From IMG/VR virus record IMGVR_UViG_3300035665_000001, positions 1 through 64,000 of that record: a stretch of 64,000 bases of DNA; one strand, given 5' to 3'. Positions 1-64,000 of this stretch are shown in pieces. The notes below the pieces were generated by a model, which had not been told where the DNA came from, did no database searches, and saw only the letters and a list, made by a program, of their open reading frames with translations. Position 1 is the first letter of the stretch. Every line of letters begins with the position of its first letter. The position numbers and the translations under genes were made by a program.

Positions 1-136
1 TGTCCTTGTTGTCCTTGTTGTCCTTGTTGTCCTTGTTGTCCTTGTTGTCCTTGTTGTCCTTGTTGTCCTTGTTGTCCTTGTTGTCCTTGTTGTCCTTGTT
101 GTCCTTGTTGTCCTTGTTGTCCTTGTTGTCCTTGTT
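1..136. repeat. Perfect 9-bp tandem repeat (TGTCCTTGT) x15, encoding (GQQ)n on the minus strand
   Basis: Directly visible and continues to the window edge; in frame with the 1106 ORF (GGA CAA CAA). Confidence 0.97.
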
Positions 137-1106
137 TTGGTGGTTCAGCACCTTCACCTGGTTTAGGCATATCATCGCCCATTCCGTCCATCTGATCAGT
201 AACATCTTTTCTATCAGCTGGCGAAAGTTTATTCAATTCTTCAACAACAGCATCATACATATCCATGTAAGTGTTGTATCTGTCATAATTGATATAATCA
301 TTAAACAACCCCATAGGTAATTGAGCATACCCACTTTTAACCAATGTATAGTTGGTAATAAAATCACCAGTATAATTGACTGCATTGCCATCAAGATTAA
401 ATGCTTTCATTAAATAGAAATCACCATTCGCATAATGCATAATTTCATGCAACAATACAAATTCACAATACAAATAGGCATCTGGAATATCACCACCCTG
501 TGATTGATATTTCTTACCATGTTTGAATTTTGGATTAGCTTTTATACCTTTTACAGTAGCAAATTTCATCAAGCTTTCCATAAAAGGTACATAAAATAAC
601 AGATGTGCGTCTGGTGTACAGGCAGCAGTTTTTATACTATCGTATTGTGGTAAAAGTTTATCGGGAGTAAACCATAAAATAGGTTCAATTCTTTTAACCT
701 GAAATGAATTCGACAAAGGATAGAATTCTGGAACTTCATACTTAACAGCGTTGAATACTTTTTGAAAAATTCTTCGATCAAACTTAACATCCGACATAGG
801 TACATCTTTAATAAAATCAAATGCCGTATCTTCATACAAATTATGTATTATGGTTGCGTTTAATAAAGGTGATTTACTAGCAAATTCTAATTTTTCAGCA
901 ACTTTACTTTCCAACATTTCCTGAGCATTAGCTTTGCTAATGCTTTTTGCTTTTGCAAACTCCTCAATAATATGTTGGATATAATCCTCTTTACCAGTAG
1001 TTACAGTAAATTTTGTTTCACCAACAGCATTATATGTATTCGTTAAACCGGCCTCAGTTAAGTATGTTTTAAACATTGAATCGATGTTCTCAAAAAAATC
1101 ATTCAT
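1..1106 (-). CDS. Zincin-like (HExxH) metallopeptidase-domain protein, DUF2201/VWA-partner type, with GQQ repeat; 3' end runs off the window
   Basis: Not in the ORF track because there is no stop in the window. Read by hand from ATG 1106: MNDFFENIDSMFKTYLTEAG...TAACTPDAHLLFYVPF...CEFVLLHEIMHYANGD...VNYTGDFITNYTL...PPKQ(GQQ)n. Lies 3 nt downstream of a MoxR-type AAA gene. Confidence 0.8.
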   Translation of the reverse strand, partial: MNDFFENIDSMFKTYLTEAGLTNTYNAVGETKFTVTTGKEDYIQHIIEEFAKAKSISKANAQEMLESKVAEKLEFASKSPLLNATIIHNLYEDTAFDFIKDVPMSDVKFDRRIFQKVFNAVKYEVPEFYPLSNSFQVKRIEPILWFTPDKLLPQYDSIKTAACTPDAHLLFYVPFMESLMKFATVKGIKANPKFKHGKKYQSQGGDIPDAYLYCEFVLLHEIMHYANGDFYLMKAFNLDGNAVNYTGDFITNYTLVKSGYAQLPMGLFNDYINYDRYNTYMDMYDAVVEELNKLSPADRKDVTDQMDGMGDDMPKPGEGAEPPKQGQQGQQGQQGQQGQQGQQGQQGQQGQQGQQGQQGQQGQQGQQG

Positions 1107-1109
1107 AAC

Positions 1110-3140
1110 TTATCCTCGTTTTAATCCAAATTTAACTAAAATTTCTCTGATTTTTGTAGCAGTAGTATCAAGTTCCTCTGTTATTTTTGCATCCATATAA
1201 TCTTCAAGCAAAATAAGCATCAAATTTTGACTAAGTGCTAATTCATCACATGTGGCTTTTAATGATATATACAAATTACTTAAATATTGATTTGTTCGTT
1301 CTGCTTCCTTAACTTTTCCAGCATATGCAGCTTTATCAGTTAGAATATTCAAAATAACATGAATATATTTCAAGTATTTAACATATAATTCACATGTTTT
1401 AGCCTCTAGCATAGGTACATCATTAACTTCACCCGCAGCATTAACAAATTTTGCAGTTCCACTACTTTTTTGATTTTCTACAATTTTATCAGCAACAAAA
1501 TCCGTAATTTCTTGAACAAATTTTTGTGGTGATGTTAAATTTGCAGTTAAATAATTATCAAAATGTGGTGAATCATATAATTGTTCAGGATCATCATAAT
1601 AAGCGTTAAATATTTCACTAATAGTTTTAACCCCTTCTACTTTGCGTGTTTTAATTCCTTCATACATAACTTTTACAGAATCATTATTACGAATAAATCC
1701 ACCCGTAACATCTAAAAAATTATCAGGCGGTACCTGTTGTTTTTTACATGTAAACGTCAATTTATTACTCCAGGCATCATGAAATTCATTAACCATTGCA
1801 TCAATAAATATATCAAAATCTTCATCAGAGTAACTGGTATCCAAATTAAATTTACCAACTTTTCTTTCATCTGAATTATTCAACGCATTAGTTTCCCAAT
1901 CATCATCATCTTCAATTGATTCCTGTGTTGAAGAAAGTGTCGATTCTAAACCAACAACCGTAAGTCTATTAATGATATTAACATTTGTCATACTTACAAT
2001 ATCAGTTATCTCTCTAGGTGACAGGTATACCACGGTTCTTTCATTTCTTAAATTGAATAATTTTTCTTCTTTCTGAATATCATTTCCACGCCAATCAACA
2101 GTTGTAGATTGATAATGGCTTAATACGGTTTTAATAGCACCTACTGTAGCAGTATTACAATCAAACCCCATTTTCAATTCAAGATCTTTTGGTCTTTCAT
2201 TAGATAGCAAATAGGTTTCTAATGATGCCCAAGATGCTCTCGCAGGAATAATATCAACAACATCGCGAGTATGACTTGTTAATTCACCAACACCAGCATC
2301 ATCAGGATTTAATGCACCAGCAACCATGATTTCCACAGGTAAATCAAATTCTTCATTAAAAGATTTTTCCAATAATAATTTTCTAATTGAATTGAATACC
2401 TGAGCATCAGCTCTAGTTAATTCATCTAATAATAATAAAAATTTATATTTTCCTTGACCTTTTTTTCTTTTTTCTTCTGGAATGACTTCCTCATTTTTAA
2501 GTGTTTCCTGCATTTTTTTCTGAATTAAATCAAGTAATTCAGGTTTAGAAAACGATGTAGTCATTACGGGTAAACCATTACTATCTAATTCAGGAGAATT
2601 ATTTGCATCTTTTGCTTGGTTTGCCGTTGGAATTCCAGTAGTTGATTCACGATGTAATGTTGATACATCAATGTGTATAAAATGTAAATCTAAATTATTG
2701 GCAACTTGCATCATATGTGCAGTATTGTGATGAATAAATCCTTGAGCATCCTGATACAAATGTGTATCCGTAGCAATATTTAAATCATATACTAATTCCT
2801 GTGCACCCGTTAATGTTGATTTTGTAATCTTAACAATTGAACCATCTGCCTTCTCTACAGAATCCCCAATATTAAATTCATTTACAAATTTACAATCCTT
2901 TTTATTATAAGCCAATTTATGTTTTTCAGCAGTTTCAACTTTAGTGCCATCATCAAATTCAATAACGTTAATAACATCTTCCTTTGTCATTAGAAAAGGA
3001 ACAGGTTGATAGTGTCCATTTTCATCCTTTAGTTTAATTGCTGATTTCACATAATATTCTTCATCACAGACAAATTCAACACCTTCTAATCTGGCTACAG
3101 CTTCAAATAATTCTGAAATTTCTACTTTTAATTCCATCAT
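1110..3140 (-). CDS. C-terminal half of split tandem AAA+ (MoxR/AAA_5-like) ATPase: C-intein (aa 1-139) plus C-extein
   Basis: First 139 aa end in VYDLNIATDTHLYQDAQGFIHHN|T (intein blocks F/G). Then Walker B LLLLDELTRAD, sensor VAGALNP and LSPRE. Lacks its own Walker A GK. Confidence 0.9.
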   Translation of the reverse strand: MMELKVEISELFEAVARLEGVEFVCDEEYYVKSAIKLKDENGHYQPVPFLMTKEDVINVIEFDDGTKVETAEKHKLAYNKKDCKFVNEFNIGDSVEKADGSIVKITKSTLTGAQELVYDLNIATDTHLYQDAQGFIHHNTAHMMQVANNLDLHFIHIDVSTLHRESTTGIPTANQAKDANNSPELDSNGLPVMTTSFSKPELLDLIQKKMQETLKNEEVIPEEKRKKGQGKYKFLLLLDELTRADAQVFNSIRKLLLEKSFNEEFDLPVEIMVAGALNPDDAGVGELTSHTRDVVDIIPARASWASLETYLLSNERPKDLELKMGFDCNTATVGAIKTVLSHYQSTTVDWRGNDIQKEEKLFNLRNERTVVYLSPREITDIVSMTNVNIINRLTVVGLESTLSSTQESIEDDDDWETNALNNSDERKVGKFNLDTSYSDEDFDIFIDAMVNEFHDAWSNKLTFTCKKQQVPPDNFLDVTGGFIRNNDSVKVMYEGIKTRKVEGVKTISEIFNAYYDDPEQLYDSPHFDNYLTANLTSPQKFVQEITDFVADKIVENQKSSGTAKFVNAAGEVNDVPMLEAKTCELYVKYLKYIHVILNILTDKAAYAGKVKEAERTNQYLSNLYISLKATCDELALSQNLMLILLEDYMDAKITEELDTTATKIREILVKFGLKRG
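2724..3140 (-). mobile_element. Split intein, C-fragment (139 aa)
   Basis: IEFDDGTKVETAEKHKL (block B-like His), VYDL (block F) and terminal His-Asn followed by Thr(+1) at 2721-2723. Confidence 0.9.
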
Positions 3141-3173
3141 CTTTTCACCTTTTAATATTTAATATTTAATATT

Positions 3174-3181
3174 TATTTATA
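3174..3181 (-). promoter_or_regulatory. T4-type late promoter TATAAATA upstream of the C-intein gene
   Basis: Exact TATAAATA on the minus strand about 35 nt upstream of the start; the genome encodes a gp55-like sigma. Confidence 0.7.
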
Positions 3182-3320
3182 GTATTTTTCCATATTTATT
3201 ATCTATTTTTAAAACCTCAGATATGGAAATTGTAAATATACCAATTTTTCATTTGTTATCCCAACATTAAAGCATTTTCAAAGAAAAGTTTCACACAAAT
3301 CTACTACGAATATAGGTTAC

Positions 3321-3353
3321 AAAAAAAATCCCCAGTTTTTCAACCAGGGATTT
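3321..3353 (-). terminator. Rho-independent terminator between the two halves of the split AAA gene
   Basis: AAAUCCCUGGUU-GAAA-AACUGGGGAUUU followed by a U-run on the minus strand. Confidence 0.75.
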
Positions 3354-3412
3354 AAATTTTTGAATAGTGTTGACTTAACTAAACACTCTCACATTGTTGA
3401 TAAAAACACATA

Positions 3413-5032
3413 CTATTTTAATTTTTCAGCTCTAATTTCTAAAATAGTTTTATATAACACCTCATCGATCTCAACTATAATTTCCTGATTACCTCGTAAA
3501 CATTTACCAATACCAGGTTCTCCAGAGATAATGGGTACATATTTTCTAGCCTCTTTAGCCGTTGATTCGGAATCACCATCCATTTTAATTTTAGTAAGTA
3601 ATTGCTGTTCTAATACATCTCGCCATTCGGTTTGTGGATGTGTACTACCATCAAAATCAATTTTAGATGTTTGTTTTATCAAATCAACCATAATTTTTTT
3701 AATTTTTGGATATAAATCTGATACAGCTCCATTTGTGTAATTTTTAAAATTCAATTCCACATTTGTCATCAATATTGATGCTTCTCTAAAATTTGCAACT
3801 GGTAAATTTGCGTTGATATATAACAGTAATTGTTCCCACCGTCTAGGTGAAGATCTAACCTCAACAGATTTATCATCATAACTTAAATCTTCAGCAGTTA
3901 AATTATCATAGAATGTATTAAACACTTGTGGGTTTAATTTGATACTTGGAAATTCCTTCGATATATTTTTTTCATATTTTTTAAGGAAATAATCAAACCA
4001 TTGTTCTTTATCAGGGGATTTAAATTCCATTTCTACGAAATCATTATTCATAGGAATATCTTCAACACCATCGTCACTCAAATTTGATGCATAAACAATG
4101 AAAACTCCAGGTGGAATTTTATCATTACCAATTTGTCCATTCAAAATATTTCTAAGGATGTTTCTGATTTTCATATTATCATTTCTAAAATATTCATCTA
4201 AAAACAATATACAGTTATATGATTCCCTAACATTTGTGATCAAAGCTTTATTGTTTGTATAACCATCTCTAATTGTTCTATCTTTTTTAAGATTAGTAAT
4301 CAGTTCTTCCGTAGTCAATTTTAAAGATTTCATCGATTTTAATTTGGTGACCAAATTTGATTCCGATTGTACGATTTCAAATTTTTGTGAGGTCAAATCA
4401 TTTAAACCACTACTATCTTGTGATGTAGTAACGACTGCAGAATCAGAGGAAATTTTATCACCAACCATAATCATAAATGGAATATTGATAATGTGTTCCT
4501 CAGTAATATGTGGTGCCTCAATAGTTATTAATGGTAAACCTAATAATTTTGAGAACCCACGAATAAAAGAAGTTTTACCCGTTCCTGGATCACCAGTAAG
4601 CATAATAGAATTTTTTACACCCGATGAAGCTGCCTGTCCGTCCATTAACGACAATAATGTAAAAATTTGTTTATTGAACACGTTGTTATTATTTACATTT
4701 GGAGCTTTAAACATCAGTTCCTTAGAACTTAATGCTTTATCAAGTGAACCACCAGCTTTCACCGAACCACCAGATTCATCGGGAATATATTTTTCAACAA
4801 CACTACCATCCAAATTTAAAAATTTTGCAGATTTTGCCGCCTCTACATATTTTTTCAAAGATGCAGTTTTTGTATCTAAATCTTTTTCAAAATCACCAAT
4901 ATTTTCATCTGTAATTTTTTTATCTTTGTGGTTTAACACAGCATTAATCAGAGCATCAAATGTTACATTTGTTCTAGATGTAATCTTATCGGAAAGTTTT
5001 GCTTCCGTAATTAACGAATATGATAATTTCAT
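3413..5032 (-). CDS. N-terminal half of split tandem AAA+ ATPase: complete AAA module 1, Walker A of module 2, and N-intein
   Basis: GDPGTGKTS, LFLDEYFR and RSSPRRWE, then a second P-loop ISGEPGIGK followed directly by CLRGNQEI... and a stop 29 aa later. Confidence 0.9.
   Translation of the reverse strand: MKLSYSLITEAKLSDKITSRTNVTFDALINAVLNHKDKKITDENIGDFEKDLDTKTASLKKYVEAAKSAKFLNLDGSVVEKYIPDESGGSVKAGGSLDKALSSKELMFKAPNVNNNNVFNKQIFTLLSLMDGQAASSGVKNSIMLTGDPGTGKTSFIRGFSKLLGLPLITIEAPHITEEHIINIPFMIMVGDKISSDSAVVTTSQDSSGLNDLTSQKFEIVQSESNLVTKLKSMKSLKLTTEELITNLKKDRTIRDGYTNNKALITNVRESYNCILFLDEYFRNDNMKIRNILRNILNGQIGNDKIPPGVFIVYASNLSDDGVEDIPMNNDFVEMEFKSPDKEQWFDYFLKKYEKNISKEFPSIKLNPQVFNTFYDNLTAEDLSYDDKSVEVRSSPRRWEQLLLYINANLPVANFREASILMTNVELNFKNYTNGAVSDLYPKIKKIMVDLIKQTSKIDFDGSTHPQTEWRDVLEQQLLTKIKMDGDSESTAKEARKYVPIISGEPGIGKCLRGNQEIIVEIDEVLYKTILEIRAEKLK
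3416..3502 (-). mobile_element. Split intein, N-fragment (29 aa)
   Basis: CLRGNQEIIV matches intein block A (C1-L-x-G-x-x-x-I) and sits at the GK|T insertion point of a P-loop. Confidence 0.85.
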
Positions 5033-5035
5033 TCT

Positions 5036-5428
5036 CTACTCCCAATTCATAATTTTTTTAAATTCATCTGGTGTATCTACCAGAGTTTTCATCATTTCAG
5101 CATATCTATAAATATATCCAGTTTCAAGATAATTAACACATGGAATAACATATCTTTTTCCCGTATCTGGATCAACGATACCGCCATACATTCCAATGAT
5201 TATTTGAGTTCTGTCTTTACCTGTTGTATCTATTGTAGCCACAGATGCTCGTACTTTTGCTAAATTTTCTTCAGAAATATCAAATTTTGTATCGGTATTA
5301 CTTTGGTTACTAGTTGCAACTCCATAAGATGTTGCAACATCTTCAAAAATCTTATTTGATATTTTATAAGAAGATTTAGTTTGAATTTTAGTGGAAGTTT
5401 GTTTTAACATATCAGCCAACTTACTCAT
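5036..5428 (-). CDS. Hypothetical protein, first gene of the AAA/peptidase late operon
   Basis: ORF with AGGAG SD and TATAAATA at 5470-5477; 3 nt from the AAA gene. Confidence 0.75.
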   Translation of the reverse strand: MSKLADMLKQTSTKIQTKSSYKISNKIFEDVATSYGVATSNQSNTDTKFDISEENLAKVRASVATIDTTGKDRTQIIIGMYGGIVDPDTGKRYVIPCVNYLETGYIYRYAEMMKTLVDTPDEFKKIMNWE

Positions 5429-5521
5429 TTTAACTCCTTCAATATATTATTTTTAATTATAATTTTCTATATTTATATCTTTTTTTTAAAAAAGCCATCA
5501 CTTATATCACATTAATTATTC

Positions 5522-8500
5522 TTAAACGTTTTTCTCCAAATAGTCCAACCAAAATTGAATAAGAAAGAAGTCATCATATTCGGCAATAGTTTTCGATTCA
5601 ACATACTGAATATAACTACTAATACAGACAATATCATCCTCAGATAAACATCTACCAAATGTTTCTTTCTCTAACGAAACTATATCAGAAATAAAAGTGG
5701 TATACGGTTTATCAGATTCAACTTTTTTAATCTCATAACCATAATGTAGTTCTAACTTTTTGTTAAGTAAAAATAAATCCATATCAATTTCATTATGCCA
5801 TTCATTAGTGGATAAATTTTGTTTTAATCTGTAATAAGTATCAGTCATAACAACACGGGTATCATCTGATAAAATTTGATAATTAACTATCAACTTTATT
5901 TTAAACAATAAGTTACGAAGATTTACAACCAATTTAATTAACATTTGACCATATTTTAATTTTTCATCAACATAACCTGTGACATCAAACAATTTTATCT
6001 CTTTCAATCTATCTTTAAAATGTTTAACATCCAATTGATTATAAGCATACGTAGCCGTCAATATTTCAAAAACAGTTTGTTGATCTTTATACAATTCAAT
6101 AAGCACACTTATATCAACGATATTCTGTTTAAAATCATATGCATGAACATCATTCATATATTCTGAAAAAGTCTTAGTCCCATTCAAATGGTTTTTATAC
6201 GCATTTAAAGTTGGGGTTATATCCATAAGCGGTAATTCAAAATTAATATCAAATGATTTTAATAAATTTTTGTTCAACGATGTTAATGCATACCGCTTAG
6301 ATTTTATATTATCCAACTCATAAAACAAATAGAAATTTTTATTTTCTGCTTCGAGGGTTTTTATTTCTGACATAACCAATTCATAGGATTCAACATCTAA
6401 ACCATCTAATACACCATACAACAAATTTATTCGTTCTAACCTAGTTATCAACATATTAAACATTTCCCGAACATTAGCTTTAAATACTAATGTAGGTACA
6501 GCCAAATTAGTAATCTCGGGTCTAAATTCATCTCGATCATATTGCCCCAATGAGGTATTCACAAAATAGCGAATATCAACATTATAAGTATATTTTCCTA
6601 AACCATTGCCAGATTCTGCACCTGTAACAACAGATGCAACAATATTTTTTATTTCGATAATACAATATCGATTTTTATTATTACGCAAAACCAATTTATC
6701 TCCAATAGTTACATTTATTTTTGTAAATGGAGTAGTATATTGTGCAGCATTATTAATATCATAAACACTTTTAACCGAACTTGGAACTTTCGTCATAAAA
6801 GTTATAAATTTACTGCCCGTTATATCCACAGTAGTATTACCAGATATAGGTACCGACAACCTAAAATCAAACAAAAATTCAGATGCTGGATCGGGATATG
6901 CAAATTTTGGATCAAATATTGTCGTATTATCAAACTCATGTCCCGGAAAACCAACACCATTATATCCAACAAAAACATATCCTAGTCTGTCAGCTAATAA
7001 TGTAGTATCCACTGTAGAAAAAGTAACAGCCCCTTTATCCAACATATCCTTTAACGCACCAGATAGATATAGAGGTCTAGTTACCAAAATTCCACTTTCT
7101 GGGTCAGCATATGTCATTTTTGGTACATCTGGGTTTAATTCTAATGGTGCGTAGTGAACATCTCCCATCTTTACAATTTGCGAATTTTTAGGTCCATCCA
7201 AATTAAAAGTTATATGACGTACAAATGCTTCACCAGTGGAGTAAGTAATTTCACATCTAACATCATATGTTCCAGCATCATAAAATGTATGTGCTACCTC
7301 ATTACCATCAAGAACCAATGTTTCTACAAACCATTTATATACTGCTTGTATTTCATTTCCGATAGCGTCAACAGTAGTTTCCATTTTTGCTTTTAATTCG
7401 ACAGTAAATGGGACATTACCAGTATATGAAATAGAATCGGTGTAATCTACTTTATCGGGAACTATAATATTATTATTGATGATAATATCAGTCCATTGCT
7501 TTCTATGTTTTTCAATCAACATATTTTTTTTATTTTCTAATTTTACAACTTCAACACAATTCTTAAATTTTCCAATAAGTTCCACAAAATTATAAAAATC
7601 ACATTTGATACTTTCATTATAATACTCAATATTACTAATAGTTTCGGTTGATAATTTAACGTTGTATTTAGTGTCCACCGAATACTCAACAATCATTTTT
7701 GTAATTTCTGATAATACCTGACTTTGTGTTAAGATTAACGCAGATATTCTACCTTTTTGACTAAACTTTACAACATTATCTTTATTTTTTAAATAAAATG
7801 GGTGAAGAATTAAAATACTGTGGTCCAATTTCTCATAGTCGTCCGTAACTCTCAAAATATTATGAAACCATCGAATGTAATTTATTCGCATCAACTGATT
7901 ATCAAAATATAATTTTTTTAAATTTTTTTCATTCAATAAAAATGCCTTTTCATTAGGTCTAGTTGAAATTATAAACTCATAAAGTATATCCAACTCGGCA
8001 AACAATTCACTTCTAACAACTTTATAAGTTTCATCATCAAATAAATCTGTTAAAATATCTACCGATTCAGAAAAACCGGTAGAAACTTTATCATGGGTTA
8101 TTTCATCCAAATATAATTTATCGATATTACCAATTTTAGTAAATATAGAATCAACCGAATCACTAAATTTTTCAAGTGCGTATAAAATATTAAAATCAAT
8201 TATATTTTCATTGTAAAAAGCGTTATATTCATTTAAAAATTGAATGTAACTTCCTTTATTATATAAATCGGTCAAAACATATGAAAACGCTTTAATTGGG
8301 GTATATATTTTAGTATCAATATATTCATTAAAACCAAAGAATACATTTTTCTTTGCAATAACTAATATAATTTCAACCTTGCTGACGTGCGATTTAAAAT
8401 CAATCAATTTATTCCGACACGATATTTTATTTTCATCGATACCCAAAAGTATATCATCTAGACGCTTACTTTTCAAATCTTCAAGATCAGCAGTTAATTT

Positions 8501-9952
8501 TTTTAAAAATAAAGTATAATCACGTTCTATCGATTCTGCGTATGTTGGTGGGGACAACTTATATGATGCAGTGAAAAATGTTAACGCTGCAGTTTTTAAC
8601 AATTCCTGAACTTTTACAACCTTTTGAACAAACGTATCAAATTCAAAATTATTAAGATGGTATGTTTCCTGCGTCAACAAATTATTATATCGAACAACCC
8701 CAAATTTATAATCGTTTCGTAAATCATCAATAGTAGAATCACCATAATTATCTATATCCAATTTTGAATATCGAAATATATTTGATGTCATCAAATTATA
8801 ATAATATTCCTTAACACTCAACAAAAACAGTTCAGTTTGATAAAATTCAAATGATAAGGTTACTGATTTGCCTGATTCGGAATATTTTTGGGTATAAACA
8901 ATTGGCTTTTTAACAACTTTAGTCATTTCAATTATATCCGAAACAATCTCCTTTAATGTCATATCAGTAATAATATAATCACAATCAACATTTATTTTAC
9001 CATCTTCAATCAATGTAATGTATGCTGAAAATCTATCAAGCATTTTATTGTATTCCGACTCAGTTTTATAATCAACATACATTTGATGTGATGCAATATC
9101 AGAAATAAATAATTTAACACGATTTGAAATAGATTCAAACGTATTTACTAAATTAGTAAACCTATAAACTCCTGATGAAACTATATTATTTTCATATGAT
9201 AATAAATTGTTTTTTATTTTTTCTACAATATCAAAATATTCGAAATTGGTTTGTTCAGGAGTTATCGCTATTGATTGTGATTTAACTTTATCAAATACGT
9301 CGGTATATTCATAAATTTTATTTTCAATCATTTTTTCGGTTGATACCATACTATGTAACTCAACTTTATTTTTATTGAGATACATAGTGTACAACCCATA
9401 CATATAATTGTAAACATCAGTAATGAACGTGCTCGATACATCGAAAATCTTTTTAGTTGGAACAGTTACTCGAAGAATATCATCAACATCATATGGATTA
9501 TTTGAAAAATAATAATATGGAGCAACTGTGTTATCACTATAAATTCTAGCATGTGTTAATACGTTTTGAATTTCATCAACCTCAACTTTTATCAACGGAG
9601 AGACAACAAGCATTTGTTCAAAACGATATAATGAATTAGTGAATGTTACTTTAGTATGAAGAATCTCTAATTCATATAAGTATGATCTAACTATTGCAGA
9701 TTCGATTTTATATTTTTCAAAAGTTACATTTAATGATTGTAATACTTTATCTATTTCACTATTTAATTCAGCAGTTACATCTATTTGTTTCAATACAAGT
9801 TCCAAATTGAATTTAAGAACATTATATTCATCAACAATTTTTTTATAATGAGTAATTTCAGTAGGTTGATCAATAAATTCATAAGTATTATGTGCTGATA
9901 GATTAAAATCCATAACAGCAACATATAATGAATTAAATTTAGTTCTAAACAT
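5522..9952 (-). CDS. Large helical/coiled-coil protein with a central PKD (Ig-like) domain
   Basis: 1476 aa. YTGNVPFTVEL...YKWF...HTFYDAGTYDVRCEITY fits the PKD pattern (~7200-7430). Confidence 0.7.
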   Translation of the reverse strand: MFRTKFNSLYVAVMDFNLSAHNTYEFIDQPTEITHYKKIVDEYNVLKFNLELVLKQIDVTAELNSEIDKVLQSLNVTFEKYKIESAIVRSYLYELEILHTKVTFTNSLYRFEQMLVVSPLIKVEVDEIQNVLTHARIYSDNTVAPYYYFSNNPYDVDDILRVTVPTKKIFDVSSTFITDVYNYMYGLYTMYLNKNKVELHSMVSTEKMIENKIYEYTDVFDKVKSQSIAITPEQTNFEYFDIVEKIKNNLLSYENNIVSSGVYRFTNLVNTFESISNRVKLFISDIASHQMYVDYKTESEYNKMLDRFSAYITLIEDGKINVDCDYIITDMTLKEIVSDIIEMTKVVKKPIVYTQKYSESGKSVTLSFEFYQTELFLLSVKEYYYNLMTSNIFRYSKLDIDNYGDSTIDDLRNDYKFGVVRYNNLLTQETYHLNNFEFDTFVQKVVKVQELLKTAALTFFTASYKLSPPTYAESIERDYTLFLKKLTADLEDLKSKRLDDILLGIDENKISCRNKLIDFKSHVSKVEIILVIAKKNVFFGFNEYIDTKIYTPIKAFSYVLTDLYNKGSYIQFLNEYNAFYNENIIDFNILYALEKFSDSVDSIFTKIGNIDKLYLDEITHDKVSTGFSESVDILTDLFDDETYKVVRSELFAELDILYEFIISTRPNEKAFLLNEKNLKKLYFDNQLMRINYIRWFHNILRVTDDYEKLDHSILILHPFYLKNKDNVVKFSQKGRISALILTQSQVLSEITKMIVEYSVDTKYNVKLSTETISNIEYYNESIKCDFYNFVELIGKFKNCVEVVKLENKKNMLIEKHRKQWTDIIINNNIIVPDKVDYTDSISYTGNVPFTVELKAKMETTVDAIGNEIQAVYKWFVETLVLDGNEVAHTFYDAGTYDVRCEITYSTGEAFVRHITFNLDGPKNSQIVKMGDVHYAPLELNPDVPKMTYADPESGILVTRPLYLSGALKDMLDKGAVTFSTVDTTLLADRLGYVFVGYNGVGFPGHEFDNTTIFDPKFAYPDPASEFLFDFRLSVPISGNTTVDITGSKFITFMTKVPSSVKSVYDINNAAQYTTPFTKINVTIGDKLVLRNNKNRYCIIEIKNIVASVVTGAESGNGLGKYTYNVDIRYFVNTSLGQYDRDEFRPEITNLAVPTLVFKANVREMFNMLITRLERINLLYGVLDGLDVESYELVMSEIKTLEAENKNFYLFYELDNIKSKRYALTSLNKNLLKSFDINFELPLMDITPTLNAYKNHLNGTKTFSEYMNDVHAYDFKQNIVDISVLIELYKDQQTVFEILTATYAYNQLDVKHFKDRLKEIKLFDVTGYVDEKLKYGQMLIKLVVNLRNLLFKIKLIVNYQILSDDTRVVMTDTYYRLKQNLSTNEWHNEIDMDLFLLNKKLELHYGYEIKKVESDKPYTTFISDIVSLEKETFGRCLSEDDIVCISSYIQYVESKTIAEYDDFFLIQFWLDYLEKNV

Positions 9953-12137
9953 ATTTTTTCTCCATATCTAACCATACCATATCTATTTTTTCCTGTTTTT
10001 TAATAAATTCTGCATTTCTTTTAAATTCCATATTTTTATTATGTGTGAATGCAACTATATTACTAAGTATGTTATTAAATGTTGTTATAACATCATCAAA
10101 ATTTTCCTGTCCACTTGAAATGGTAAATTTATGAGTAATAGTATAATCAAACAAATCAGAAACAACACTAATATCTTGATTTATATCAAACGCTATAGTA
10201 ACAACAGTTTTGAATATATCTTTAACATTTGTGAGTTTATTATCAATATCAAGAATCAAAGTTTCACTATATTGCTTATTCAATATATGACTGTGTATCA
10301 TTCCATATAGTAATTTTGTTTCAATAAGTAAATAGCGATTATACATTTCCAATCTACTAATATCAAATATCTTATCTGTAAATTCTCGATCCCACTCTTT
10401 TACCAAGTGTGTTTGAAGCATTGTCAATAATGATTTATAATACGACAACAACTTATTTCTATCATCTACCGAATACCATTCAACATCACATTCGTAATCT
10501 ACAAATTCCTGAAAATGAGTGTTTAATGTACCAACAAAATTTCCACGCAGTAAATTCACATATCCCATATCAGTAGAAGCATCAGGAATATATTTTTTAA
10601 AGAATGGTAATCGATTATCAAAATAATCCTTATACCGCAAAATATATGCAGTGATAGTATCATCCAAATCAATGATGGAGGCGGTTAACTTATTCAACTC
10701 AATTTCTAGAACCTTATTATCAATTTCATGTGCTTCCTTTAGTGTCATCAATTCATTATATTTTTTATCCAAATCATTTTTTTCATTGGTATAAAAATTT
10801 ATTTTTGCCAATACAGCACTGTTATCAACATTTGCATTGATGAAATTTTTATCAATTTCATTTATCGCTACATTTAATTGTCTATTAAGTTCAACACCTA
10901 ACTTGGAATAAATTTCAAATTCAGCAACTTTCTCCCAATAAGTTTCAGTTGCATATTTTTTAGCTACTATATCATACGTTTGCTGTAATTCATCTAACAT
11001 CGTATCAAAGGCATCAACTATATGTTGATCGATTTTACCTAAATGCAGATTAGTGTAAAGGTATTTTAATTTCTCTAAGGTTATCTCTCTATACTTAAAA
11101 TATTTTTTCTCATCATCGCTAGTTACTACCAGAAGCAACACTTTTTTCTTATCGATAATAAGTTGATCAACCTCAGCAATGTATTTTTTTAGTTCATCTA
11201 CTTTTTTACTGGTCATTTTAAATAAAAATTCATTATTATTAAAAGTTTTATGTGATTGTAACCATAATAATGAATACTCTTTTACTGCTAACTCAATCGA
11301 AAAATTGTATTTCTTTGTTAATGTTTCATACCATTTATCAACTAATAAATCATAGACCTGGGTTGATGAAGTTTCTTCTAAAGTTTTTTTACCAAACATA
11401 ATACTTGAACCGTATGTCCAGTATGTTTCATATTCATCTTTAAACTCTTCAACTAAATCCTGATAAAATACCTCCGTTCTTTTTTCCCATTCCTCATACA
11501 GCATTCGCAAAGTAACAGAAAAAAATGTATGTGGTAATAATTCAGTTTTTATTTTAGATAACTCAACAACATGATCTTGAATATTCTTCTCATAATGAAC
11601 AAAATCATCAGTCACTTTTACCATAATATCGTGTAATGTATTGATTTCTTGTGTAGTATCAATAACATAATTGTCATTATAAAAATAATTGTTTTCAACC
11701 ACCTGTGATTGATAATACCTAATAAAATCGGTTATTTTTTGAATATCATCAGTTAAAATACTCAAATTATGACTAATAAACTCATTATCATCCATAGACA
11801 ATTTACGTTTCAATATAATTTTTTCTTTGTTTGAAACCAACGAATTTTTATTAATGATTAGTTCATTATACTGTTGTAGTATTGGTAGCCCATAAGTATC
11901 AAAATCAATGATAAATTTTGACAAATCATACAATGTCGTATGGAGCTCACTGTCTAAACGTTGTGTAGAATTTTTATGGTCGTTAATCGACATCACAGTT
12001 GCCTCATCCAACCCATAATTTTTAATGAAATCTTCTGATAAATTTTGAAAATAACTGTCTATTTTTGAGTTATATGGATACCCACTTATAAATTCAAGAT
12101 TTTGTCGTACATCAATTCTAACCATTGTATTCCCCAA
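9945..12137 (-). CDS. Hypothetical coiled-coil protein
   Basis: 730-aa ORF overlapping the start of the next gene; heptad-rich with no recognised motif. Confidence 0.75.
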   Translation of the reverse strand: MGNTMVRIDVRQNLEFISGYPYNSKIDSYFQNLSEDFIKNYGLDEATVMSINDHKNSTQRLDSELHTTLYDLSKFIIDFDTYGLPILQQYNELIINKNSLVSNKEKIILKRKLSMDDNEFISHNLSILTDDIQKITDFIRYYQSQVVENNYFYNDNYVIDTTQEINTLHDIMVKVTDDFVHYEKNIQDHVVELSKIKTELLPHTFFSVTLRMLYEEWEKRTEVFYQDLVEEFKDEYETYWTYGSSIMFGKKTLEETSSTQVYDLLVDKWYETLTKKYNFSIELAVKEYSLLWLQSHKTFNNNEFLFKMTSKKVDELKKYIAEVDQLIIDKKKVLLLVVTSDDEKKYFKYREITLEKLKYLYTNLHLGKIDQHIVDAFDTMLDELQQTYDIVAKKYATETYWEKVAEFEIYSKLGVELNRQLNVAINEIDKNFINANVDNSAVLAKINFYTNEKNDLDKKYNELMTLKEAHEIDNKVLEIELNKLTASIIDLDDTITAYILRYKDYFDNRLPFFKKYIPDASTDMGYVNLLRGNFVGTLNTHFQEFVDYECDVEWYSVDDRNKLLSYYKSLLTMLQTHLVKEWDREFTDKIFDISRLEMYNRYLLIETKLLYGMIHSHILNKQYSETLILDIDNKLTNVKDIFKTVVTIAFDINQDISVVSDLFDYTITHKFTISSGQENFDDVITTFNNILSNIVAFTHNKNMEFKRNAEFIKKQEKIDMVWLDMEKKYV

Positions 12138-12210
12138 CTAACGTGATACTGTTTATTTTAAGTCTTATAAATTTTTAACTTTTTATTATTTATGACCTTA
12201 AACATTAAAA

Positions 12211-13153
12211 GAAAAAATTGCGGAAATAAATAAATTAAAATACAAAAAAGAGAAAAATACCTGTATGAAATTAAAATATTTGGAAGAAAGTTATGATTGA
12301 TATTAACAATACTACAATAGAAACCGGAACTCCAGAAGTTGAAAAGTTCTTCTCAATTGAAGCTAAAAATAGAAATATATCAACATTAGAGAAAATAAAT
12401 TTTACTAATGCTGATTTAATGGAAATTTTAAATATTTCAGAAGAAATAGAACATCACCCATTAAGTAAAAATTTTTACACATATTTGATTGCTAGTAGAG
12501 ATGATAATTTCATTTTTTCAAATTTAGTCTTTATAAATTTTTTAAAAAAAGGTAAATTACCAATAAAAACACTAACTAAACTATTTAATAATACAGAGGA
12601 TTTATCAGAAAAAAACAAATATGATTGGTTGGATTATACTACATATCATTTTCCTCATTGGTTTCCAGATAATTATGATTTAATTCAACTAAATATTTTC
12701 AAACATCCATTCAACAAATTGGTAGCTACAAATTTAATTGAGTTTGTTTCCAGTAAAGACGTATCAAAACTGATAATATCAATTTTTAATTCTCTTGATG
12801 AAAATGAATTTGTTGGAATTTTTAAAAAAAATTTATCTAACTTTAAATCCAATTCTGAGTTAGCATTGTTTCTTTCAAAATGTGAAAATTCTCCAAAAGA
12901 TATTTTACAAATATGTTATGATCTTTTAAAACGTGATGACGACAAAGAACTAATTGGAACACATAAAAATTGTCCAAAACCAATAAAAATCGAATTATTT
13001 AAAAAAACACAAGATATAAAATTCTTACCAGATCATGTAAAAGATATGTTTTTATTTTAAACGAAAAAATTGCGCAAATGACGTAAATAAATACATTAAA
13101 ATACAAAAAAGGGAAAATACCTGTATGAAATTAAAATATTTGATAGAAAGTTA
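12211..13153 (+). repeat. Imperfect ~85-bp direct repeat (12211-12293 and 13063-13153) flanking a gene
   Basis: Both copies contain ATTAAAATACAAAAAA...AAAATACCTGTATGAAATTAAAATATTTG..AGAAAGTTA. Confidence 0.9.
12293..13060 (+). CDS. Hypothetical protein
   Basis: 255-aa ORF; C-terminal 'ENSPKDIL / HKNCPKPI' resembles short helical (LRV-like) repeats. Confidence 0.7.
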   Translation: MIDINNTTIETGTPEVEKFFSIEAKNRNISTLEKINFTNADLMEILNISEEIEHHPLSKNFYTYLIASRDDNFIFSNLVFINFLKKGKLPIKTLTKLFNNTEDLSEKNKYDWLDYTTYHFPHWFPDNYDLIQLNIFKHPFNKLVATNLIEFVSSKDVSKLIISIFNSLDENEFVGIFKKNLSNFKSNSELALFLSKCENSPKDILQICYDLLKRDDDKELIGTHKNCPKPIKIELFKKTQDIKFLPDHVKDMFLF

Positions 13154-13475
13154 CACACATAAAATTTCTATATACCCAATAATCAGTGTTATCTATGATG
13201 GTGAAGTACAAGCAGAATACGAGTTTAAAGATGATGGTCAAGTTATCGAAATACAAGTATGTCTTCGCCCAGATGAAGGTGTAGTTAGTGATAAATTTGT
13301 CCAGTCGTTTATGAACGATATTAAATTTGATGAATTGGGTCCACTAAGAGATAAGGCATTTGAAAAATTCAAAGGAGAAAAATTCTTAGTCGACCCAGAA
13401 AAACTAACTAAAGAAAAGGTACAAATAAAATCATCAAAAGGTTGGGAATACGCAGAAGAAGAAAAAAAAGATTAA
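13125..13475 (+). CDS. Hypothetical protein, possible internal head protein
   Basis: Starts MKLKYLIES (LxE leader motif). Confidence 0.7.
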   Translation: MKLKYLIESYTHKISIYPIISVIYDGEVQAEYEFKDDGQVIEIQVCLRPDEGVVSDKFVQSFMNDIKFDELGPLRDKAFEKFKGEKFLVDPEKLTKEKVQIKSSKGWEYAEEEKKD

Positions 13476-13482
13476 AACTACA

Positions 13483-14307
13483 TTATAAAACATTTTCTAG
13501 ATCTGGTCTTTCCTCTGCAGTGGGTAGAGTGATGTTCAATACAACATATAATACACCATCACTCAAACCCTTCTTAACACGCATTTTTTGACCATGTTTT
13601 GTATTTTGTGGAACTTTAATTTTGAAAACATCACCAAAAAAATTAATTTCTTTTTGCCCACCAAAAATTGCAGTTTTTAAATCAATAGTTTCCATAATAA
13701 AAATATCATTATTTTCAATAGTCATATTGTTTGGTGGTGTTATTTTAATAGTGATGTAAACATTACCAACGCGACCATTCATACTTCTTCCTTTACCTGA
13801 AACCCGCATTTTTGTACCATTCTTGATTCCAGCTGGAATAGTCAATTTTATATTTTCACCATTGATTTCAGTCGTAATATAATCACCATTAACTGCTGTT
13901 TCTAATGGGATAGCAACATCAACATGTATATCTAAATTGGCCTGTGGTCTAGGTGTTTCAAATGGTGAACCGCCACCAAAACTAAATGAACTACCACCAG
14001 CTCCACCACCAAACATATTTCTAAGCATTTCATCAATATCCATACCAGATGATCTATGATATTGATGAAAACCTTGTCCAGTGCCCTTGTTAAACATAGA
14101 ATCGCCACGCATATCATACTGAGATTTTTTCTCAGCATTGCCTAACACTTCATATGCGGCAGCAATTTCTTTAAATTTTTCCTCAGCATCTGGACTTTTA
14201 TTTCTATCGGGGTGATACTTATTCGCTAATTTTCTATAAGATTTTTTTATTTCATCAGCACTTGCATTTTCACTAACACCGAGAATACTATATAAACTTT
14301 TAGCCAT
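13483..14307 (-). CDS. cbpA: J-domain co-chaperone, CbpA/type II DnaJ
   Basis: J domain with HPD (KYHPDRN), G/F-rich linker, DnaJ C-terminal domain, no zinc finger. Confidence 0.9.
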
Positions 14308-14309
14308 AA

Positions 14310-14786
14310 TTATTTTCCTTGAATAATAACCATTGCAGCACGTAATAATCTGCCGTTTAAAATGTAACCTTTTCTAAGTACCTCTACGATTGAATTATCA
14401 TCCAACCCATTATCAACTTTCGCAATTGCTTCATGAAAATTAGGATCAAATTTTTCAGTATTAATTTCCTCAACACCATGTTTTTTCAAAGTATTAAGTA
14501 AACCCTTATAAAGTAATCCAACACCAACCCTAACATCATCTGGCATATCAACTTTCAATGAATTCTCAAAATTGTCCAAGGTTTCGAGCAAATCTTTTGA
14601 AAATCGTTCATTAGAAAATCTAACAGCATCTTCTTTTTCACGTTGTAATCGATTTTTAAAATTTTGAGAATCGGATAGTGCTCGATAATATTTGTCTTTA
14701 TATTCATTTACTTCATTGGTTAACTTTTCAAAAGTTTCGGGTGTATTTTCTAATACATCATCTTCATTCATCATATTTGTTCTCAC
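14310..14786 (-). CDS. grpE: Nucleotide exchange factor GrpE
   Basis: FDPNFHEAI...[18 protein letters not shown] GrpE signature; lies between dnaK and the J protein. Confidence 0.95.
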
Positions 14787-14797
14787 AGTTTGAAATT

Positions 14798-14821
14798 GGG
14801 GACAAAACTTAATTTGTCCCC
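14798..14821 (-). terminator. Stem-loop between dnaK and grpE (attenuator or stabiliser)
   Basis: GGGGACAAA-N6-TTTGTCCCC inverted repeat with a weak U tail. Confidence 0.5.
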
Positions 14822-14834
14822 ATAAAATTAAAAT

Positions 14835-16124
14835 TTAGTGTTCAATTTCCGCCTCAAGAAAATCATCATCTGGCATAGATGCTGAATAGGTTTGATTATC
14901 CTGATTTTGCGATGCCTCATGCAACTTCGTACCAATTTCCTGGAACTTATTCATCAAAGTTTCATGAATTTTTTTAAGATCGGAAACAGTTGATGTTTCG
15001 TTACCTACCAATTCCTTTGCAGAATCAATAACAGATTTTAATTCGGCTGTATCTAAGGCTTCATTTTCCTTAATAAACTTTTCTGCCTGATTAATCGTAC
15101 CATCAATTGAGTTTGTAATACTAATTTTTTCAAGCTTATCTTTATTTCGAATGTTTGATTCCTCCGCATCTGCAACCATTTTAGAAATTTCATCATCAGT
15201 TAACGTACCACTACCAGTAATAGTGATTGAATTAGCTTTCCCCGTAGATAAATCTTTTGCAGAAACAGAAAGAATACCATTGGTATCAATATCCATCTTA
15301 ATTTCAATTTGAGGAACACCTCGTGGTGCAGGAGCAATTCCACCCAATTCAAATGTTCCTAACTGCTTATTATCAGAAAATAACTGTGCCTCTCCAGTAG
15401 CAATCATGACAGATACCGCAGGTTGGTTATCAGCCGCCGTTGAAAACACCTGTTTTGCAGATGTAGGAATAGTTGTACCTTTTTCAACCAGTTTAGTCAT
15501 CACACCACCCATAGTTTCAATTCCTAAAGATAATGGTGTGACGTCCAATAAAACAATATCATCAACATCACCTGCTAATACACCTCCTTGAATAGCAGCA
15601 CCTGCAGCAACCACTTCATCGGGGTTGACAGTATTATTCAAGATTTTACCATTAAAAAACTCAGAAACTTTTGTTTTTACTAATGGAATACGAGTTGAAC
15701 CACCAACCATTACAACTTCCTGGATTTTTGATTTATCTAACCCAGCCTGTTTCAAAGCATCTTTGATATGGGTGAGAATTTCATCAACCATTGGTTCAAT
15801 CATAGAATCTAATTTAGCTCTAGTCACTTTCGAAATCAAATGTTTTGGACCTGAAGCATCAGCAGTAATGTATGGTAAATTAATTTCAGTTTCCATAGTT
15901 GCAGAAAGTTCTTTTTTTGCTTTTTCAGCAGAATCCATTAAACGTTGCATAGCAAGTGCATCATTAGATAAATCCATACCAGTATCAGATTTAAATTGAG
16001 AAATTAAGTATCCCATAATCGCCTGGTCTACGTCCTTACCACCCATAAAAGCATTACCATCGGTTGATAAAACTTCAAATGTTCCTTCTTCACCAACATC
16101 AATAACTGAAATATCTAATGTTCC
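14835..16124 (-). CDS. dnaK: DnaK (Hsp70), exon 2
   Basis: GTLDISV...VVMVGGSTRIP...NPDEVVAAGAAIQG...LLDVTPLSLGIET...PAPRGVPQIE. 429 aa after the splice junction. Confidence 0.95.
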   Translation of the reverse strand, partial: GTLDISVIDVGEEGTFEVLSTDGNAFMGGKDVDQAIMGYLISQFKSDTGMDLSNDALAMQRLMDSAEKAKKELSATMETEINLPYITADASGPKHLISKVTRAKLDSMIEPMVDEILTHIKDALKQAGLDKSKIQEVVMVGGSTRIPLVKTKVSEFFNGKILNNTVNPDEVVAAGAAIQGGVLAGDVDDIVLLDVTPLSLGIETMGGVMTKLVEKGTTIPTSAKQVFSTAADNQPAVSVMIATGEAQLFSDNKQLGTFELGGIAPAPRGVPQIEIKMDIDTNGILSVSAKDLSTGKANSITITGSGTLTDDEISKMVADAEESNIRNKDKLEKISITNSIDGTINQAEKFIKENEALDTAELKSVIDSAKELVGNETSTVSDLKKIHETLMNKFQEIGTKLHEASQNQDNQTYSASMPDDDFLEAEIEH

Positions 16125-16457
16125 CGATTTGTTATCGTAGGGGAATTTAACCCCCACTTCTAATAGTTTCCTATTAGTCCAGACTATATCTTAGTTTGTT
16201 AATTTTCAAACCTTCCGCACTCTTGGAGTTTTACCTTCTTCAGCATTATCTGGTCAGAATCCATACTCTAGTCGTTGAACCTTGAACTTATTTCTAAGTC
16301 CCTTGGCTGCTGATTTTCCAATCTTAACCCTTTTCAAACCATTATCCCTATCTTCACAGATTTGATTGTGGTGTGTTAAGCTCTAAGGACGTCCCAGCAA
16401 TTCACGGAATTTTTTTAAACTGGAGGCTTGTTATGCTGCTACTGCAGCCAATAGTTC
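16125..16457 (-). ncRNA. Group I self-splicing intron (333 nt, no ORF) in dnaK
   Basis: Exon ends in U (GGT GGT|) and intron ends in G (..AAATCG|GGA ACA). Core elements in order: GAATTGCTGGGA (P), AATCAGCAGCC (Q), GTTCAACGACTAGA (R), AAGATATAGTCT (S). Removal restores DFGG-GTLD. Confidence 0.92.
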
Positions 16458-17048
16458 ACCACCAAAATCCACAACACAAATGGTTTCATCTTTTTTCTTA
16501 TCAATACCATACGCTAATGCTGCTGCAGTAGGTTCGTTAATAATACGTAACACATTAAGACCGGCAATTTTACCAGCATCCTGTGTTGCTTTACGTTGTG
16601 AATCATTAAAGTAAGCAGGAACAGTAATAACTGCATCAGTAACAGTTGTACCTAAATATGCCTCAGCATCCACTTTTAATTTTGAAAGAATCTTAGCAGA
16701 AATCTCTTGAGGCGTGTAAGTCTTACCATCAATCTCAACAGCGGCAGCACCATTTCTATCTACAATGTTGTATTGTACTTTAGTTTTTGCTTCCTCAGTT
16801 TTTTTCTCATTACTCATTAAACCCATAATACGTTTAACAGCTTCAATTGTTTTATGGGGGTTTGTTACTGCCTGACGTTTTGCAGACTCACCAACCAAAA
16901 CTTCATCACCTGCAAAAGCCACAATTGATGGAGTAGTATTATTACCCTCACGATTTGGGATAATTTTTGACGTTCCATTTTCATAAATGGAAATACAACT
17001 ATTAGTGGTTCCTAAATCTAAACCAAGCACAATTTGTTTTTTACTCAT
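16458..17048 (-). CDS. dnaK: DnaK (Hsp70), exon 1
   Basis: [54 protein letters not shown]. 197 aa; spliced product 626 aa. Confidence 0.95.
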
Positions 17049-17074
17049 AATATTTTCCTCATTAAGCTAAATTA

Positions 17075-17872
17075 TTAATTAATGTATTTTTTTTCAATAA
17101 TTGGTTTGAAAAATTGTATCCAACTTTCTCTATTCCAATTGGTTTTCGAATGACAGCTATTACATAACACTATCAAATTTTTTTCATCTGAGTTTTGTTT
17201 ATTATAATCTATATGATGAATGTGTAGTTTTGATGTAATTTCAAAACGGTTACACAGTTGGCATTGTAAATTATCACGAACCTTTATCAGATATTTCTTT
17301 TGCTTATTAAAGCCTACATCGTATTCACCAAAACTTAAACCACCTTGCCAATTATGATGATATTGTAGTTTTGGTGTATTCTGGTTTTGTTTTAAAAACC
17401 CAGTATCATCATAAGATCTTTTACCTTTCCTTGAATCAGAAGCCCATTGCTTATATTCATCGGTATGTTCTTTACCAAAAAAAGGATTTTTTTCACCAAT
17501 TCTCGGATTATCTTTCAAATACATTTTCAATGAATTTGAAATTTTACTCGATACCATAGGATCACATGATGGATTGTTTTTTCCAGAAAAACGGTCTGAC
17601 ATAGTTTTTCTTAATTCAGCAGCTCTATCACGTCCAATTCGATCTTCCCAACTGATTGTTTTTTGCCAATTAATTTGACATTTTTTAGAACAATATCGCC
17701 TTTTTTCAGATCCAACCCTTAATAATCCTTTTCGTGGTCCAGTTTTAACAATTTTTAATTGTATCACCACACCACAAAATTCACAGTTTTTAATATCAAA
17801 TAATTTATGGTCCATATAACATTTCCTAAAATGTATATTACTATACATTATTTTAATGAACATATGATCCAT
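17075..17872 (-). CDS. Free-standing HNH homing endonuclease with NUMOD3-like DNA-binding motifs
   Basis: GEKNPFFGKEHT (NUMOD3-like); CQLC...LHIHHIDYNKQNSDEKNLIVLCNSCHSKT (HNH). Confidence 0.85.
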   Translation of the reverse strand: MDHMFIKIMYSNIHFRKCYMDHKLFDIKNCEFCGVVIQLKIVKTGPRKGLLRVGSEKRRYCSKKCQINWQKTISWEDRIGRDRAAELRKTMSDRFSGKNNPSCDPMVSSKISNSLKMYLKDNPRIGEKNPFFGKEHTDEYKQWASDSRKGKRSYDDTGFLKQNQNTPKLQYHHNWQGGLSFGEYDVGFNKQKKYLIKVRDNLQCQLCNRFEITSKLHIHHIDYNKQNSDEKNLIVLCNSCHSKTNWNRESWIQFFKPIIEKKYIN

Positions 17873-17897
17873 TTATACCACTGTTTTTAATATCCAG

Positions 17898-18395
17898 TTA
17901 AATAAAATTTTCGGGATATTTGTCAATAACATCGGATACTATGTTATACGGCAATATTTCACCAAATCGCAACTGTATTGATCGATATTCCAAAATATCA
18001 AAAAAATCGTTATACTTGATAAAATTATTAGTTAAGTATATGGCAATTAATAAATTTTTATTTGAATATTTACCTTTTAAAAAATGAAAATCATCATTCC
18101 TGGATCGAATAACATCAACTACTGAATAGTAAATAATTGATAATTCTTCTGGAAACTGTTTAGGTCCTCCAAATCTATCCTTTAACAATATATCACTTTC
18201 AATATCATAAATTACATCCGAACGCATAGTTAAATTGCGATTTGATAATTTTGTTTCACGCACATTTGGTTTATAAACTTTAAAAATAAGATAATCGCCA
18301 AATTTTATATTTGGAATATCACCATAGTCAAATGTATCACCAAATTGCTGTCTTACAGCAAAAATTGCCAATGACATTGATAATCCTCTCTTCAA
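17898..18395 (-). CDS. Hypothetical protein
   Basis: ORF track; start uncertain; ends KYPENFI. Confidence 0.65.
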   Translation of the reverse strand: MKRGLSMSLAIFAVRQQFGDTFDYGDIPNIKFGDYLIFKVYKPNVRETKLSNRNLTMRSDVIYDIESDILLKDRFGGPKQFPEELSIIYYSVVDVIRSRNDDFHFLKGKYSNKNLLIAIYLTNNFIKYNDFFDILEYRSIQLRFGEILPYNIVSDVIDKYPENFI

Positions 18396-18415
18396 AAAAA
18401 AATTATACCAAAATT

Positions 18416-18835
18416 TTATTTAATTGGAATGTAATGAATCTCTTTTTCTTTTATAGTTGGAGTTACAACAACTCTTAATATACCATCAATAATTTCTGCA
18501 TCAATTTTATCAACTGGAAACATTAAACTATAGGCAACATCAAAATTTCTTTTTGCAATATCACGTTTGATATATTCTCGACCATCATCAATATTTTCAT
18601 CGGATTTTGAACCCATAATTCGCAATGAATCTTCGGACAATTCAATTTTGATATCTTCTTTTGAAAACCCAGCAACTGCAATTTCTAAATGGGCAATGCC
18701 ATCTTTAGTATAAACGTCGGTCAATGGATATTTACTGACTGCTTTAGTATTAGTAAACACCTGTCCAAAAAACTCATTGACAGCATCTTCTAAAACAGCA
18801 TTAGCGGGGTAAAAATGTATATTTCTTGTTCTCAT
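18416..18835 (-). CDS. Small heat-shock protein (Hsp20/IbpA-like)
   Basis: YPLTDV...LEIAVAGFSKEDIKIEL...YIKRDIAKRNF...AEIIDGILRV alpha-crystallin domain; ATG 18835 is 7 nt after AGGAG. Confidence 0.92.
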   Translation of the reverse strand: MRTRNIHFYPANAVLEDAVNEFFGQVFTNTKAVSKYPLTDVYTKDGIAHLEIAVAGFSKEDIKIELSEDSLRIMGSKSDENIDDGREYIKRDIAKRNFDVAYSLMFPVDKIDAEIIDGILRVVVTPTIKEKEIHYIPIK

Positions 18836-18841
18836 AATCAA

Positions 18842-18860
18842 ACTCCTTGGTTAAGCAAAT
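18842..18860 (-). promoter_or_regulatory. ROSE-like RNA thermometer hairpin over the hsp20 SD
   Basis: AUUUGCUU-AACC-AAGGAGU: the U(U/C)GCU motif pairs with the SD with a bulged G. Confidence 0.6.
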
Positions 18861-19465
18861 TTATTTTATAATTTTTGTGCAATTCACAAAAATTTTGAAT
18901 TTTTGAGAGGAATATTATTTTTTTAGTAGATTGTCTCAATCTTTACAATTGAGAAACTTTAGACATTTCGTTACGAAAAATGATTTTATGTAATCCAAAA
19001 TAAAATAAACACCATAATAGTCGATTATTATATTTTTATTTTTAACAATAACAAAATTTGTCTATTGTACACAATACAGAACTTAAAAAAATTAACATTC
19101 TTATTTTAAATGAACTAACACAAACCTAAAGATTGGTGTCCACCAATGCTCGTTTCCAAGACTTACAAGGATTAAGATTGATCTTTATGATAACTAAAAA
19201 AATCAATCATGGTCTTTAGTTCAATAGACCATCAATTAAAAATCATAATTACTAATTTGTTAAAATTATACAATGAATTTTTAAGAAAATAAATCATTTT
19301 CAAAAATTATTTAATAATTACCTATACAATAATGTAATTTAGGTTAAACAAATTAATATCCCTTTTTAAATATTATACTATATCAAGGGGTGATTTACAT
19401 TCTATTTTTATTTATATCGGTAATTTTTTTCATTACCCTATCATTTTAAAAAAATTATACAATAA

Positions 19466-19495
19466 ATTTTGGGAAATTTTAAAATTTCCCAAAAT
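19466..19495. terminator. Perfect palindrome downstream of the acidic repeat gene
   Basis: ATTTTGGGAAATTTTAAAATTTCCCAAAAT is self-complementary. Confidence 0.55.
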
Positions 19496-19514
19496 AATTT
19501 TAAAAATTTGTTTT

Positions 19515-20135
19515 TCACACCAATTTTCTTAACGCTTTTAATGCAGCTAATTCAACTTCTGACGGTTTACCAGATGCAAGTTTATCCTGAATTTCAGAAA
19601 TCAATGGCAGAATACCTACTCCAGCCTTAGATGTTTCGATATTTGAATCTTCTTCATCTTCATCATCAAGAGAAAGTTCGTCACTGTTATCTTCATCGTC
19701 TAATGACAATTCATCTGTATCTGTATCATCCAGAGAAAGTTCGTCACCATTATCTTCATCGTCTAGTGATAATTCATCTGTATCTGTATCTGTACCTGTA
19801 TCATCAAGAGAAAGTTCGTCACCACCATCTTCACCATCGAGCGTTAATTCATCATCTTCATCATCGAGAGAAAGTTCATCACTGTTATCTGCATCATCGA
19901 GTGTTAATTCATCATCTTCTACAGGGGCTTCATCATCTAACGTTAATTCCGCTTCCTTTAACTTATCATCCAAATAAGCTGCATTTTCAGCGGCATTTCG
20001 TAAAATCCACATATCATATTCAGTTAACAACGAAATACCATAATTTTGAATATTAACTGCCTCAACCAAAGCAACTCGTTGACTCTCTGCGGTGTTTTTC
20101 ATTTCTTTTAAAACATCAATCCTTTTCATATTCAA
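19515..20135 (-). CDS. Highly acidic protein with EL(S/T)LDD repeats, probable late head/scaffold-type protein
   Basis: About 8 copies of EL[ST]LD[DG]; TATAAATA at 20159-20166. Confidence 0.75.
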   Translation of the reverse strand: MNMKRIDVLKEMKNTAESQRVALVEAVNIQNYGISLLTEYDMWILRNAAENAAYLDDKLKEAELTLDDEAPVEDDELTLDDADNSDELSLDDEDDELTLDGEDGGDELSLDDTGTDTDTDELSLDDEDNGDELSLDDTDTDELSLDDEDNSDELSLDDEDEEDSNIETSKAGVGILPLISEIQDKLASGKPSEVELAALKALRKLV

Positions 20136-20176
20136 ACCTTTTAAATTTAATTTATACTTATTTATAGTTGTTTAAA

Positions 20177-20749
20177 TTATTGTTTAAAAATAATACATGA
20201 CCAAACGTAAGTATCTCGATCCGATCCATGCAATATCTCAGGTTTATCAGACAATTTTAATATTGTGTTTCTTGGTAACAAATATTCACTTTCATCCCTC
20301 TCAAGGGACTTTTTGGAAATATTAGATGCAAATTGTCCTTTTTTTGCATTAATTTCGAGAATATGTGCGGATTCTGCTTTTGATACACCATGTGTATCAA
20401 ATACATCCTTTCTAGCGGCTTGTCTATCTGCAAATTTTTGTGCAATCCCGTATTTCGTAGATGTTGACATATACGCAGGTATATGCATAGTATCATCACC
20501 AGACATAGTTGTTCTAGGATCATGTCGAATACCCGAATATAACGTGATATTTTTTGGTAATTTTTTTGATACTATTTTGTCAAGTGTAGGTATATGATGA
20601 ACGTCCACAAATTCGGGTATTTCGGTTCCATTTGCATGATGCTTATACAATTCTCTAGAAAGTGGTCGAGATAAATCAGTATAATGCCTTATTTGATCCA
20701 CAACAGTAATTTTTTTAGCTTCATACAACAACATATCAATTAATCGCAT
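20177..20749 (-). CDS. ADP-ribosyltransferase (Alt/VIP2-like)
   Basis: TLYSG...AYMSTS...HILEI...DESEYLLPRN (STS and ExE motifs). Confidence 0.85.
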   Translation of the reverse strand: MRLIDMLLYEAKKITVVDQIRHYTDLSRPLSRELYKHHANGTEIPEFVDVHHIPTLDKIVSKKLPKNITLYSGIRHDPRTTMSGDDTMHIPAYMSTSTKYGIAQKFADRQAARKDVFDTHGVSKAESAHILEINAKKGQFASNISKKSLERDESEYLLPRNTILKLSDKPEILHGSDRDTYVWSCIIFKQ

Positions 20750-20759
20750 AATTTACTCC

Positions 20760-21407
20760 TCAAATCAAAAAACCGTGTTTCTCAAGCATAGTAATATTTT
20801 TCTGTGAAAATTTTGCATAATACTTTTTACCATTAAATTTTACAACTGATAAATTTTCATTCAAAAAAACAATTTCTGACCCATAAGGAATATCATTACA
20901 TATTGGTTTTTCCATTAGCCTATTTTTAAACAATGAAATTTCCACATTTTCGGGTAACATATCAGAAAATAAATCGGTTGATGCAAAATAGGTTGTTCCA
21001 CCATCTTCATCTACAGATTCTACAAGCAAACTAATGGTATCCATTTCTTCTTTTAAAATACAATAATGTGCATCCAAATAACTAAAAACTTTAGAAATGT
21101 CATCATTTATCACTATATCCGCAAATTTTTGTAAGTTTTCATACTTTGATTCCTGTATGCCTTTCATAAACTCAGTATGATTGTTACTATTAAAAATAGC
21201 TGTAACACATTCTAACATACATAAATATGAATCAATACGTGTTTTAAATATATCAAAATTAGTAACTACTGTTTTTTTCTCATCAATTATTCTCTTAGCA
21301 TTCTCTAAAGCTGTTTGGCGTTCATCCTCTAGCAACCGATGTAAACTATTCTCAACAAATTTAGTTTCCTGTATTCCAGCAAGTATTCGCATTTCTTCAG
21401 TTAACAT
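20760..21407 (-). CDS. Hypothetical protein, possible head-associated protein
   Basis: MLTEEMRILAGIQE...LLEDE; several LxE sites. Confidence 0.7.
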   Translation of the reverse strand: MLTEEMRILAGIQETKFVENSLHRLLEDERQTALENAKRIIDEKKTVVTNFDIFKTRIDSYLCMLECVTAIFNSNNHTEFMKGIQESKYENLQKFADIVINDDISKVFSYLDAHYCILKEEMDTISLLVESVDEDGGTTYFASTDLFSDMLPENVEISLFKNRLMEKPICNDIPYGSEIVFLNENLSVVKFNGKKYYAKFSQKNITMLEKHGFLI

Positions 21408-22078
21408 ACTTTATCTCCATATAAATTCTTTAATACCGTAATAAATTTTGGTAAAATTTGAGATAATGGACTTTCCTCATCATAAAAATTATAATCTTTA
21501 AGAGCATCTCGCAAAGTATTTTTATTATTTTTCATCGAATTAGTAGGTTCATCATACAAATCCTTACCAAATTGAATTCCTTTATGTACCATAGGTGCAA
21601 CCACACCATATCGCATTATTTCAACTGTGGTTGGTGTATTTCTCAAACCCTGGACGGGAATTGTCACATCACCTGATAAAAACATTTCATCAATTCTTTT
21701 TCTTAACTGCTCAGGTGTTGTTTTTTCATCAAATTCAAGTGTCAAAACTTTATCAATTATTTTTCCAATATGAGTTTCAGTCAAATAACATAAAATTTGA
21801 GTTGGTATATATTTGGATATTGCGGGAACAATGAATTCTAACAAATTATATTCATTTGTTTTACTTTCATTCAAAATAGGATTTAGAGAAAATTCACCGG
21901 AATTTAAAAGAATTTTTTCATTTTTAGATATTTTTTCGGCAATTTCTAACAAATTGTTAGCTGTAACTTTTGATTTTTCACTAGCTATTGCTAATAAAAT
22001 TTTAACCTGTGCTTCATTCAACCCCAACAATTGAATTTTAGTTAAAATTTCATCATACTCAATAATTTCTACAAACAT
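21401..22078 (-). CDS. Hypothetical late protein
   Basis: ORF with AGGAG SD and late promoter at 22108-22115. Confidence 0.75.
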   Translation of the reverse strand: MFVEIIEYDEILTKIQLLGLNEAQVKILLAIASEKSKVTANNLLEIAEKISKNEKILLNSGEFSLNPILNESKTNEYNLLEFIVPAISKYIPTQILCYLTETHIGKIIDKVLTLEFDEKTTPEQLRKRIDEMFLSGDVTIPVQGLRNTPTTVEIMRYGVVAPMVHKGIQFGKDLYDEPTNSMKNNKNTLRDALKDYNFYDEESPLSQILPKFITVLKNLYGDKVC

Positions 22079-22084
22079 TAAAAC

Positions 22085-22126
22085 TTCTCCTACTTTAATA
22101 ATAAATCTATTTATAAAGTAGGAGAA
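22085..22126 (-). promoter_or_regulatory. RBS-sequestering hairpin with embedded late promoter
   Basis: 13-bp perfect inverted repeat TTCTCCTACTTTA/TAAAGTAGGAGAA; TATAAATA at 22108-22115. Confidence 0.75.
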
Positions 22127-22139
22127 AGTATTTGAATTA

Positions 22140-22874
22140 TTAATTGGCTTTTTTAATCAAGAAATATTGGTATTCTGCAGTATCATTATCTTTAATGATT
22201 CGTGCCAGATTTTGCTTCTCGGAGATTGCAAGTTTAACCCCAGCAGATCCAATTTTTAGAATTGAAATAATACGTTCTAAATCCACTTTAAATGGTTCAT
22301 CCAAAATACCATCATCGACAGTAAATGGTAAATCAATATCTACCACATCCACATCATTAGTTAATTTTAAAGATAACGCATCTTTACTACTTTTTGTAAT
22401 GAATACACTAGCATTGAAAATTGATAAACTCAATTTTTTTAGAATATCCGTGATTGTATCTGCATCCAAAGTTACCTCCAAATCGGCAACAAATCCACTT
22501 AATTTTTTAGGTGTTTCTGGTAACAATGATTTTGCAACATTTTTGTTTTTAATATTAGTATTATCAATTTTAAAATGTGTTTCAATTGCAAGATCCTCAT
22601 CATTTTTCTTAAATTTAACCGAACTTTTTTGAGATGCAGATTCTAAATTAATGATTTGTTTAATAAAATCTAATTGTGAAAATCCCTGTACTGTAGGCAT
22701 ATCAATATCTGGTTTATTTTTATAATTAGCAACAATAATCAATGCTCTTGTAGCTTCATATGCGACAGCCAGTAACTCATTCGAATCTACATCGTGTTCA
22801 ATTTTCACAATTTCAATCATCTTAGAAACTCTAAAATTCTCAATAATGTCATTTAAAAATTCAAAGTATTTCAT
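22140..22874 (-). CDS. Probable DNA polymerase sliding clamp (gp45-like)
   Basis: 244 aa, alpha/beta pattern ending in ..AEYQYFL, next to the gp55-like gene; family resemblance only. Confidence 0.55.
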   Translation of the reverse strand: MKYFEFLNDIIENFRVSKMIEIVKIEHDVDSNELLAVAYEATRALIIVANYKNKPDIDMPTVQGFSQLDFIKQIINLESASQKSSVKFKKNDEDLAIETHFKIDNTNIKNKNVAKSLLPETPKKLSGFVADLEVTLDADTITDILKKLSLSIFNASVFITKSSKDALSLKLTNDVDVVDIDLPFTVDDGILDEPFKVDLERIISILKIGSAGVKLAISEKQNLARIIKDNDTAEYQYFLIKKAN

Positions 22875-22952
22875 TTATTTTACCCTTTTAAGTTTTATGT
22901 TTAAAAAATATTACAGTGTTATAATACTAAATATTACCAAAAATAGAATTGT

Positions 22953-23645
22953 CTAGCAAATATAACCATCCATTTTTTCTCTTTTTCTTCTAATCGATTC
23001 AAAATCGGTGTCAATATCAGTTCTATTATCTAATGCTATTTCAATTGCTTGATCTTTTATTTCTCGATTTTTCTTTTCTTTTTTTAGAATTTGCCTGAAA
23101 GCATTTGTTATGATTTGAGTGAGATAGGAGAATGATGACGATTTTTGTCCGAGTTCATTTGTTTTGGTTATATCAAATTTAGTTATACCTTTGATAGATT
23201 GATAAATTGCTTCTGCTTTCATATCATCTAAATAAGTATAATGTCTAAATTTTGTTTGTGTTGCAACTCGATCAACAGTTAAAACTACAATTTCTCCCAA
23301 TCTACGAGTACAGTATGTTTTTAATGTTGCTGCAGCAATTGATTTTTCCTTCTCAAGATGCATAGAGTTTTTTTCGGGTAAGGTGCTTAATTTAAGTATT
23401 TTCTCATCCCATTCATTTGCCAATTTTTCTAAAAAATTAAATTTATTATTCTGAGCTAATTCAATCTCATATCGCAATTCACTTTCTTTTACATAATGTT
23501 CAGATTGTGGTCGCCCTTTCTTTTTTGGTGATTCATCAACCAAATAATTGGGTTCATCCTCAATTTGAGGATCAATTTCATTATCAAATTGAGAATCTAA
23601 TAGTGATCCATAATCTAATAGGTTTGTGTTGTGTTCGTTATCCAT
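22953..23645 (-). CDS. Late transcription sigma factor (T4 gp55-like)
   Basis: HYVKE...FRHYTYLDDMKAEA...KFD...FSYLTQIITNAFRQILKKEKK matches the gp55 pattern. Confidence 0.88.
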   Translation of the reverse strand: MDNEHNTNLLDYGSLLDSQFDNEIDPQIEDEPNYLVDESPKKKGRPQSEHYVKESELRYEIELAQNNKFNFLEKLANEWDEKILKLSTLPEKNSMHLEKEKSIAAATLKTYCTRRLGEIVVLTVDRVATQTKFRHYTYLDDMKAEAIYQSIKGITKFDITKTNELGQKSSSFSYLTQIITNAFRQILKKEKKNREIKDQAIEIALDNRTDIDTDFESIRRKREKMDGYIC

Positions 23646-23730
23646 GGTTATTATTCCTTTTATTCGTATCTAATATAGCAATTATACAAAAAACTAATAT
23701 ATTAATGGGGTTTAAATCGGTAAATTTTCA

Positions 23731-24243
23731 TCACGAGTCCCAAAAATCTCGATAATCTAACCCAAATTTATAAGGATTAACTTTATTAAGTCCAATAACA
23801 TAAAAAATATAAGATGCCACCCCCGATCCACGCATAAAATATACACCTGCCGATGTTTTATCAAGGTGACGTTTTAATAAAAAAGCCATTTTTAGTAATA
23901 ATTCATTATGATTATGTTTACATATATAGTTAAATTCTTCACGAATGTAATCAGAACTATCAGGAAACTTTTGAATCAATTGTGTAATTTCTTTTTCCAA
24001 ATCAACATAATTTAACAATGAATAGTTAAAAGGTTTAATATTATCACTAAAAACTTTAATTCCATTAGATGATGCATACATTAAATCTCGTTCATCATCT
24101 GAAATATACTCTGCATATGACCCCAACATATCAGACACCTTTTCTAAATTTAAACCAGAATTCATTATAAACGAATTAGAATAAAATAGTTTGTTATGTT
24201 CATCCGAATAAATTAAACCTTCTGCCAATTTTTTCATAACCAT
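23731..24243 (-). CDS. DNA polymerase III alpha (DnaE)-like fragment carrying the RGS motif
   Basis: MRGSGVASYIFYVIGLNKVNPYKFGLDYRDF corresponds to DnaE GRGS.AGSLV.Y.LGIT.VDP....L.FERF. Confidence 0.8.
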   Translation of the reverse strand: MVMKKLAEGLIYSDEHNKLFYSNSFIMNSGLNLEKVSDMLGSYAEYISDDERDLMYASSNGIKVFSDNIKPFNYSLLNYVDLEKEITQLIQKFPDSSDYIREEFNYICKHNHNELLLKMAFLLKRHLDKTSAGVYFMRGSGVASYIFYVIGLNKVNPYKFGLDYRDFWDS

Positions 24244-24271
24244 TTTTAATCCTGTATTTCACACATAATCA

Positions 24272-24679
24272 TTACTTTGCTTGCATCAAATGTAGTAACA
24301 CTAATTCTGGATACTTTTCCTCAAATTCAGAAACCATATTAACAGCAATTAAAAAATTTTGTCTATCAATTTCAGTTAAAGTAGTATGAGTCTTTAAAGT
24401 TCTACCTTTTATATCATTTTCATGTTTATATTCAATATCATGGTATTCCCTTATAAATTTAACCGAAGCATAAATTTTAGCTTCCAATTGAGTATCAAAC
24501 AAATTCGTAGTGGGACAACATAATTTCTTACCAAGAGTGGTTTCAATAAATGCCAACTTATCACTATCTAGAGATTCGGGTGAATGAAATTTTTCTTCTT
24601 GTGGGTTTAGTATTTCATTTAATTTTGTACTTACAAGCCATACTATATCACCATATTTCTTTTCTGTCATATCAATCAT
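24272..24679 (-). CDS. Hypothetical protein
   Basis: ORF in a tightly packed operon. Confidence 0.7.
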   Translation of the reverse strand: MIDMTEKKYGDIVWLVSTKLNEILNPQEEKFHSPESLDSDKLAFIETTLGKKLCCPTTNLFDTQLEAKIYASVKFIREYHDIEYKHENDIKGRTLKTHTTLTEIDRQNFLIAVNMVSEFEEKYPELVLLHLMQAK

Positions 24680-24687
24680 AACTAAAA

Positions 24688-25290
24688 CTATTGTTCCCCC
24701 GAAATCATACTAAAAACTCTATCTGGTCGTTCATCAACAATAATATTTTTTATTTTATTAACTACTTGAGCATCATCATGTATTGCGTTAACAAGGGTAT
24801 AAAGTAAATCTCGATTATTATCTTTTTCTACTAATAAAGTTGCATTTTTCAGTTTTGCCTGATAATAACATGGAGTAATAATAACACCATTAACCATAGT
24901 AATTATAGGTGCTATTTCATCAAACGCAGTTGGGTTTATTTCAATAGTAAAACCATATGGATGTTCTAAAATAACCCAGGCAGTTGATGTTCCATGACGC
25001 AGACTACGAAATTTCCAACCACTTCGATATTTTTCTTCAATAATAAAAGTTCGAATTTTTGATGAAACACGCCAATTTCCACGCCAATTTTCAAATGACA
25101 TAGGTAAACTACCATTCTTATTCAACCGCACCATAAAACCAACATCACCATGAACTTTTAATAAAAACTCATCATCATTTAATTTCTTAATTTTTTTAAT
25201 ATCATCAATATCAATTTCTCTAATATCATCAACTTCTGTTATATCAATCATACTACACCATTTTTTAATTGTTGAATTTTGAAAAATCAT
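24688..25290 (-). CDS. Hypothetical phage protein
   Basis: ORF overlapping the upstream helicase fragment; start uncertain. Confidence 0.7.
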   Translation of the reverse strand: MIFQNSTIKKWCSMIDITEVDDIREIDIDDIKKIKKLNDDEFLLKVHGDVGFMVRLNKNGSLPMSFENWRGNWRVSSKIRTFIIEEKYRSGWKFRSLRHGTSTAWVILEHPYGFTIEINPTAFDEIAPIITMVNGVIITPCYYQAKLKNATLLVEKDNNRDLLYTLVNAIHDDAQVVNKIKNIIVDERPDRVFSMISGEQ

Positions 25291-26410
25291 CTAAATCGAT
25301 GAAACCTTTTTTTATACCATTATCAATAATACGCTCTAATTTACCTTTATAAAACAATTCACTCATTTCAGACTGTTTTAAATCCCATATAACTAAGTTT
25401 TTCTTTGGTCTAGTAACAGCAGTATAAACTACACGTTTTTCCTCATCAATATTATAAAACCCATCCTCTACCTGTTCAAGTATCGAAAAATCATAAATAA
25501 AAATCACGTTATCCCACTGCAACCCTTTAGCCTTATGCACCGTCATCAATTGTACCTTGTGTGCAGATTTTTCTTCTAAGAATTGTGCCTCGAATAACAT
25601 TTCTTCTAACGCCTCCATCCAATTACTTAATCCCTCTCGATTTTTAACCTCATTTAAATCTCTATAAAATCTTTTCAAAGAATGTTCTACTTGTTCAACA
25701 GTTTTAGTAGGAGATTCAATCATTTTCGCAATTTCTGGAATCGCCAAATGAAAACTACCAAATTCCAAATGTTTGTAAATACTACATATTTCTGGTATTT
25801 GTTTAACATCAGAAAACATATTACTAATATCCTGCATACTAGTACATTTGCTTATACCAGAAGCAATTTTCAAAGGGATACCACCCTTAGCCATCTTAAT
25901 AATATCAACAACAATAGATTTATTATATCCATGACTAACTATCGACAGCATATTCATCAGAAATTTTACTTCAGCTCTTTTAAGAATATCAAATTCTGTG
26001 TGTAGATAATATGGAATTTGTAACTTACCCAATATTTTTGCGAGTTGTTTTATAGCCGCATTAGTTCTAGCCAATATACATGTTTGATGTAGTGGTTTAT
26101 CAAGCAACTTTAATTCATCAATAAATTCCTCAGAATCGTAAATATTGTAAACATCACCGGCATGTGTATTGGCGGCTTTTGAAATTTTAGATTCGTCCAA
26201 TGAGTCATTATTAAAATCAATAGTATCAGCAATTTCATTTGCAAGAGAAACAATTTCAGGTGATGATCTAAAATTATAACTTAAAATTTCAACGGTTGGA
26301 TTAAAATCATCTATAAACCTACTCATCAGTTTTGGTTGAGAACCCCGAAACCCATATATGCTCTGTTTTACATCACCCATCATTACCAATTTAGCTTTGT
26401 TTGAATTCAT
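25265..26410 (-). CDS. UvrD/PcrA-like SF1 helicase, C-terminal fragment (motifs III-VI)
   Basis: GDVKQSIYGFRGS (III), NFRSSPEI (IV), ILARTN (IVa), MTVHKAKGLQW (V), EEKRVVYTAVTRPK (VI). Own AAGGA SD 9 nt before the ATG. Confidence 0.9.
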   Translation of the reverse strand: MNSNKAKLVMMGDVKQSIYGFRGSQPKLMSRFIDDFNPTVEILSYNFRSSPEIVSLANEIADTIDFNNDSLDESKISKAANTHAGDVYNIYDSEEFIDELKLLDKPLHQTCILARTNAAIKQLAKILGKLQIPYYLHTEFDILKRAEVKFLMNMLSIVSHGYNKSIVVDIIKMAKGGIPLKIASGISKCTSMQDISNMFSDVKQIPEICSIYKHLEFGSFHLAIPEIAKMIESPTKTVEQVEHSLKRFYRDLNEVKNREGLSNWMEALEEMLFEAQFLEEKSAHKVQLMTVHKAKGLQWDNVIFIYDFSILEQVEDGFYNIDEEKRVVYTAVTRPKKNLVIWDLKQSEMSELFYKGKLERIIDNGIKKGFIDLDDFSKFNN

Positions 26411-27368
26411 AATCTAGTTTCCTTTCGATACTTTCATTGTATTTTATTCGTATTAATTTAATATTTTTTTTACTGCAATAATCATCTTTGAGTTTATCGT
26501 TATCCTGGCGATGTTTTAATTTTTGTTGTTTTTCACACTCAGACAAATCTAATTTTTTAGAAAAAGGATAATATTCGAAATGATGAATACCATCAAATTC
26601 AATTATAATATTTTGTTGTGGTAAATAAAAATCATACCTTAATATTGAATACTTAGATTTTCCTCTTAAATCCGAAAATGTTTTTTCTCTTTCAAATTGA
26701 ATATTATTATTCTCCAAATATTCTCGTATTTTGCGTTCACCATGACTCTTGTCAGTAAAACAATTTGGACATCCTAAACTCCCCAAATGATCCCTACCCT
26801 TTCTTTGAAATTGATAACCACATTTCAAGCATTCAATATCAACATCACTATGTTTTCCCAAATAATTCACATACAAAAAAACATCACCAAATATTTTAAC
26901 AGACTCAAGTAAATAATTATCGAATGATATTCTATTTTTTTTGGAAATTTTAGTATTAACACATCGGTCATTTGGACAACCATGTCCAGAAAGATGATTG
27001 CCAGGTATTTGGTAGAATAACGAATTACATTGTAAACACAAAATCCCAATTTTAGTCAAACTGTTAATATAATTTGAGTCAACATACTCATACATATCAC
27101 CATGAACTTTTTTTGCTTTGTTCACAAACTCTCCAAAAGTGTAGGTGTTATGCTTTGCCAACTGTTTATATTGGCATTGTTTGCAACCATGCCCTTTTTG
27201 ATGACTACTATAATTTTGTTCAAAAACTATATTACAAACCTTACAAAAAATTTTAATTTTTCTTAAATTTTTAGTTGAAAACTCATCAGGCACTAATTCA
27301 TAGGAATACTTTAATTTTTGGTCATTGGAAACCTTTTTCAAAAAATCAACTTTCTTCAATATCAACAC
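26391..27368 (-). CDS. Putative homing endonuclease (zinc-ribbon repeats plus C-terminal PD-(D/E)XK/Vsr-like domain) inserted in the helicase gene
   Basis: Repeated CxxC...H..G.GC modules, KKVHGDMYEY, and SHGERKIREYL...LRYDFYLP..NIIIEFDGIHH. Confidence 0.8.
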   Translation of the reverse strand: MLILKKVDFLKKVSNDQKLKYSYELVPDEFSTKNLRKIKIFCKVCNIVFEQNYSSHQKGHGCKQCQYKQLAKHNTYTFGEFVNKAKKVHGDMYEYVDSNYINSLTKIGILCLQCNSLFYQIPGNHLSGHGCPNDRCVNTKISKKNRISFDNYLLESVKIFGDVFLYVNYLGKHSDVDIECLKCGYQFQRKGRDHLGSLGCPNCFTDKSHGERKIREYLENNNIQFEREKTFSDLRGKSKYSILRYDFYLPQQNIIIEFDGIHHFEYYPFSKKLDLSECEKQQKLKHRQDNDKLKDDYCSKKNIKLIRIKYNESIERKLDYEFKQS

Positions 27369-28074
27369 CAGTAATATTTCTTAAACTAATAAGAAAATGA
27401 TATTGGGCATAATTAAGATCTTGAGCCTCATCAGTAATAATGTATTTTACATTCTGAAAAGTAGCACGAACCCTATCAAAACAATCCGCATCATCCAAAA
27501 CAAAATTAGCCAAGTGAATCATAAAATCAAACATAACCAAATTATTTTTAATCAGATATTCTAGCAATCTAAGAGTTTCATCATCAGTAAAATCCTCCAA
27601 CTGTAAATCTTGCGATACATTACTAATAAATTGTTTGTTAAATGTACCTTTTTCCTTCTTTTTGCCATATTTTTTAAATTCTTCTTCCATAAATGCTTCA
27701 GGAAATTCATGCACTATTGTTGGAACAACGGTATAACCAATATCCTGAAAATAAGGTTTTATCAATTCATTCCAGCAAAAAGAATGAATAGTCGAAATGT
27801 ATTTGAAATCATACTTTTGCTTTTCAAAAAATTTATTAACCCTTTCTTTTAGCTCGTTAGCAGCTTTTCGAGTAAAAGAAAATGCAACAATCTCATTAGG
27901 TTTAACACCTTGATTGATTTTATCACTAATAAATTCTACACATGAAGTTGTTTTTCCTGATCCCGCAGCAGCTAAACATAGTACGTGTTTATCCCTTGTA
28001 GAAGCAAATTGTTGTTGTTCATCAGTTAAATTACTTTTCTTACTCACTGGGTTGCTCCGAATTAATTGTTTCAA
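27346..28074 (-). CDS. UvrD/PcrA-like SF1 helicase, N-terminal fragment (Q motif, I, Ia, II)
   Basis: LTDEQQ, AAAGSGKTT, FSFTRKAANELKER, STIHSFC, ITDEAQDLN..QY. Confidence 0.9.
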   Translation of the reverse strand: MKQLIRSNPVSKKSNLTDEQQQFASTRDKHVLCLAAAGSGKTTSCVEFISDKINQGVKPNEIVAFSFTRKAANELKERVNKFFEKQKYDFKYISTIHSFCWNELIKPYFQDIGYTVVPTIVHEFPEAFMEEEFKKYGKKKEKGTFNKQFISNVSQDLQLEDFTDDETLRLLEYLIKNNLVMFDFMIHLANFVLDDADCFDRVRATFQNVKYIITDEAQDLNYAQYHFLISLRNITGVDIEES

Positions 28075-28153
28075 TTAATCAATTATACTCAATATTTTAG
28101 AAAAAAATATATAAATAGTTTTGATTGTTAATTATACACTAAGGAGTACAAAA

Positions 28154-28402
28154 ATGGCAGAATTGAAAAAAACCCCAATTAGATCAGTTAATGAAGATAT
28201 CATCAGTATGGAATTTGATGTAAATCCAAACATTCCTACTGCAAACTATAGCAATGAAACGGCTGAAAGAATTCAACAAGCAATTGTTAAAAAATTGAGA
28301 GCTGAGAAACTGAAAAAAATGATTGAATCTGAATTAAAACAAGATACAAAAGTTCTTGATGGTGAAAGTTTAGGATTCTCATTCACATTCAATAGTATGT
28401 AA
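28154..28402 (+). CDS. Hypothetical late protein
   Basis: AAGGAG SD before ATG 28154; TATAAATA at 28110-28117. Confidence 0.7.
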   Translation: MAELKKTPIRSVNEDIISMEFDVNPNIPTANYSNETAERIQQAIVKKLRAEKLKKMIESELKQDTKVLDGESLGFSFTFNSM

Positions 28403-28409
28403 GATAAAT

Positions 28410-28652
28410 ATGAATGGCGTAGAAAAGAATGAATTCGATTATATCGAACATAAAAAAATAAATGTAAATAAACAACTGTTTTCTCTAATGAGAACGGATT
28501 ATTTTGAAATAGATACAGTTCTAAAAATATTAAATTTAAAAACATTACCAGTTGAAATTTCTGTAAATAACAATCAGGTCTTCATTAGAGATTTAACAAA
28601 TTATATTGTTTCGACTGATTTTAAACTAAAACCAAATATCAATAAAAAGTAA
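28410..28652 (+). CDS. Hypothetical protein
   Basis: 80-aa ORF following the previous gene. Confidence 0.6.
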   Translation: MNGVEKNEFDYIEHKKINVNKQLFSLMRTDYFEIDTVLKILNLKTLPVEISVNNNQVFIRDLTNYIVSTDFKLKPNINKK

Positions 28653-29399
28653 CGCTGCAATTTTACTATCTAAACAGATAACATATTCCAACATCAAAAT
28701 CTTGTAATTCATATCAAACATACGTTTAACCGGTATCTGAACCTTATCAGGTACCGCAATGTTTCCCAAAATTTCAAGTGATTCATCCAAAATAACCTCA
28801 AGATATTTTCCATCTGAAGTTTCCTGCAAATTTGTGGGATCCTCAACAATACTTAAAATAAAATCTCTATATTTATCTACCGTATCCTCTATAGATCTTT
28901 CGGCTTCACGAATATAAAAATCTCTAGGAACAAACCTTTTAGTGTTTCCAACAAACATACTTCTTGGGTAAGTAATTACTTTTGCATTTGTTTCATGACG
29001 AACTGTAAATAGATTCATACCGTTGTACATTTCATTATGATCCAATACAGTGACCTCATCACCACTGTTAATATCGATAAAATGTTTATTTCTAACCGAA
29101 GATGTGTTCCGCCTTCTTTCCTCCATTTGGGTTAATGCAATATTCACATCATCAGTTGTACCCAACACATCTTTAGAAATCTGAATAACAGTAACTCCAG
29201 GGGTATTACCATTATTAGCAACGTTATATTGTAACGCATCATTAACAGCTGATGCGACATTTTTAGTTATGTCATCAACACTTACCGTTTCAACCGAGGT
29301 TACTGGTTGTGGAAGTATTGATTTACCATTTTTTTTGAAAAAAACATCATTAATGTCACCAAAACTTTCCCCACTAATTTTACTAAAATCGAATGCCAT
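28626..29399 (-). CDS. Hypothetical protein
   Basis: 257-aa ORF with AAGG SD. Confidence 0.7.
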   Translation of the reverse strand: MAFDFSKISGESFGDINDVFFKKNGKSILPQPVTSVETVSVDDITKNVASAVNDALQYNVANNGNTPGVTVIQISKDVLGTTDDVNIALTQMEERRRNTSSVRNKHFIDINSGDEVTVLDHNEMYNGMNLFTVRHETNAKVITYPRSMFVGNTKRFVPRDFYIREAERSIEDTVDKYRDFILSIVEDPTNLQETSDGKYLEVILDESLEILGNIAVPDKVQIPVKRMFDMNYKILMLEYVICLDSKIAALLFIDIWF

Positions 29400-29431
29400 T
29401 TTAAATACCTTTTTTAACTATTTTTATATAT

Positions 29432-29568
29432 TATATCTGACATTGAGCAGGGATGTTTCATAAATTTTTGATTTTTAATAACTAAGTTCTTGATGGCATA
29501 AAAAACATCAGAAATACTTACTTATAAATCAATATGTTAAGCTATACCTGCTCAATGTCGGTTATATA
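29432..29568. repeat. Inverted-repeat-bounded intergenic element
   Basis: GACATTGAGCAGG (29439-29451) / CCTGCTCAATGTC (29547-29559), perfect 13 bp and GC-rich relative to background. Confidence 0.8.
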
Positions 29569-29590
29569 GGATATTTATATCATTTTTTAG

Positions 29591-29623
29591 CAAAAAACCC
29601 CAACCTAAAGGTTGGAGTTTTTT
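29591..29623 (-). terminator. Rho-independent terminator after the fibre genes
   Basis: AAAAACCCCAACC-TAAA-GGTTGGAGTTTTT stem with T-runs on both sides. Confidence 0.7.
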
Positions 29624-29635
29624 AAATTAAAATTA

Positions 29636-31036
29636 TCAAAAATACAAATATTCAATCATAACTTTTGCTAATGATGTATCACCAATCTCGGTTAATGTAG
29701 TGTTGTAAATATTCAAATAAGTGCCATCACCAGTAGTACATTCAACATCAAAACTAATACCGGCTGAAGAAACAATTCTCGCAGTACCATAGTGTAATGG
29801 TTTTACGATGTTATGAGTTAACACACCAGTAATTTCAAACTGTGTAAAATCTGTTTGTGCATAAACAGTAATATTCACATTGTTTAATAAAAAAGAATCT
29901 ACTGCAACTCGTGGAATTAAACTAATCGTGTCGGTTAATGCCTGATCACCCAATTGTCTAGCAGTAACTTCATCAGAAACAGAAGTGGCAATTGTTATAT
30001 CCGCGTTTTGTCTAATAACGGCTTCACCTGAAATAGCGTTATTCAACGCAGTTTCAGATACTTGTCTAGCAGTTTTTTCTGCGTTAATTGTAGCAGTTAA
30101 TGTTAAATCAGCAGATTTATATTCTGTGGTTAATATATTTATAGCATCATTATTAGACAATACATAACTTGCAAAAGTAGAATCATTAGTGGTATCAACT
30201 GAATTAACCAAAGTAACAATTTCTGCAAATGAATCTTTATCAGCATCAGATGCAAGTAATATAGAATCAATTCTCATCTTTTCTACTGTAATAGCATTAT
30301 TCAACTTTGCATCTTCGAGTTGTCTACTATTAATTTCATCAGCAAGTAACACAGATAAAGCTGCGTCCGCTGCTTGTCTAGATGCTTCCTCATTAGAAAT
30401 AGATGTAGCCAAAGTTGCATCAACAGTTTGTCTTTTAGTTGATTCTGTTAAGATAGATGTTGATAATGTTACATCGGAAGATTTATATGCAGAATCTAAC
30501 AAACTAATGGTTGACGCTAAAGAGGAATATGCTGTTTGTCTTGCAGACATTTCTGCAGCAATAGAAGTTGATAAACTAACATCCGCCAACTTATATGCTG
30601 AATCCAGGGATGATATTATTGATGTTAAAGTATCATCATTCAATTGTCTAGTATTAGCCTCATTAGCAATTGATGCTGTTAATGAGGTAACTGCAGCATT
30701 TATTGCAGAATTAATTGCTGCAGCAACATTTGCATTTGGATTAACAGTAATGTAATCTGCGATCTCTTTTAATGTGTTTAAGGCTTCAGGGGCGGAACCA
30801 ATTAAATCAGCAATCACCTTTCTAAATGAACCATCAACGTTTGAATCACCATTCAACACAGTTAATAAGTTGTTAATTTGTGTATCTGCTGATGTTCTTT
30901 CAGCAATTTCAGTGTTAATTGCAGTAGCTAATGCTGTTTCCGCATTAGTTGCGTTAGTATTAATCGTTTCCAATAATGAGGCCAAGGTTGTTGGTAAACC
31001 TTTTATACTTCTTTGACTATATGTAATTTGTGTCAT
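29636..31036 (-). CDS. Coiled-coil fibre/structural protein
   Basis: Repeated E..xRQxxD..L coiled-coil units and APEALNTLKEIAD motif typical of phage fibres. Confidence 0.7.
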   Translation of the reverse strand: MTQITYSQRSIKGLPTTLASLLETINTNATNAETALATAINTEIAERTSADTQINNLLTVLNGDSNVDGSFRKVIADLIGSAPEALNTLKEIADYITVNPNANVAAAINSAINAAVTSLTASIANEANTRQLNDDTLTSIISSLDSAYKLADVSLSTSIAAEMSARQTAYSSLASTISLLDSAYKSSDVTLSTSILTESTKRQTVDATLATSISNEEASRQAADAALSVLLADEINSRQLEDAKLNNAITVEKMRIDSILLASDADKDSFAEIVTLVNSVDTTNDSTFASYVLSNNDAINILTTEYKSADLTLTATINAEKTARQVSETALNNAISGEAVIRQNADITIATSVSDEVTARQLGDQALTDTISLIPRVAVDSFLLNNVNITVYAQTDFTQFEITGVLTHNIVKPLHYGTARIVSSAGISFDVECTTGDGTYLNIYNTTLTEIGDTSLAKVMIEYLYF

Positions 31037-31123
31037 CTTTTAATCTCCATAAATTATAATTGTATAGTAGTTTCTACTATTTTTTTTGTATTTAAATCTG
31101 AATATATCAAAATAGTATTTAAA

Positions 31124-33088
31124 TTATCCACCAAACAATGTACGAACGTTACCACCATTTTCCGTATATGTATATTGAATCACTAAAGTTGAATTTTCAA
31201 ATGTAGTAATATCATCCCATTCAGTAATATGTAGTGAAAAATATATTTTATCACTAACAGTAGCCGATAAATTTAATGATATTCCATTTGCAGCAGTAAA
31301 CCTAACCTCTCGAAAATTTAAAAAATCTAAAACTTTTCTACCTTTAAACACATCTAAACCACCAAAATAAACAGGGTTAAATTCAACATTACATACCTTA
31401 TCATGATTATTGGTATCATTGAAAAAAGTAGTAACCAGATTGTTTAAATATGAAATATCACAACCTAACATTGAATTAACATGTAATACACTAGTATCAA
31501 TCTTATGAGATGTTGAAACCACATGATCCAAATAATTTTTTTCTAAATTAATAGTATTGTTGATATTCGTGTTTAAGGTTTCAACAGCAGTTTTTCTCAC
31601 ATTTATTTCATCATTGACGGCATTTTTTCTATTTACAATTTCTTGTGCCAATTCAGTATTTACTGTGTGGACCGCAGAATTATTTGATATAACGTAACCA
31701 GCAAAAATAGAATCATTTTCGGTATCAACTGAACTAATTAAATTTACAATTTCTACAAATGAATCTTTATCAGCAGATGCAGCCGATAAAATTGCGTCGA
31801 TTCTTGTTTTTTCAGTATTTACACGAGTTAATAAATCAGTATTATTGTTTTCAACAGTGATTTCCAATTGTGATACACGATTAACAATAACATTTTCCTG
31901 ATTTACAGCACGATTTCTTTCAATATCAATTTCAGTCAATGTAAATGTTTTACCTGAAATCTCATCCTGGATAAACGTTCCATCCTGTTGTTTTACTGGT
32001 ACAGTTACATAATTTTTACTAGAATCAAAAATGATAAGTGGCATAACACTGGCACCAGTATCAATTTCCAAACCAACATTATCAGTTAAAATTCCAGAAA
32101 ACCCTTTGTTGATGGTGATTATATTATCGCTAACATTGAGGGTAGTTGTTTGAATATTGACATTTTTACCTTTTATAGTTAAATCACCATCAATATTTGT
32201 GTTACCATCAACTTGCAATGATTTAGTGATTCTTACATTGTTGGGTATATTAGTTTCATCTTTCAGTTCATCCCATTGAATAATGGTAGTAGTCCCTTCA
32301 TCACCTCTGAAAACTTCAATACCAGCATTTAAAACAGGTGTTCCAACCGCATTTGAATTTAAAGTAACGATATTATCATCTAATTTAATCTCTTTTGTTT
32401 GAATCGATGTTGTTGTTCCTTTAACAGTCAAATTACCATCAATAACTGTGTTACCACCAACATATAAATGACCTTTAATATGCGAATTTAATTCTGCGAT
32501 TAAATCATTTATAACCGTAATAGTACCACCGACAGTTAAACCTTTTTTAAATGTAACGTTACCAGTTTTTAATATTTCGAGATATTTTGTGTTTATCTCT
32601 AGATAATAATCAGTGGGAACAGTTTCATCTTTTGTCATTAACAAATTTTTATTACCCACATCAAATGCATCTGTCCAAAAAACACCAGTTTTTGGTTTAC
32701 TAACAAATAGATATGCTTGACCTGAAAGTGGTGAATCAAATGTTATTTTGACAGAATTCAAACTAACATCAACACCAAATGATTGCCCAAAAACTTTACC
32801 AAAATTATCATATACAATAATCTGTAAATCATTAGTATGAAACTCAACAGGGATTACCCATTCTAACAAATCTGTAGGTTGTTCAAAAGTATAAACCTCT
32901 TTTTCGTCAGTTAATGGAAACCATCTACCACGTTCCTCACCATCAGCTAAAGTAGCATACAAGTATAATATACCATCAACTACATATAATTCACCGTGTC
33001 GAGCTACTTTTGGTAAAAATTTATCACTGAAACGAGCAATAACTCTATTATCGGTAACAATTGATTTTATTGTTAAATTACCAGCCAT
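31124..33088 (-). CDS. Virion structural/fibre protein
   Basis: Two IDG(N/D)LT(V/I)KG...DNI.T.N beta modules plus a coiled-coil module shared with the next gene. Confidence 0.7.
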   Translation of the reverse strand: MAGNLTIKSIVTDNRVIARFSDKFLPKVARHGELYVVDGILYLYATLADGEERGRWFPLTDEKEVYTFEQPTDLLEWVIPVEFHTNDLQIIVYDNFGKVFGQSFGVDVSLNSVKITFDSPLSGQAYLFVSKPKTGVFWTDAFDVGNKNLLMTKDETVPTDYYLEINTKYLEILKTGNVTFKKGLTVGGTITVINDLIAELNSHIKGHLYVGGNTVIDGNLTVKGTTTSIQTKEIKLDDNIVTLNSNAVGTPVLNAGIEVFRGDEGTTTIIQWDELKDETNIPNNVRITKSLQVDGNTNIDGDLTIKGKNVNIQTTTLNVSDNIITINKGFSGILTDNVGLEIDTGASVMPLIIFDSSKNYVTVPVKQQDGTFIQDEISGKTFTLTEIDIERNRAVNQENVIVNRVSQLEITVENNNTDLLTRVNTEKTRIDAILSAASADKDSFVEIVNLISSVDTENDSIFAGYVISNNSAVHTVNTELAQEIVNRKNAVNDEINVRKTAVETLNTNINNTINLEKNYLDHVVSTSHKIDTSVLHVNSMLGCDISYLNNLVTTFFNDTNNHDKVCNVEFNPVYFGGLDVFKGRKVLDFLNFREVRFTAANGISLNLSATVSDKIYFSLHITEWDDITTFENSTLVIQYTYTENGGNVRTLFGG

Positions 33089-33115
33089 ATTATAAACTCC
33101 TTATTATGTTTTGTG

Positions 33116-33745
33116 TTATTTTACTTCTAACACTTTAAAAATATGTTTTATTTCATCAATCAAACCATCAACGTTATCACTTTTAGTTAACTGACTGCGA
33201 ACCATTGTAGAAATCAACGTATCGATAGATTTCCAATATTTGGTGGCTTTCAATGTTTTACCTGTTATTTCATCCTGTTGAAGAGAATATGTTTGTTTAA
33301 CATCCGAAATTATTAAATCAATGATACTATTAAGTGTTTCACTCTTAACAGAAACCATAGGTTGAACATACATTATTTGTCCACCATCTTCAAAATCTAA
33401 AATTGATGAACTGGTAGTATGGTGTATATCTGTAATGCCAACCATTTGTTCAATAGTTTTATCAAGATCAGAAAAAACCTCATCTGGACTCGTAACAGCC
33501 TGAGTTTCGGTGTTAGTGGATTCATCATCGGTGGGTTCTTCATCAACATCATCGGTTTCTTCAGTATCCTCTGTAGCATCTATATCTTCGGTACCATCAA
33601 CAGGAGTTTCCGAATCATCGGTAACATCACCATCTAAATCCAATGAATCATCATCTAATGATAAATCTTCTTCTGGTGCTTCTTTATCAGCTTCCAGCAA
33701 TCGTCTTCTAGCAGATTCAGCAATGATATTTTTTAATCTAGCCAT
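33116..33745 (-). CDS. Acidic hypothetical protein, possible internal head protein
   Basis: MARLKNIIAESARRRLLEAD then a D/E-rich linker; GGAG SD before ATG 33745. Confidence 0.7.
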   Translation of the reverse strand: MARLKNIIAESARRRLLEADKEAPEEDLSLDDDSLDLDGDVTDDSETPVDGTEDIDATEDTEETDDVDEEPTDDESTNTETQAVTSPDEVFSDLDKTIEQMVGITDIHHTTSSSILDFEDGGQIMYVQPMVSVKSETLNSIIDLIISDVKQTYSLQQDEITGKTLKATKYWKSIDTLISTMVRSQLTKSDNVDGLIDEIKHIFKVLEVK

Positions 33746-33886
33746 AATTAATTTCTCCAATAAAATAATTCTTTTAAACTATATTTATTATCATCTGACA
33801 TTCCTAAACATTTAAACAATTCAAAAAATGTAAAATCTGTAGGATAATAAATAAATTCAACAATTGAGGTTAGAGGATTCAAAATA

Positions 33887-34600
33887 ATGACAACACAAAT
33901 TAATAAGATTATAGCTGTAGAAGGTTTGGATAAAACTGGTAAAACCACATTCGTGGAAGAATTTGATGCCACTTACCATAGTTTATTTGGGTCAACAATA
34001 AACGAATTGAAGAAATTTTCATTTCCCAATGCACTAACTCCCATTGGTAAATCAATTCGGGATGAATTAAATTCTGTGATACCAAACAAATCTATAGTTA
34101 ATACCCCAAACTTTCTTGCTGAGATGTCCCATTATTGGTTAGTCGAATTATTCGAACAACACTATGAAAATTCAATTGAAAAACCCTCCAACAATATCAA
34201 TAAAGAAGTGGTACAGGTAAAAAGTAGAAACTATATCTTTGATAGATATTTCATTTCTACATTAGCATACCAAGCATTTTATAATAATAGTAAAGCAGAT
34301 TTAGATTTTATTAAAACCTCGTTAAACAATAATAAATTTATTAAATTTCCAACAGATATTATTTTACTTGATTTACCAAATTCAATTATAATTGAAAGAA
34401 CTCTAGCAGATAAAGAATCGGGTATAATTGATGCCAATGATACAACAGACGAACTTATTCTTAATAAAAGACGTGAAGCTTATATAAGTGCGATTAAGTT
34501 TTTAAAAGGTGCCGGTATCAATATTCATTGGTTTGAAGATGTTAGTAAAATTGATACCGGTGATCTAGTAAGAGTTTTGATGGGTAAAATTTTCCAATAA
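33887..34600 (+). CDS. tmk: Thymidylate (dTMP) kinase
   Basis: IAVEGLDKTGKTT P-loop; IFDRYFISTLAYQ motif. Confidence 0.88.
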   Translation: MTTQINKIIAVEGLDKTGKTTFVEEFDATYHSLFGSTINELKKFSFPNALTPIGKSIRDELNSVIPNKSIVNTPNFLAEMSHYWLVELFEQHYENSIEKPSNNINKEVVQVKSRNYIFDRYFISTLAYQAFYNNSKADLDFIKTSLNNNKFIKFPTDIILLDLPNSIIIERTLADKESGIIDANDTTDELILNKRREAYISAIKFLKGAGINIHWFEDVSKIDTGDLVRVLMGKIFQ

Positions 34601-34616
34601 CCATCAGTCTTAAAGA

Positions 34617-34814
34617 TTACATAAGTTTTAAAACTTCAATAACTGTAGTTTTTCCACCTAATTTTTTTGAAATAAGTTGCAATTGTTTAAATAAGTCAAT
34701 ATCTTTTTCGGATGCTTCACCATTTTGACACATTGCAACCCATTTTTTAGCATCTTCTTCTGTTGTTTTACCTTTTATTCCAGGTGCACTTTCTTTTAAA
34801 TCACTAATACGCAT
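34617..34814 (-). CDS. Small hypothetical protein
   Basis: AGGAG SD; starts MRISDLKES. Confidence 0.65.
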   Translation of the reverse strand: MRISDLKESAPGIKGKTTEEDAKKWVAMCQNGEASEKDIDLFKQLQLISKKLGGKTTVIEVLKLM

Positions 34815-34830
34815 TATTTTCTCCTTTTTT

Positions 34831-37662
34831 TTAAATATATTTATATTTTTCTATTATTTTTAATTTTAAATCGGGAAATTTATCATCCAACCATAAGGTT
34901 TCAACGGATAAACTATCTTTAAATAAATTAGTTTTGTGCAAATCACTCATAAGAACTTTAAAATCAAACATGGCATCTAAATAAACACCCATAGGTATAT
35001 CTAACAGTTGACGCAATTCAAATTCTTTATCAAGACGAGTTTTACTATCAAAGGTATTCAAATATAATTCAATAAATGTTCCCAATACAATCTTATCACA
35101 TTTTAAATTTTCGGAAAGTAGCATTTTTTTACTTTTTTCACTAATATCTGTCATATAATATGTTATATATTTTACTTCATCATACATGATAGTTCTTATG
35201 GAATCAGAAAATGTTCTTATAAATAATAATTTATCATCTAACGCATCTAAATCATACCCAAATGATTTAATTTCTTCATTCTTTTCATCAATATCACCAC
35301 CATCATACAAATTATATTGTTCAGTTACCAATTTTTTAGATAATAAAAATAAATAGTCATATATTTCATCAAAATTAGTTTTTTCTGTAATATATAGTAC
35401 AGTTTTTAGTGCGATATTAACCGCTTTCAATCGGTGTGGCGTCATTGATGTCAACGTAAATCGTTTATGCCATACACCACTTATCAACTCATAATTATAA
35501 TCATCCGGATTATCTACAACAGACCCTAACAAATCTAAATCTAATTTATCAATAAAACCATCTCTATTAACATCGTAAATTGGTTTTCCATGATTATCAA
35601 ACATTATTGCCTGTGCTAAATCTGGTGAAACAGTTTGTTGACCAGATAATAATTCTTCCTGAGTTATATTTGATTTACCAACATTAGTGATGTCGATATA
35701 TAATTTTGATTTATCAACCAAATTGAGTAATCTATTAGATTTTTCTATTATTGCATCATAATCTAACCCATATTTGTTTTTAATAACATCAAGAATATAT
35801 TTACTATTCAATGAACCAGATTGTAATGATTTATAAGCCAATATACAAACCACATATTCAATCAATTGAGTAAATCTAACATTTAATAAATCACCATAAT
35901 TGAATAAATTATAAAATGATCGATCGAGTTCAAAATCAACTTTCACATTATCATAATTAAATCCAATGTTACACGTTTCAGACACAGTAAATATCCTAAA
36001 ATCAAAATGTTTGATGTCAATATTATTTTTATCAGTAGTAATAACTACCCCACGAATAATAACTTTTTTACCATCAACGAGAATTATCAATCCAAAAGCG
36101 GAATTTATAAGAAGGTCCTTACTATCTACAGTGACAATACCTTCATTGTCACTTGATTCATCAGAAACAACCACACCATTGTTATTTTCTACAATAAGTT
36201 TCAAAGAAATATTTGCCAATGTATGAATTTTTAAAGTGTTATCATCCCCCCATACCAACAAACATTTCAAATCATCTTGACCAACATTATCCGTTTCATA
36301 CGTTGGTGAAATAATATCTTGTATAATTAATGGCAATTTATCGTATGGTATTTCATTCTCATAAACAAATATCGATACTTTTTTTGATAACTTACAACGA
36401 TCATTTAAAGTTTCCTCATGTAACTTTAAAGCTTCTATACCTGCAAGATAACCACTCAACCGATATAGTGTATCAGTAACATCTATCCTAACCGTGCCAA
36501 ACAATGATAATTTGTCAGAATTTAACATAGGTATATTAGTACGATTAAACGCATTTGTAACCAAATTATTATCTAGTAACTTTAAATATATATAAAGAGT
36601 TTCACTCAAATCATTACATAAATCATCTACAATTTTTAAATTACTCTCAATAGAATAAGTGGATAATAATTCTGTCAACTTAGAATTTTCATATAGATAT
36701 TTTAACTCGTTTATCTCATTAACAACATAATTAATTGTATCTGGATAAAACACTTTTTTTTGTCCCTTGTAATCAACTGTCAATTTACTTGAATCGATAA
36801 CATTGCCATTGGCATCTAATCGATGATTATCAATTAAAATCTTATACCAATCAAACGCAATTTTATACTCTTTGTCTATTATGGTATTACGCACAAATCC
36901 TTCCAAGCTACCCAATCTATCCTCAGTAATTATTTTTTTAGGTTTATAATCGTTCAAATCACGTATTTTATTACCAACACTATAATCGGTATCATCCAAT
37001 TTAACACCACCATATCTATTATCTAACATACTCAGTTCAAATTTTAGATTTGTCGACCAAATTTTTGGTTGTGTTATAATATATCCAGTCAAATAAAATG
37101 TCATGGTGACAACAGCTGAACATTTTTGTGATTCAGGGTCAGTATCAATTTCAACAGAATCTAGAAAAACCTCAGTTGTAGAAATAGGTGAACCTGGCAA
37201 TGGTTCAATTGTTACTTGTTGTGGTGAGTTAAAATATGGTATTATTTGTTCAGTTATTTCGAAAGCTTGATAATCGGATGATGCCCAACAAACCAACTCC
37301 ATCGTAAATTTATATGGTGAGGGATTCATGGTAACATAACCAATGTTATACCCATATTTACGCATATCAACAGTGATAGTATCATGCGGTGCACGTCTTT
37401 TATCAGTATTTCTCTCAATACCAACCATTCTAAATGATAACATAGGAATACTAATATCCTTCAATCTATTAACATTTGAGGTTGCATCATTATCAACATT
37501 ATTTTCAAGATGGGATATAACATCTGAAGGTGAACCATAATTGATAGGTACAACTTTTATCTTTCCAGTTGCATCAGAATATGGAATTTCAGAGAATAAA
37601 CTCGCAAACCCAACCAAATATGTTTTTATTTGTTGACCATTGAAATGTAGATTTTTATTCAT
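34831..37662 (-). CDS. Tail terminator/sheath stabiliser (T4 gp15-like) with long C-terminal extension
   Basis: HFNGQQIKTYLVGFASLFS..VVPINYG..IPMLSF..PSPYKFTMEL..QAFEITEQIIPYFN is the gp15 pattern. Follows gp13/gp14; late promoter at 37697-37704. Confidence 0.8.
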   Translation of the reverse strand: MNKNLHFNGQQIKTYLVGFASLFSEIPYSDATGKIKVVPINYGSPSDVISHLENNVDNDATSNVNRLKDISIPMLSFRMVGIERNTDKRRAPHDTITVDMRKYGYNIGYVTMNPSPYKFTMELVCWASSDYQAFEITEQIIPYFNSPQQVTIEPLPGSPISTTEVFLDSVEIDTDPESQKCSAVVTMTFYLTGYIITQPKIWSTNLKFELSMLDNRYGGVKLDDTDYSVGNKIRDLNDYKPKKIITEDRLGSLEGFVRNTIIDKEYKIAFDWYKILIDNHRLDANGNVIDSSKLTVDYKGQKKVFYPDTINYVVNEINELKYLYENSKLTELLSTYSIESNLKIVDDLCNDLSETLYIYLKLLDNNLVTNAFNRTNIPMLNSDKLSLFGTVRIDVTDTLYRLSGYLAGIEALKLHEETLNDRCKLSKKVSIFVYENEIPYDKLPLIIQDIISPTYETDNVGQDDLKCLLVWGDDNTLKIHTLANISLKLIVENNNGVVVSDESSDNEGIVTVDSKDLLINSAFGLIILVDGKKVIIRGVVITTDKNNIDIKHFDFRIFTVSETCNIGFNYDNVKVDFELDRSFYNLFNYGDLLNVRFTQLIEYVVCILAYKSLQSGSLNSKYILDVIKNKYGLDYDAIIEKSNRLLNLVDKSKLYIDITNVGKSNITQEELLSGQQTVSPDLAQAIMFDNHGKPIYDVNRDGFIDKLDLDLLGSVVDNPDDYNYELISGVWHKRFTLTSMTPHRLKAVNIALKTVLYITEKTNFDEIYDYLFLLSKKLVTEQYNLYDGGDIDEKNEEIKSFGYDLDALDDKLLFIRTFSDSIRTIMYDEVKYITYYMTDISEKSKKMLLSENLKCDKIVLGTFIELYLNTFDSKTRLDKEFELRQLLDIPMGVYLDAMFDFKVLMSDLHKTNLFKDSLSVETLWLDDKFPDLKLKIIEKYKYI

Positions 37663-37758
37663 ATTTAGTTAAACCTTATAAGTAGAAACACACCTATATT
37701 TATAACCCATTTGAAGAAAAAATATCAATTATAAGATTATCAAAAAAAGATAACCAAC

Positions 37759-38520
37759 CTATAATCGCATAGTCATGATGTCCAATTCAGTATCAAGTGA
37801 TCGTTTTTTAGGTTTACTAGGATTGTCGGATTTTACTTTTTGTTGTTTTATTTCTTCATTGGAAGCAATTTGAGTTTTACCATCCATGATATTTAACACT
37901 TCTTCTAACTTAGCGTATGTATCTTTATAGTTTTCACCAACATCATCAAACTTATCTAACTGTGATGTATAATTGTCATATGTCGCCTTATTCAATGTTA
38001 ACATACAAAATATGTTTTCCCATAAATTTGCATTTCCATAAAAAACATCTGTTACTTTGTATCTAGTTACATCCCTAACAGTTTCAACTATGTCACCGAT
38101 AAGTGGTTTTCTACCTAACTTTTCAGACAATTCATCAACATGCAAAAATATTTGCTGATCGCTACCCATTGGCATCATAACTCCCCATTTAGACATATCC
38201 ATTTGATATTCCTGTGGTGTCCATGTACCTATCATATCAATAGGTTCTCCCAAAACGATGGAGTTAGTATCTTTCAAGATATTATCATCAAAAACAGTAT
38301 TTGGATTTTTAGAATTTGGATCAATGGGGAAATATTTTAATGGGGCACCATTCAATCTAACTTTTTCTCTTGCGATGCGTTTGATTAACTTAATATCTTT
38401 CAATTTTGCATTATTTTTCCCAGCATATACTTTTAAAGAGTCAGGACCAGATTCTTTAATCGAGTGAGTTATTGAAAAACCGGTTGGTAAAATTTCATTT
38501 AAAAATGATTCTCTGTTCAT
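37759..38520 (-). CDS. Neck protein (T4 gp14-like)
   Basis: REKVRLNG..LKYFP, MSKWG, LGRKPLIGDIV; synteny with gp13 and gp15. Confidence 0.7.
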   Translation of the reverse strand: MNRESFLNEILPTGFSITHSIKESGPDSLKVYAGKNNAKLKDIKLIKRIAREKVRLNGAPLKYFPIDPNSKNPNTVFDDNILKDTNSIVLGEPIDMIGTWTPQEYQMDMSKWGVMMPMGSDQQIFLHVDELSEKLGRKPLIGDIVETVRDVTRYKVTDVFYGNANLWENIFCMLTLNKATYDNYTSQLDKFDDVGENYKDTYAKLEEVLNIMDGKTQIASNEEIKQQKVKSDNPSKPKKRSLDTELDIMTMRL

Positions 38521-38673
38521 GACATTTCCCGAATATTGATAGATACTATATATTTATGCCAAAAAATTATATTATCAATACGATATTGTTAAGAAATTTT
38601 AAATATTATCGTGTGTTGGTTAAATACAAAACCACTATAAGGTAACTATTTTTAGATGCGGACTATGCAAAAT

Positions 38674-39348
38674 TTACCCAATGTATATGCCACCACAATC
38701 CAATACTGACTTATCCCATAATTCCTGTTCTAATTTGTCGATTTCAGTTTGAGCTTGAGAAATCAAATCGGAACCATTCATAGATAAATCATTTGGAGCA
38801 GAGACGCCAGTGTATTTACTTCTTATCAAACCAAGATTAAATTTTGCTTGTGCGAGTGCATATTTTTGTACCCATGGATCACCGTAAATTGGTGCCAAAT
38901 CTTTATATTTCATAACTTTAGCGGCAACATTTTTATCAGTTGTAGGTGCAAAATCTGTTTGAAAATAACGAACGCCATCCTTATACAAGATACGAGTGTG
39001 TACCGGATTAGTTGTTTTTTGTAAAGCATTATCATTTTGTATCATCCCCAACATAGTAATCTCATATGCCTGTCCAAAAGTCTCAGGAATAAGTGTTACA
39101 CCAGTTCCACCAGTTAACGCATTTATAGAAATAATGAAATCAACGTCATCGGGTACTAAATGATAATTTTTACCTGCGGTTAAACGCAATACCGTCCATT
39201 CTTCATTCCATGCTTCAGACGAATTGTGTCCATAATAATTGATGGTATGATAGATAATCATATCCAAATCGGAATCCGATAATTCAACATCAGTTTGAGA
39301 GGAACCCAACATAGATAAAATGTAGGTTTTTAAAAAATCTTTAGTCAT
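38674..39348 (-). CDS. Neck protein (T4 gp13-like)
   Basis: LKTYILSMLG...DVEL; WVQKYALAQAKFNLGLIRSKY...MNGSDLISQAQTEIDKLE. Confidence 0.85.
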   Translation of the reverse strand: MTKDFLKTYILSMLGSSQTDVELSDSDLDMIIYHTINYYGHNSSEAWNEEWTVLRLTAGKNYHLVPDDVDFIISINALTGGTGVTLIPETFGQAYEITMLGMIQNDNALQKTTNPVHTRILYKDGVRYFQTDFAPTTDKNVAAKVMKYKDLAPIYGDPWVQKYALAQAKFNLGLIRSKYTGVSAPNDLSMNGSDLISQAQTEIDKLEQELWDKSVLDCGGIYIG

Positions 39349-39378
39349 TGTGAATTCCTCTAAACAAAAAAGTATATT

Positions 39379-39741
39379 TTATCTTTTTTTCAATAATTTA
39401 TTTTTTACTTCTTGTGTTTCAGTATTATTTTCAGCAACAGTAACCACTGAATCTTCAACTTCGACAGCAATAGTATCAGTGGTAACATCAGCTACTTCTT
39501 CAACTTTAGTAATTTTATCTTCAACTTTTGCTTGTTGTTTAGCAGTTGATTTAACTTCATCAATAACTGGTTCAATTACATCTGGAACCTCACCAACCAA
39601 TCTTAAAACTCGCAAATAACCACCTGTTAACTTTTGATCAACAGTTACTTTTGAACCTTTAAAAAGGGTAACAGTTTTACTCTTCCCAGGAATTGTAAAG
39701 TTAAAAAGTCCAGTTTGTGTACTTTCATATACATAAGCCAT
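39379..39741 (-). CDS. Hypothetical protein
   Basis: AGGAG SD before ATG 39741 (MAYVYES). Confidence 0.7.
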   Translation of the reverse strand: MAYVYESTQTGLFNFTIPGKSKTVTLFKGSKVTVDQKLTGGYLRVLRLVGEVPDVIEPVIDEVKSTAKQQAKVEDKITKVEEVADVTTDTIAVEVEDSVVTVAENNTETQEVKNKLLKKR

Positions 39742-39788
39742 ATTTATTTCTCCTAATTTTATGATATATTTATGATTCAACAAAAAAA

Positions 39789-40133
39789 TTAATTTTCAAT
39801 TAAACTAGTTGTTATTGTATGTAAATATCTTCTGAATTTCGCCTTCTCAGATTTTGCCCTTGAAAGTTCTTTTTCTTGTTGATTCAAATATTTATCATTT
39901 TTTTGTTGATGTGATAATTGTGTTGATGATTTAACAGTTTTAATCGTCACATCTATACTTCTAATTATGCGATCATAAAAATCTAATAGTTCCCTTATTC
40001 GAGATTTTGTTTGTCTAAGTATTTTTTGATTTGATTCTCCAGCAAGAATACTTTTTATTTCTTTTTCAGTAATAAATTTTTTCGTAGCCTCAGCTTCAAT
40101 TTCAGACTTAGGACCACCAACATTAACTATCAT
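39789..40133 (-). CDS. Hypothetical coiled-coil protein
   Basis: ORF with AGGTG SD. Confidence 0.65.
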   Translation of the reverse strand: MIVNVGGPKSEIEAEATKKFITEKEIKSILAGESNQKILRQTKSRIRELLDFYDRIIRSIDVTIKTVKSSTQLSHQQKNDKYLNQQEKELSRAKSEKAKFRRYLHTITTSLIEN

Positions 40134-40143
40134 TTATCACCTA

Positions 40144-40425
40144 TTATTCAAAAATAGTTTTACCTTCACGCATTACTTTACAACCCAATTCATCTCTTGC
40201 AGGTTTTGTAAAAGTTTCACCAGTTTTTGGATTTCTAACTTTTCTATCATTTTTATGTTTTTTAAATACTTTAAATAATGAACCAAATTTAATTTCACCA
40301 CCAGCTTTAACTTCCTCTACAATAACCTCCAAAATACCATCCCAAATACGATCACATTCAGATTTTGAAACTTTTTCTTCACCAATGATTTTTTGTAATT
40401 GTACAACTAACTCTGATTTTGTCAT
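40144..40425 (-). CDS. HU/IHF-family DNA-binding protein
   Basis: MTKSELV...RKVRNPKTGE arm motif. Confidence 0.9.
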   Translation of the reverse strand: MTKSELVVQLQKIIGEEKVSKSECDRIWDGILEVIVEEVKAGGEIKFGSLFKVFKKHKNDRKVRNPKTGETFTKPARDELGCKVMREGKTIFE

Positions 40426-40533
40426 TTTTTTATTCCTTCTCTTTTGTTTAAATTTTATTAGTTAAAATAAGTTGTTTCTTTTATTTTTATTTATATCTTT
40501 TTTCCCGCAAATCTTATAAAATAAACATTTTTT

Positions 40534-41187
40534 TCATAATTTAGTAGTTTTTTTTAAAAAATCTATCAACAGGATGTATGCATATCCAATCGAATGTGGT
40601 TTTTTATATCTATACTTACCATCATTAATACCCAACAGCTTAAATTGCTCATCAAAAACGGGAATTCCATAAGTTTCATCTAAAATTTTTCTATCATTTT
40701 CAGATTTATTTTTTAAAAGTTTATCGGTGTGAATATAATTTTTCATTTTATCATAATTATGCAATGCACCCGGTCTAATAATAGCTATCACAATTGCAAT
40801 ATCTAATACAGATGAAACCTCAAACTCCCGCAAAATAAACGGATATTTGGTTAATTGATACGGAAATTCATAGTTCCAAAGTTGATGCCAATCAATATTA
40901 TTTTCATCGATCAATTTAACGAAAATATCCAAATCCTGTGATGTAATACCATCCAAATAGGTATTGTTTAAAATATCTATCTTTTGGTATTCGCATTTTT
41001 CCATAGTTTTATAATCTAAAACAGCAACACCATTAAATGATGGAACTGTTTTGTAGAAATATACCCCTGCAGGATGTGGTTGTCTATCACCGCGATCGTT
41101 AATAACACATCCACGAATAAGGTTCTTTTTTATATTGTTAGATTCAAGCGATGGAATATCCAAATCTAAATCTGATAATTTAACCAT
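40534..41187 (-). CDS. Minimal DNA polymerase III alpha (DnaE)-like catalytic fragment
   Basis: SDLDLD (DxD), HPAGV, KIDIL (third Asp), AIIRPG and YKKPHSIGY motifs in DnaE order. Confidence 0.8.
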   Translation of the reverse strand: MVKLSDLDLDIPSLESNNIKKNLIRGCVINDRGDRQPHPAGVYFYKTVPSFNGVAVLDYKTMEKCEYQKIDILNNTYLDGITSQDLDIFVKLIDENNIDWHQLWNYEFPYQLTKYPFILREFEVSSVLDIAIVIAIIRPGALHNYDKMKNYIHTDKLLKNKSENDRKILDETYGIPVFDEQFKLLGINDGKYRYKKPHSIGYAYILLIDFLKKTTKL

Positions 41188-41210
41188 ATTTAATTACTCT
41201 CACTACAAAT

Positions 41211-43058
41211 TCACATTCTTGGGTTTACTGATATAGTAGATATACCACGCGATTTAGTAACCATAATAATCTCTTTAACTTTTTCTTTAATTTCCTCTCT
41301 ATGAGAAATCAGATACACTTTCATTTTTTCCTGCTTAGAAACATTCTTAATAAAAGTAAATACCGATTCTAATAAAGTACCATTTATACCACTATCTAAC
41401 ACCTCATCCATAAAAATAGCATCAAATTCAACATTATTTTTCAATTTAAATACTTTCATCAACGCCATCATTAACATAATGTTGCCGATTCTTTTCTCAC
41501 CATTTGATAATGATCCCGGATTAACTTCCTTACCCAATTTCATTACTCTGATTGTAAAATCGGGATTAAATTGTAGATGAATATTATAATCGGGTATCAA
41601 TTTTTTAAAATTTCTAAGAATTTCATTTGTTTGTTTGATATATCTTCTAAGAAATTTTCCCCTATTTTTAGGTTCCTCAGCTATTTTAATATAATTTTTC
41701 AAATCAGTTATAACTTCAACAACTTTATCTATAGTGGATAAATCAATCTCTCGTATAAGTTCTCTATTAGCATCAATTTCAGTTAAAAAATGATTTTCTT
41801 GATTAATAACCTGTTCCAATTCTTTTTTAATGTTTGTTAGCACTATATCAATGTTATCAAGTTCTTTTTTATCAACAGTTAACTCAATCTGATCAAGTGC
41901 ATCTTTTATTTCCTGTAACAGTGATTTTTTTTCCGTTAACGATTTTTTAATTTTTGTTTCCGATTCTTCGTGCTTGGATACACTTTTATCTATCGATTTC
42001 ATTTTCGATTCATATGATTTCAACTTTTCATCACTGGCCAATATCGCAGATGCATCCTGCCACGTTTGTTCACATGTGGGACAAATACTATCTTTTAAAG
42101 ATTTATTTTTTTTCTTTTCACTTTCATATTTTTCAGATATAATTTCAAATTCTCGATTTTCACGCTCAATTGCGGAACATATATCTTTTTGTGCAACTTT
42201 TAATTCAGAAATACTTGCAGATATATTAATCTTATGTTCATTTAACTCATTGACAAAATCATATTTTTCTTTTTCAGTTGCAAAATCAATGCTGGCATAA
42301 AAATCAATTTTGTTATTCAATTCTGCAATCTCTTTTTTTCTTCTGGATTCAAAACGGTCATATGACGTTTGTAATCTTACAATTTGTTCTTGTATTTGCT
42401 CATTGGAATATTTTATTTCTTTTGCACTCGATTCTAAATCTGCAAGTTTTACTTGTTCATCTCGCAATTTATCTTTAATATCCGCTAGTTGCATATTATA
42501 AACATCAAAATTAAAAATATTCTCCAACACCTTTTTCTGGCTAGATGGCAGCATATTTAAAAACGGTTTATTATGTTCCGATGCAACTGAAAATAAAGAT
42601 GTTTGTAAAAAAGTTTCAAAATTCATACGAAACAATTTTTGTATCAACACATCATTATCCTTATCATCGGCTTTAGATATATTATGCCATAAATAACCAT
42701 CATTTGCAGTAATATCAGATACCAATCTATACAGATTTAAAACTTTTGGTTTTCTACCTCTTTCAATTTTATATTTGACTTTTTCAACAAAAAATTCTAA
42801 CTCTACTAACGCATCTTTCCCTTTAATATAATTAACGATTTCATTCGCCTTAACATTTGAAACTGTTTCACCAAAAATAGCATATGTTAATGCTGCCATG
42901 AAGGATGATTTACCCGAACCAATTCTCGAACCCTCAGTATCTTTATCAATACCATCAACCAATATTACCGTAGATGAGAAAGTATTAAAATCCACCTCCT
43001 GCATCGCTCCATAACTATAAAAATTCTGAATTCTCAATTTATCAAACTTAATTCTCAT
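41211..43058 (-). CDS. Recombination ATPase, gp46/SbcC/Rad50-like
   Basis: IQNFYSYG, GSGKSS, CPTC zinc hook, LSNGE signature, FMDEVLD, LISH. Confidence 0.93.
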   Translation of the reverse strand: MRIKFDKLRIQNFYSYGAMQEVDFNTFSSTVILVDGIDKDTEGSRIGSGKSSFMAALTYAIFGETVSNVKANEIVNYIKGKDALVELEFFVEKVKYKIERGRKPKVLNLYRLVSDITANDGYLWHNISKADDKDNDVLIQKLFRMNFETFLQTSLFSVASEHNKPFLNMLPSSQKKVLENIFNFDVYNMQLADIKDKLRDEQVKLADLESSAKEIKYSNEQIQEQIVRLQTSYDRFESRRKKEIAELNNKIDFYASIDFATEKEKYDFVNELNEHKINISASISELKVAQKDICSAIERENREFEIISEKYESEKKKNKSLKDSICPTCEQTWQDASAILASDEKLKSYESKMKSIDKSVSKHEESETKIKKSLTEKKSLLQEIKDALDQIELTVDKKELDNIDIVLTNIKKELEQVINQENHFLTEIDANRELIREIDLSTIDKVVEVITDLKNYIKIAEEPKNRGKFLRRYIKQTNEILRNFKKLIPDYNIHLQFNPDFTIRVMKLGKEVNPGSLSNGEKRIGNIMLMMALMKVFKLKNNVEFDAIFMDEVLDSGINGTLLESVFTFIKNVSKQEKMKVYLISHREEIKEKVKEIIMVTKSRGISTISVNPRM

Positions 43059-43168
43059 ATTATTCCATTCTCAATTCTCAAACAAAACACACAACAAACA
43101 CCACATAATATATTTTTTCAAATTCATACTACCCAAGCAACTATACATCTTTTAATATTGAATCACAA

Positions 43169-44236
43169 CTACTCTTGATACGTCTTCGATAATTCTCTAA
43201 GAAATTTTATTGATTCTCGATCTACAGCACCAACTAAATCTTTATTATTTTTTATCATCTCATTTAATACAAAATCCATATATGATTGATCGGAGTTTAT
43301 TTTAGTAGATGATTCATCGTCAGTATCATCCTCATCGTCACTATCTAGATCATCCCATACAAAATACTGATCATCCAAAACCAAATCATTAATACCATGT
43401 GTTAGCAACAATTTTGATTTCAATTCCTCCAATTCAGAATATTTCAAATTTGTATCTATAATCAGTTTAAGATTATCACCAACAGAAAAAATAGTTGTTA
43501 AATCATCAATTTCCAATAATTCCGAAACCTTAAACCTATACATTCTTGGGTGATGGTATTCTATAAATTCTCTATCACCAGTATTCACATCTAAAATAGT
43601 CCACCCACGTTCATCGGAATCCTCACCATAAAAAAATCTACATATATTTCCAATATATGTTAATTTTCCCTTAGTTTGTTTTTTATGGAAATGTCCTAAG
43701 AACACATGGTTGTACTTTTCAGTAATTGTATTCGCATTAGCACCTTCTTCAGCTTTTATAAACTGATTTAACATAAAACCCTGTACCTCTATATGACCAC
43801 ACATATAATCTGCGATTGGAAATTGGTGATCTTTAATGTATGCATTTGGAAAATACGGTAACATATAAAAATTTTTATTATATATTTCAACTATTTGTGG
43901 TTCATCTACAATCTTAATATTTTTATATCCTGAAAAAATATGTAAGTTATGTCCATTTGAATCGTATGTTTTTTTAGACATATCATGATTACCTGCTAAA
44001 ATATAAACATTATCGAAAGTATCACTAAGTAATTTAAACGCTTTTGCTAAATGATTCAATGTGCTAGTTGATATAGTTTCTTTTATATCTAAAGTATCAC
44101 CCAAATTAATCATAGTAGTTATGCCGTATTTTTTCGCGTGTTCGCACTGCGTACGAACACCATTCAAAATTATTGCATCAAACTTACCATTTGATTTCCC
44201 AAAATGCCAATCCGTACTCATTGTAATTTTTTCCAT
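43169..44236 (-). CDS. Recombination nuclease, gp47/SbcD/Mre11-like
   Basis: DWHFG, LGD, GNHD, GH and GHFH metallophosphoesterase motifs; GGAG SD before ATG 44236. Confidence 0.93.
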   Translation of the reverse strand: MEKITMSTDWHFGKSNGKFDAIILNGVRTQCEHAKKYGITTMINLGDTLDIKETISTSTLNHLAKAFKLLSDTFDNVYILAGNHDMSKKTYDSNGHNLHIFSGYKNIKIVDEPQIVEIYNKNFYMLPYFPNAYIKDHQFPIADYMCGHIEVQGFMLNQFIKAEEGANANTITEKYNHVFLGHFHKKQTKGKLTYIGNICRFFYGEDSDERGWTILDVNTGDREFIEYHHPRMYRFKVSELLEIDDLTTIFSVGDNLKLIIDTNLKYSELEELKSKLLLTHGINDLVLDDQYFVWDDLDSDDEDDTDDESSTKINSDQSYMDFVLNEMIKNNKDLVGAVDRESIKFLRELSKTYQE

Positions 44237-44472
44237 AATCTCCTCGCAAAGCAAACAAAATAACGTGTTGTAGATCATTCATACAATACATTATACATTC
44301 TTTGTTCAATTATTATACCTTATTATTAAGGCATTTTTTTCCCAATTACGACATTTTTTTTCATATCACCGCTACCACAAATCAAGTAAATAACTTACAT
44401 TTCTAATTTCCAATATGCTTTCTGTGAAATTTATAAATAGTTTTAATTATAATAATTAGTGGAGAAAATTCA

Positions 44473-45453
44473 ATGGCACAAAATTTTGATAATACCCAAA
44501 AAATTGTTGACATTCATGGAAATACAGTCACGTATATAAATCCATCAAAAATTGTTAGTGATAAATTTGGATTGAAGCTTATTGGCAACAACTTTAATGA
44601 TGATGCCGAAATAAAAGAGGTAATTAATGAAAATTTTATCGTATTAACACAAAACTTTTATGATGAAACACCACCCACAAATCCTGTTTTAGGACAAAAT
44701 TGGTGTAGTTCAACAGATAACTTAACATACAAATGGTTTGGGCAAAATTGGGTGCAATCCGATAAAGATGTAACTTATGATTCATTTATGTTTATTAAAT
44801 ATGATATGACAAATGTTAAAGATTTTGTTCTAGATGAATTTGTATTTAATTTTACTATGAACAACATAAAGTTATACAACCAAAATATGTCAGATGTTAA
44901 ATTTGTTATCGATCCGTTCGATTCAAGAAAACTTATTATCCGAGATAAAAATGTAACGATGCTTTACATTTTGGTTTTTCATCCTAAAGACAGGATTTCC
45001 AACCCAATTTTAAATAAAAAACTGGAAATATTTACAGCATCAGGACAAACACAATTCGATATAAGTACATTTTTAGACAACAATGAAATCAATACCTTAT
45101 CAGTAGCTTTAAATGATACCATGTTAAAAAATAATGAATTTTTTATTGCTAATAATATTTTAAACATTGATGGTTTAATTTATAGAGTTAGAAAAGATAA
45201 TAAATTAACTGTTTGGAAATATGGTGGAAGTTTAACTGGATACTATTCATCTTTTAAAATTCATACAAGTAGAAGTGAATCATTTTTAAGAATACCAAAA
45301 TTTTTCAAAAACATTGAACAATTGGAATTAATAGATGTGGACAATAAAACCACTATAAACCCAATTGAAACTATTGAATATGACAATTTTGTACATTTCG
45401 AATTTTTAAATAAAAAAAATGTTGTTGCAAATATCCACGCCAGAATAATTTAA
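44473..45453 (+). CDS. Baseplate/tail structural protein
   Basis: LKLIG...NENFIVL.QNF...PPTNPVLGQNW motif seen in jumbo-phage tail proteins; late promoter at 44432-44439. Confidence 0.6.
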   Translation: MAQNFDNTQKIVDIHGNTVTYINPSKIVSDKFGLKLIGNNFNDDAEIKEVINENFIVLTQNFYDETPPTNPVLGQNWCSSTDNLTYKWFGQNWVQSDKDVTYDSFMFIKYDMTNVKDFVLDEFVFNFTMNNIKLYNQNMSDVKFVIDPFDSRKLIIRDKNVTMLYILVFHPKDRISNPILNKKLEIFTASGQTQFDISTFLDNNEINTLSVALNDTMLKNNEFFIANNILNIDGLIYRVRKDNKLTVWKYGGSLTGYYSSFKIHTSRSESFLRIPKFFKNIEQLELIDVDNKTTINPIETIEYDNFVHFEFLNKKNVVANIHARII

Positions 45454-45469
45454 AAGGAGTTACAACTTT

Positions 45470-45856
45470 ATGATTTTCCCATTAAATGCTAATAAAATTG
45501 AACAATTAGAATTAGACCCAGAAAAAGTAATAAACGGATATATCTGGTACAATACAGTTGAAAAAGTATATAAAACCTGGATCGATGGTGTGTTGAATGT
45601 ATTCATTACTGATCACACTGTAAATTCAATAATGGTTGACAAATTATTGTTGCCACATCAATTTACTATTTCATTTTCAAATGCACATAGTGTCATCATC
45701 AAACATAATAAAAAAACAAAAAATTTTAACTACAATGTGTATGATACTATCGATAATTGCAATCTATACTGTTCTCTCGAAATTATTGATGAAAATGAGG
45801 TAAACATTGATTTCGTAGATCCAGTTACAGGTCACATCTTTATGTATTTTGAATAA
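45470..45856 (+). CDS. Small structural protein
   Basis: G.IWYNT motif and IKHN domain similar to the C-terminus of the next gene. Confidence 0.6.
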   Translation: MIFPLNANKIEQLELDPEKVINGYIWYNTVEKVYKTWIDGVLNVFITDHTVNSIMVDKLLLPHQFTISFSNAHSVIIKHNKKTKNFNYNVYDTIDNCNLYCSLEIIDENEVNIDFVDPVTGHIFMYFE

Positions 45857-45920
45857 GATTATTCAACGTAGGTAATAAATAAATAAAAACTCCAACTTAA
45901 TTAATTAAAGGTGAACAATA

Positions 45921-47894
45921 ATGATTAAAAGTAAATTACATAATCCTATAATCGCACAGAATTCGCATATCGAAAACGCGGTTGTACAAAAAGTAAATAA
46001 TGATAACGAACTGGTATTTTCAAACCTTGATTCGATTACACCCGTCGTTCCAGAAACTGGAAGAATTTGGTTCAACACCGATAAAGGTCAATTTCATTTT
46101 GCAAACGTAGGTAATGGTGGTAATGGTAAAAATTATGTTGACGAATTTTTATCAAGAACTGATTTAAGAGCACAAGAAGTAGTAAGTAAAATTGATTTTC
46201 AAGACACTTTAAAAATCAATGATAAAACTGGTGGCAATATCTTGACAGTTGATTCTACTAGCAAAGACATCCATATTACCGGTAATTCTTTAAGTGCAAC
46301 TTTATCTTCAAACACAACAACTACAATTGGTGGAACAAACACCCTAAATGTAACTGGTGATGAAACAGAAACATTTGGTAGCAAAAAAACTGAATCAGTA
46401 ACATCAGATTCTACTCTTACCATTGGTGGAAAATACACTACTATTGTCACAGATGATGTTTCAGAAACATACAGTTCAAACAAAAGTGTTGCAACAACTA
46501 AAGATTATACTACTACAGTAGGTGGAAAATACACTTCATTGGTAACAGGTGTAGCTGCAGAAACATTTTCATCATCATTATCAACCACAGTAACAGGAAA
46601 TTTTGTTGAAACCGTTGGTGGTACAGTTACTATAACAGTTGCAGGTAATGTTACTGAGAATTTTTCTTCTAACCAACAAACCAATATTACTTCCAATTTA
46701 GGTATCAAAGTTGGTGCAGTGGCAACTTTAACAGACGGTTCTGGAAATACTAAAGTCGAAGCAAATAATACAAACAATACATTAACTGTAAACTATGCTA
46801 CTATCAATATTAATGGACAAACAGAAACCCATAAATTGAGTAACAAATTTACAATTAATGATGGTTTGAGCGATAAATTAATTATTGACAATTCAAATGA
46901 TAAAATAACTGCTATCTATGATACTATTGAAAATACATCAAATATAATCAAATCTAATGTTGCTAGTATTTTTGCATTAACAGATAGTTCAAACAATGAT
47001 AAAATTATTGCAAACCACGTTAATAACTCATTAAACATACATTATGCTGAAACAACCATTACAGGCAATGCAACTGTTGATGGTAATATGTTAATTACTG
47101 GTGATTTAACTATTGGTGGTCAAACTACAAAAGTTGATGTTGCCTCAGAAAATTTAAGAATTGCTGACAACGTAATCATTTTAAACAGTAATTTAACAGA
47201 AGCAACCGATCCAAGATTAGCATCAGCAATCGTGGATGGCGTAGATGTTGATTATAATGCTGGGGTTGCAATTAATAGAGGCAGTCAAGGTATTCTGGAT
47301 TTAATCAAATGGGTTGAATCTACCGATACATCATCAAATGTCACCTTACGTGACGCAGTTGCAAAAACTTCTGTTTGGAATTATGAAGCTGCTACACCCG
47401 CATATGAGTTACACCAAATAATCAATGCATATTCATTAGCAAGAAAAGTTAAAGATAAATCAGGTACACATTGGGTTGGTTATGATGGTCATGAAGGTTT
47501 AAATTATTCGGCTGCAAAAGCTGCTGGTGCAACTACAGAAGAAGCGTTAGATTATTCATTTAAATTAGATGCAGATTTACTTGATAATTCTGTTGATGCT
47601 ATCGTTGAAGAACTTGATAATCTTAAATTTGATAGTAAAAATTCAAAAAGAGTTGGACAAACCCCATCAGTAGGAACTGAATTTACTATCACTCATAACT
47701 TAGGAACAGTTTATGTAGATGTTAGAACTCAAAGAGAGGATGACGGTAAATGGTATTTTGATATTTTGCCTATTCAAGTAATTGATGCAAACACTATCAA
47801 AATTGTTGCTTCAGAAGCTACTAAAATTAGATATATGATTTCTGCCATTGAAGGGTTTGATGTTAATCAAGCCACAGAATTAGTTATCATTTAA
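45921..47894 (+). CDS. Virion structural protein with gp5-C-like beta-helix repeats
   Basis: Octad repeats T.TVGG/VTG..TET (~46300-46740); C-terminal ITHNLGT domain. Confidence 0.7.
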   Translation: MIKSKLHNPIIAQNSHIENAVVQKVNNDNELVFSNLDSITPVVPETGRIWFNTDKGQFHFANVGNGGNGKNYVDEFLSRTDLRAQEVVSKIDFQDTLKINDKTGGNILTVDSTSKDIHITGNSLSATLSSNTTTTIGGTNTLNVTGDETETFGSKKTESVTSDSTLTIGGKYTTIVTDDVSETYSSNKSVATTKDYTTTVGGKYTSLVTGVAAETFSSSLSTTVTGNFVETVGGTVTITVAGNVTENFSSNQQTNITSNLGIKVGAVATLTDGSGNTKVEANNTNNTLTVNYATININGQTETHKLSNKFTINDGLSDKLIIDNSNDKITAIYDTIENTSNIIKSNVASIFALTDSSNNDKIIANHVNNSLNIHYAETTITGNATVDGNMLITGDLTIGGQTTKVDVASENLRIADNVIILNSNLTEATDPRLASAIVDGVDVDYNAGVAINRGSQGILDLIKWVESTDTSSNVTLRDAVAKTSVWNYEAATPAYELHQIINAYSLARKVKDKSGTHWVGYDGHEGLNYSAAKAAGATTEEALDYSFKLDADLLDNSVDAIVEELDNLKFDSKNSKRVGQTPSVGTEFTITHNLGTVYVDVRTQREDDGKWYFDILPIQVIDANTIKIVASEATKIRYMISAIEGFDVNQATELVII

Positions 47895-47908
47895 TAAAAT
47901 CACTTTTT

Positions 47909-47946
47909 TAAAAGTCCACTAAATTGATTTTAGTGGACTTTTTTTT
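47909..47946 (+). terminator. Rho-independent terminator
   Basis: AAAGTCCACTAAA-loop-TTTAGTGGACTTT plus T-run. Confidence 0.85.
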
Positions 47947-48069
47947 GCAAAAAGTTTTATTTATAAAATTATTAAAAAAATAAAAATAACGATTTATAAA
48001 AAAAAGGTAATTTTATTAGATTACTATAAATAAAATTTGAAAATAAAACAAAAATAATTATTAAGGAGA

Positions 48070-50643
48070 ATGAAAATGTTAGTAGGCGTAGAAACACAAC
48101 TTCTAGACGCATCACCATCGTATCCAGGTGGAGATTCGTCATTTATACCAACTATTGTTACATTTGCAGAAAAAGGTCCTGTCAACCAACCTGTTTTAGT
48201 TGGTTCTGCGATGGAATGTTTAGAAATTTTTGGTGAAGCTATTTTAGCTAAGAAACAATATGGTATGTTTGCAGCATATGAATTTTTTAAACAAGGTTCA
48301 GGTGCATGGATTGTAAGAGCAGGTGCTGATCAAGCCGGTTATGCTGAAACAACTATCAAAGCTAGAGATGGTAAACCATTGTTGACTGTTAGATATAAAA
48401 CATCAGGCGAATTTGGTAATTCATTAAGAGCTGTATTCCAAGACATCAACCCAATTAATTTTGATGGTGTTGTTACTATGCAGGTTGTTATTGAAATGAT
48501 AAACCCATTAACACCAGATGAATGGGCATTGACTGAAAAAACCCCATATCCAGCATATATTCCAGTTCCTGGAAAAAACAGATTCAATGTTGACTTTGCA
48601 ACTCAAAGAGTTTATACTGCAATTGATGATGAAGATCAAGTAAACCATTTTGGTGAATATTTGTATGATGCAAAAACTGATAAATGTATCAAACAAGTAA
48701 ATGAAATCGTTGCAAAACAACAAACTGAAGATTTTATGTTTATTTTTGAACGTGATCCATTTACATCAACTATTTTAATTGAAAAATTAAAAGCTACTGT
48801 AAATTTTGCAGGCGGTTCAAATGCAATTGAAACAGCTTGGGCACCAATTTTCAACTTAGCTGGTTTCAAAAAATATGATGCTGCAAGAGCTGAATTCAGA
48901 GCAGAATCAGATAAATATACAATGGCTAAAAATGAATATGTACAATTACCAATCAATGTTCAAAAATATGTCAAAGACAACAACATCTTAGTTATTGGAG
49001 ATTTAACTCTCAGAGGTATGATGGAAGTTGTTTATGGTGATAAATTAAAAGATTGGGGTGTTTACAATGGTTTTGATACAACTGTAGGTTCAGTAGCTTA
49101 TGCAACAGCTTATCCAGATGTTAAAAATCCAGCGGTAAAAGATACAGACACAGTTAAGTTAACAGACATCAATGGTGTTGATACCGATGTTCAAGTTGGT
49201 GATATTAGAAAACATGTAATGCCTTTGGGTGGCGATGTTACTAAACACAATTATTACTTATCAACTGCTGAAGATAAATTCTTAACACAAGAATTATTTG
49301 CTAAAGATTGTCCTCAGGTTGCTGGTGGTCCAGAAAGTTTGGCACCAATTGAAGGGACTGACCATTATTATAATGTTACTGTTCAATTCTCAAATGCTGC
49401 ACAAGTATTAGCAGAAATTATTGAAAAAATGAATAACATTAAAAGAGATCCTGCAAACCAAGCATATAGAGTTGATGCAATTTCACCAGGTGAATGGGGT
49501 AACAATTACCAGGTATCTATCGATTATAATGTATCTGTAGATGAAGTAACATTCCACGTATTCCAAGAAAGAGGTCCAAACTTAGTTGAAGTTGAAAATG
49601 GTGTTTCGCAATCAAATAAAGCTGATAGAATGGCATTTAAAAACATCAAAATTAGTATTGCGACACCTGTTGACCCAACAAACACACAAACTATTCCTGT
49701 GAATGATGTTGATCCTGATACAGGTGCAGAATTACCTATGCCTTTGATGGGTGGTGCTGATATGTTTACAGAAAAAGATTACCAAAATGATGATAAACTA
49801 GCTCCTTACATCGCAGGTTCAGTTGCACATCAAACTGGTGTTTGGGCAGTACAAAACTTTGAAGAATTTGCATATAAAGCATTAGCTTGTCCTTATTTCT
49901 CACAATTTGGAATGGTATCTGGTGAAATGGTTTCTTTAGCAGAAAATAGAAGAGATTTCCATTGTATTATTGATACACCAGACGTTACAGCTGCATCAGT
50001 TGTAAACTGGAGATTGGATGGTAATCACAACTCTAAATTTGAATCGATTTACTTCCCTTGGTTGATGAAATTAGATCCATACACTAAAAAAGTTGTACCA
50101 ACACCTCCATCTGGTTCTGTGTTACAATCTATTGCCTTAACACAGAAAAATGGTAAAATTTGTGATGCACCTGCTGGTACAAATAGAGGGGTTATCTTTG
50201 ATGCTCAAGCAATTTCTAAAGACATCAAACTTTCACAAGTTACAAGAGATAGATTGTATGGAATGGGTGTTAACCCAATTGTAAAAGGTTTAACAACTGG
50301 TATTTGTATTATGGGTCAAAAAACCACCTATGCAAAAACATCACCAATGCAAAAAATTGGTACAATGCTTATGATTGAGCAAATTGTAAGAGATTTAACA
50401 TTATCTGGTAAAAATTGGTTGTTTGATTTATCAATTCCATCACTTTGGTTAAATATCCAAAATTCATTCCAATCGTATCTAAACACATATGTATCAAGTG
50501 GTTGTTTAGCTGAAGCATCTGCTAACGTAAGTGCGGCATATAACCCACCAATCGTATTGGCTCAGTCAAAATTGAATGCACTGGTGGCAATTAAACCAAG
50601 TCCTTACATGGAACATTTGATCATCCCAATTTCGGTCAGCTGA
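48070..50643 (+). CDS. Contractile tail sheath protein (gp18-like)
   Basis: FAEKGPVNQPVLV..FG; YFPW, PPSG, APAGTNRG, RDRLYGMGVNPI, GQKT; late promoter at 48025-48032. Confidence 0.93.
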   Translation: MKMLVGVETQLLDASPSYPGGDSSFIPTIVTFAEKGPVNQPVLVGSAMECLEIFGEAILAKKQYGMFAAYEFFKQGSGAWIVRAGADQAGYAETTIKARDGKPLLTVRYKTSGEFGNSLRAVFQDINPINFDGVVTMQVVIEMINPLTPDEWALTEKTPYPAYIPVPGKNRFNVDFATQRVYTAIDDEDQVNHFGEYLYDAKTDKCIKQVNEIVAKQQTEDFMFIFERDPFTSTILIEKLKATVNFAGGSNAIETAWAPIFNLAGFKKYDAARAEFRAESDKYTMAKNEYVQLPINVQKYVKDNNILVIGDLTLRGMMEVVYGDKLKDWGVYNGFDTTVGSVAYATAYPDVKNPAVKDTDTVKLTDINGVDTDVQVGDIRKHVMPLGGDVTKHNYYLSTAEDKFLTQELFAKDCPQVAGGPESLAPIEGTDHYYNVTVQFSNAAQVLAEIIEKMNNIKRDPANQAYRVDAISPGEWGNNYQVSIDYNVSVDEVTFHVFQERGPNLVEVENGVSQSNKADRMAFKNIKISIATPVDPTNTQTIPVNDVDPDTGAELPMPLMGGADMFTEKDYQNDDKLAPYIAGSVAHQTGVWAVQNFEEFAYKALACPYFSQFGMVSGEMVSLAENRRDFHCIIDTPDVTAASVVNWRLDGNHNSKFESIYFPWLMKLDPYTKKVVPTPPSGSVLQSIALTQKNGKICDAPAGTNRGVIFDAQAISKDIKLSQVTRDRLYGMGVNPIVKGLTTGICIMGQKTTYAKTSPMQKIGTMLMIEQIVRDLTLSGKNWLFDLSIPSLWLNIQNSFQSYLNTYVSSGCLAEASANVSAAYNPPIVLAQSKLNALVAIKPSPYMEHLIIPISVS

Positions 50644-50681
50644 GGTAAATCAATAACTTAGGAAGCCTTTTTTGGTGAAAT

Positions 50682-50713
50682 GAAAATACCCAATTTCGAT
50701 TGGGTATTTTTTT
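50682..50713 (+). terminator. Rho-independent terminator after tail sheath
   Basis: AAAATACCCAAT-TTCG-ATTGGGTATTTT plus T-run. Confidence 0.85.
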
Positions 50714-50714
50714 G

Positions 50715-50779
50715 TCTTTTTATCCTATTAGTGTTTTAACTATATTATACTATACGAATACGCTAATAGGATAAAAAGA
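50715..50779 (+). promoter_or_regulatory. Hairpin sequestering the RBS and start of the endonuclease gene
   Basis: 17-bp perfect inverted repeat TCTTTTTATCCTATTAG / CTAATAGGATAAAAAGA covering AGGA and the A of ATG. Confidence 0.75.
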
Positions 50780-51846
50780 TGAATGAGATTAAAAACCCAA
50801 CTCAATTACTAGCATCATTTCCACAATTGGGTTTCAATTTGGATAATTATGATATTGTTGCAAAATACGCAGGCTTTTTGGAATATGTGTTAGATGAAGA
50901 AATATTATTAAATATAGATAATGTACGATTACATGTTAGGGAATTTTTTAAAGAAGAATATGGTGTAACCTTTCCAAGGGTAAGTAAAAATTCATCAAAA
51001 TTTTGGATTGCTAGAGGCTTTTCTGAAGAAGAAGCGAAAATAAGAACTAAAGAATTTTATGATACTAAGATAAAAAATAACCGTGTATTGCCAACTCAAC
51101 TGCAATACTATCTGAATAAAGGTATGTCAGAAGAAGATGCTAAACAGGCTCTTAAAGATGAGCAAACCAAGCGTGTAAAAAAATTAACGGATAAAGAAAT
51201 AGCTAACCCAATGCTGAGAAAGCAACGTTTGTGGAATAATATCGAATATTGGTTGAATAAAGGTTTCACTGAGATTCAAGGGATGCAACTTATTGAAGAA
51301 AAGTTTAAATCTAGAAATCTTCAAACGATGGTTAAATTAACTAAAAAATTCCAAGATAAAGGCTTGAATTATGATGATGCACTAGAAAGTGCTCAAAAAG
51401 ATTATAAAAAGAGAGCAAAGAAAACTATGGATACTAGAATAGAAAATAATTCTTTTGGGTTTCAAAAAGCGTCAAAACAATCCTTGAAAGTTTTTCAACC
51501 GTTGATGGATAAGTTAGATGATGAAAGCATCGAGTATTTTGTGGGTGTTGAAGGCAACACAGAATACTTCTTAGCCTCCGGAACAGAATATTTCTACTCC
51601 TATGATTTTTGTGTTCCATCTAAAAAATTAATAATAGAATATCATGGTGAACACACCCACCCTAATCCTAATATGGATCCAGAAAGTTGGAAAAATTGGA
51701 AACATTGCTGGACTAAAAAATCAGCCAATGAGTGTAGAGCGAAGGATTTGAAAAAGATTAGATTAGCAGAGAACAAAGGATATAAGGTAATTGAAATTTT
51801 TGAAAGTGATAATTATGATTTATTGTCTTATCTTTTAGAAAACTAA
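50779..51846 (+). CDS. Putative free-standing homing endonuclease (PD-(D/E)XK/Vsr-like) with repeated (F/Y)W..(K/R)G.(S/T)EEEA motifs
   Basis: SYDFCVPSKKLIIEYHGEHTHPNP...DLKKIRLAENKGYKVIEIFESD; three N-terminal repeats. Confidence 0.75.
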   Translation: MNEIKNPTQLLASFPQLGFNLDNYDIVAKYAGFLEYVLDEEILLNIDNVRLHVREFFKEEYGVTFPRVSKNSSKFWIARGFSEEEAKIRTKEFYDTKIKNNRVLPTQLQYYLNKGMSEEDAKQALKDEQTKRVKKLTDKEIANPMLRKQRLWNNIEYWLNKGFTEIQGMQLIEEKFKSRNLQTMVKLTKKFQDKGLNYDDALESAQKDYKKRAKKTMDTRIENNSFGFQKASKQSLKVFQPLMDKLDDESIEYFVGVEGNTEYFLASGTEYFYSYDFCVPSKKLIIEYHGEHTHPNPNMDPESWKNWKHCWTKKSANECRAKDLKKIRLAENKGYKVIEIFESDNYDLLSYLLEN

Positions 51847-51868
51847 CTAATTTAGATACATTTAGGTT

Positions 51869-51897
51869 AAAAGGGATTTTTTAAAATCCCTTTTTTA
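51869..51897. terminator. Bidirectional terminator between convergent genes
   Basis: AAAAGGGATTTT..AAAATCCCTTTTTT. Confidence 0.75.
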
Positions 51898-51904
51898 TGT
51901 GTGA

Positions 51905-52198
51905 TTAAGAATATTTGTCAATATTTAATGTGGTGAATACTCGACTGTTATCATATTCAAGAAAACTATCGTCAAGGTTATGTATTGTGGATTCATCGAC
52001 AATAACAGAATATTTAATTTTCCCATAAGAAAAAACGATATTTCTTACAATTCCAGTTAATATTTGTGATGGGAATTTAACTAATACAGGTTCACCAATT
52101 CTAAATTTACTCTCATTGGAAAAACAGTTGGTTTCATAATCATCTAAAGCATGTTTATATTGCATATCTCGATATACATCAACACAAACGTCTATCAT
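51905..52198 (-). CDS. Hypothetical protein
   Basis: 97-aa ORF; SKFRIGEPV SH3-like start. Confidence 0.6.
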   Translation of the reverse strand: MIDVCVDVYRDMQYKHALDDYETNCFSNESKFRIGEPVLVKFPSQILTGIVRNIVFSYGKIKYSVIVDESTIHNLDDSFLEYDNSRVFTTLNIDKYS

Positions 52199-52217
52199 TT
52201 TTACATTTCCTCATTCA

Positions 52218-52439
52218 TCATCGTTTATTAGATTTTTTAATTTCTTCATTTTCTTTTTCACGTTGGATAACTAACTGATCTATCCAAAATTTTCGTTCAT
52301 CTGGTGTCATCATCATAGTTTCACTGCGTTGTGTATGCATGTGATAATTTAATGCCCACACTTCAAAAAGTATATTTTCGGATTGTTGTTTTAGAGATTT
52401 TAATATTGGTAAAACATCTTTTGCTCTAAAATTCTTCAA
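52218..52439 (-). CDS. Small baseplate-hub assembly protein (gp51-like)
   Basis: MMTPDERKFWIDQL..QREKENE pattern; coupled to the gp26-like gene. Confidence 0.6.
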   Translation of the reverse strand: MKNFRAKDVLPILKSLKQQSENILFEVWALNYHMHTQRSETMMMTPDERKFWIDQLVIQREKENEEIKKSNKR

Positions 52440-53227
52440 CCCTCTTCGGAGAAAAAATTTGTAATATCCACCACAACATCGGTTTTTTCTTTATAACCAC
52501 AATGTGAACATTTCACATCTAAATCCATAACGGTACCAATTTTATTAACCTCTGTAAAATGATTAACAATAAACTTAAAATCTTTTGGGTTTGTTTGTTC
52601 GACCCATTGAGCGATTAACATTTTATCGGTTACTGTGTTCTTACTACCATTGAATTCAACATCAACTCGCTGAATACAACTTACAATTTTATCCAATTGT
52701 TCAGAAATATCATTATCATTAGCTTTTTGAATTTCAACAGCCTCTTTAAAAATAATAGGAATCATAAAAATTTCATAATTCTTAAATTTCAACATCAGCT
52801 GATCAAATGATTCTAATCTTCTAACAGGTAATTTAGTATAATCCACTTTTATTTCATTATGACTATTACATTCCGAACATACCCAACTAACTTTAGTCAT
52901 ATTACCATAAGTTAACACTCTAGCCTGTAACAACATTGATTCAACGTCAGCCCTAATCAACATTTCGGGTTTTTTCAATCCTAATATTGTATTTTTCAAA
53001 ATAATCATTGGAGCTTTTAAATCTTCTACTAATTTCTGATCAGTCCATATTAATTCATCTTTAGTGGTTAAAGATCTAACCTGCACAATACCATCGGGGG
53101 TTATTCCATTCTCTTGAAAAATATCATGCACACTACCATCCTCAAAATATGGAATTCCCTTTGAAGGTAAAACCATCTCATAGTAAGTTGGTTCCTGGGT
53201 TTGTAAAAGTGGGTTAAATTGACTCAT
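52436..53227 (-). CDS. Baseplate hub protein (gp26-like)
   Basis: LPSKG..VRSLTTKDEL..D..MLLQARVLTYG..CSEC...CSHC...TNFF. Confidence 0.8.
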   Translation of the reverse strand: MSQFNPLLQTQEPTYYEMVLPSKGIPYFEDGSVHDIFQENGITPDGIVQVRSLTTKDELIWTDQKLVEDLKAPMIILKNTILGLKKPEMLIRADVESMLLQARVLTYGNMTKVSWVCSECNSHNEIKVDYTKLPVRRLESFDQLMLKFKNYEIFMIPIIFKEAVEIQKANDNDISEQLDKIVSCIQRVDVEFNGSKNTVTDKMLIAQWVEQTNPKDFKFIVNHFTEVNKIGTVMDLDVKCSHCGYKEKTDVVVDITNFFSEEG

Positions 53228-53403
53228 TTAAAAAATCTCCTTTTGAAATTTTATTTTTAGGTTATTTTACATTAATACATTTATTTATTAGAAAATTGTT
53301 TGGTTTTTTAAATAATTGAATAAATAAATAAAAATTATGATGGCATTGATATAAATAATAACAGATAGTTAAGAACTGGCTAAAGGCTTAAAGGAGAAAT
53401 ATA

Positions 53404-54432
53404 ATGAAATTTGTTGAAATCGTGGAAATGGTTAGTGATATTGAATCAAAGTGTGAACATCTAACCGATGCTAAATTAGAATTACTTGAAGCAATTCTAA
53501 CAGAAGGGTCGGAAACTTCATTTGATTTAATGCACCATATTGATTATTTAGTAGAATTTGTTTCAGCTTATTCTGATAAAAATGCTAGAACAATTACAGA
53601 ATCAGTAAATTGTGGTAAAGTATTAGATGTAGTATTACAAGCAGTCCAAAGAAATACAAGAGATATGAATGCTTTTGTTACTGAAGCGTTAAATGGTGTT
53701 GGTGAAATTGATGTAGAATTATCACAAGATGAAACTAAATCGGTTACTCTACTTTCAATCGTAACAAACGCATTAACTGAAATGTATGGTATCAGTGAAG
53801 TAGAAAATATGCCAGCTGAAATGATTTTTGATATTGTTAATGAAGTCAAAAATTTAAAAATTAATGATGAAACCGATGAAATGGATTTATCTGAAATTGT
53901 TGAAGAAATTTCAGAAGCTTTAAAATCAGCAATCAGAGATGGTTCAATTGATTTTGACACCGATAATTATACAGGTGAAACATTATCAGAATTCTTAGAT
54001 GATTATACTGATACAGCTGATTTATTAGAAGAAATGGCGAAGGTTAATGAAGAAACTTTATCAGAATCAAAAGATAAAGATGGTGTTCGTCTTATGAAAA
54101 AAGCAAAAGATGCATCAATGTTAATTGAAAGCAAATATAAAAATTGTGCTAAAGGTGATGTTGAATGTATGAAGAAAAAAGCGAAAGCTGCTAAAGAATG
54201 GTATTCTAAACATGAAATGCCTGGTGGAGTTGACGTAAATAAAGTTAACCTTATTGGACGTTTAGGTGCACACATCCGTGTTGCTAAAAAAGCATTCAAA
54301 AAATTCCACGGAAAAGATCCCACACCAGATTTGATCCAATATGTTTGGGTTCCTGGAATCATTAAAAGAATGAGAATGAAAAATGCTAAATTGAAAGGTA
54401 AAGCAATGATTAAAAAACAAGGAATGAAATAA
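53404..54432 (+). CDS. Late protein, possible prohead core/scaffold
   Basis: Acidic, LxE-rich N-terminal two-thirds and basic C-terminus; TATAAATA at 53350-53357. Confidence 0.6.
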   Translation: MKFVEIVEMVSDIESKCEHLTDAKLELLEAILTEGSETSFDLMHHIDYLVEFVSAYSDKNARTITESVNCGKVLDVVLQAVQRNTRDMNAFVTEALNGVGEIDVELSQDETKSVTLLSIVTNALTEMYGISEVENMPAEMIFDIVNEVKNLKINDETDEMDLSEIVEEISEALKSAIRDGSIDFDTDNYTGETLSEFLDDYTDTADLLEEMAKVNEETLSESKDKDGVRLMKKAKDASMLIESKYKNCAKGDVECMKKKAKAAKEWYSKHEMPGGVDVNKVNLIGRLGAHIRVAKKAFKKFHGKDPTPDLIQYVWVPGIIKRMRMKNAKLKGKAMIKKQGMK

Positions 54433-54517
54433 TTTTTTCATAGTTTGTTTTAAAAAAGGGGGAATATAATTTCCCTTTTTTTTGCATTTTAAAATTAATT
54501 TTTTGAGAATACACATC

Positions 54518-55183
54518 ATGATTGTTACAATAAAACCAAAAATTGATAGTAAATTGAAAATAATGTTTGATAAATTATTATCGACTACAGACAAAACATT
54601 ACCATTACATTTTAAATTTTTAAAAAATTTAACAGTCGAGTTACGTGAACAGTTTATGCAATACTTTTCATATACTACCAAATATGATTTAAAAGAATAT
54701 AATTTACTACACCGGAAATATAAAAATAACGAAAATATGCTCATTGATGCGATTCTTGATATGGTTACAGATTATAAAGATAGTGCTGTGTGGAAAACAA
54801 ATCATCTTGAAAAAATGAGAGGCATTTATTTAGGTTCAATGTACCAAATAAAATACAAAAATTACCACCATGATCCATTTCCACTCGTAATTTTTCTAAA
54901 CAGTTATGATGTAAATCATCAAAATTTTCAAGCAATAAATTTACACTATTTTTTTCCACAATACCGAGACTATTTAATAACTCAAATTCTAAGAATAAAC
55001 CAACCTAGAATAAAAAGTGGTAAGGAACCAATATTAACATTGCCTATAGTAAACAAATTAATACCAAGTGTAGGTATGGCTTATAGAAACTATAAGGCAG
55101 AAGAAATAAAAGTAATTGAAAGAATCAGTTACACCCGGTGGAAAACCTATTTACAAATCGATCATAGACAGGTTATACTATGA
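54518..55183 (+). CDS. DNA end protector protein (T4 gp2-like)
   Basis: HDPFPLVIFL...FQAINLHYF.P..R..L...AYRNY matches the gp2 pattern; start uncertain. Confidence 0.65.
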   Translation: MIVTIKPKIDSKLKIMFDKLLSTTDKTLPLHFKFLKNLTVELREQFMQYFSYTTKYDLKEYNLLHRKYKNNENMLIDAILDMVTDYKDSAVWKTNHLEKMRGIYLGSMYQIKYKNYHHDPFPLVIFLNSYDVNHQNFQAINLHYFFPQYRDYLITQILRINQPRIKSGKEPILTLPIVNKLIPSVGMAYRNYKAEEIKVIERISYTRWKTYLQIDHRQVIL

Positions 55184-55245
55184 TTTTTTTATTACTGATT
55201 ATACTAACAAGGTGAATAAATAGAAATAGTTATAACATTGAGCAG

Positions 55246-55698
55246 ATGGGAAAAAATATGAGAATTTATAATACACTTAAAAAAATGATTACTAACACGG
55301 ATTCTAATGAAATTAGTGATGATTATGGTTTGACCGACAATTTCTCAGCATGTGGTATAAAAGTAAAGCTATCAAAAAAAGAATATTCTATATGGTCAAA
55401 ACAATATTTCCAAGGAAGCACATCATATAAAATATTCTTTAACAAGGTATATAATAAAAATTTAATGAGAATGCAAACCATTATCGATGATGCGTATGCA
55501 CTTGCAAAACAGGGATGTGTTATGCAAGAAACTTATGTAAGTTTCTATTTAGATGAATACAATTTTATAGAAATACCATTTGATATATTCTCAATAAATT
55601 ATGATATAAGTGATGCTTCAAAACGTATGACTCAATGGGATATATCTAATAGAAAACGAATTCTAAAAAAATACCCAGAATATGAAACAGATAATTAG
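55246..55698 (+). CDS. Hypothetical protein
   Basis: 150-aa ORF. Confidence 0.65.
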   Translation: MGKNMRIYNTLKKMITNTDSNEISDDYGLTDNFSACGIKVKLSKKEYSIWSKQYFQGSTSYKIFFNKVYNKNLMRMQTIIDDAYALAKQGCVMQETYVSFYLDEYNFIEIPFDIFSINYDISDASKRMTQWDISNRKRILKKYPEYETDN

Positions 55699-55748
55699 TC
55701 ACATATGAAAAAATTACTGACCGTTAGAGTTTATAAAGGAATATACTA

Positions 55749-58700
55749 ATGCCAATTAACAACAGAGCAATACAAGTAGAAACATCTGAATTTACCGACA
55801 GAATTAAAGATGCTGGAAATGATTTAGCAGAATTATCATATGTTATGCGGGATTTGGAATCAACATTAAATAATTCTAAAACAAGAAAGGCAGAACTTGC
55901 AAGACAAAAACTTACCGGTAGATTAACCGACGAGGAAGAAGCTGCATTGACAGCATTGACAGCTCAAATTGAAGCATTAGACGCAGTTAGAAAAAGAGGT
56001 GCACAAAAAGCAAAAAAATTAGATGCTCTGCAAGAATCTTTGGGTAGAAATATGGTAAACAGAGATCGGATGCTAGGTGATTCAATGACTGGCGTTCGTG
56101 GTGCATTGTTTCACGGTATGCGAGGTGTTCAAGCATTTACTGGTTCACTTGGTAACGTAGGAGAAAGTCTTTCCGAATTAAACACCGTAGTAGGTAGTAC
56201 AGGAACACAATTAAACAAGTCGTCCCAGGATTTATCCATAGTATTTGGTAAATTAGCAGATGCAGTATTAAGAGCCCGTGGACCATTTGCAATATTAGCA
56301 GCCGTAATAGGTGCAGCAGGTATTGCAGTAAAAAGGTATCACGATAGATTGGCAATCGCCCGAGACATGGGTGGTGGTGCTGGTTTATCTCGTGATTTAC
56401 AAAGTATGTCCACCAAACTAAATGTTGATCCTGACCAGTTAAAAGCATTGTCAAATACTATATCCGAAAGTTTTAACGTATCAATGACTAACAATCAAAA
56501 AGAAATCGCTAAGGTCTCTTTAAAAAATCAATTAGATGAAAAAGTTATGGGTAAAGAATATGCAGAAGATTCTATGGCATCAATGGCGGAATTAAAAGAT
56601 TCATTCACTGCAAATTCTCCAACAGCATTATTAACAAAAATGTCATCAGCTACGTCCGTTTTAGCTAAAACTATGGGTATTAGTAATAAGATGGCACTTG
56701 CACATATCAAGGCAATAAATCAAAATACAAAGGAACTTGCAGGTGAAGAAAATAGTGATGTTCAAGAGGCTATAAATGAAGGATTCATGGAAATGTCAGC
56801 TGGTTGGGATGCTAGTGGTTATGACCAAGAAACTCAGAAAAAACTAAGGGATACAGCAACTCAAAATCTTTCAGATGATAAGGTTGGGCACTCTGGAATC
56901 AGATTGCAAGAAAGTTTACATGATGGTTCTAAAGGTGGTCAAATACTACAGGCTAAAATGGAAAAAGCCAATATATCTGCTGACGATGCGTCTAAGTTAT
57001 ATCAGCGAAAATCGATGGGTGCCGTTATGACACCCGACGAAATGAAAAAACTTGCAATGCTTTCACAAATGCAGGCTGAAGCCGATGCAATCACAATGGA
57101 AGATCTTAGTAAAACTGCCAGAGAAAAAAGAGGAACAGCAGAAGGTACAGATGCAGAAAACAAACTAAGAATTCTCAGAGATAACGGGGCAAAACAAAAT
57201 TCTGGTGTTGCAAATGCCACCAATAAATCCTCAGTCAATGATATTTTATCCAAATCTGCAGCAGGTGATAAATCCTATGCCGCAAACAAGGATAGTGAAA
57301 AAAATACAGCTGCACTTAATAAACTCGTTGCTGGTATGGGGATAAAAAATTCTAAAGATAAAGATGATTTTTTAAAAACCTTACAGAATAGCCAACAAGA
57401 AGCAGAAAAAATAGGATTTGATAAAGATAAGTATAATAAGGCTTTACGTACACAAAGAGAGGCAATATTAAATAAAAACGGTGTGGCACTTTCTGGAAAA
57501 GAATCAGATAGTGAAATTGAAGCTAAATTCAACGAAAAAACTTCTACGGATCAACAGGAGTCTGCGAAAGATTCTGCGTTTTCAGCTGCATTAGACACTA
57601 ATAAATTAACTTCATTTATAGATAATTCTGCTACTTCAGGTGCTACTCTTGCAGGTAAAACAGTGCAAGGTCAAGACTTTAGAAACAATACAAGCGAAAA
57701 AACTTTAGCTGAAAACGAATTAACAGCTAACATGACTGGTGCTGAACAGGTAGAAAGAAAATTAGCAACCTTAGCTAGTGGTGCATTAGATACATTTGAA
57801 AATAAAATAATGGAAGTGGTAGAAAAAGCTATTGATCCTATAAACAAAGCAATAGATGGTTTAGTTAAGTCATTTACCTGGTTAAAAACTACATTAGACC
57901 CATTATTTACCGCAATAGGTGAATTATACGATAAAAATTTAAAACCCGTAATTGATAGATTTACCGCATGGTTTTCAACTGAAGGAATGGATAAACTAAA
58001 ATCATCGTTTGAAACTTTTGTAAATTGGTTATCATCTGTAACAACAAAGTTAGGTCCTATTTTTTCAGCAGTGACCGATTGGGGTGAAAAACATATTTTA
58101 CCCTTATTCAAAAAAATTGGAAATATTGCTGCAGCTTTATTTGGTGCTGCAGTAGATGTAGGAGAAGGGGTTGCAGGTGGTGTAACATCCGATACTGGAA
58201 CAGCAGCAATTGTAGGTTCCTTTAAACTATTAGGGGGCATAGTGGATGCAGTCACCAATAATTTGGAAATATTATTGACTGTATATGCAGGTCTTAAAAC
58301 TGCAATGTTGGCAGAAACATCAGCAAGATGGTTGATGGCAAAAAAACAGCAAATCTCATCTGCTATACCTGAGGTTACAGGTAGAGTAAGAGGTGCAGGA
58401 TCAAAACTTGGAAAAGCAGCTTTATATGCAGGTGCAGCTTATGGTGCAGCACATCTTATGAGTTCAGATGCACAGGCAGATGATGGTAGTGAAGGAGAAG
58501 ATAATAAATCAACTATTGAAAAAGTAATTGATAGTCCTGTTACTGATATAGCTTTGATGGCTGGTCCAATGCTCAAAAACTTAATTCCTGGCATTGGAAC
58601 TACACTAATGACCGCGTTAAGTGGTTTAGGTCCATTAGTATTAAGTGCATTGAGTGGTTTGGGTTCATTCTTAATGAGTACACTTACTCTAGCTGGACCA

Positions 58701-61700
58701 GCAATTATGACTGCACTAGGTACAATCGGTACTACTATCGCTACTGCACTTTCACCACTTTTATTACCAATTGCCGGAGTAGTTGCTGCAATTGCAGCGG
58801 CAGTTTTATTATTCAAAGGATGGAATAATGCTGCTGAAGATTTCAAAGATTCTGAAGAAATGAAGGAAAAAAGAAAGTTATTAGAAACTAATACTCCAGA
58901 AGCGAAGGCTTATGCAGAATCAATTTCTGAAACTGGGAAAGCTTTTTGGGATGGCAAAAAATACGTTGATGAATTTGGTAAAACTATAGAGGCACAACCG
59001 TCATTATTGCAAAAAACATCAAGTGCTCTATCTGCTCTATCGTTAGGTTTTTTTGATCCTGTAAAAATAGAAGCTAGTTTAAGCTCTATTGGTACGATGT
59101 GGAATTCGATGTTGGAGTTCTTTAAAAACATCGATCTCGCAAAAATATTCAGTGATTTATGGACAAGTGTTACTAATTATTTTACCGAAGCAAAAGTTCA
59201 CTTAGTTGAAATATTCTCAGGTTACTCAGAAATTTTTACAGCACCATTTAAAGCAGTTCAAGCCTGGTTTAACGGCGAAATGTCATTTAAAGAGGCTCTA
59301 GAAGTAGCATGGCAAGGAATACAAGGTGGGTTTGGAAAAATAGCTGAAAATCTTGGTGAATTATTAACAATGCCTTTTAGAACTGTTCTTAATTTTTTAG
59401 AAACGGGAATAAAAAACTTAACATCTCATTTACCATCATGGTTAGGTGGTAGAGATGATAAAAAAGAAGAAGAGGCTAAAAAAGAAGAGTCCAAAAAAGA
59501 AGAAAATAAAAGTAGTTGGTTTAGTAGACTTTTACCAATTTCATCCGCACATGCAGATGAATTACCAAAAGATGGAAAATTACCTCCTGCATTTGTACCA
59601 CCACAAGCTAGTAATTTAACTACGAGTGATATTGAGCTTGAGAAAAAAGAAAAAGAGAAAGCAACAATTGAAAAACAAACTAAAAATTTAGAGTTGGCTA
59701 AAACTAATGAAGATGCTGCACAAATAGAAGCAGAAAAAGCTGAGTTAGAAAGAATCAATAAATTGAAATCATTGGATGATTTAAAACTTCAATTGAATGA
59801 AAATGAAAAAATAGCATTAGAAAGAGAAAAAATTGAAAAAGATGCAAAAGATAATAAAGATGCTGCTATAAAAGCTAATCTTGACAAAGCAAAAATTGAA
59901 AAAGAGGCTGCTGAGAAAGCGTTAGAAGATGCAAAGAATGCATCTAATCAACCATCATTCTTTGCATCATTAGGAACATTTTTCTCATCATTAGCTGGGT
60001 CAGCACAATCATCTATTGGTGATATGGTAAGTTCTGCAAAACAATCAGTTAACAATGGTTCTCTAATCAAGGATATAGGTACAGGAATCAAAGATACTAC
60101 TAGTAGTGTTGGTGATTACGCAACAAAAAAATATAATCAATTTAAATTTAATGAGGTTGACGCAGCATTAGCCTTCCAAGGTGGTGCATCGATAAAAGGA
60201 CTTAGTGACGTCCAAACCAGAGCATTAGCAGCAAATACGGCAAAAACTGAAAGTGGTGGTAGAATAGATGCAGACAATAATCAGGGGTATTTTGGTCAAT
60301 ATCAATTTGGTGCTGAAGCTTTAGCTGAAAGTGGATTAGTTGATAAAGAAAAACTAGCAGCTGCAAAAAAAGCATCTAAGGGTGGCTGGTACAAAAAACG
60401 ATCTTCAGATGGATCTATGGGTGGTCATGAAGCATTTTTAAGAGACAAATCTAATTGGAAAATTCAAGGTGGGTTAGATGAGTTTTTAAAAAATAAAGAA
60501 TTACAGGATAAATCTTTCATTACATACACAAATAAAAACGTTGCAGGTGGATTTAGAAGTGGTGCACTTTCAGAAAATGATGATGCTGGAAAAATTGCAG
60601 GTTATTCTAAGGCTGCACATTTAAAAGGTGTTGGTGGTGCAAACAAGCTATTTAAACAGGGTGTTGCTTCTTACGATGGTAATGGTAAATCTACTGTTAC
60701 ATATGCTAAACAAGCAACAGATGCAATGGATAGCACTGTACATGCTATAAATGAAAGAATTGGGAAAGGTGGTAAACCAGAACAACCACCATCTCTATTA
60801 GCTAAAGTAGGTCACGCGTTAAATCCAATAAAATCTGCATCTGCCGATGAGTTTAATCCAGGGATAGTGAATACTTCGGAAATGTCAAATAATCTTGTTG
60901 CTGGTGTTAATTCCGCACTTTATAAAGGTGTTAATGATGATATTGCCCGTGGTGTGAAATATAAAATGGGTTCGAGAGATTCATCTAGTGGAGCGATAGA
61001 CTGTTCTGGGTTTGTTTTGGAACAAATGCAATGTGTTAAGGATGCAATCAATGACCCATCACAGATTTCAGATGCAATGAAAGCTATGAAAAAGGGTAAC
61101 ACTGCTGCTGGTATTACTCAAGAACTTGCAAAATTATCTGGCAAAGAATTAACAGGTAAGGATGTTAATGCTGCAAATTTAAAAGAAGGTATGACCATTG
61201 GTATTGATAACAATAAGGCTAATAACAATGACCGATACAAAGGTATTGATCATATTGCTCAAGTTGTAAAAGATCCAAATACTGGTGAATTGATGGTTAG
61301 TCATTCAGGTAGTAAAGGTCCAACAATGTTACCTGTTGAAAAATTCCTGAAGCAAAATGCAGGAAACGATATGACTGCTGTGGATCCTTTATTTAATGTT
61401 CGTGGTAAAGAAAATTCACCAATTACTTCAAATGGTAATGCAACACAAGCTATTTCAATACCAACTCAACAGGCAACTCAACAAGAAACCCAACAAGCGT
61501 ACCAACAACTGGCAACGGTTCCAATGAGTGAAGATGATGTCCTTTCTGTATTAAAAGCTATTTTAACAACACTAAGACAATCAAATGGTATTTCGGGTCC
61601 TGCATCAACACCTATTAATTCAACACCTACAGCACCAGTTAATAATGTGGTAACAACACCACTGACCGATTCTTCGACCACACAAAGTGTTGTTCAAACA

Positions 61701-63407
61701 CCACCGACTAATGATGTTGCTGCTCAAACACAAGAAGCTACTACTAATGCGGCACAAACACCTGCATCCAATGCAAATCCACAAGCTGCAGAAATTGTTC
61801 CAGAAATATCAGAAAATGATAAACGTATAGCAGCTTTAAAAGCGGAAATAGCGGCAGCTGAAAAAAGCGGTAATGGTTTGCGAGCACAGGCTGATCAATT
61901 TAGAAAAGATGGTGGGTCTGAAGAAGGTGCAAAAGAAATAGCAGGTGCTGCAGAATTGCATGATAAAAAAGCAAAAGAATTGAAAGAGGAATTATCAAGA
62001 CTACAACCATCACCTATAGAGGCTGTAAAGCAAGGTGCGGAAAAATCTAACCTAGAAATAACAGATGCAACCAAACAATCTGATGAAAAAGCAAAAATGC
62101 AGGCAACAATTGATGCTGCAATAGAAAAACAAACAAAAGCCAGAGCAGAACAGGTTGAAAAACATGGTGAAGATTCAACAGAAGTTAGAATGATTGATGG
62201 AGATTTAAAAAGTCTCAATAAACAAAAAACTAATTTGGCAGATAGCACAATCATACCCACGATACAAAAAGATGCAGAAAATAAAGTTGGTGAGATAACA
62301 AACACCACACCTAAGGAACATCATTTAGATGGAACAATAAAAGGATTAGAAAACGCAGCAAAAACTTATAAAGATCGTGGAATGAATGATAAAGCATCTG
62401 AAATTGAATCTCAAATAGAGGCAATGAAAAATTTACGTGATGAGAGCATTGAAAGAGATAAAACCCCTGTTGAGAGAACAGCACCTAGAAATCCCACATC
62501 ATATGGTGGTATAGGAGGATTTATTACTAGCCCATTGAACAGTAGTTCAGCAGATATAGGGAAAACATTAGCTAGTATGGGAAATAGTATGGCAGATGTC
62601 GGAAATTTAATGACATCAACAATTTCGGATGCTTTTGATTTTAGTGGGGATGATATTTTAGACACTATTGCAGAATCCACAACTATTGATTCAAATGAAT
62701 TAGGTTGTGACATTGGTGAAACAATGAGCAATGGCAGTTTTGGAGATACATTCACAAATATGTTTGAAAATTCAACAAATCAATCAGATTTATCAGACAT
62801 GGGGTCATCTGACAGATTATACAGTGGTCCACTTGCACCAACAGGTGGTTCAGATATGATGTCTAGTATGAGTTCCGCAATTACTCCTAACTTTTTAGGT
62901 TTTGAAAATGGTGGTTTAACACCATCACAACCAAACTCAATATTAGAAGCATTAACTGGTATGCAAGGTGCGGCAGGAATAGTTCATACAAATGAATTAG
63001 TAGTTCCACAAGGGTTAGTTGGAACTTTACAGAATTTAGTTGCTCCTAATGCAGCATCTACACCTGGCTATATTCCATCATCATCGGGAAGTACACCTAG
63101 TGCAATATCTGGAATAACTCCAGGGTTTAGTGCACCCGTAGCATCATCGGGGTTAGCTGCAAATAGTGCTGCTCCTGCAAATCAAAATAAAACTGAAAAC
63201 ACTACTAATTCGTCAAATACTGATAGACTATTAGGATTAATTCTAGCAGAATGTCAAAGACAATCTGGTTTCTTAGGCAGTAGTGCGAGAGAGGCAGCTG
63301 CACAAACTAAACAATCTGCTCAAACATATAAAACAGGTGTCGATAGATTGGATAACTCAAGACAAATGGACATTAATTCAAAAAGTGATAGTATTAGAAT
63401 GACTTAA
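55749..63407 (+). CDS. Tape-measure/tail-associated protein with lysozyme-like and NlpC/P60 peptidoglycan hydrolase domains
   Basis: 2552 aa, Ala-rich helical with hydrophobic segments. TESGG...NNQGYFGQYQFG (~60245-60310); YKMG...IDCSGFV...HIAQV (~60960-61265); FENGG...GIVH.NE.VVP. Confidence 0.85.
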   Translation: MPINNRAIQVETSEFTDRIKDAGNDLAELSYVMRDLESTLNNSKTRKAELARQKLTGRLTDEEEAALTALTAQIEALDAVRKRGAQKAKKLDALQESLGRNMVNRDRMLGDSMTGVRGALFHGMRGVQAFTGSLGNVGESLSELNTVVGSTGTQLNKSSQDLSIVFGKLADAVLRARGPFAILAAVIGAAGIAVKRYHDRLAIARDMGGGAGLSRDLQSMSTKLNVDPDQLKALSNTISESFNVSMTNNQKEIAKVSLKNQLDEKVMGKEYAEDSMASMAELKDSFTANSPTALLTKMSSATSVLAKTMGISNKMALAHIKAINQNTKELAGEENSDVQEAINEGFMEMSAGWDASGYDQETQKKLRDTATQNLSDDKVGHSGIRLQESLHDGSKGGQILQAKMEKANISADDASKLYQRKSMGAVMTPDEMKKLAMLSQMQAEADAITMEDLSKTAREKRGTAEGTDAENKLRILRDNGAKQNSGVANATNKSSVNDILSKSAAGDKSYAANKDSEKNTAALNKLVAGMGIKNSKDKDDFLKTLQNSQQEAEKIGFDKDKYNKALRTQREAILNKNGVALSGKESDSEIEAKFNEKTSTDQQESAKDSAFSAALDTNKLTSFIDNSATSGATLAGKTVQGQDFRNNTSEKTLAENELTANMTGAEQVERKLATLASGALDTFENKIMEVVEKAIDPINKAIDGLVKSFTWLKTTLDPLFTAIGELYDKNLKPVIDRFTAWFSTEGMDKLKSSFETFVNWLSSVTTKLGPIFSAVTDWGEKHILPLFKKIGNIAAALFGAAVDVGEGVAGGVTSDTGTAAIVGSFKLLGGIVDAVTNNLEILLTVYAGLKTAMLAETSARWLMAKKQQISSAIPEVTGRVRGAGSKLGKAALYAGAAYGAAHLMSSDAQADDGSEGEDNKSTIEKVIDSPVTDIALMAGPMLKNLIPGIGTTLMTALSGLGPLVLSALSGLGSFLMSTLTLAGPAIMTALGTIGTTIATALSPLLLPIAGVVAAIAAAVLLFKGWNNAAEDFKDSEEMKEKRKLLETNTPEAKAYAESISETGKAFWDGKKYVDEFGKTIEAQPSLLQKTSSALSALSLGFFDPVKIEASLSSIGTMWNSMLEFFKNIDLAKIFSDLWTSVTNYFTEAKVHLVEIFSGYSEIFTAPFKAVQAWFNGEMSFKEALEVAWQGIQGGFGKIAENLGELLTMPFRTVLNFLETGIKNLTSHLPSWLGGRDDKKEEEAKKEESKKEENKSSWFSRLLPISSAHADELPKDGKLPPAFVPPQASNLTTSDIELEKKEKEKATIEKQTKNLELAKTNEDAAQIEAEKAELERINKLKSLDDLKLQLNENEKIALEREKIEKDAKDNKDAAIKANLDKAKIEKEAAEKALEDAKNASNQPSFFASLGTFFSSLAGSAQSSIGDMVSSAKQSVNNGSLIKDIGTGIKDTTSSVGDYATKKYNQFKFNEVDAALAFQGGASIKGLSDVQTRALAANTAKTESGGRIDADNNQGYFGQYQFGAEALAESGLVDKEKLAAAKKASKGGWYKKRSSDGSMGGHEAFLRDKSNWKIQGGLDEFLKNKELQDKSFITYTNKNVAGGFRSGALSENDDAGKIAGYSKAAHLKGVGGANKLFKQGVASYDGNGKSTVTYAKQATDAMDSTVHAINERIGKGGKPEQPPSLLAKVGHALNPIKSASADEFNPGIVNTSEMSNNLVAGVNSALYKGVNDDIARGVKYKMGSRDSSSGAIDCSGFVLEQMQCVKDAINDPSQISDAMKAMKKGNTAAGITQELAKLSGKELTGKDVNAANLKEGMTIGIDNNKANNNDRYKGIDHIAQVVKDPNTGELMVSHSGSKGPTMLPVEKFLKQNAGNDMTAVDPLFNVRGKENSPITSNGNATQAISIPTQQATQQETQQAYQQLATVPMSEDDVLSVLKAILTTLRQSNGISGPASTPINSTPTAPVNNVVTTPLTDSSTTQSVVQTPPTNDVAAQTQEATTNAAQTPASNANPQAAEIVPEISENDKRIAALKAEIAAAEKSGNGLRAQADQFRKDGGSEEGAKEIAGAAELHDKKAKELKEELSRLQPSPIEAVKQGAEKSNLEITDATKQSDEKAKMQATIDAAIEKQTKARAEQVEKHGEDSTEVRMIDGDLKSLNKQKTNLADSTIIPTIQKDAENKVGEITNTTPKEHHLDGTIKGLENAAKTYKDRGMNDKASEIESQIEAMKNLRDESIERDKTPVERTAPRNPTSYGGIGGFITSPLNSSSADIGKTLASMGNSMADVGNLMTSTISDAFDFSGDDILDTIAESTTIDSNELGCDIGETMSNGSFGDTFTNMFENSTNQSDLSDMGSSDRLYSGPLAPTGGSDMMSSMSSAITPNFLGFENGGLTPSQPNSILEALTGMQGAAGIVHTNELVVPQGLVGTLQNLVAPNAASTPGYIPSSSGSTPSAISGITPGFSAPVASSGLAANSAAPANQNKTENTTNSSNTDRLLGLILAECQRQSGFLGSSAREAAAQTKQSAQTYKTGVDRLDNSRQMDINSKSDSIRMT

Positions 63408-63459
63408 TTTGTATAATTAACACTAAATAATTTATTATTATAATATAAAAAAGGACAAC

Positions 63460-64000
63460 ATGGAAATTTTGAATGAAAATTTAAACCATTATTTAAATGA
63501 AAATAACAATTACACACCTTTAAATGAAGCTGCTACTCCTATGTGGATGTCTTATATGGATGCGTTTAACGCTTTCATGGAGCAAAGTGGTAAAAGACTA
63601 GATAGATATACCACATATGATGAAATGGATCGGTATCCAGAAATACATTTGGCACTTGATATTATCTCAACAGAAATTTTTGTATTTGATCAAATAGCGA
63701 ATTCACCGTTTTTATTTAACACCAACGGAAAAATACCAGAACCAACATTAAATACATTAATTAAAAAATTTACAGATGTTTTAAAATTAAAAGAAACATT
63801 ACCCTACGCAGTAAGACAAGCATTAAAATATGGTGACAGTTTTTACTTTTTAGTTAAAAACAGTAATGGTAATATGGCTGGTTTAAGACGAATAGATAAC
63901 AAAGATATTGATTTTATCGAATATGATGAAGTAGGTATCGAACCTATGAATTATTACATTTCTAAAAAGAAAGTAGATGAAGCTCAAATGGGTAGTTATT
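63460..64000 (+). CDS. Portal vertex protein (gp20-like), 5' part
   Basis: Not in the ORF track. AAGGA SD, ATG 63460; RLDRYTTYDEMDRYPEIHLALDII..E and VRQALKYGDSFY. Confidence 0.85.
   Translation, partial: MEILNENLNHYLNENNNYTPLNEAATPMWMSYMDAFNAFMEQSGKRLDRYTTYDEMDRYPEIHLALDIISTEIFVFDQIANSPFLFNTNGKIPEPTLNTLIKKFTDVLKLKETLPYAVRQALKYGDSFYFLVKNSNGNMAGLRRIDNKDIDFIEYDEVGIEPMNYYISKKKVDEAQMGSY

Follow-up and report, generated by a model that had tools for sequence, protein, structure and literature searches.

The locus considered here raises the question of how a tandem AAA+ ATPase of a phage can be made in one piece when its coding sequence is divided between two genes, with the division lying inside the second Walker A motif. 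The window, i.e., the whole stretch of 64,000 nucleotides that was analysed, belongs to the IMG/VR record UViG_3300035665_000001, an uncultivated jumbo phage of 306 kb with 30% GC. On the minus strand of the window, ORF A (5032..3413, 539 aa) reads as far as GEPGIGK, continues with a 29-aa tail initiated by Cys (CLRGNQ...) and then stops, and in ORF B (3140..1110, 676 aa) the first 139 residues end with VYDLNIATDTHLYQDAQGFIHHN (HHN) and are followed by TAH. We consider it very probable that a natural, atypically split class-1 intein interrupts the second Walker A of this jumbo-phage ATPase, and that the two products would be joined by trans-splicing. Inteins of this kind are already known, and it is the host protein that is new.

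Along the minus strand, the N-extein of 510 aa (3503..5032) comprises the N-terminal region, the complete AAA module 1 and the start of the second Walker A, and is followed by the IntN of 29 aa (3416..3502), with the Cys1 codon at 3500-3502, the stop codon of ORF A (3413..3415), a non-coding spacer of 272 nt (3141..3412), the IntC of 139 aa (2724..3140), which contains blocks B, F and G, and the C-extein of 537 aa plus its stop (1110..2723). In the C-extein, Thr+1 (2721-2723) is the Walker-A Thr, with the remainder of AAA module 2 and the C-terminal region coming after it. The exteins total 1047 aa (510 + 537). The database gene calls and the relatives place the start of ORF B at the second ATG (3137), from which the IntC has 138 aa instead of 139; this start is the sole amendment to the preliminary description of the locus, where the ORF ends and the junction were given correctly to the residue. 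With the IntN, the IntC and the extein pieces tested separately, the homology of ORF A to the uninterrupted gp86 of the Ralstonia jumbo phage RsoM2USA ends at K510 (= K384 of gp86) and that of ORF B restarts at T140 (= T385), with zero residues gained or lost. Moreover, positions 40-157 of the PHROG 1297 profile align to ORF B from residue 141, just past the P-loop, and GEPGIGKTAH is read in the six shown, of 1055-1117 aa, out of more than 20 uninterrupted homologues, the sizes of which are about 1045-1117 aa. Judged from these alignments, a junction at which homology stops at the Lys and resumes at the Thr is not a chance position. The earlier proposal that joining the exteins restores the Walker A GEPGIGKT in a tandem AAA+ protein of about 1047 aa thus stands, the junction being exact against the intein-free homologues.

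The host protein carries in its N-extein the Walker A of module 1, GDPGTGKT (4571-4594), the Walker B DE of module 1 (4193-4198) and the seven residues GEPGIGK with which the second Walker A begins (3503-3523), and in its C-extein the Walker B DE of module 2 (2421-2426), all on the minus strand. ORF A matches the Pfam families AAA (34.2 bits) and AAA_5 (26 bits) above their cut-offs and bpMoxR with E 0.13, and the N-extein is 44% identical to residues 29-384 of gp86. The uninterrupted relatives have precomputed PF07726 and PF07728 assignments, some of them being named 'MoxR-like ATPase' by JGI, and no NCBIfam equivalog was found for the ATPase. Downstream on the same strand lies a partner gene (3..1106) that runs off the end of the window and contig; its product matches DUF2201_N (PF13203) with 27.4 bits (cut-off 23.2), is a putative metallopeptidase of the HExxH type, contains a collagen-like GQQ repeat and has 36% identity (E 1e-60) to RsoM2USA gp85. 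Because gp85 is encoded beside gp86, this two-gene AAA+/DUF2201 module is conserved. It is noted that DUF2201 is associated with MoxR, and we infer that the ATPase functions as a MoxR-like remodeller acting with the adjacent DUF2201_N protein. Of the earlier characterization as two MoxR-type AAA modules, the tandem AAA+ part is borne out, and the MoxR type rests on weak AAA_5/AAA_3-type matches and on the DUF2201_N neighbour.

The two inserted pieces contain the residues of an intein. Cys511 of ORF A (Cys1) stands directly after K510, and a Cys is kept in the IntN tail of every relative. The IntC has His74 in block B, Asp119 and His127 in block F (VYD119L, H127LYQ) and His137-His138-Asn139 in block G, all of which are invariant across 25 sequences, down to 26% identity, and the +1 residue is Thr or Ser throughout the family, barring a few fringe matches. 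The position of the block-B Thr, three residues before the His, is Ala in the IntC of the window (ETAEKH) and Ala or Ser in the relatives, as also occurs in other inteins. Thr at +1 is a comparatively poor nucleophile. Since a single-sequence phmmer search of the IntC against PDB chains gave no intein and just chance ankyrin-repeat matches, a fold search was needed. The IntC alone, without the IntN, is modelled by AlphaFold2 with pLDDT 95.5, and the 49 PDB matches that Foldseek gave for this model at E <= 1e-3 all belong to inteins or BIL Hint domains, including VidaL 6vgv (E 4.6e-5, TM 0.76/0.73), PolB16 8cpo (E 4.7e-4) and Cat 6dsl, with about 15-20% identity in the alignments. With 23.4 bits (E 5.8e-5), the match of the IntC to PF14890 falls short of the gathering cut-off of 35.8; eight of 109 family members match this profile at 1e-5 or better (best 1e-14), and matches to PT-HINT, Hint and Hint_2 also occur. 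A profile search (alignment A2) was dominated by Clp exteins and gave a single intein match, the gp41-1 intein 6qaz (E 6e-4), and an HMM of the IntC family found no second copy in the six frames of the window. The intein blocks A, B, F and G are all found, as is the Cys1/Thr+1 pair of the preliminary description, and a Hint fold is recovered for the long piece, the IntC, by the fold search of the PDB.

The position of the split is considered next to the known classes. Atypically split inteins have an IntN of about 15-37 aa and an IntC of more than 100 aa (PMC13014065). In agreement with the short-N/long-C arrangement that had been described for the locus, the IntN has 29 aa and the IntC 138/139 aa, on separate ORFs divided by a stop, non-coding DNA and an own start. 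The IntN, the length of which was correctly given before, begins with Hint strands of about 12 residues (CLRGNQEIIVEI), the only part that resembles the Hint core, and owes its 29 aa to a 17-residue helix that comes after them and is specific to the family. In the model of the cis-homologue P0170, two strands, the extra helix and a loop precede the strand and helix that open the IntC; position 8 of Pfam Intein_splicing aligns with residue 4 of the IntC, and in the models the canonical helix is located at IntC residues 8-19. With a Hint core of about 12 residues in the IntN, the split would lie closer to the VidaL/PolB16 position than to the AceL-TerL position, and the models point to an S1-like split within a family-specific insertion. 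A charge complementarity between the IntN and the acidic start of the IntC, looked for by eye, was rejected, the net charge of the IntN being about zero.

Based on the trans-splicing explanation, ORF A would yield the N-extein with the 29-aa IntN and ORF B the 138/139-aa IntC with the C-extein, both products probably being late and coming from separate TATAAATA promoters. The IntN and IntC would associate into a complete Hint fold, where Cys1 would form the thioester with Lys510 and the acyl group would then be transferred to the hydroxyl of Thr+1. Cyclisation of Asn139 would free the intein and the O-to-N shift would give the Lys-Thr peptide bond, resulting in the 1047-aa protein with the second P-loop GEPGIGKT intact. 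Since the cut between Lys and Thr passes through this P-loop, ATPase module 2 would be incomplete until splicing.

The spacer (3412..3141) is free of ORFs, with 6-11 stop codons per frame, and tblastn of it found no remnant of the ORF that intervenes in the relatives. On the minus strand it contains a terminator-like hairpin with a T run (3353..3326; one terminator found versus 0.1 expected), a sigma70-like site (3264..3235), a consensus match to the T4-type late-promoter motif TATAAATA (3181..3174) and, before the ATG of ORF B, the ribosome-binding site AAGGTGA (3151..3145). A further copy of the motif, at 5477..5470, lies at a 130-aa gene (5036..5477, minus strand) that ends 4 nt before ORF A, and is likely, as read from the sequence, to serve as the late promoter from which ORF A is transcribed. 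Eight of the 17 copies of TATAAATA precede a gene on the same strand by 15-60 nt (P about 2e-10), the motif being non-random in placement alone, as its total is not over-represented (17 found versus 16.8 expected). The terminator-like hairpin and the late-promoter-like motif suggest that ORF A and ORF B are transcribed separately. Note also that dnaK of this phage contains a group I intron, which was caught by a local Rfam scan (E 7e-16) and missed by the whole-window Rfam scan at gathering thresholds.

By contrast, it may be supposed that the spacer acts as an intron or serves for translational bypass, the product being a contiguous precursor of a cis-splicing intein. The dnaK intron of this phage and the existence of contiguous intein relatives lend something to such RNA-level joining, which we nevertheless regard as most improbable: no intron model or other RNA family was matched at E <= 10 when 2950..3600 was scanned sensitively with Rfam, whereas a scan of this type detected the dnaK intron strongly; the spacer RNA folds no better than shuffled sequences (z = -1.65); and stops occur in every frame of the spacer, which also has the terminator-like hairpin, the promoter motif and, ahead of the ATG, a ribosome-binding site. 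Scarcely any credit can be given to an assembly or sequencing artefact, or to a recently decayed contiguous intein (a pseudogene), for which it speaks that the assembly is metagenomic and that 1-5 kb separate the locus from a contig end. ORF B, which is preceded by a ribosome-binding site and begins with an ATG of its own, is carried by three JGI contigs, each from another sample; the spacer, for which an artefact had been named as the refuting outcome, is 100% identical in both contigs spanning it, which are from different samples, the third (2,213 bp) starting just upstream of ORF B. Moreover, relatives at 47-64% identity keep the stop and start at the same positions, the split layout being common to 6 orthologous C-halves and 4 N-halves, with conservation of 60-66% in the intein versus 47-64% in the extein. 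In all split relatives a Cys-initiated tail of 26-29 aa comes after G..G.GK, in contiguous relatives an N-part of 16-36 aa is fused in frame in place of the stop, spacer and start of the window, and 19 other IMG/VR loci carry family members, mostly split.

There is also an unlikely case, in which the intein is a splicing-dead relic and the halves are held together non-covalently by it, or act as separate proteins, with no peptide bond being formed. It is consistent with this case that splicing is deduced from sequence and models, that the block-B Thr position is Ala and that the Pfam score is sub-threshold. However, Cys1, His74, Asp119, His137, His138, Asn139 and the Thr/Ser at +1 are kept to about 26% identity, while catalytic residues would be superfluous for a docking module, and without splicing the second P-loop would remain cut between Lys and Thr. 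The trans-splicing intein is thus the explanation that we retain.

The intein, which had been presented as a new atypical split intein in an unfamiliar host class, is new in its host protein and is not a one-off. Its family comprises 133 clusters at 50% identity, located at the Walker-A Lys|Thr/Ser site of many NTPases of large phages (Clp-like, ClpX, RecA/UvsX, DnaB, SF2 helicase, PhoH, clamp-loader, ABC and tandem AAA proteins). A split near the N-terminus is found in about 86% of the retrieved members. In one relative the ATPase gene is in three pieces, and the intein of its first Walker A nests within the clade of the second-Walker-A inteins. At many loci the intein halves flank an antisense ORF of 320-390 aa of the uncharacterised family phrog_22677. 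Pfam and NCBIfam gave no match for these intervening ORFs or for their homologue in the window, and from PHROGs came a family lacking annotation and a faint hint of HNH; the ORF may be a new homing endonuclease. We found no published description of this Walker-A split-intein family. Tentatively, and with somewhat more doubt than confidence, we suggest that the intein of the window is one of a large undescribed clade of Walker-A-homing, N-terminally split inteins that moved between P-loops. If this is true, the clade would supply many natural short-IntN pairs, and those of them that occur together within a single gene must be mutually orthogonal.

A short synthesisable IntN is prized for semi-synthetic N-terminal protein labelling, and natural split inteins of this sort are few, those named in the sources that we cite being AceL-TerL, GOS-TerL, VidaL and PolB16, plus the engineered consensus Cat. 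The present intein joins them with a Cys1/Thr+1 pair, the scar of which would be Thr instead of Cys, and with a Hint-core share of the IntN that may be just about 12 residues, and its many diverged relatives are a source for orthogonal pairs. The P-loop cut would provide a post-translational switch for the conserved jumbo-phage AAA+/DUF2201 module. In addition, the relatives document stages of the fractured-gene model, namely a contiguous form, splits that have or lack an intervening ORF, and a gene in three pieces, and also show intein transfer between P-loops.

Among the known systems, PMC13014065 and PMC10189870 describe an IntN of 16 aa for VidaL and of 15 aa for PolB16 OarG, with the S1 split after strand beta2. 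The likeness to these two is a short IntN and a long IntC on separate phage-like genes, with a split that in our case would come after the first two strands; by contrast, the IntN here has 29 aa, with a 17-residue helix added after the strands, the single-sequence IntC is without HMMER-detectable similarity to any PDB intein, and PolB16 has Ser1/Ser+1 in a PolB-type polymerase where the window has Cys1/Thr+1 in the P-loop of an AAA+ ATPase. AceL-TerL, GOS-TerL and the consensus Cat, for which PMC11766414 and PMC13014065 give an IntN of 25-37 aa and the S2 split after helix alpha1, share the length class of the IntN, an IntC of more than 100 aa and an origin in phages or metagenomes; they differ in having terminase hosts, Cys+1 and a split after the canonical helix, which in the window is in the IntC. 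Terminase inteins are at most remote sequence relatives, appearing as fringe matches of the family search (P0290, E 3e-4).

The P-loop inteins TerL1-a, DnaB-b, MCM-a and RFC-a sit between the Walker-A Lys and Thr/Ser (PMC5050341, PMC4760082) and have the identical insertion point GK|T with the Walker-A Thr as +1 nucleophile, but are contiguous as described in these two papers, the first of which makes no mention of split inteins, whereas the intein of the window is split. Dassa et al. 2009 (PMC2677866) described fractured genes, with split inteins in gp41, IMPDH, NrdA, NrdJ and DnaE, of which Gp41-1, Gp41-8 and NrdJ were later classed as canonically split (PMC13014065). As in the fractured genes, the halves here are adjacent and co-oriented in a phage genome and have their own control signals, the window corresponding to an endonuclease-lost stage as at the gp41-7 locus (PMC2677866); the differences are that the spacer contains neither a homing-endonuclease gene standing on its own nor any ORF, and that the intervening phrog_22677 ORF of the relatives is not from a recognised endonuclease family. 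Finally, deposited phage genomes have a single homologue, gp86 of RsoM2USA (MG752970, 840 aa, 'hypothetical protein'). It is likewise a tandem AAA+ protein in which the two Walker A motifs are present, with a DUF2201_N gene beside it, while it is uninterrupted, shorter at both ends and 44% identical in the N half and 30% in the C half.

It is noted that two adjacent minus-strand genes of the window together encode a single tandem AAA+ ATPase, which is interrupted at a Walker A motif. In the upstream gene, ORF A (5032..3413, 539 aa), GEPGIGK is followed at the C-terminus by 29 residues beginning with Cys (IntN, the short N-terminal intein half), after which comes the stop. After a spacer of 272 nt (3412..3141) that has 6-11 stop codons per frame, ORF B (3140..1110, 676 aa) begins with an AAGGTGA ribosome-binding site ahead of its start, and its residues 1-139 (IntC, the long C-terminal intein half) end VYDL...HLYQ...HHN and are followed by Thr-Ala-His. 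Because the gene callers and the relatives take the second ATG of ORF B as the start, IntC may be 138 aa. The locus lies on IMG/VR UViG_3300035665_000001 (306,333 bp), with the window being the end of that record, and re-reading of the window showed the coordinates and sequences of both ORFs in the preliminary description to be exact.

In a profile search both ORFs match the phage ATPase family PHROG 1297, with the alignment of ORF A running from profile position 22 and that of ORF B starting only from position 40, just past the P-loop. Among 50,697 deposited phage genomes the sole homologue is gp86 of the Ralstonia jumbo phage RsoM2USA, a single uninterrupted protein of 840 aa. The alignment of ORF A with gp86 runs to K510 = K384 and that of ORF B begins at T140 = T385, with zero residues gained or lost at the junction; the proposed comparison of the exteins with intein-free homologues gives an exact Lys/Thr junction, and the Thr+1 of the intein is the Walker A Thr. 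Moreover, uninterrupted homologues of 1045-1117 aa (46-62% identity) number more than 20 in a large protein collection, and this size range includes the 1047 aa of the summed exteins; GEPGIGK-TAH reads across the junction in all six of them that were inspected there. The host ATPase has two AAA modules, which match profiles (AAA, AAA_5, AAA_3) only generically or weakly, and some of its relatives are named 'MoxR-like ATPase' by JGI.

The identity of the two fragments, which were examined apart, as intein halves is supported as follows. In an alignment of 25 sequences, down to 26% identity, the catalytic set is invariant, comprising Cys1 and, in IntC numbering, the block B His74, Asp119 and His127 of block F and His137-His138-Asn139 of block G. 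The match of the window IntC to Pfam Intein_splicing is sub-threshold (E 5.8e-5); eight family members match it at 1e-5 or better (best 1e-14), others match Hint and PT-HINT, and the family profile search recovers the solved gp41-1 intein. The Hint fold anticipated for the fragments is borne out for IntC alone, whose AlphaFold2 model (24 homologues) has a pLDDT of 95.5 and whose 49 Foldseek matches in the PDB at E <= 1e-3 consist entirely of inteins and bacterial intein-like Hint domains, including the atypically split VidaL (TM 0.76/0.73), Cat and PolB16 OarG. Protein splicing of the ORF A and ORF B products is predicted and very likely, and overall the original observation is confirmed and its interpretation as an atypically split intein is supported.

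Two other explanations of the spacer should be considered. One is that it is an assembly artefact. ORF B is present on three JGI contigs from three samples, where one contig (2,213 bp) starts just upstream of ORF B while the two reaching across the spacer, from separate samples, carry the same 272 nt, 100% identical to those of the window. In addition, other assemblies supply six C-halves and four N-halves (47-66% identical) that have the stop and the start at the same places, and conservation is similar in the intein (60-66% identity) and the exteins (47-64%). The other is that the spacer contains an intron, which is excluded by an Rfam scan: nothing came up in the spacer at E <= 10, and the same scan did detect, at E 7e-16, a group I intron in another part of the window. 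The RNA fold of the spacer is unremarkable. The spacer contains a terminator-like hairpin of 12 bp with a T run (one found vs 0.1 expected) and also the motif TATAAATA, placed 34 nt before ORF B begins. The window has 17 copies of this motif, with no overall enrichment, but 8 of them precede a gene on the same strand by 15-60 nt (P about 2e-10); among the 17 are 3174-3181, 5470-5477, 20159-20166, 22108-22115 and 37697-37704 on the minus strand and 44432-44439, 48025-48032 and 53350-53357 on the plus strand. This placement suggests that the jumbo phage (30% GC) has late promoters of the T4 type, whose motif PMC2677866 mentions. Since another copy precedes the 130-aa gene abutting ORF A, both halves are probably expressed late and coordinately.

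About 15 contiguous relatives have an N-part of 16-36 aa fused in frame to the IntC-homologous region. Modelling of P0170, one such relative (pLDDT 79-94 over the intein), shows two strands, an extra helix and a loose loop after Cys1, and then the strand and helix corresponding to the opening of IntC, this helix being residues 8-19 in the window IntC model; IntC residue 4 aligns to position 8 of the Pfam intein profile. Based on these models and the profile position, the part of IntN that resembles Hint core is limited to some 12 residues (CLRGNQEIIVEI), and the remaining 17 look like a family-specific helix. The modelled split therefore resembles the S1 position (VidaL, PolB16) rather than S2 (AceL-TerL, GOS-TerL), as these positions are defined in PMC13014065.

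When IntC was searched exhaustively against 1.84 billion representatives, 133 clusters reached E <= 1e-3. Of the 151 proteins with IntC that were retrieved, 130 carry the domain right at the N-terminus, i.e., are split; save in a few fringe hits, HHN is followed by Thr or Ser, and the Walker A context continues downstream. Pfam matches of 109 split members comprise AAA_2 (32), ClpB_D2-small (27), AAA_5 (24), ResIII (8), Helicase_C (7), RecA (5) and PhoH (3), and also Terminase_6, DnaB_C, ABC_tran, SNF2 and a clamp-loader domain, with the Clp-like halves starting at ClpA residue 502, directly past its second P-loop. IntC relatives are present at another 19 IMG/VR loci. At most of these, a Cys-initiated tail of 26-29 aa (13 aa in one case, 42 aa in another) follows G..G.GK upstream; none was seen upstream of IntC at four of the 19, one of the four being contiguous. 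The tail and IntC are 28-113 nt apart, or 844-1250 nt with an intervening, mostly antisense ORF of 320-390 aa. The intervening ORFs have no Pfam match; five are members of phrog_22677, a family lacking annotation, with weak signs of HNH. A 355-aa ORF of the window, at 50779-51846 (+) after the tail-sheath gene, is homologous to those in the fractured Clp-like genes (tblastn E 1e-22 to 1e-26) and is without Pfam or NCBIfam match; together with phrog_22677 it may represent a family of free-standing mobile endonucleases.

In two relatives' loci, L002 and independently L003, the tandem ATPase is encoded in three genes. In L002 (5181-10053 of a JGI 3300020048 contig, 61,898 bp) piece 1 (190 aa) ends with GDPGVGK and IntN, piece 2 (521 aa) is IntC, AAA module 1 and IntN, and piece 3 (690 aa) is IntC and AAA module 2, so that there are two paralogous atypical split inteins, one per Walker A, with the two IntC 61% and the two IntN about 50% identical. 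Judging from this arrangement, the two pairs must be orthogonal, because the middle piece, which starts with IntC and finishes with IntN, would otherwise circularise. A tree of 131 IntC domains was inferred by maximum likelihood; its deep branches are poorly resolved. In it, the first-P-loop intein of L002 nests in the well-supported second-P-loop clade (99/97) containing that of the window, other first-P-loop inteins are placed elsewhere, and the host labels need 18 changes vs a minimum of 5, which indicates repeated movement between P-loops.

Downstream of the ATPase lies a DUF2201_N gene for a putative HExxH metallopeptidase (3-1106, minus), which also adjoins gp86 in RsoM2USA, so the neighbourhood is conserved; such a partner fits a MoxR-type chaperone pair. 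At the contig end (1-136) 15 copies of a perfect 9-nt tandem repeat, which probably halted the assembly, encode the collagen-like GQQ repeat of the DUF2201_N protein. Two window ORFs are very large, 55749-63407 (+, 2552 aa) and 5522-9952 (-, 1476 aa); the latter has no Pfam match, and its counterpart adjoins the ATPase locus in L002 too, its position being conserved.

Note also that other window genes are interrupted. In the phage dnaK (Hsp70), a group I intron at 16160-16489 (-) separates ORF 17048..16431 from ORF 16157..14835 (RF00028, full-length model, 63.8 bits with a gathering threshold of 50, E 7e-16); the whole-window Rfam run missed this intron at default filters. The upstream ORF covers Pfam HSP70 positions 1-195 and the downstream ORF positions 191-597, with the gene broken within the DFGG|GT motif. 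With a predicted GrpE-like protein (14310-14786, minus) and a predicted J-domain protein (13483-14307, minus), the intron-containing dnaK makes a complete DnaK-GrpE-DnaJ set at 13483-17048 (-). A UvrD/Rep-like helicase is cut into two ORFs at 25265-28074 (-), with Pfam UvrD-helicase positions 1-235 in 28074..27346 and 238-270 plus UvrD_C in 26410..25265. The splitting ORF (325 aa, 27368..26391) combines a DUF4379 treble-clef zinc finger with a weak match to PvuRts1I-like nucleases, and the case resembles fracture of a gene by a free-standing endonuclease, with no intein involved.

Finally, we compare the window intein with known systems. In literature of incomplete coverage, where absence is weak evidence, we found no description of this family, nor any MoxR-like or Clp-like AAA+ protein carrying a split intein. 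Natural atypically split inteins with an IntN of 15-37 aa are already known (PMC13014065), with the host being terminase for AceL-TerL and GOS-TerL (PMC11766414) and a PolB-type DNA polymerase for PolB16 OarG (PMC10189870). The insertion point between the Walker A Lys and Thr is that of the classic P-loop inteins (PMC5050341, PMC4760082). The layout of the relatives is the 'fractured gene' of Dassa et al. (PMC2677866), and the window locus corresponds to their endonuclease-lost stage. The window intein thus joins a kind already known, the natural atypical split at the P-loop site, and any further novelty may lie at the level of the family.

What the first reader, a model, noticed from the sequence alone, without database searches (positions are those of the whole stretch)
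3141..3412. Spacer between the intein halves holds a terminator and a new late promoter instead of a homing endonuclease
Seen: a GAAA-capped terminator (3321-3353), then TATAAATA (3174-3181), a TTAATAT x3 tract and an AGGTG SD before the C-half. Known: phage split-intein genes often have a free-standing endonuclease between the halves. Inference: here the endonuclease is absent and the split has been domesticated. The halves can be expressed independently, so the unspliced single-AAA form and the spliced double-AAA form could be separately tunable.
Basis: partly seen in the sequence, partly recalled or inferred. Interest (0 to 1): 0.6.

Follow-up and report, generated by a model that had tools for sequence, protein, structure and literature searches.

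The report
Split-intein spacer with endonuclease fossil
The 272-base gap separates the two halves of a jumbo-phage ATPase gene that is rejoined at the protein level by a split intein; it does carry a terminator and a late promoter, and its terminator half is the decayed tail of a homing-endonuclease gene that once sat there on the opposite strand.

Summary
On the minus strand, 3141-3412 holds an intrinsic terminator (3353-3321), TATAAATA (3181-3174), an (ATATTAA)x3 leader (3172-3152) and an AGGTG ribosome-binding site (3150-3146).

The flanking genes are two pieces of a MoxR-like tandem AAA+ ATPase, cut exactly at the second Walker A (GEPGIGK|T). The intein is atypically split: a 29-residue N fragment and a 139-residue C fragment.

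The promoter call is sound. ATAAATA is strongly enriched 25-40 nt before start codons genome-wide, it precedes tail-sheath genes, and the window encodes a gp55-like late sigma factor. Terminator, promoter and ribosome-binding site recur in the spacers of related phages.

- The endonuclease is not simply absent. The spacer from the stop codon to the terminator matches the 3' end of an antisense DUF559/Vsr-like endonuclease gene. That gene is intact between the intein halves of a neighbouring Clp gene in a related phage, and the terminator hairpin lies inside its coding sequence.
- "Domestication" and "separately tunable forms" are not supported. Both halves use the same late promoter type. The element is scattered over the host-protein tree, and it also occupies the first P-loop in one relative.

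This is stage III of the published "fractured gene" model, in a new variant.

The parts
5470..5477 (-). Late promoter (TATAAATA) of the upstream transcription unit, which holds the 130-aa gene and the N piece
   Evidence: It lies 42 nt before the ATG at 5428, with a GAAGGAG ribosome-binding site. ATAAATA sits at the same place in L003, L006 and L007.
5036..5428 (-). 130-aa gene of unknown function, immediately followed by the N piece (stop and next ATG 3 nt apart)
   Evidence: Syntenic genes of 128-132 aa occur in relatives. No Pfam or PHROG match.
3503..5032 (-). N-extein: the first AAA+ domain (Walker A GDPGTGKT) plus the start of the second, ending in GEPGIGK
   Evidence: Pfam AAA E = 3.9e-8. 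57% identical to residues 9-547 of the unsplit homologue P0005.
3413..3502 (-). N-terminal intein fragment of 29 aa, starting with Cys, plus the stop codon
   Evidence: Absent from unsplit homologues. Conserved in L003, L006, L007 and L009. Predicted to dock on the C fragment: ipSAE 0.89 against a best control of 0.01.
3296..3412 (+). Decayed 3' end of an antisense DUF559/Vsr-like homing-endonuclease gene (no longer coding)
   Evidence: blastn to the intact gene's 3' end in L017: 70% over 69 nt, colinear, E = 7e-6. Alignment A6. The orthologous spacers of L009 and L006 still read as the endonuclease C-terminus: Pfam DUF559 E = 1.4e-4 and 0.017; tblastn with P0278 E = 3e-14 and 4e-12.
3321..3353 (-). 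Intrinsic terminator: 12-bp stem, GAAA loop, T8 run
   Evidence: dG -14.3 kcal/mol. A homologous hairpin with a T-run occurs in L006, L009 and L017. Non-homologous hairpins sit at the same place in L003, in the second L006 spacer and in L010.
3174..3181 (-). T4-type late promoter (TATAAATA) of the C piece
   Evidence: It lies 33 nt before the ATG. Every relative has ATAAATA within 15-60 nt of the ATG; the distances are 27-34 nt in all but the L006 AAA2 spacer, where the nearest copy is 49 nt away. Genome-wide enrichment. A gp55-like sigma factor is encoded in the window.
3152..3172 (-). (ATATTAA)x3 tract, which forms most of the predicted AT-rich 5' leader
   Evidence: unique, 0.18 expected. 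It is unpaired in the predicted fold. Not conserved in relatives.
3146..3150 (-). Ribosome-binding site AGGTG
   Evidence: GGAG or AAGGA occupies the same place in relatives.
2724..3140 (-). C-terminal intein fragment of 139 aa, ending in HHN
   Evidence: Absent from unsplit homologues. Invariant block-B His and the motif THLYQD.QGFIHHN. The family profile finds 341 clusters. A contiguous family member folds as an intein.
1110..2723 (-). C-extein: from the Thr that completes Walker A to the end of the ATPase
   Evidence: 62% identical to residues 548-1096 of P0005.
3..1106 (-). Downstream gene with a DUF2201_N metallopeptidase-like domain (the usual partner of MoxR ATPases). It sits 3 nt after the C piece and is cut off by the end of the record.
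   Evidence: Pfam DUF2201_N E = 3.2e-6. Syntenic in relatives.
22953..23645 (-). gp55-like late sigma factor, the likely reader of the TATAAATA promoters
   Evidence: T4 gp55 match E = 5.6e-6. phrog_234 'late sigma transcription factor' E = 5e-19.
50779..51846 (+). Intact free-standing paralogue of the endonuclease whose relic lies in the spacer
   Evidence: Match to P0278 E = 9.2e-32. Same C-terminal motifs.

Best explanation
Positions 3141-3412 are the intergenic spacer of a "fractured" late gene in a roughly 306-kb freshwater jumbo phage.

Anatomy (shown):
- The gene encodes a MoxR-like tandem AAA+ ATPase, cut at the Walker A lysine of the second AAA domain.
- The intein is split atypically, after its first helix. 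The N fragment is 29 aa and the C fragment 139 aa, with Cys at position 1 and Thr at +1.
- The N piece follows a 130-aa gene that has a T4-type late promoter in front of it (5477-5470).
- The terminator at 3353-3321 follows the N piece.
- The C piece and the DUF2201_N gene behind it have their own late promoter (3181-3174), a short unstructured AT-rich leader and an AGGTG ribosome-binding site.

How it most likely works (inferred): both transcription units are switched on late by the phage's gp55-like sigma factor. The first stops at the terminator. The two polypeptides then dock through the intein fragments and splice in trans. This joins Lys510 to Thr140, restores GEPGIGKT and gives a 1047-aa ATPase.

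Origin (shown by homology): the stop-to-terminator part of the spacer is the fossil 3' end of a DUF559/Vsr-like homing-endonuclease gene that once lay between the halves on the opposite strand. In the intact version, the terminator hairpin lies inside the endonuclease coding sequence.

History (inferred): the endonuclease cassette broke the intein and supplied the termination signal. The endonuclease later decayed by deletion. The hairpin, a promoter and a ribosome-binding site were kept because both pieces must still be expressed.
For: Exact extein junction against unsplit homologues.

The two intein fragments are conserved in four relatives; the C fragment alone is seen in two more. Catalytic Cys1, the block-B His and HN|T are invariant.

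Predicted complex of the N and C fragments: ipSAE 0.89 in three runs against a best control of 0.01. That mark was reached by 58 of 80 solved complexes and 2 of 110 mismatched pairs. The runs agree in at least 84% of contacts and the partner's pLDDT is at least 69. The contacts include the block B, F and G regions.

A contiguous family member folds with pLDDT 92. All top PDB matches are inteins: RadA E = 4.7e-7; VidaL, TM-score 0.81 by the target's length.

Late promoter: positional and strand-specific enrichment, presence before the tail-sheath and sheath-stabiliser genes, and the gp55-like sigma factor.

An ATAAATA and a ribosome-binding site recur in every relative's spacer, and a terminator-like hairpin in all but the 64-bp spacer of L007, although spacer lengths range from 64 to 414 bp.

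Endonuclease relic: Pfam DUF559 at 22.1 bits, above the curated cut-off, for the antisense reading of L009. An intact 398-aa antisense ORF lies between the intein halves in L017 and has the same C-terminus. DNA and protein homology E-values run from 7e-6 to 1e-21.

The hairpin survives in the window, with changes on both arms beside the loop that keep the pairing, although the antisense reading frame is destroyed.

RNA contigs identical to the N piece run to 3369, 16 nt short of the stem, and none covers the C piece.
Against: - No transcript ends were mapped. The only RNA data are assembled contigs at 2-5x depth from one sample. They show neither ends nor levels, and an RNA library can contain DNA.
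- Splicing activity is inferred, not measured.
- Standard intein profiles do not reach significance on the window's fragments: Pfam E = 0.068, NCBIfam no match, PDB by sequence E = 0.46.
- The C fragment alone folds poorly, pLDDT 57.
- In the window itself the relic is visible only at the DNA level (69 nt, E = 7e-6). Its antisense translation matches no family.
- The intact endonuclease was found in a different gene (Clp) of a different phage, not in an AAA-AAA allele.
- Endonuclease assignment rests on weak profile matches: DUF559 at 17-22 bits, and I-Bth0305I as the top PDB hit at only E = 0.2.
Confidence: 0.75

Rival explanations
1. The split has been domesticated as a regulatory device: the two halves are expressed independently, so the phage can tune the ratio of an unspliced single-AAA form to the spliced double-AAA form.
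For: The halves have separate promoters and a terminator between them. Metatranscriptome contigs cover the N piece only. In one relative (P0033) the C piece is no longer next to the N piece.
Against: Both units use the same late promoter type, so they are co-timed. Most close homologues do without the split: 23 unsplit against 7 split. The split alleles are scattered over the tree. Intein divergence is uncoupled from extein divergence, and a second copy sits at the other P-loop. These are features of a selfish element. The N piece ends in the middle of a P-loop, so it is not a finished single-AAA protein.
Confidence: 0.1
2. The signals are incidental features of AT-rich DNA. The halves are co-transcribed by read-through, and the hairpin matters only as a leftover of the endonuclease gene.
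For: The spacer is 24% G+C, and the window-wide count of TATAAATA equals chance. Apart from the hairpin, the spacer folds no better than shuffled sequence (z = -1.26). The hairpin was originally coding sequence.
Against: ATAAATA sits 27-34 nt before the ATG in all but one of the relatives' spacers, 49 nt in the L006 AAA2 spacer, although the sequences cannot be aligned there. The genome-wide enrichment is oriented. The window keeps the hairpin and T-run after losing the antisense reading frame. Relatives with non-homologous spacers have other hairpins at the same place.
Confidence: 0.1
3. The locus is a decaying pseudogene. The ATPase was broken by a mobile element, the intein no longer splices, and the two ORFs are remnants.
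For: Splicing was not tested. The endonuclease has decayed. Intein profiles match weakly.
Against: Both ORFs are full length. They are conserved at 57-65% identity with every Walker motif. The intein's catalytic residues are invariant in the aligned fragments: eight C fragments of this intein group (seven at the AAA2 site and the L006 copy at AAA1) plus L016's, and five N fragments. The expression signals are conserved. Docking of the fragments is predicted with high confidence.
Confidence: 0.05

Closest known systems
"Fractured genes" of marine phages (Dassa et al. 2009, PMC2677866), especially locus gp41-7 and stage III of their gene-breaking model
   Same: A phage enzyme gene is broken within an intein into two genes that keep their locus and orientation. 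A free-standing Vsr-like endonuclease is implicated. TATAAATA late-promoter elements and hairpins are present. After the endonuclease is lost, a leftover control element remains.
   Different: In that paper all three ORFs lie on one strand and the break falls at the canonical site between motifs N4 and C2. Here the break follows the first helix (29-aa N fragment). The intact endonuclease in the relative is antisense and converges on the N piece. The retained leftover is the endonuclease's own 3' coding end, which carries the terminator. The host protein is a MoxR-like tandem AAA+ ATPase and not a DNA-metabolism enzyme.
Naturally atypical split inteins: AceL-TerL and GOS-TerL (split after helix alpha1, site S2), VidaL and PolB16 (site S1) (PMC13014065, PMC11766414)
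   Same: The N fragment is short: 29 aa, inside the reported range of 15-37. The split follows the first helix, as in the TerL inteins. The source is a phage from a lake metagenome. VidaL gives the highest TM-score by the target's length in the fold search (0.81); it ranks fifth by E-value.
   Different: The host protein and insertion site differ (P-loop GK|T of an AAA+ domain). The catalytic pair is Cys1/Thr+1. The C fragment is larger (139 aa against 104-115). No significant sequence match to any solved intein. Relatedness to the published sequences could not be tested, because they were not available as references.
I-Bth0305I and the Vsr-like/DUF559 homing endonucleases (PDB 3R3P; PMC3239194)
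   Same: The intact relative P0278 and the relics match the C-terminal part of DUF559. I-Bth0305I is the top PDB sequence hit. This endonuclease family is known from fractured genes.
   Different: The matches are weak (17-22 bits; PDB E = 0.2). P0278 has a long N-terminal region of repeats. No activity or target site is known.
T4 late transcription (gp55-dependent TATAAATA promoters) and the fractured nrdA of Aeromonas phage Aeh1 with mobE
   Same: The TATAAATA core lies about 30-40 nt before start codons. A gp55-like sigma factor is encoded. Late promoters stand at the junction of a fractured gene.
   Different: The first T of the motif is not required in this genome; the core is ATAAATA. No hairpin that hides the ribosome-binding site, as described for mobE, is predicted here. 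Homologues of gp33 and gp45 were not looked for.

Membership tests
Intein (HINT domain, class 1) | In-frame insertion that is absent from orthologues, with exact flanks | tested here: met
   N-piece residues 1-510 and C-piece residues 140-676 abut at residues 547/548 of unsplit P0005.
Intein (HINT domain, class 1) | Catalytic residues: Cys or Ser at position 1, block-B His, C-terminal His-Asn, and a nucleophile at +1 | tested here: met
   Cys511, His74, His138-Asn139 and Thr140 are all invariant in relatives.
Intein (HINT domain, class 1) | HINT fold | tested here: met
   Shown for a contiguous family member, P0211, which the profile links to the window's C fragment at E = 1.2e-17. Its model has pLDDT 92 and all top PDB matches are inteins. 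The window's own C fragment folds poorly alone, pLDDT 57.
Intein (HINT domain, class 1) | Match to curated intein sequence models | tested here: not met
   Pfam Intein_splicing E = 0.068. NCBIfam: no match. PDB by sequence: DnaE intein at E = 0.46. The family is divergent in sequence.
Intein (HINT domain, class 1) | Protein splicing activity | not testable with these tools
   Only docking was predicted: ipSAE 0.89 against a best control of 0.01.
Atypically split intein, site S2 (AceL-TerL type) | N fragment of 15-37 aa ending after helix alpha1; large C fragment | tested here: met
   The N fragment is 29 aa and the C fragment 139 aa. When aligned to contiguous members, the break falls in the variable loop (model residues 27-35) that follows helix 17-26. 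The criteria are taken from PMC13014065.
Fractured gene (Dassa 2009) | Two gene parts kept in the original locus and orientation, with a split intein at the break | tested here: met
Fractured gene (Dassa 2009) | Free-standing homing-endonuclease gene between the parts | tested here: not met
   There is no ORF in the window's spacer, only a relic. This equals their exceptional locus gp41-7, stage III of their model.
Fractured gene (Dassa 2009) | All ORFs on one strand; break between intein motifs N4 and C2 | tested here: not met
   The intact endonuclease in L017 is on the opposite strand. The break follows the first helix.
T4-type late promoter | TATAAATA core at a fixed short distance upstream of late genes | tested here: met
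   It precedes the tail-sheath and sheath-stabiliser genes.
T4-type late promoter | gp55-like sigma factor encoded by the phage | tested here: met
   window:22953-23645(-). T4 gp55 match E = 5.6e-6; phrog_234 E = 5e-19.
T4-type late promoter | Mapped transcription start and late timing | not testable with these tools
   No raw-read RNA data and no cultured phage. Only contigs were available.
Intrinsic terminator | Stable hairpin followed by a U-tract on the transcribed strand | tested here: met
   12 pairs, dG -14.3 kcal/mol, T8. The hairpin is conserved in L006, L009 and L017.
Intrinsic terminator | RNA 3' ends at the U-tract | tested here: inconclusive
   An RNA contig ends at 3369, and no RNA contig covers 3141-3368 or the C piece. 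Contigs cannot show ends.
DUF559/Vsr-like homing endonuclease (relic) | Sequence homology to family members | tested here: met
   L009 antisense peptide: DUF559 22.1 bits, E = 1.4e-4, above the cut-off. P0278 residues 255-398: 21.0 bits. The window matches at the DNA level only, E = 7e-6.
DUF559/Vsr-like homing endonuclease (relic) | Site-specific cleavage of the intein-less allele | not testable with these tools

The most novel reading that the evidence does not exclude
A very large, mostly unnoticed family of atypically split inteins spreads among the P-loops of many phage ATPases. It travels as a cassette whose antisense endonuclease gene carries, inside its own coding sequence, the terminator that the upstream gene fragment needs.

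On this reading the invader makes the gene break viable in one step. After the endonuclease decays, selection keeps the terminator and leaves fixed split genes. Some of these are three-piece genes with two paralogous inteins, which must either be orthogonal to each other or allow alternative joining.
Probability: 0.35. Interest if true: 0.7.

Novelty: new variant of a known kind. Interest (0 to 1): 0.55.

Why it matters
How a gene survives being broken in two has been an open point since the split DnaE intein was found. The break must at once create a terminator, a promoter and stable products (stated in PMC2677866).

This locus and its relatives show successive stages of that process in one phage group:
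- unsplit, intein-free alleles;
- a break with an intact antisense endonuclease whose coding sequence contains the terminator;
- endonuclease relics of about 270, 130 and 70 nt;
- a 64-bp spacer with no visible relic;
- a C piece that is no longer next to its N piece.

It also adds a naturally atypical split intein with a 29-aa N fragment and a Cys1/Thr+1 pair. The family behind it has hundreds of sequence clusters. This kind of intein is sought as a protein-ligation tool and has been called rare.

Tried and rejected
- Curated intein models (Pfam, NCBIfam) and a PDB sequence-profile search did not reach significance on the window's fragments.
- AlphaFold2 on the C fragment alone gave pLDDT 57, so it was not used for a fold search.
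- Pattern scans with the single proteins found no close relatives in viral contigs. One scan of metagenome contigs with the alignment confirmed none of its 93 pattern matches.
- Nucleotide search of the phage collection found nothing. The protein search found only one distant jumbo-phage homologue, Ralstonia phage RsoM2USA gp86.
- Rfam: no family in or around the spacer; the best match was NsiR1 at E = 0.22.
- A hairpin that hides the ribosome-binding site, as at Aeh1 mobE, is not predicted. The ribosome-binding site and ATG are unpaired, and the whole-spacer fold has z = -1.26.
- A PHROG "HNH endonuclease" match of the gene downstream of the C piece was rejected. Pfam shows a DUF2201_N metallopeptidase-like domain and a collagen-like (GQQ)n repeat.
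- No contiguous or endonuclease-bearing allele of this intein was found at the second P-loop among close homologues. P0106 has a LAGLIDADG intein, but at the first P-loop and unrelated in sequence.
- The spacers of L003, L007 and L010 and the second L006 spacer show no recognisable endonuclease relic.
- The idea that the tail of the N fragment duplicates the head of the C fragment was dropped. Contiguous family members have both segments in series.
- The DNA around P0033 could not be fetched.
- The careful tree search did not finish in time, so the quick IQ-TREE tree was used.
- One script printed far more weak blastn rows than needed. Only its top colinear hits are used.
Full report
**Setting**

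The window is the first 64 kb of a 306,333-bp IMG/VR virus record, about 30% G+C and estimated 85% complete. Near-identical DNA occurs in many lake and freshwater metagenomes. The genes around the finding lie on the minus strand.

Three ORFs run in series:
- 5036-5428: a 130-aa gene.
- 3413-5032: a 539-aa ORF, protein P0001, called the N piece here.
- 1110-3140: a 676-aa ORF, protein P0002, called the C piece here.

A gene cut off by the record's start follows at 3-1106. The finding, 3141-3412, is the gap between the N and C pieces.

**Checking the observation**

| Element | Coordinates (minus strand) | Basis |
|---|---|---|
| Terminator stem, 12 pairs (2 are G-U) | 3353-3342 with 3337-3326 | |
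| GAAA loop | 3341-3338 | |
| T8 run (first three T's close the stem) | 3328-3321 | |
| TATAAATA | 3181-3174, 33 nt before the ATG | |
| (ATATTAA)x3 | 3172-3152 | |
| AGGTG | 3150-3146 | |
| ATG | 3140 | |

The hairpin has dG -14.3 kcal/mol. The repeat tract is unique in the window, against 0.18 expected. No ORF of endonuclease size exists in the spacer.

**The flanking genes are halves of a split-intein gene**

- P0001 has one complete AAA domain and ends in GEPGIGK followed by 29 residues that start with Cys.
- P0002 starts with 139 residues that end in HHN, followed by Thr.
- Against an unsplit 1099-aa homologue (P0005), P0001 residues 1-510 align up to residue 547. P0002 aligns from residue 140 onward, starting at residue 548. 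The insert is therefore exact, and removing it restores GEPGIGKT.
- Six other C pieces start at the same residue. Four N pieces end with the same kind of fragment.
- Cys1, a block-B His and HN|T are invariant.

Curated intein profiles miss the fragments, so fold evidence was sought in other ways.
- The predicted complex of the two fragments scores ipSAE 0.89 in three runs, against a best control of 0.01. That mark was reached by 58 of 80 solved complexes and 2 of 110 mismatched pairs. The runs agree in at least 84% of contacts, and the partner's pLDDT is at least 69. My own alignments were used, so these counts hold only roughly.
- A profile of the C fragment finds 341 clusters in 1.84 billion representative proteins. 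About four in five of the best 150 carry the fragment at their very N-terminus, which means they are split. About one in five carry it internally.
- Fifteen of those internal matches were inspected for the residues before them. Fourteen show a Cys just after a P-loop, eleven after G.GK and three after AGE.
- An alignment of 14 such contiguous members folds with pLDDT 92. Every top PDB match is an intein: RadA at E = 4.7e-7, and VidaL with the highest TM-score by the target's length, 0.81.
- In that model the window's break falls in the variable loop after the first helix. This is the S2 site described for AceL-TerL and GOS-TerL.

**The promoter**

Counted over the window, TATAAATA is at chance level, but its placement is not.
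- Genome-wide, 38 of 57 TATAAATA sites are intergenic. The real core is ATAAATA: 110 of 201 sites are intergenic and 108 lie upstream of a gene on the correct strand. The sites peak 25-40 nt before the ATG.
- Of 179 genes with an upstream gap of at least 60 nt, 57 carry the motif. Shuffling gives 14.2, and the reverse complement occurs 5 times.
- Genes preceded by TATAAATA include the tail sheath and the sheath stabiliser.
- The window encodes a gp55-like late sigma factor at 22953-23645.

The motif is therefore best read as a T4-type late promoter. The N piece has no promoter of its own. It directly follows the 130-aa gene, which has TATAAATA at 5477-5470. The same layout is seen in three relatives. 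Both halves are thus late genes.

**Relatives' spacers**

The N-piece/C-piece spacers seen whole measure 64, 200, 201, 272 and 414 bp, in L007, L003, L009, the window and L006. L005 repeats L003's spacer, and L006 has a second, 247-bp spacer described below.
- Each of these spacers, and the partial upstream sequence of L010 and L011, has ATAAATA within 15-60 nt of the C piece's ATG and a ribosome-binding site. The distance is 27-34 nt in all but the 414-bp L006 spacer, where the nearest copy lies 49 nt away.
- All but the 64-bp one have a hairpin after the N piece.
- The promoter-proximal parts cannot be aligned with each other. The recurrence therefore points to function, not shared descent.

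**The unexpected part: an endonuclease fossil**

The stop-to-terminator segment is homologous in the window, L009 and L006. Read on the opposite strand, it gives the following.
- The L009 and L006 versions translate to the C-terminal end of a DUF559/Vsr-like endonuclease. Pfam gives E = 1.4e-4 (22.1 bits, above the cut-off) and E = 0.017.
- A related phage, L017, has an unsplit AAA-AAA gene. Its neighbouring Clp ATPase gene is broken by the same intein family. Between those halves, on the opposite strand, lies an intact 398-aa ORF (P0278). Its C-terminus is nearly the same as the relics.
- tblastn with P0278 gives E = 3e-14 for L009 and 4e-12 for L006.
- blastn is colinear over 133 nt for L009, 274 nt for L006 and 69 nt for the window, with E = 9e-20, 1e-21 and 7e-6 (alignment).
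- In L017 the hairpin and T-run lie inside the endonuclease coding sequence, and the gene's stop codon overlaps the end of the N fragment.
- In the window the antisense frame is destroyed, yet the hairpin is kept. Changes on both arms beside the loop preserve the pairing. This suggests that selection acts on the structure.
- P0278 matches DUF559 at 21.0 bits. Its best PDB sequence hit is the Vsr-like homing endonuclease I-Bth0305I, but weakly, at E = 0.2. Its nearest named clusters in the protein atlas are viral DUF559 families.
- The window's own genome holds at least two clear paralogues in open frames of full length (358 and 414 aa). One is at 50779-51846, just after the tail-sheath gene.

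**Is the split domesticated?**

The evidence points the other way.
- Among homologues whose C-exteins are about 43-65% identical to the window's, 23 are unsplit and intein-free and 7 are split.
- On a quick maximum-likelihood tree of the C-exteins, the split alleles need 7 changes, and well-supported branches force at least 5. The careful search did not finish. P0030 and P0032 (fragments) were left out.
- C fragments are 54-67% identical to each other in a star-like pattern that does not track extein identity (r = 0.13). The most divergent extein (P0033, 43-48% identical) has an ordinary intein (59-64% identical).
- In L006 the gene is in three pieces. A paralogous split intein sits at the first P-loop, with its own hairpin, ATAAATA and ribosome-binding site.

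This pattern fits repeated gain or loss of a mobile element.

**RNA evidence**

Two metatranscriptome runs from one sample hold contigs identical to parts of the N piece: 3369-3536, 3622-3772, 3815-4073, 4584-4762 and 4744-4894. None lies on the C piece. This fits termination and unequal levels. However, contigs at 2-5x depth cannot show ends or rank expression, so the point remains a hint only.

**Comparison with what is known**

Dassa et al. 2009 (PMC2677866) described fractured genes with same-strand endonucleases at the canonical split site. [quoted passage not shown] They also described one endonuclease-free locus (gp41-7) as stage III of their model, and uncoupling of the parts as stage IV. 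The present locus is stage III in a variant form:
- an atypical split site;
- an antisense endonuclease;
- a terminator embedded in the endonuclease's coding end and retained after decay;
- a MoxR-like AAA+ host protein.

P0033, whose C piece has no N piece next to it, may be stage IV.

- Read laying was given 4391 letters.
- No genetic code other than table 11 was used.
- The big representative search was used because the claim rested on the absence of endonuclease-bearing or contiguous relatives.

**Verdict**

It is a new variant of a known kind, of moderate interest.

Noticed in passing
L006:2201-7073 (JGI 3300020048, contig Ga0207193_1000671): The same ATPase gene is in three pieces (190, 521 and 690 aa). 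Two paralogous atypical split inteins sit at the equivalent GK|T sites of both AAA domains. The second spacer (247 bp) also has a hairpin, ATAAATA and a ribosome-binding site. The two intein pairs would have to be orthogonal to each other, or else they could join piece 1 directly to piece 3.
   Followed up: partly
Own genome outside the window: G000:C1:169358-170110(-), which is L029:1135-1887(-): A 250-aa ORF begins with an intein C fragment (ending SHN|TT) and ends with a short intein N fragment that starts with Cys after FVY. By recollection of terminase large-subunit motifs, it looks like the middle piece of a three-piece terminase gene with AceL-TerL-like split inteins; no family search was run on it.
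   Followed up: partly
window:50779-51846(+): An intact free-standing DUF559-like endonuclease paralogue (355 aa) lies directly after the tail-sheath gene. Two more copies lie near 231 kb and 249 kb of the genome.
   Followed up: partly
L017:2947-7079 (Logan contig from SRR22535648): In a syntenic relative the ClpA/B-like gene, and not the MoxR-like gene, is fractured by the same intein family. An intact 398-aa antisense endonuclease ORF lies between the halves. An ATAAATA on the endonuclease's strand lies about 48 nt before its ATG.
   Followed up: yes
L016:3077-5074 (IMGVR_UViG_3300000228_000004): A different P-loop protein (286 + 357 aa, no Pfam match) is split by a member of the same intein family. 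Its N fragment is only 13 aa (an S1-type split, as in VidaL) and its spacer is 63 bp.
   Followed up: partly
P0106 (1208 aa, a distant homologue from a 5.7-kb contig): A contiguous intein of about 354 aa with a LAGLIDADG endonuclease domain sits at the GK|T site of the first AAA domain. It is unrelated in sequence to the window's intein. Both P-loops of this protein family are intein targets.
   Followed up: partly
P0033 locus (ENA ERZ24794644, 5.5-kb contig; DNA not retrievable): The C piece has no N piece upstream. The neighbouring gene is a 265-aa ORF on the opposite strand, followed by unrelated genes. This may be genomic uncoupling of the halves, or another antisense endonuclease.
   Followed up: no
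L019:815-4065: A 368-aa same-strand ORF with a T5orf172/MUG113 (GIY-YIG-like) domain abuts the start of another C-fragment-bearing AAA gene (P0201). This may be a second kind of endonuclease associated with the intein family.
   Followed up: no
window:3-150(-): The DUF2201_N gene runs into a long (GQQ)n collagen-like repeat exactly where the record begins. The assembly probably broke in this repeat. The ClpS and ClpA/B-like genes that follow in relatives would lie beyond the record's end.
   Followed up: no
window:3157-3359: In DNA run X3 the contigs stop at 3156 and resume at 3360, leaving the spacer uncovered. An independent 2016 run (X5) has an identical contig over 3176-3395. The gap could reflect strain variation in the spacer or a break in low-complexity sequence.
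   Followed up: no

What the first reader, a model, noticed from the sequence alone, without database searches (positions are those of the whole stretch)
13483..18835. Phage-encoded complete Hsp70 system (DnaK, GrpE, CbpA/DnaJ) plus Hsp20
Seen: hsp20, dnaK, grpE and a J-protein gene, co-oriented within 5.4 kb with intact motifs, embedded among phage genes. Known: phages commonly carry Hsp20 or GroES-like genes, while a full KJE set is uncommon. The intron and adjacent HNH gene argue that it is resident in the phage rather than a host contig chimera.
Basis: partly seen in the sequence, partly recalled or inferred. Interest (0 to 1): 0.6.

Follow-up and report, generated by a model that had tools for sequence, protein, structure and literature searches.

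The report
Phage Hsp70 chaperone cassette with intron
A 306-kb freshwater T4-like phage carries its own compact heat-shock chaperone set (small Hsp, DnaK, GrpE and a J-protein), captured long ago from Campylobacterota-like bacteria, and its dnaK gene is split by a mobile self-splicing intron; this is a real and tidy example of a rare but already documented kind of phage cargo.

Summary
On the minus strand of 13483-18841 lie hsp20, a conserved 159-aa unknown gene, a free-standing HNH endonuclease gene, dnaK (two exons split by a 333-nt ORF-less group I intron at DFGG|GT), grpE and a zinc-finger-less class-B J-protein gene. All motifs are intact.

The cassette belongs to the phage:
- The window holds T4-type tail and recombination genes.
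- Depth is even across the cassette.
- The same cassette in the same backbone recurs in several independent metagenome assemblies.

The DnaK and GrpE of this lineage each form one clade, placed beside Campylobacterota proteins, with Arcobacteraceae nearest for DnaK. The gene order differs from the bacterial hrcA-grpE-dnaK operon.

Complete K/J/E sets are rare in phages but not unique. Lak megaphages, a >630-kb huge phage and an unrelated 385-kb IMG/VR phage also hold all three genes, though scattered.

The extra finding concerns the intron. The same ribozyme core, 91-94% identical while the flanking exons are only 61-77% identical, sits in relatives at two different dnaK sites. Both sites follow GGTGGT, and a compensating change occurs in the putative guide sequence. 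The intron occurs with or without a GIY-YIG gene.

The role of the cassette in infection is inferred, not shown.

The parts
18416..18835 (-). hsp20: small heat-shock protein, 139 aa from the ATG at 18835, with an alpha-crystallin domain and a C-terminal IPI motif
   Evidence: Pfam PF00011 5.6e-11; PHROG 432, Hsp20, 2e-19; the only Hsp20 in the genome; 47-75% identical in the syntenic relatives.
17898..18377 (-). Conserved lineage-specific gene of unknown function (159 aa from Met7 of the 165-aa ORF), lying between hsp20 and dnaK
   Evidence: No Pfam or PHROG hit. Only 26 representatives among 1.84 billion proteins, all 157-177 aa apart from a few shorter partial entries (67-119 aa). The AlphaFold model is confident (pLDDT 91.7, pTM 0.86) but has no clear PDB match (Foldseek E>0.2; VIA Z<=4.7). 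Present at the same place in L003, L085, L088 and L093 and absent from L091.
17075..17872 (-). Free-standing HNH endonuclease gene (265 aa, NUMOD3 plus HNH), ending 27 nt before the dnaK start
   Evidence: Pfam NUMOD3 7.9e-7 and HNH 1.1e-5; 17 PHROG HNH families. It is 62% identical to an HNH gene at the same place in L091, a 48-aa remnant survives in L088, and it is absent from the intronless L085 and L003.
16458..17048 (-). dnaK exon 1 (197 aa, first part of the nucleotide-binding domain, ending DFGG)
   Evidence: Pfam HSP70 positions 1-195, 6e-84; residue 197 abuts exon-2 residue 1 in 80 uninterrupted viral homologues and in L085.
16125..16457 (-). Group I intron, 333 nt, without an ORF; the frame is closed by a TAA 8 codons into the intron
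   Evidence: RF00028 at 63.8 bits, E 9.5e-16. The 5' exon ends in T and the intron ends in G. A homologous core is found in L091, L093, L088 and L178. The intron is present in the DNA of an independent sample, in a contig covering 16062-16394 with 0 differences.
14835..16124 (-). dnaK exon 2 (429 aa plus stop: rest of the nucleotide-binding domain, linker, substrate-binding domain and lid)
   Evidence: Pfam HSP70 positions 191-597, 3.5e-130; 57-71% identical to the phage-clade DnaKs and 55-58% to Campylobacterota DnaK.
14310..14774 (-). grpE: nucleotide exchange factor, 154 aa, lacking the N-terminal tail of E. coli GrpE
   Evidence: Pfam PF01025 5.8e-42. It aligns to PDB 4ANI residues 70-211 and 1DKG residues 55-192. 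It keeps all columns that are invariant across 25 diverse GrpEs. It belongs to a clade of short (150-156 aa) GrpEs.
13483..14307 (-). Class-B (CbpA/DnaJ2-like) J-protein, 274 aa: J-domain with HPD, G/F region and C-terminal domains, no zinc finger
   Evidence: Pfam DnaJ and DnaJ_C. The best PDB match is Thermus DnaJ2, 6PSI, 2.5e-37. HPD is present in 21 of 21 clade members and CxxCxGxG in none. The only J-domain in the genome.
18842..19514 (-). Long intergenic leader upstream of hsp20, with candidate regulatory elements
   Evidence: A terminator-like hairpin at 19495-19466. The window's only two ATTGTATAAT (extended -10-like) sites are at 19454-19463 and 19265-19274; the count is not above chance. 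An inverted repeat and an AATTTGCTTAA box lie just before the ribosome-binding site, and both recur in relatives. No CIRCE or HAIR element. Function untested.

Best explanation
This is a phage-resident, self-contained Hsp70 chaperone cassette: hsp20, a 159-aa gene of unknown function, dnaK, grpE and a class-B J-protein gene. An ancestor of this freshwater T4-like jumbo-phage lineage acquired it from Campylobacterota-like bacteria, and it has been kept under purifying selection.

Inferred mechanism:
1. The dnaK transcript must first self-splice its group I intron, which restores the DxGGGT phosphate-2 motif.
2. The J-protein delivers clients and triggers ATP hydrolysis through its HPD motif.
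3. The phage's own short GrpE reopens the nucleotide-binding domain.
4. Hsp20 holds unfolding proteins for hand-over to DnaK.

The most likely use is folding and assembly of the phage's many and very large proteins in a cell whose own chaperone supply is limiting or shut off.

The intron and the neighbouring HNH gene are selfish passengers, not parts of the chaperone machine.
For: Shown:
- Domain content and intact catalytic and interaction motifs.
- Phage context: gp15, gp46/SbcC-like, gp5 and tail sheath genes, in a 306-kb virus record.
- Even depth and zero-difference contigs in the likely source run and in an independent lake sample.
- The same cassette in the same backbone in L085-87, L088-90, L091-92 and the P0272 contigs.
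- DnaK: a phage clade of 32 rows (SH-aLRT 96), sister to Arcobacteraceae (95), inside Campylobacterota (100).
- GrpE: a phage clade of 25 rows (100), beside Campylobacterota GrpE (87).
- All named top hits of the J-protein are Campylobacterota.
- Motifs are conserved throughout the clade, and GrpE keeps the universally invariant columns.
- A model of a relative's uninterrupted DnaK nucleotide-binding domain with two copies of its own GrpE passed the test. The score was 0.75 against a best control of 0.53. That mark was reached by 51 of 78 solved complexes and by 2 of 108 mismatched pairs. The runs agree in at least 88% of contacts and the partner's pLDDT is at least 84. Contacts fall on subdomains IB and IIB. 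This may partly reflect memory of 1DKG.
- Zero-difference contigs from an RNA library lie on dnaK exon 2, the intron, the HNH gene and the boundary between the unknown gene and hsp20.

Inferred: splicing in vivo, cognate pairing in this very phage, and the client range.
Against: - No spliced junction was seen in the RNA contigs, and RNA libraries can contain DNA, so neither transcription nor splicing is demonstrated.
- The closest IMG/VR relative, L003, keeps hsp20, the unknown gene and dnaK but has no grpE or J-protein gene in that place, nor a GrpE or J-domain match in its 88-kb record. The co-chaperones are therefore dispensable for some relatives, which could use host GrpE and DnaJ.
- The Hsp70 system could equally serve regulation or counter-defence.
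- The host is unknown.
- The trees are quick-search trees, with taxon sampling limited to top hits plus a truncated genome scan.
Confidence: 0.65

Rival explanations
1. The cassette acts mainly on the host rather than on phage proteins. The phage J-protein and DnaK would capture host heat-shock regulators (HspR, HrcA or sigma-32-type circuits) or chaperone-dependent defence sensors and antitoxins, reprogramming the stress response or blocking abortive infection.
For: - A phage J-protein, RB43 Rki, is reported to bind host DnaK and stabilise sigma-32 (Perrody 2012, cited in PMC12619734).
- The same paper proposes counter-defence roles for jumbo-phage DnaK and DnaJ, and cites DnaJ-dependent sensing by bNACHT25.
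- The J-protein here is the CbpA type, whose nearest named relatives are Campylobacterota CbpA-like proteins.
- L003 keeps dnaK without its own co-chaperones.
Against: A regulator decoy needs only a J-domain or a DnaK. Keeping a matched exchange factor, a full class-B client-binding C-terminal domain and an sHsp across the lineage points to a working folding cycle. No CIRCE or HAIR operators were found in the window.
Confidence: 0.2
2. The chaperones remodel the phage replication or packaging machinery, as host DnaK, DnaJ and GrpE do for lambda O/P-DnaB, rather than serving general folding.
For: There is an established precedent that lambda replication needs DnaK, DnaJ and GrpE (references listed in PMC9038755 and PMC5454422). 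The cassette lies among non-structural genes.
Against: The T4-type replication genes known to me do not need Hsp70. Hsp20 has no place in such a role. Nothing in the neighbourhood is a recognisable initiator or helicase loader.
Confidence: 0.08
3. Assembly chimera or host contamination: the chaperone genes belong to a co-assembled bacterium and were joined to a phage contig.
For: - The GC content of 14-18 kb is 33-34% against 26-30% in the flanks.
- Logan contigs break inside dnaK at 16605-16623.
- Several GenBank 'phage' records with grpE-dnaK look like host fragments.
Against: - Depth is equal on both sides, 11.6 and 11.8. The break sits in the most conserved dnaK stretch, where other organisms' reads pile up.
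- The cassette lies between the same phage genes in five or more independent assemblies.
- The phage copies are monophyletic and at most 58% identical to any named bacterial protein.
- The gene order dnaK-grpE-J differs from hrcA-grpE-dnaK in Campylobacterota.
Confidence: 0.02
4. Decaying cargo: dnaK is inactivated by the insertion and the cassette is on its way out.
For: The reading frame is closed 8 codons into the intron, and no spliced RNA was seen.
Against: - The insert is a full-length group I ribozyme above Rfam's threshold, inserted exactly between codons with canonical U and G boundaries.
- Both exons keep every motif.
- Relatives with the same intron also keep intact exons.
Confidence: 0.05

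Closest known systems
Bacterial DnaK-DnaJ/CbpA-GrpE system with IbpA/B-type sHsps, in particular the Campylobacterota hrcA-grpE-dnaK operon and CbpA-like J-proteins
   Same: It has the same four protein families, the same motifs and the same predicted DnaK:GrpE2 interface. The nearest cellular relatives are Campylobacterota.
   Different: - It is encoded by a virus.
- The gene order is dnaK-grpE-J with hsp20 upstream, and there is no hrcA, CIRCE or HAIR.
- GrpE is shortened to about 154 aa, without the N-terminal tail.
- An extra lineage-specific gene lies inside the cassette.
- dnaK carries a group I intron.
Jumbo 'moraphages' encoding DnaK, DnaJ and HSP20 (Arch Virol 2025, PMC12619734)
   Same: These are large aquatic, mostly freshwater, phages with DnaK, J-proteins and Hsp20 acquired from the presumed host phylum.
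   Different: In those phages DnaK derives from Flavobacteriales and GrpE is not mentioned (0 occurrences). Here the source is Campylobacterota-like, GrpE is present, and the genes form one cassette.
Lak megaphages, the >630-kb huge phages (LR756502, LR756504, LR745206) and the 385-kb IMG/VR record G004
   Same: These phage genomes hold DnaK and GrpE. For Lak-A1, LR756502 and G004 a J-protein was also found.
   Different: - The genes are scattered. In Lak-A1, grpE lies about 130 kb from dnaK and dnaJ. In LR756502 and G004, the grpE-J pair lies 7-10 kb from dnaK.
- The G004 DnaK is only 50% identical to the window's and groups with Bacteroidetes-like sequences, which points to an independent acquisition.
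- The main text of the huge-phage paper does not discuss them.
Single phage-borne co-chaperones: RB43 Rki (J-domain protein) and roseophage R5C grpE
   Same: They are phage genes that plug into an Hsp70 cycle.
   Different: They are single co-chaperones that must use the host DnaK. Here all partners are supplied by the phage.
Phage group I introns and their homing endonucleases: T4 td, nrdB and sunY; cyanophage S-PM2 psbA intron with the free-standing F-CphI; Aeh1 nrdA with mobE (recalled from my own knowledge, not retrieved)
   Same: The intron sits in the most conserved motif of a conserved gene. Relatives carry a GIY-YIG gene in a peripheral loop, and an ORF-less intron lies beside a free-standing HNH gene.
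   Different: The host gene is dnaK; my literature search found no paper describing a group I intron in dnaK. The same core occupies two sites 29 codons apart in related phages.

Membership tests
Hsp70/DnaK | Full actin-like nucleotide-binding domain with phosphate-1, phosphate-2 and adenosine motifs, a hydrophobic linker and a substrate-binding domain | tested here: met
   The two exons cover HSP70 profile positions 1-597 of 599. DLGTT, KR..G, NEPTAA, GGSTRIP, LLDV and IETMGG are present, and DFGG|GT is completed across the splice junction. The exons were analysed separately and were not joined.
Hsp70/DnaK | ATPase activity stimulated by a J-protein, and client refolding | not testable with these tools
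   This needs purified protein.
GrpE nucleotide exchange factor | Long-helix dimer, four-helix bundle and beta-domain that bind DnaK subdomains IB and IIB | tested here: met
   PF01025 5.8e-42. It aligns to 4ANI and 1DKG over the helix, bundle and beta-domain, and all invariant columns are kept. For the homologous pair from relative L085 the complex model scored 0.75 against a best control of 0.53, a mark reached by 51 of 78 solved complexes and 2 of 108 mismatched pairs, with contacts at nucleotide-binding-domain residues 51-62 and 252-293. This shows likeness, not binding.
GrpE nucleotide exchange factor | N-terminal unstructured tail that interacts with the DnaK substrate-binding domain (E. 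coli residues 1-33) | tested here: not met
   The alignment starts near E. coli residue 55, 25 residues into the window's GrpE. The whole phage clade is 150-156 aa, against 175-235 aa for bacterial hits. This is a variant feature, not a family-defining one.
Class B J-domain protein (CbpA / DnaJ2 type) | J-domain with HPD, a G/F-rich region and two C-terminal client-binding domains, with no zinc-finger domain | tested here: met
   PF00226 and PF01556. HPD is present and there are no CxxCxGxG repeats. The best structural relative by sequence is Thermus DnaJ2, 6PSI.
Class B J-domain protein (CbpA / DnaJ2 type) | Curved-DNA binding, and regulation by CbpM or interplay with HspR | not tested
   No neighbouring cbpM or hspR homologue was recognised. 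DNA binding cannot be assessed from these data.
Small heat-shock protein (Hsp20 / alpha-crystallin) | Alpha-crystallin domain and a C-terminal I-x-I anchoring motif | tested here: met
   PF00011 5.6e-11. The C-end reads ...YIPIK.
Group I intron | Conserved catalytic core (P3-P8) matched by a covariance model, U before the 5' splice site and G as the last intron base | tested here: met
   RF00028 at 63.8 bits against a gathering score of 50, over the full model 1-253. The boundaries are ...GGT|G...CG|GGA.
Group I intron | Self-splicing, or a spliced mRNA in vivo | tested here: inconclusive
   RNA-library contigs cover exon 2 and the intron, but none bridges the exon-exon junction.
Mobile intron with homing endonuclease | Endonuclease ORF inside the intron | tested here: not met
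   The window's intron has no ORF. Homologous introns in L091, L088, L178 and L093 carry related GIY-YIG genes in the P8 loop.
Collaborative homing (ORF-less intron plus free-standing endonuclease) | A free-standing endonuclease next to the intron-bearing gene that cuts the intronless allele at or near the insertion site | not testable with these tools
   Only the anatomy fits. An intact HNH/NUMOD3 gene ends 27 nt upstream of dnaK. HNH, intact or as a remnant, is seen in 3 of 4 intron-bearing relatives and in 0 of 2 intronless ones. Cleavage specificity is unknown.

The most novel reading that the evidence does not exclude
Two linked readings remain open.

(a) The cassette may be an autonomous five-part phage chaperone machine. 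The conserved 159-aa protein, which has no recognisable fold relative, would be a lineage-specific co-chaperone or client adaptor for Hsp20 and DnaK.

(b) The dnaK intron may be a natural case of group I intron transposition to a new site through guide-sequence pairing, that is, reverse splicing. The same core sits after GGUGGU at two sites, and a compensating A-to-U change in the putative guide sequence matches the U-to-A difference at exon position -7.
Probability: 0.2. Interest if true: 0.75.

Novelty: new member of a known kind. Interest (0 to 1): 0.5.

Why it matters
- It gives a clean test case for why large phages carry their own proteostasis genes. All partners sit in one 5.4-kb block that can be cloned, expressed and tested together, and natural variants allow comparison: L003 lacks grpE and J, and L091 lacks the unknown gene.
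- Phage Hsp70 systems have arisen more than once, from different host phyla: Campylobacterota-like here, Bacteroidota-like elsewhere.
- The cassette points to a host phylum for an uncultured freshwater jumbo-phage lineage.
- The dnaK intron shows several states among related phages. These are intronless, ORF-less at site 1, with a GIY-YIG gene at site 1 or at site 2, and with or without a free-standing HNH gene. This makes a compact natural series for studying intron and endonuclease gain, loss and site change.

Tried and rejected
- The whole-window Rfam scan at gathering threshold found nothing. The intron appeared only when the sub-window or the genome tool was used, so the blank was a filter effect.
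- No tRNA genes were found in the window.
- Scans of IMG/VR found no relatives of this GrpE, either with the single protein or with the phage-clade alignment A3. A broad GrpE alignment had no stretch conserved enough to search with.
I used it only as an outgroup set, not to name the nearest taxon.
- CIRCE and HAIR operator searches found no sites. The sigma-70-like promoter count was not above shuffles.
- Rfam found nothing in the hsp20 leader.
- The 159-aa protein had no Pfam, PHROG or Atlas feature hit and no convincing fold match.
- No GroEL or GroES family gene was found in the genome.
- Searching the intron core in viral contigs found nothing. In metagenome contigs it found one more site-2 copy.
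- One assemblies look-up failed and was repeated.
- The P0272 contigs gave gene calls but no DNA.
- The minimum-free-energy fold of the intron is not a reliable group I model, and I did not use it for P1.
- Joining the two dnaK exons into one protein was deliberately left out. All searches, trees and motif checks were done exon by exon. The complex model used the naturally uninterrupted DnaK of relative L085.

Full report
**1. What is there**

The span 13483-18841 carries seven co-oriented minus-strand ORFs. Pfam identifies them as follows:
- A J-protein at 13483-14307 (DnaJ 7.7e-27, DnaJ_C 4.9e-23).
- GrpE at 14310-14786 (5.8e-42).
- Two Hsp70 pieces: 14835-16157 matches profile positions 191-597, and 16431-17048 matches positions 1-195.
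- An HNH/NUMOD3 endonuclease at 17075-17872.
- An ORF without any family at 17898-18395.
- Hsp20 at 18416-18841.

The translations show these features:
- HPD and a G/F-rich stretch in the J-protein, with no zinc finger.
- DLGTT, KR..G, NEPTAA, GGSTRIP, the LLDV linker and IETMGG in DnaK.
- IPI at the C-end of Hsp20.

One search confirms the motifs.

**2. The intron**

The roughly 330 bases between the two Hsp70 pieces match Rfam's group I intron model over its full length. The score is 63.8 bits against a gathering score of 50, E 9.5e-16. It is the only such match in the 306-kb genome. A whole-window scan at default filters had missed it.

Exon 1 ends ...GAT TTT GGT GGT and exon 2 begins GGA ACA TTA GAT. 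The intron is therefore 16125-16457, 333 nt. A U precedes the 5' splice site and a G is the last intron base. Splicing restores the phosphate-2 motif D-F-G-G-G-T.

In all 80 best DnaK loci of IMG/VR the gene is uninterrupted, and exon-1 residue 197 abuts exon-2 residue 1. This fixes the junction independently.

Every search, alignment and tree used one exon by reference.

**3. Is it the phage's own?**

The window is the first 64 kb of a 306,333-bp IMG/VR virus record, which CheckV estimates as 85% complete. It encodes a T4 gp15-type sheath stabiliser, a gp46/SbcC-like nuclease subunit, a gp5-type hub and a tail sheath. The nearest isolates are only 23-26% identical in the sheath.

The stretch occurs in lake and freshwater metagenomes from 23 studies. 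Laying contigs on it gave the following:
- In the likely source run, two contigs of 15.8 and 51.4 kb cover 13400-16623 and 16605-18900 with no differences, at depths of 11.6 and 11.8.
- They meet inside the most conserved dnaK stretch, where reads of other organisms pile up (bin depth 57).
- An independent 2024 lake sample gives zero-difference pieces over the J-protein gene, grpE, dnaK, the 3' intron boundary (16062-16394), the HNH gene, the unknown gene and hsp20.

The cassette also recurs, between the same backbone genes, in independent assemblies:
- L085-87 (NCBI metagenome, 155.6-kb contig): hsp20, a 165-aa gene, uninterrupted dnaK (623 aa), grpE, J, then the 724-aa and 1476-aa genes that also follow in the window.
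- L088-90 (ENA, 71 kb), L091-92 (JGI and Logan) and the P0272 contigs: the same order.

No bacterial protein comes close. Named DnaK hits reach 55-58% identity, GrpE at most 46% and the J-protein at most 51%. The chimera hypothesis is rejected.

**4. Origin**

In a DnaK tree of the exon-2 region (103 rows) the phage copies form one clade of 32 rows (SH-aLRT 96). That clade is sister to Arcobacteraceae (95) and lies inside a Campylobacterota clade (100). Other DnaK-bearing IMG/VR contigs fall in several unrelated places.

In a GrpE tree the phage copies form a clade of 25 rows (100) beside the Campylobacterota GrpEs taken from L175 and L176 (87, unstarred). All named top hits of the J-protein are Campylobacterota CbpA-like proteins.

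Campylobacterota order these genes hrcA-grpE-dnaK, whereas the phage has dnaK-grpE-J. The cassette is therefore not a simple operon capture. The low GC content (about 29%) fits an Arcobacteraceae-like host, but the host is inferred, not shown.

**5. How complete sets compare with other phages**

- IMG/VR: none of the 80 best DnaK loci has a GrpE within 6 kb (tblastn; phmmer with three GrpE queries). Three have a J-protein and about 35 have an Hsp20 just downstream.
- L003: the nearest IMG/VR relative shares the backbone, hsp20, the unknown gene and dnaK, but has about 1 kb of other sequence in place of grpE and J. It has no GrpE or J-domain match in its 88-kb record.
- GenBank: 38 of 50,697 phage records have a GrpE match. 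The credible ones are 15 Lak megaphages and three huge phages (>630 kb). Most of the rest look like host fragments.
- Lak-A1: a J-protein gene next to dnaK, with grpE 130 kb away.
- LR756502: grpE and J are adjacent and dnaK lies 10 kb away.
- G004: an unrelated 385-kb IMG/VR phage has grpE and J adjacent and dnaK 7 kb away. Its DnaK is only 50% identical to the window's and looks Bacteroidetes-like.

In the literature I could search:
- Moraphages are described with DnaK, DnaJ and HSP20 but without mention of GrpE (PMC12619734).
- Roseophage R5C is described with grpE alone (PMC5454422).
- The main text of the huge-phage paper does not mention these genes.

A full set is therefore rare and hardly discussed, but it is not new. 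What is particular here is the compact, conserved single cassette and its source phylum.

**6. Likely working**

GrpE aligns to the solved Geobacillus and E. coli proteins from about E. coli residue 55 to the end. It keeps every column that is invariant in 25 diverse GrpEs. The whole phage clade is short, at 150-156 aa, and so lacks the N-terminal tail.

The J-protein resembles Thermus DnaJ2 over its whole length.

A complex model used the uninterrupted DnaK nucleotide-binding domain of relative L085 with two copies of its own GrpE:
- It scored 0.75 against a best control of 0.53.
- That mark was reached by 51 of 78 solved complexes and by 2 of 108 mismatched pairs.
- The runs agree in at least 88% of contacts, and the partner's pLDDT is at least 84.
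- Contacts fall on subdomains IB and IIB.
- This shows likeness to the known complex and may come from memory.

The genome has a single J-domain and a single Hsp20, and no GroEL or GroES family gene.

RNA-library contigs with no differences lie on dnaK exon 2, the intron, the HNH gene and the boundary between the unknown gene and hsp20. No exon-exon joint was seen, and such libraries can hold DNA.

I therefore take the folding-machine reading as most likely (0.65). Host-regulation or counter-defence use is the main rival.

**7. The intron as a mobile element**

The same ribozyme is present in relatives:

| Locus | Site in dnaK | Intron length | ORF inside |
|---|---|---|---|
| L091/92 | same as window (DFGG\|GT) | 1294 nt | GIY-YIG, 274 aa |
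| L093 | same as window | 1422 nt | 310 aa |
| L088-90, L178 | 29 codons downstream (NAFLGG\|DDFD) | 1235 nt | GIY-YIG, 272 aa |

The three intron ORFs are homologous (56% and 37% identity). They sit in the P8 loop, where the window's intron has only a short hairpin.

An RNA contig from the lake metatranscriptome also shows a relative of the intron with 1244 extra bases at that loop.

The core is 91-94.5% identical to the window's. The flanking 300 nt of exon are only 61-77% identical. This argues for recent lateral spread.

Both insertion sites follow GGTGGT, in occupied and in empty alleles alike. A candidate guide sequence GCCUCC lies at intron bases 31-36 and would pair with GGUGGU, with one U-U mismatch. 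The next base is A where exon position -7 is U (window, L091, L093), and U where it is A (L088, L178). This single compensating change rests on two lineages and is a lead, not proof.

L085 and L003 are intronless. Gene calls on the P0272 contigs (230 aa, a 514-nt gap, then 413 aa, with no ORF between) suggest an ORF-less copy at the second site, but no DNA was available.

**8. The HNH gene**

The window's HNH gene ends 27 nt before dnaK. A 62%-identical HNH gene sits at the same place in L091, where it replaces the unknown gene. L088 keeps a 48-aa remnant there. L085, L003 and L093 have none.

An ORF-less intron beside a free-standing endonuclease recalls collaborative homing as described for cyanophage psbA (from my own knowledge). 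Cleavage specificity is untested.

**9. The unknown gene**

The 159-aa product has only 26 representatives among 1.84 billion proteins, all of similar length apart from a few shorter partial entries. Its conserved blocks are KNRYG, AIYLTDT, EYQL.RYKYGKE.P and a C-terminal YPEKLI.

The model is confident (pLDDT 91.7). It shows a beta-alpha-beta N-domain and a helical C-domain. Neither Foldseek (best E 0.23) nor VIA-align (best Z 4.7) gave a convincing match.

Its fixed place between hsp20 and dnaK suggests a link to the chaperones. Its absence from L091 shows that it is dispensable.

**10. Verdict**

This is a new member of a known kind, a phage-borne Hsp70 system, with a well-documented mobile intron as a bonus. 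Interest is moderate.

Noticed in passing
window 17898-18377 (-): A conserved 159-aa protein between hsp20 and dnaK. It is restricted to this phage lineage (26 representatives in 1.84 billion proteins). It is confidently modelled (pLDDT 91.7) but has no recognisable fold relative. Its C-terminus is a conserved YPEKLI.
   Followed up: yes
L088:7526-8760, L178, L091:4856-6149, L093:1885-3306: The window's intron core recurs in relatives at two different dnaK sites, both after GGTGGT. A GIY-YIG gene sits in the P8 loop, and a compensating change occurs next to the putative guide sequence. The core is far more conserved than the exons.
   Followed up: yes
L088:6625-6768: A 48-aa remnant of the HNH gene (73% identical to the window's C-terminus) lies between the unknown gene and dnaK. 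It is a decayed copy of the free-standing endonuclease.
   Followed up: partly
window 18842-19514 (-), with L085, L088, L091 and L093 upstream of hsp20: In every relative an inverted repeat of differing sequence sits about 25-45 nt before the hsp20 start. It is followed by a conserved AATTTGCTTAA-like box and the ribosome-binding site. The window's only two ATTGTATAAT sites also lie in this leader. This may be a 5' RNA structure or an operator.
   Followed up: partly
window 1110-3140 and 3413-5032 (-): Two neighbouring AAA+-type ATPase genes (PHROG 1297; PF00004 3.9e-8; a weak HslU-like P-loop match) lie 8-12 kb downstream of the cassette on the same strand. In L085 they appear fused as one gene of about 1100 aa. 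No link to disaggregation has been shown.
   Followed up: partly
window 5522-9952 and 9945-12137 (-): Two large genes (1476 and 730 aa) without any Pfam or PHROG match follow the cassette in every relative. Whether they are clients is pure speculation.
   Followed up: no
window 20177-20749 (-): A 190-aa product with weak matches to Alt-like RNA polymerase ADP-ribosyltransferases (PHROG 802, E 2.5e-4).
   Followed up: no
window 55749-63407 (+): A 2552-aa ORF in the structural region. It was not examined.
   Followed up: no
GenBank phage records OR847154, OR848384, OR844995, CAKLQH020000026 and others: Several records named as phages carry adjacent grpE and dnaK at bacterial-like identity, on short contigs. 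They look like host fragments rather than phage genes.
   Followed up: no
window 1-64000: The Rfam gathering-threshold scan of the whole window returned nothing. The same model scored 63.8 bits (above gathering) when 800 bases or the genome tool were used, so whole-window blanks can hide introns.
   Followed up: yes
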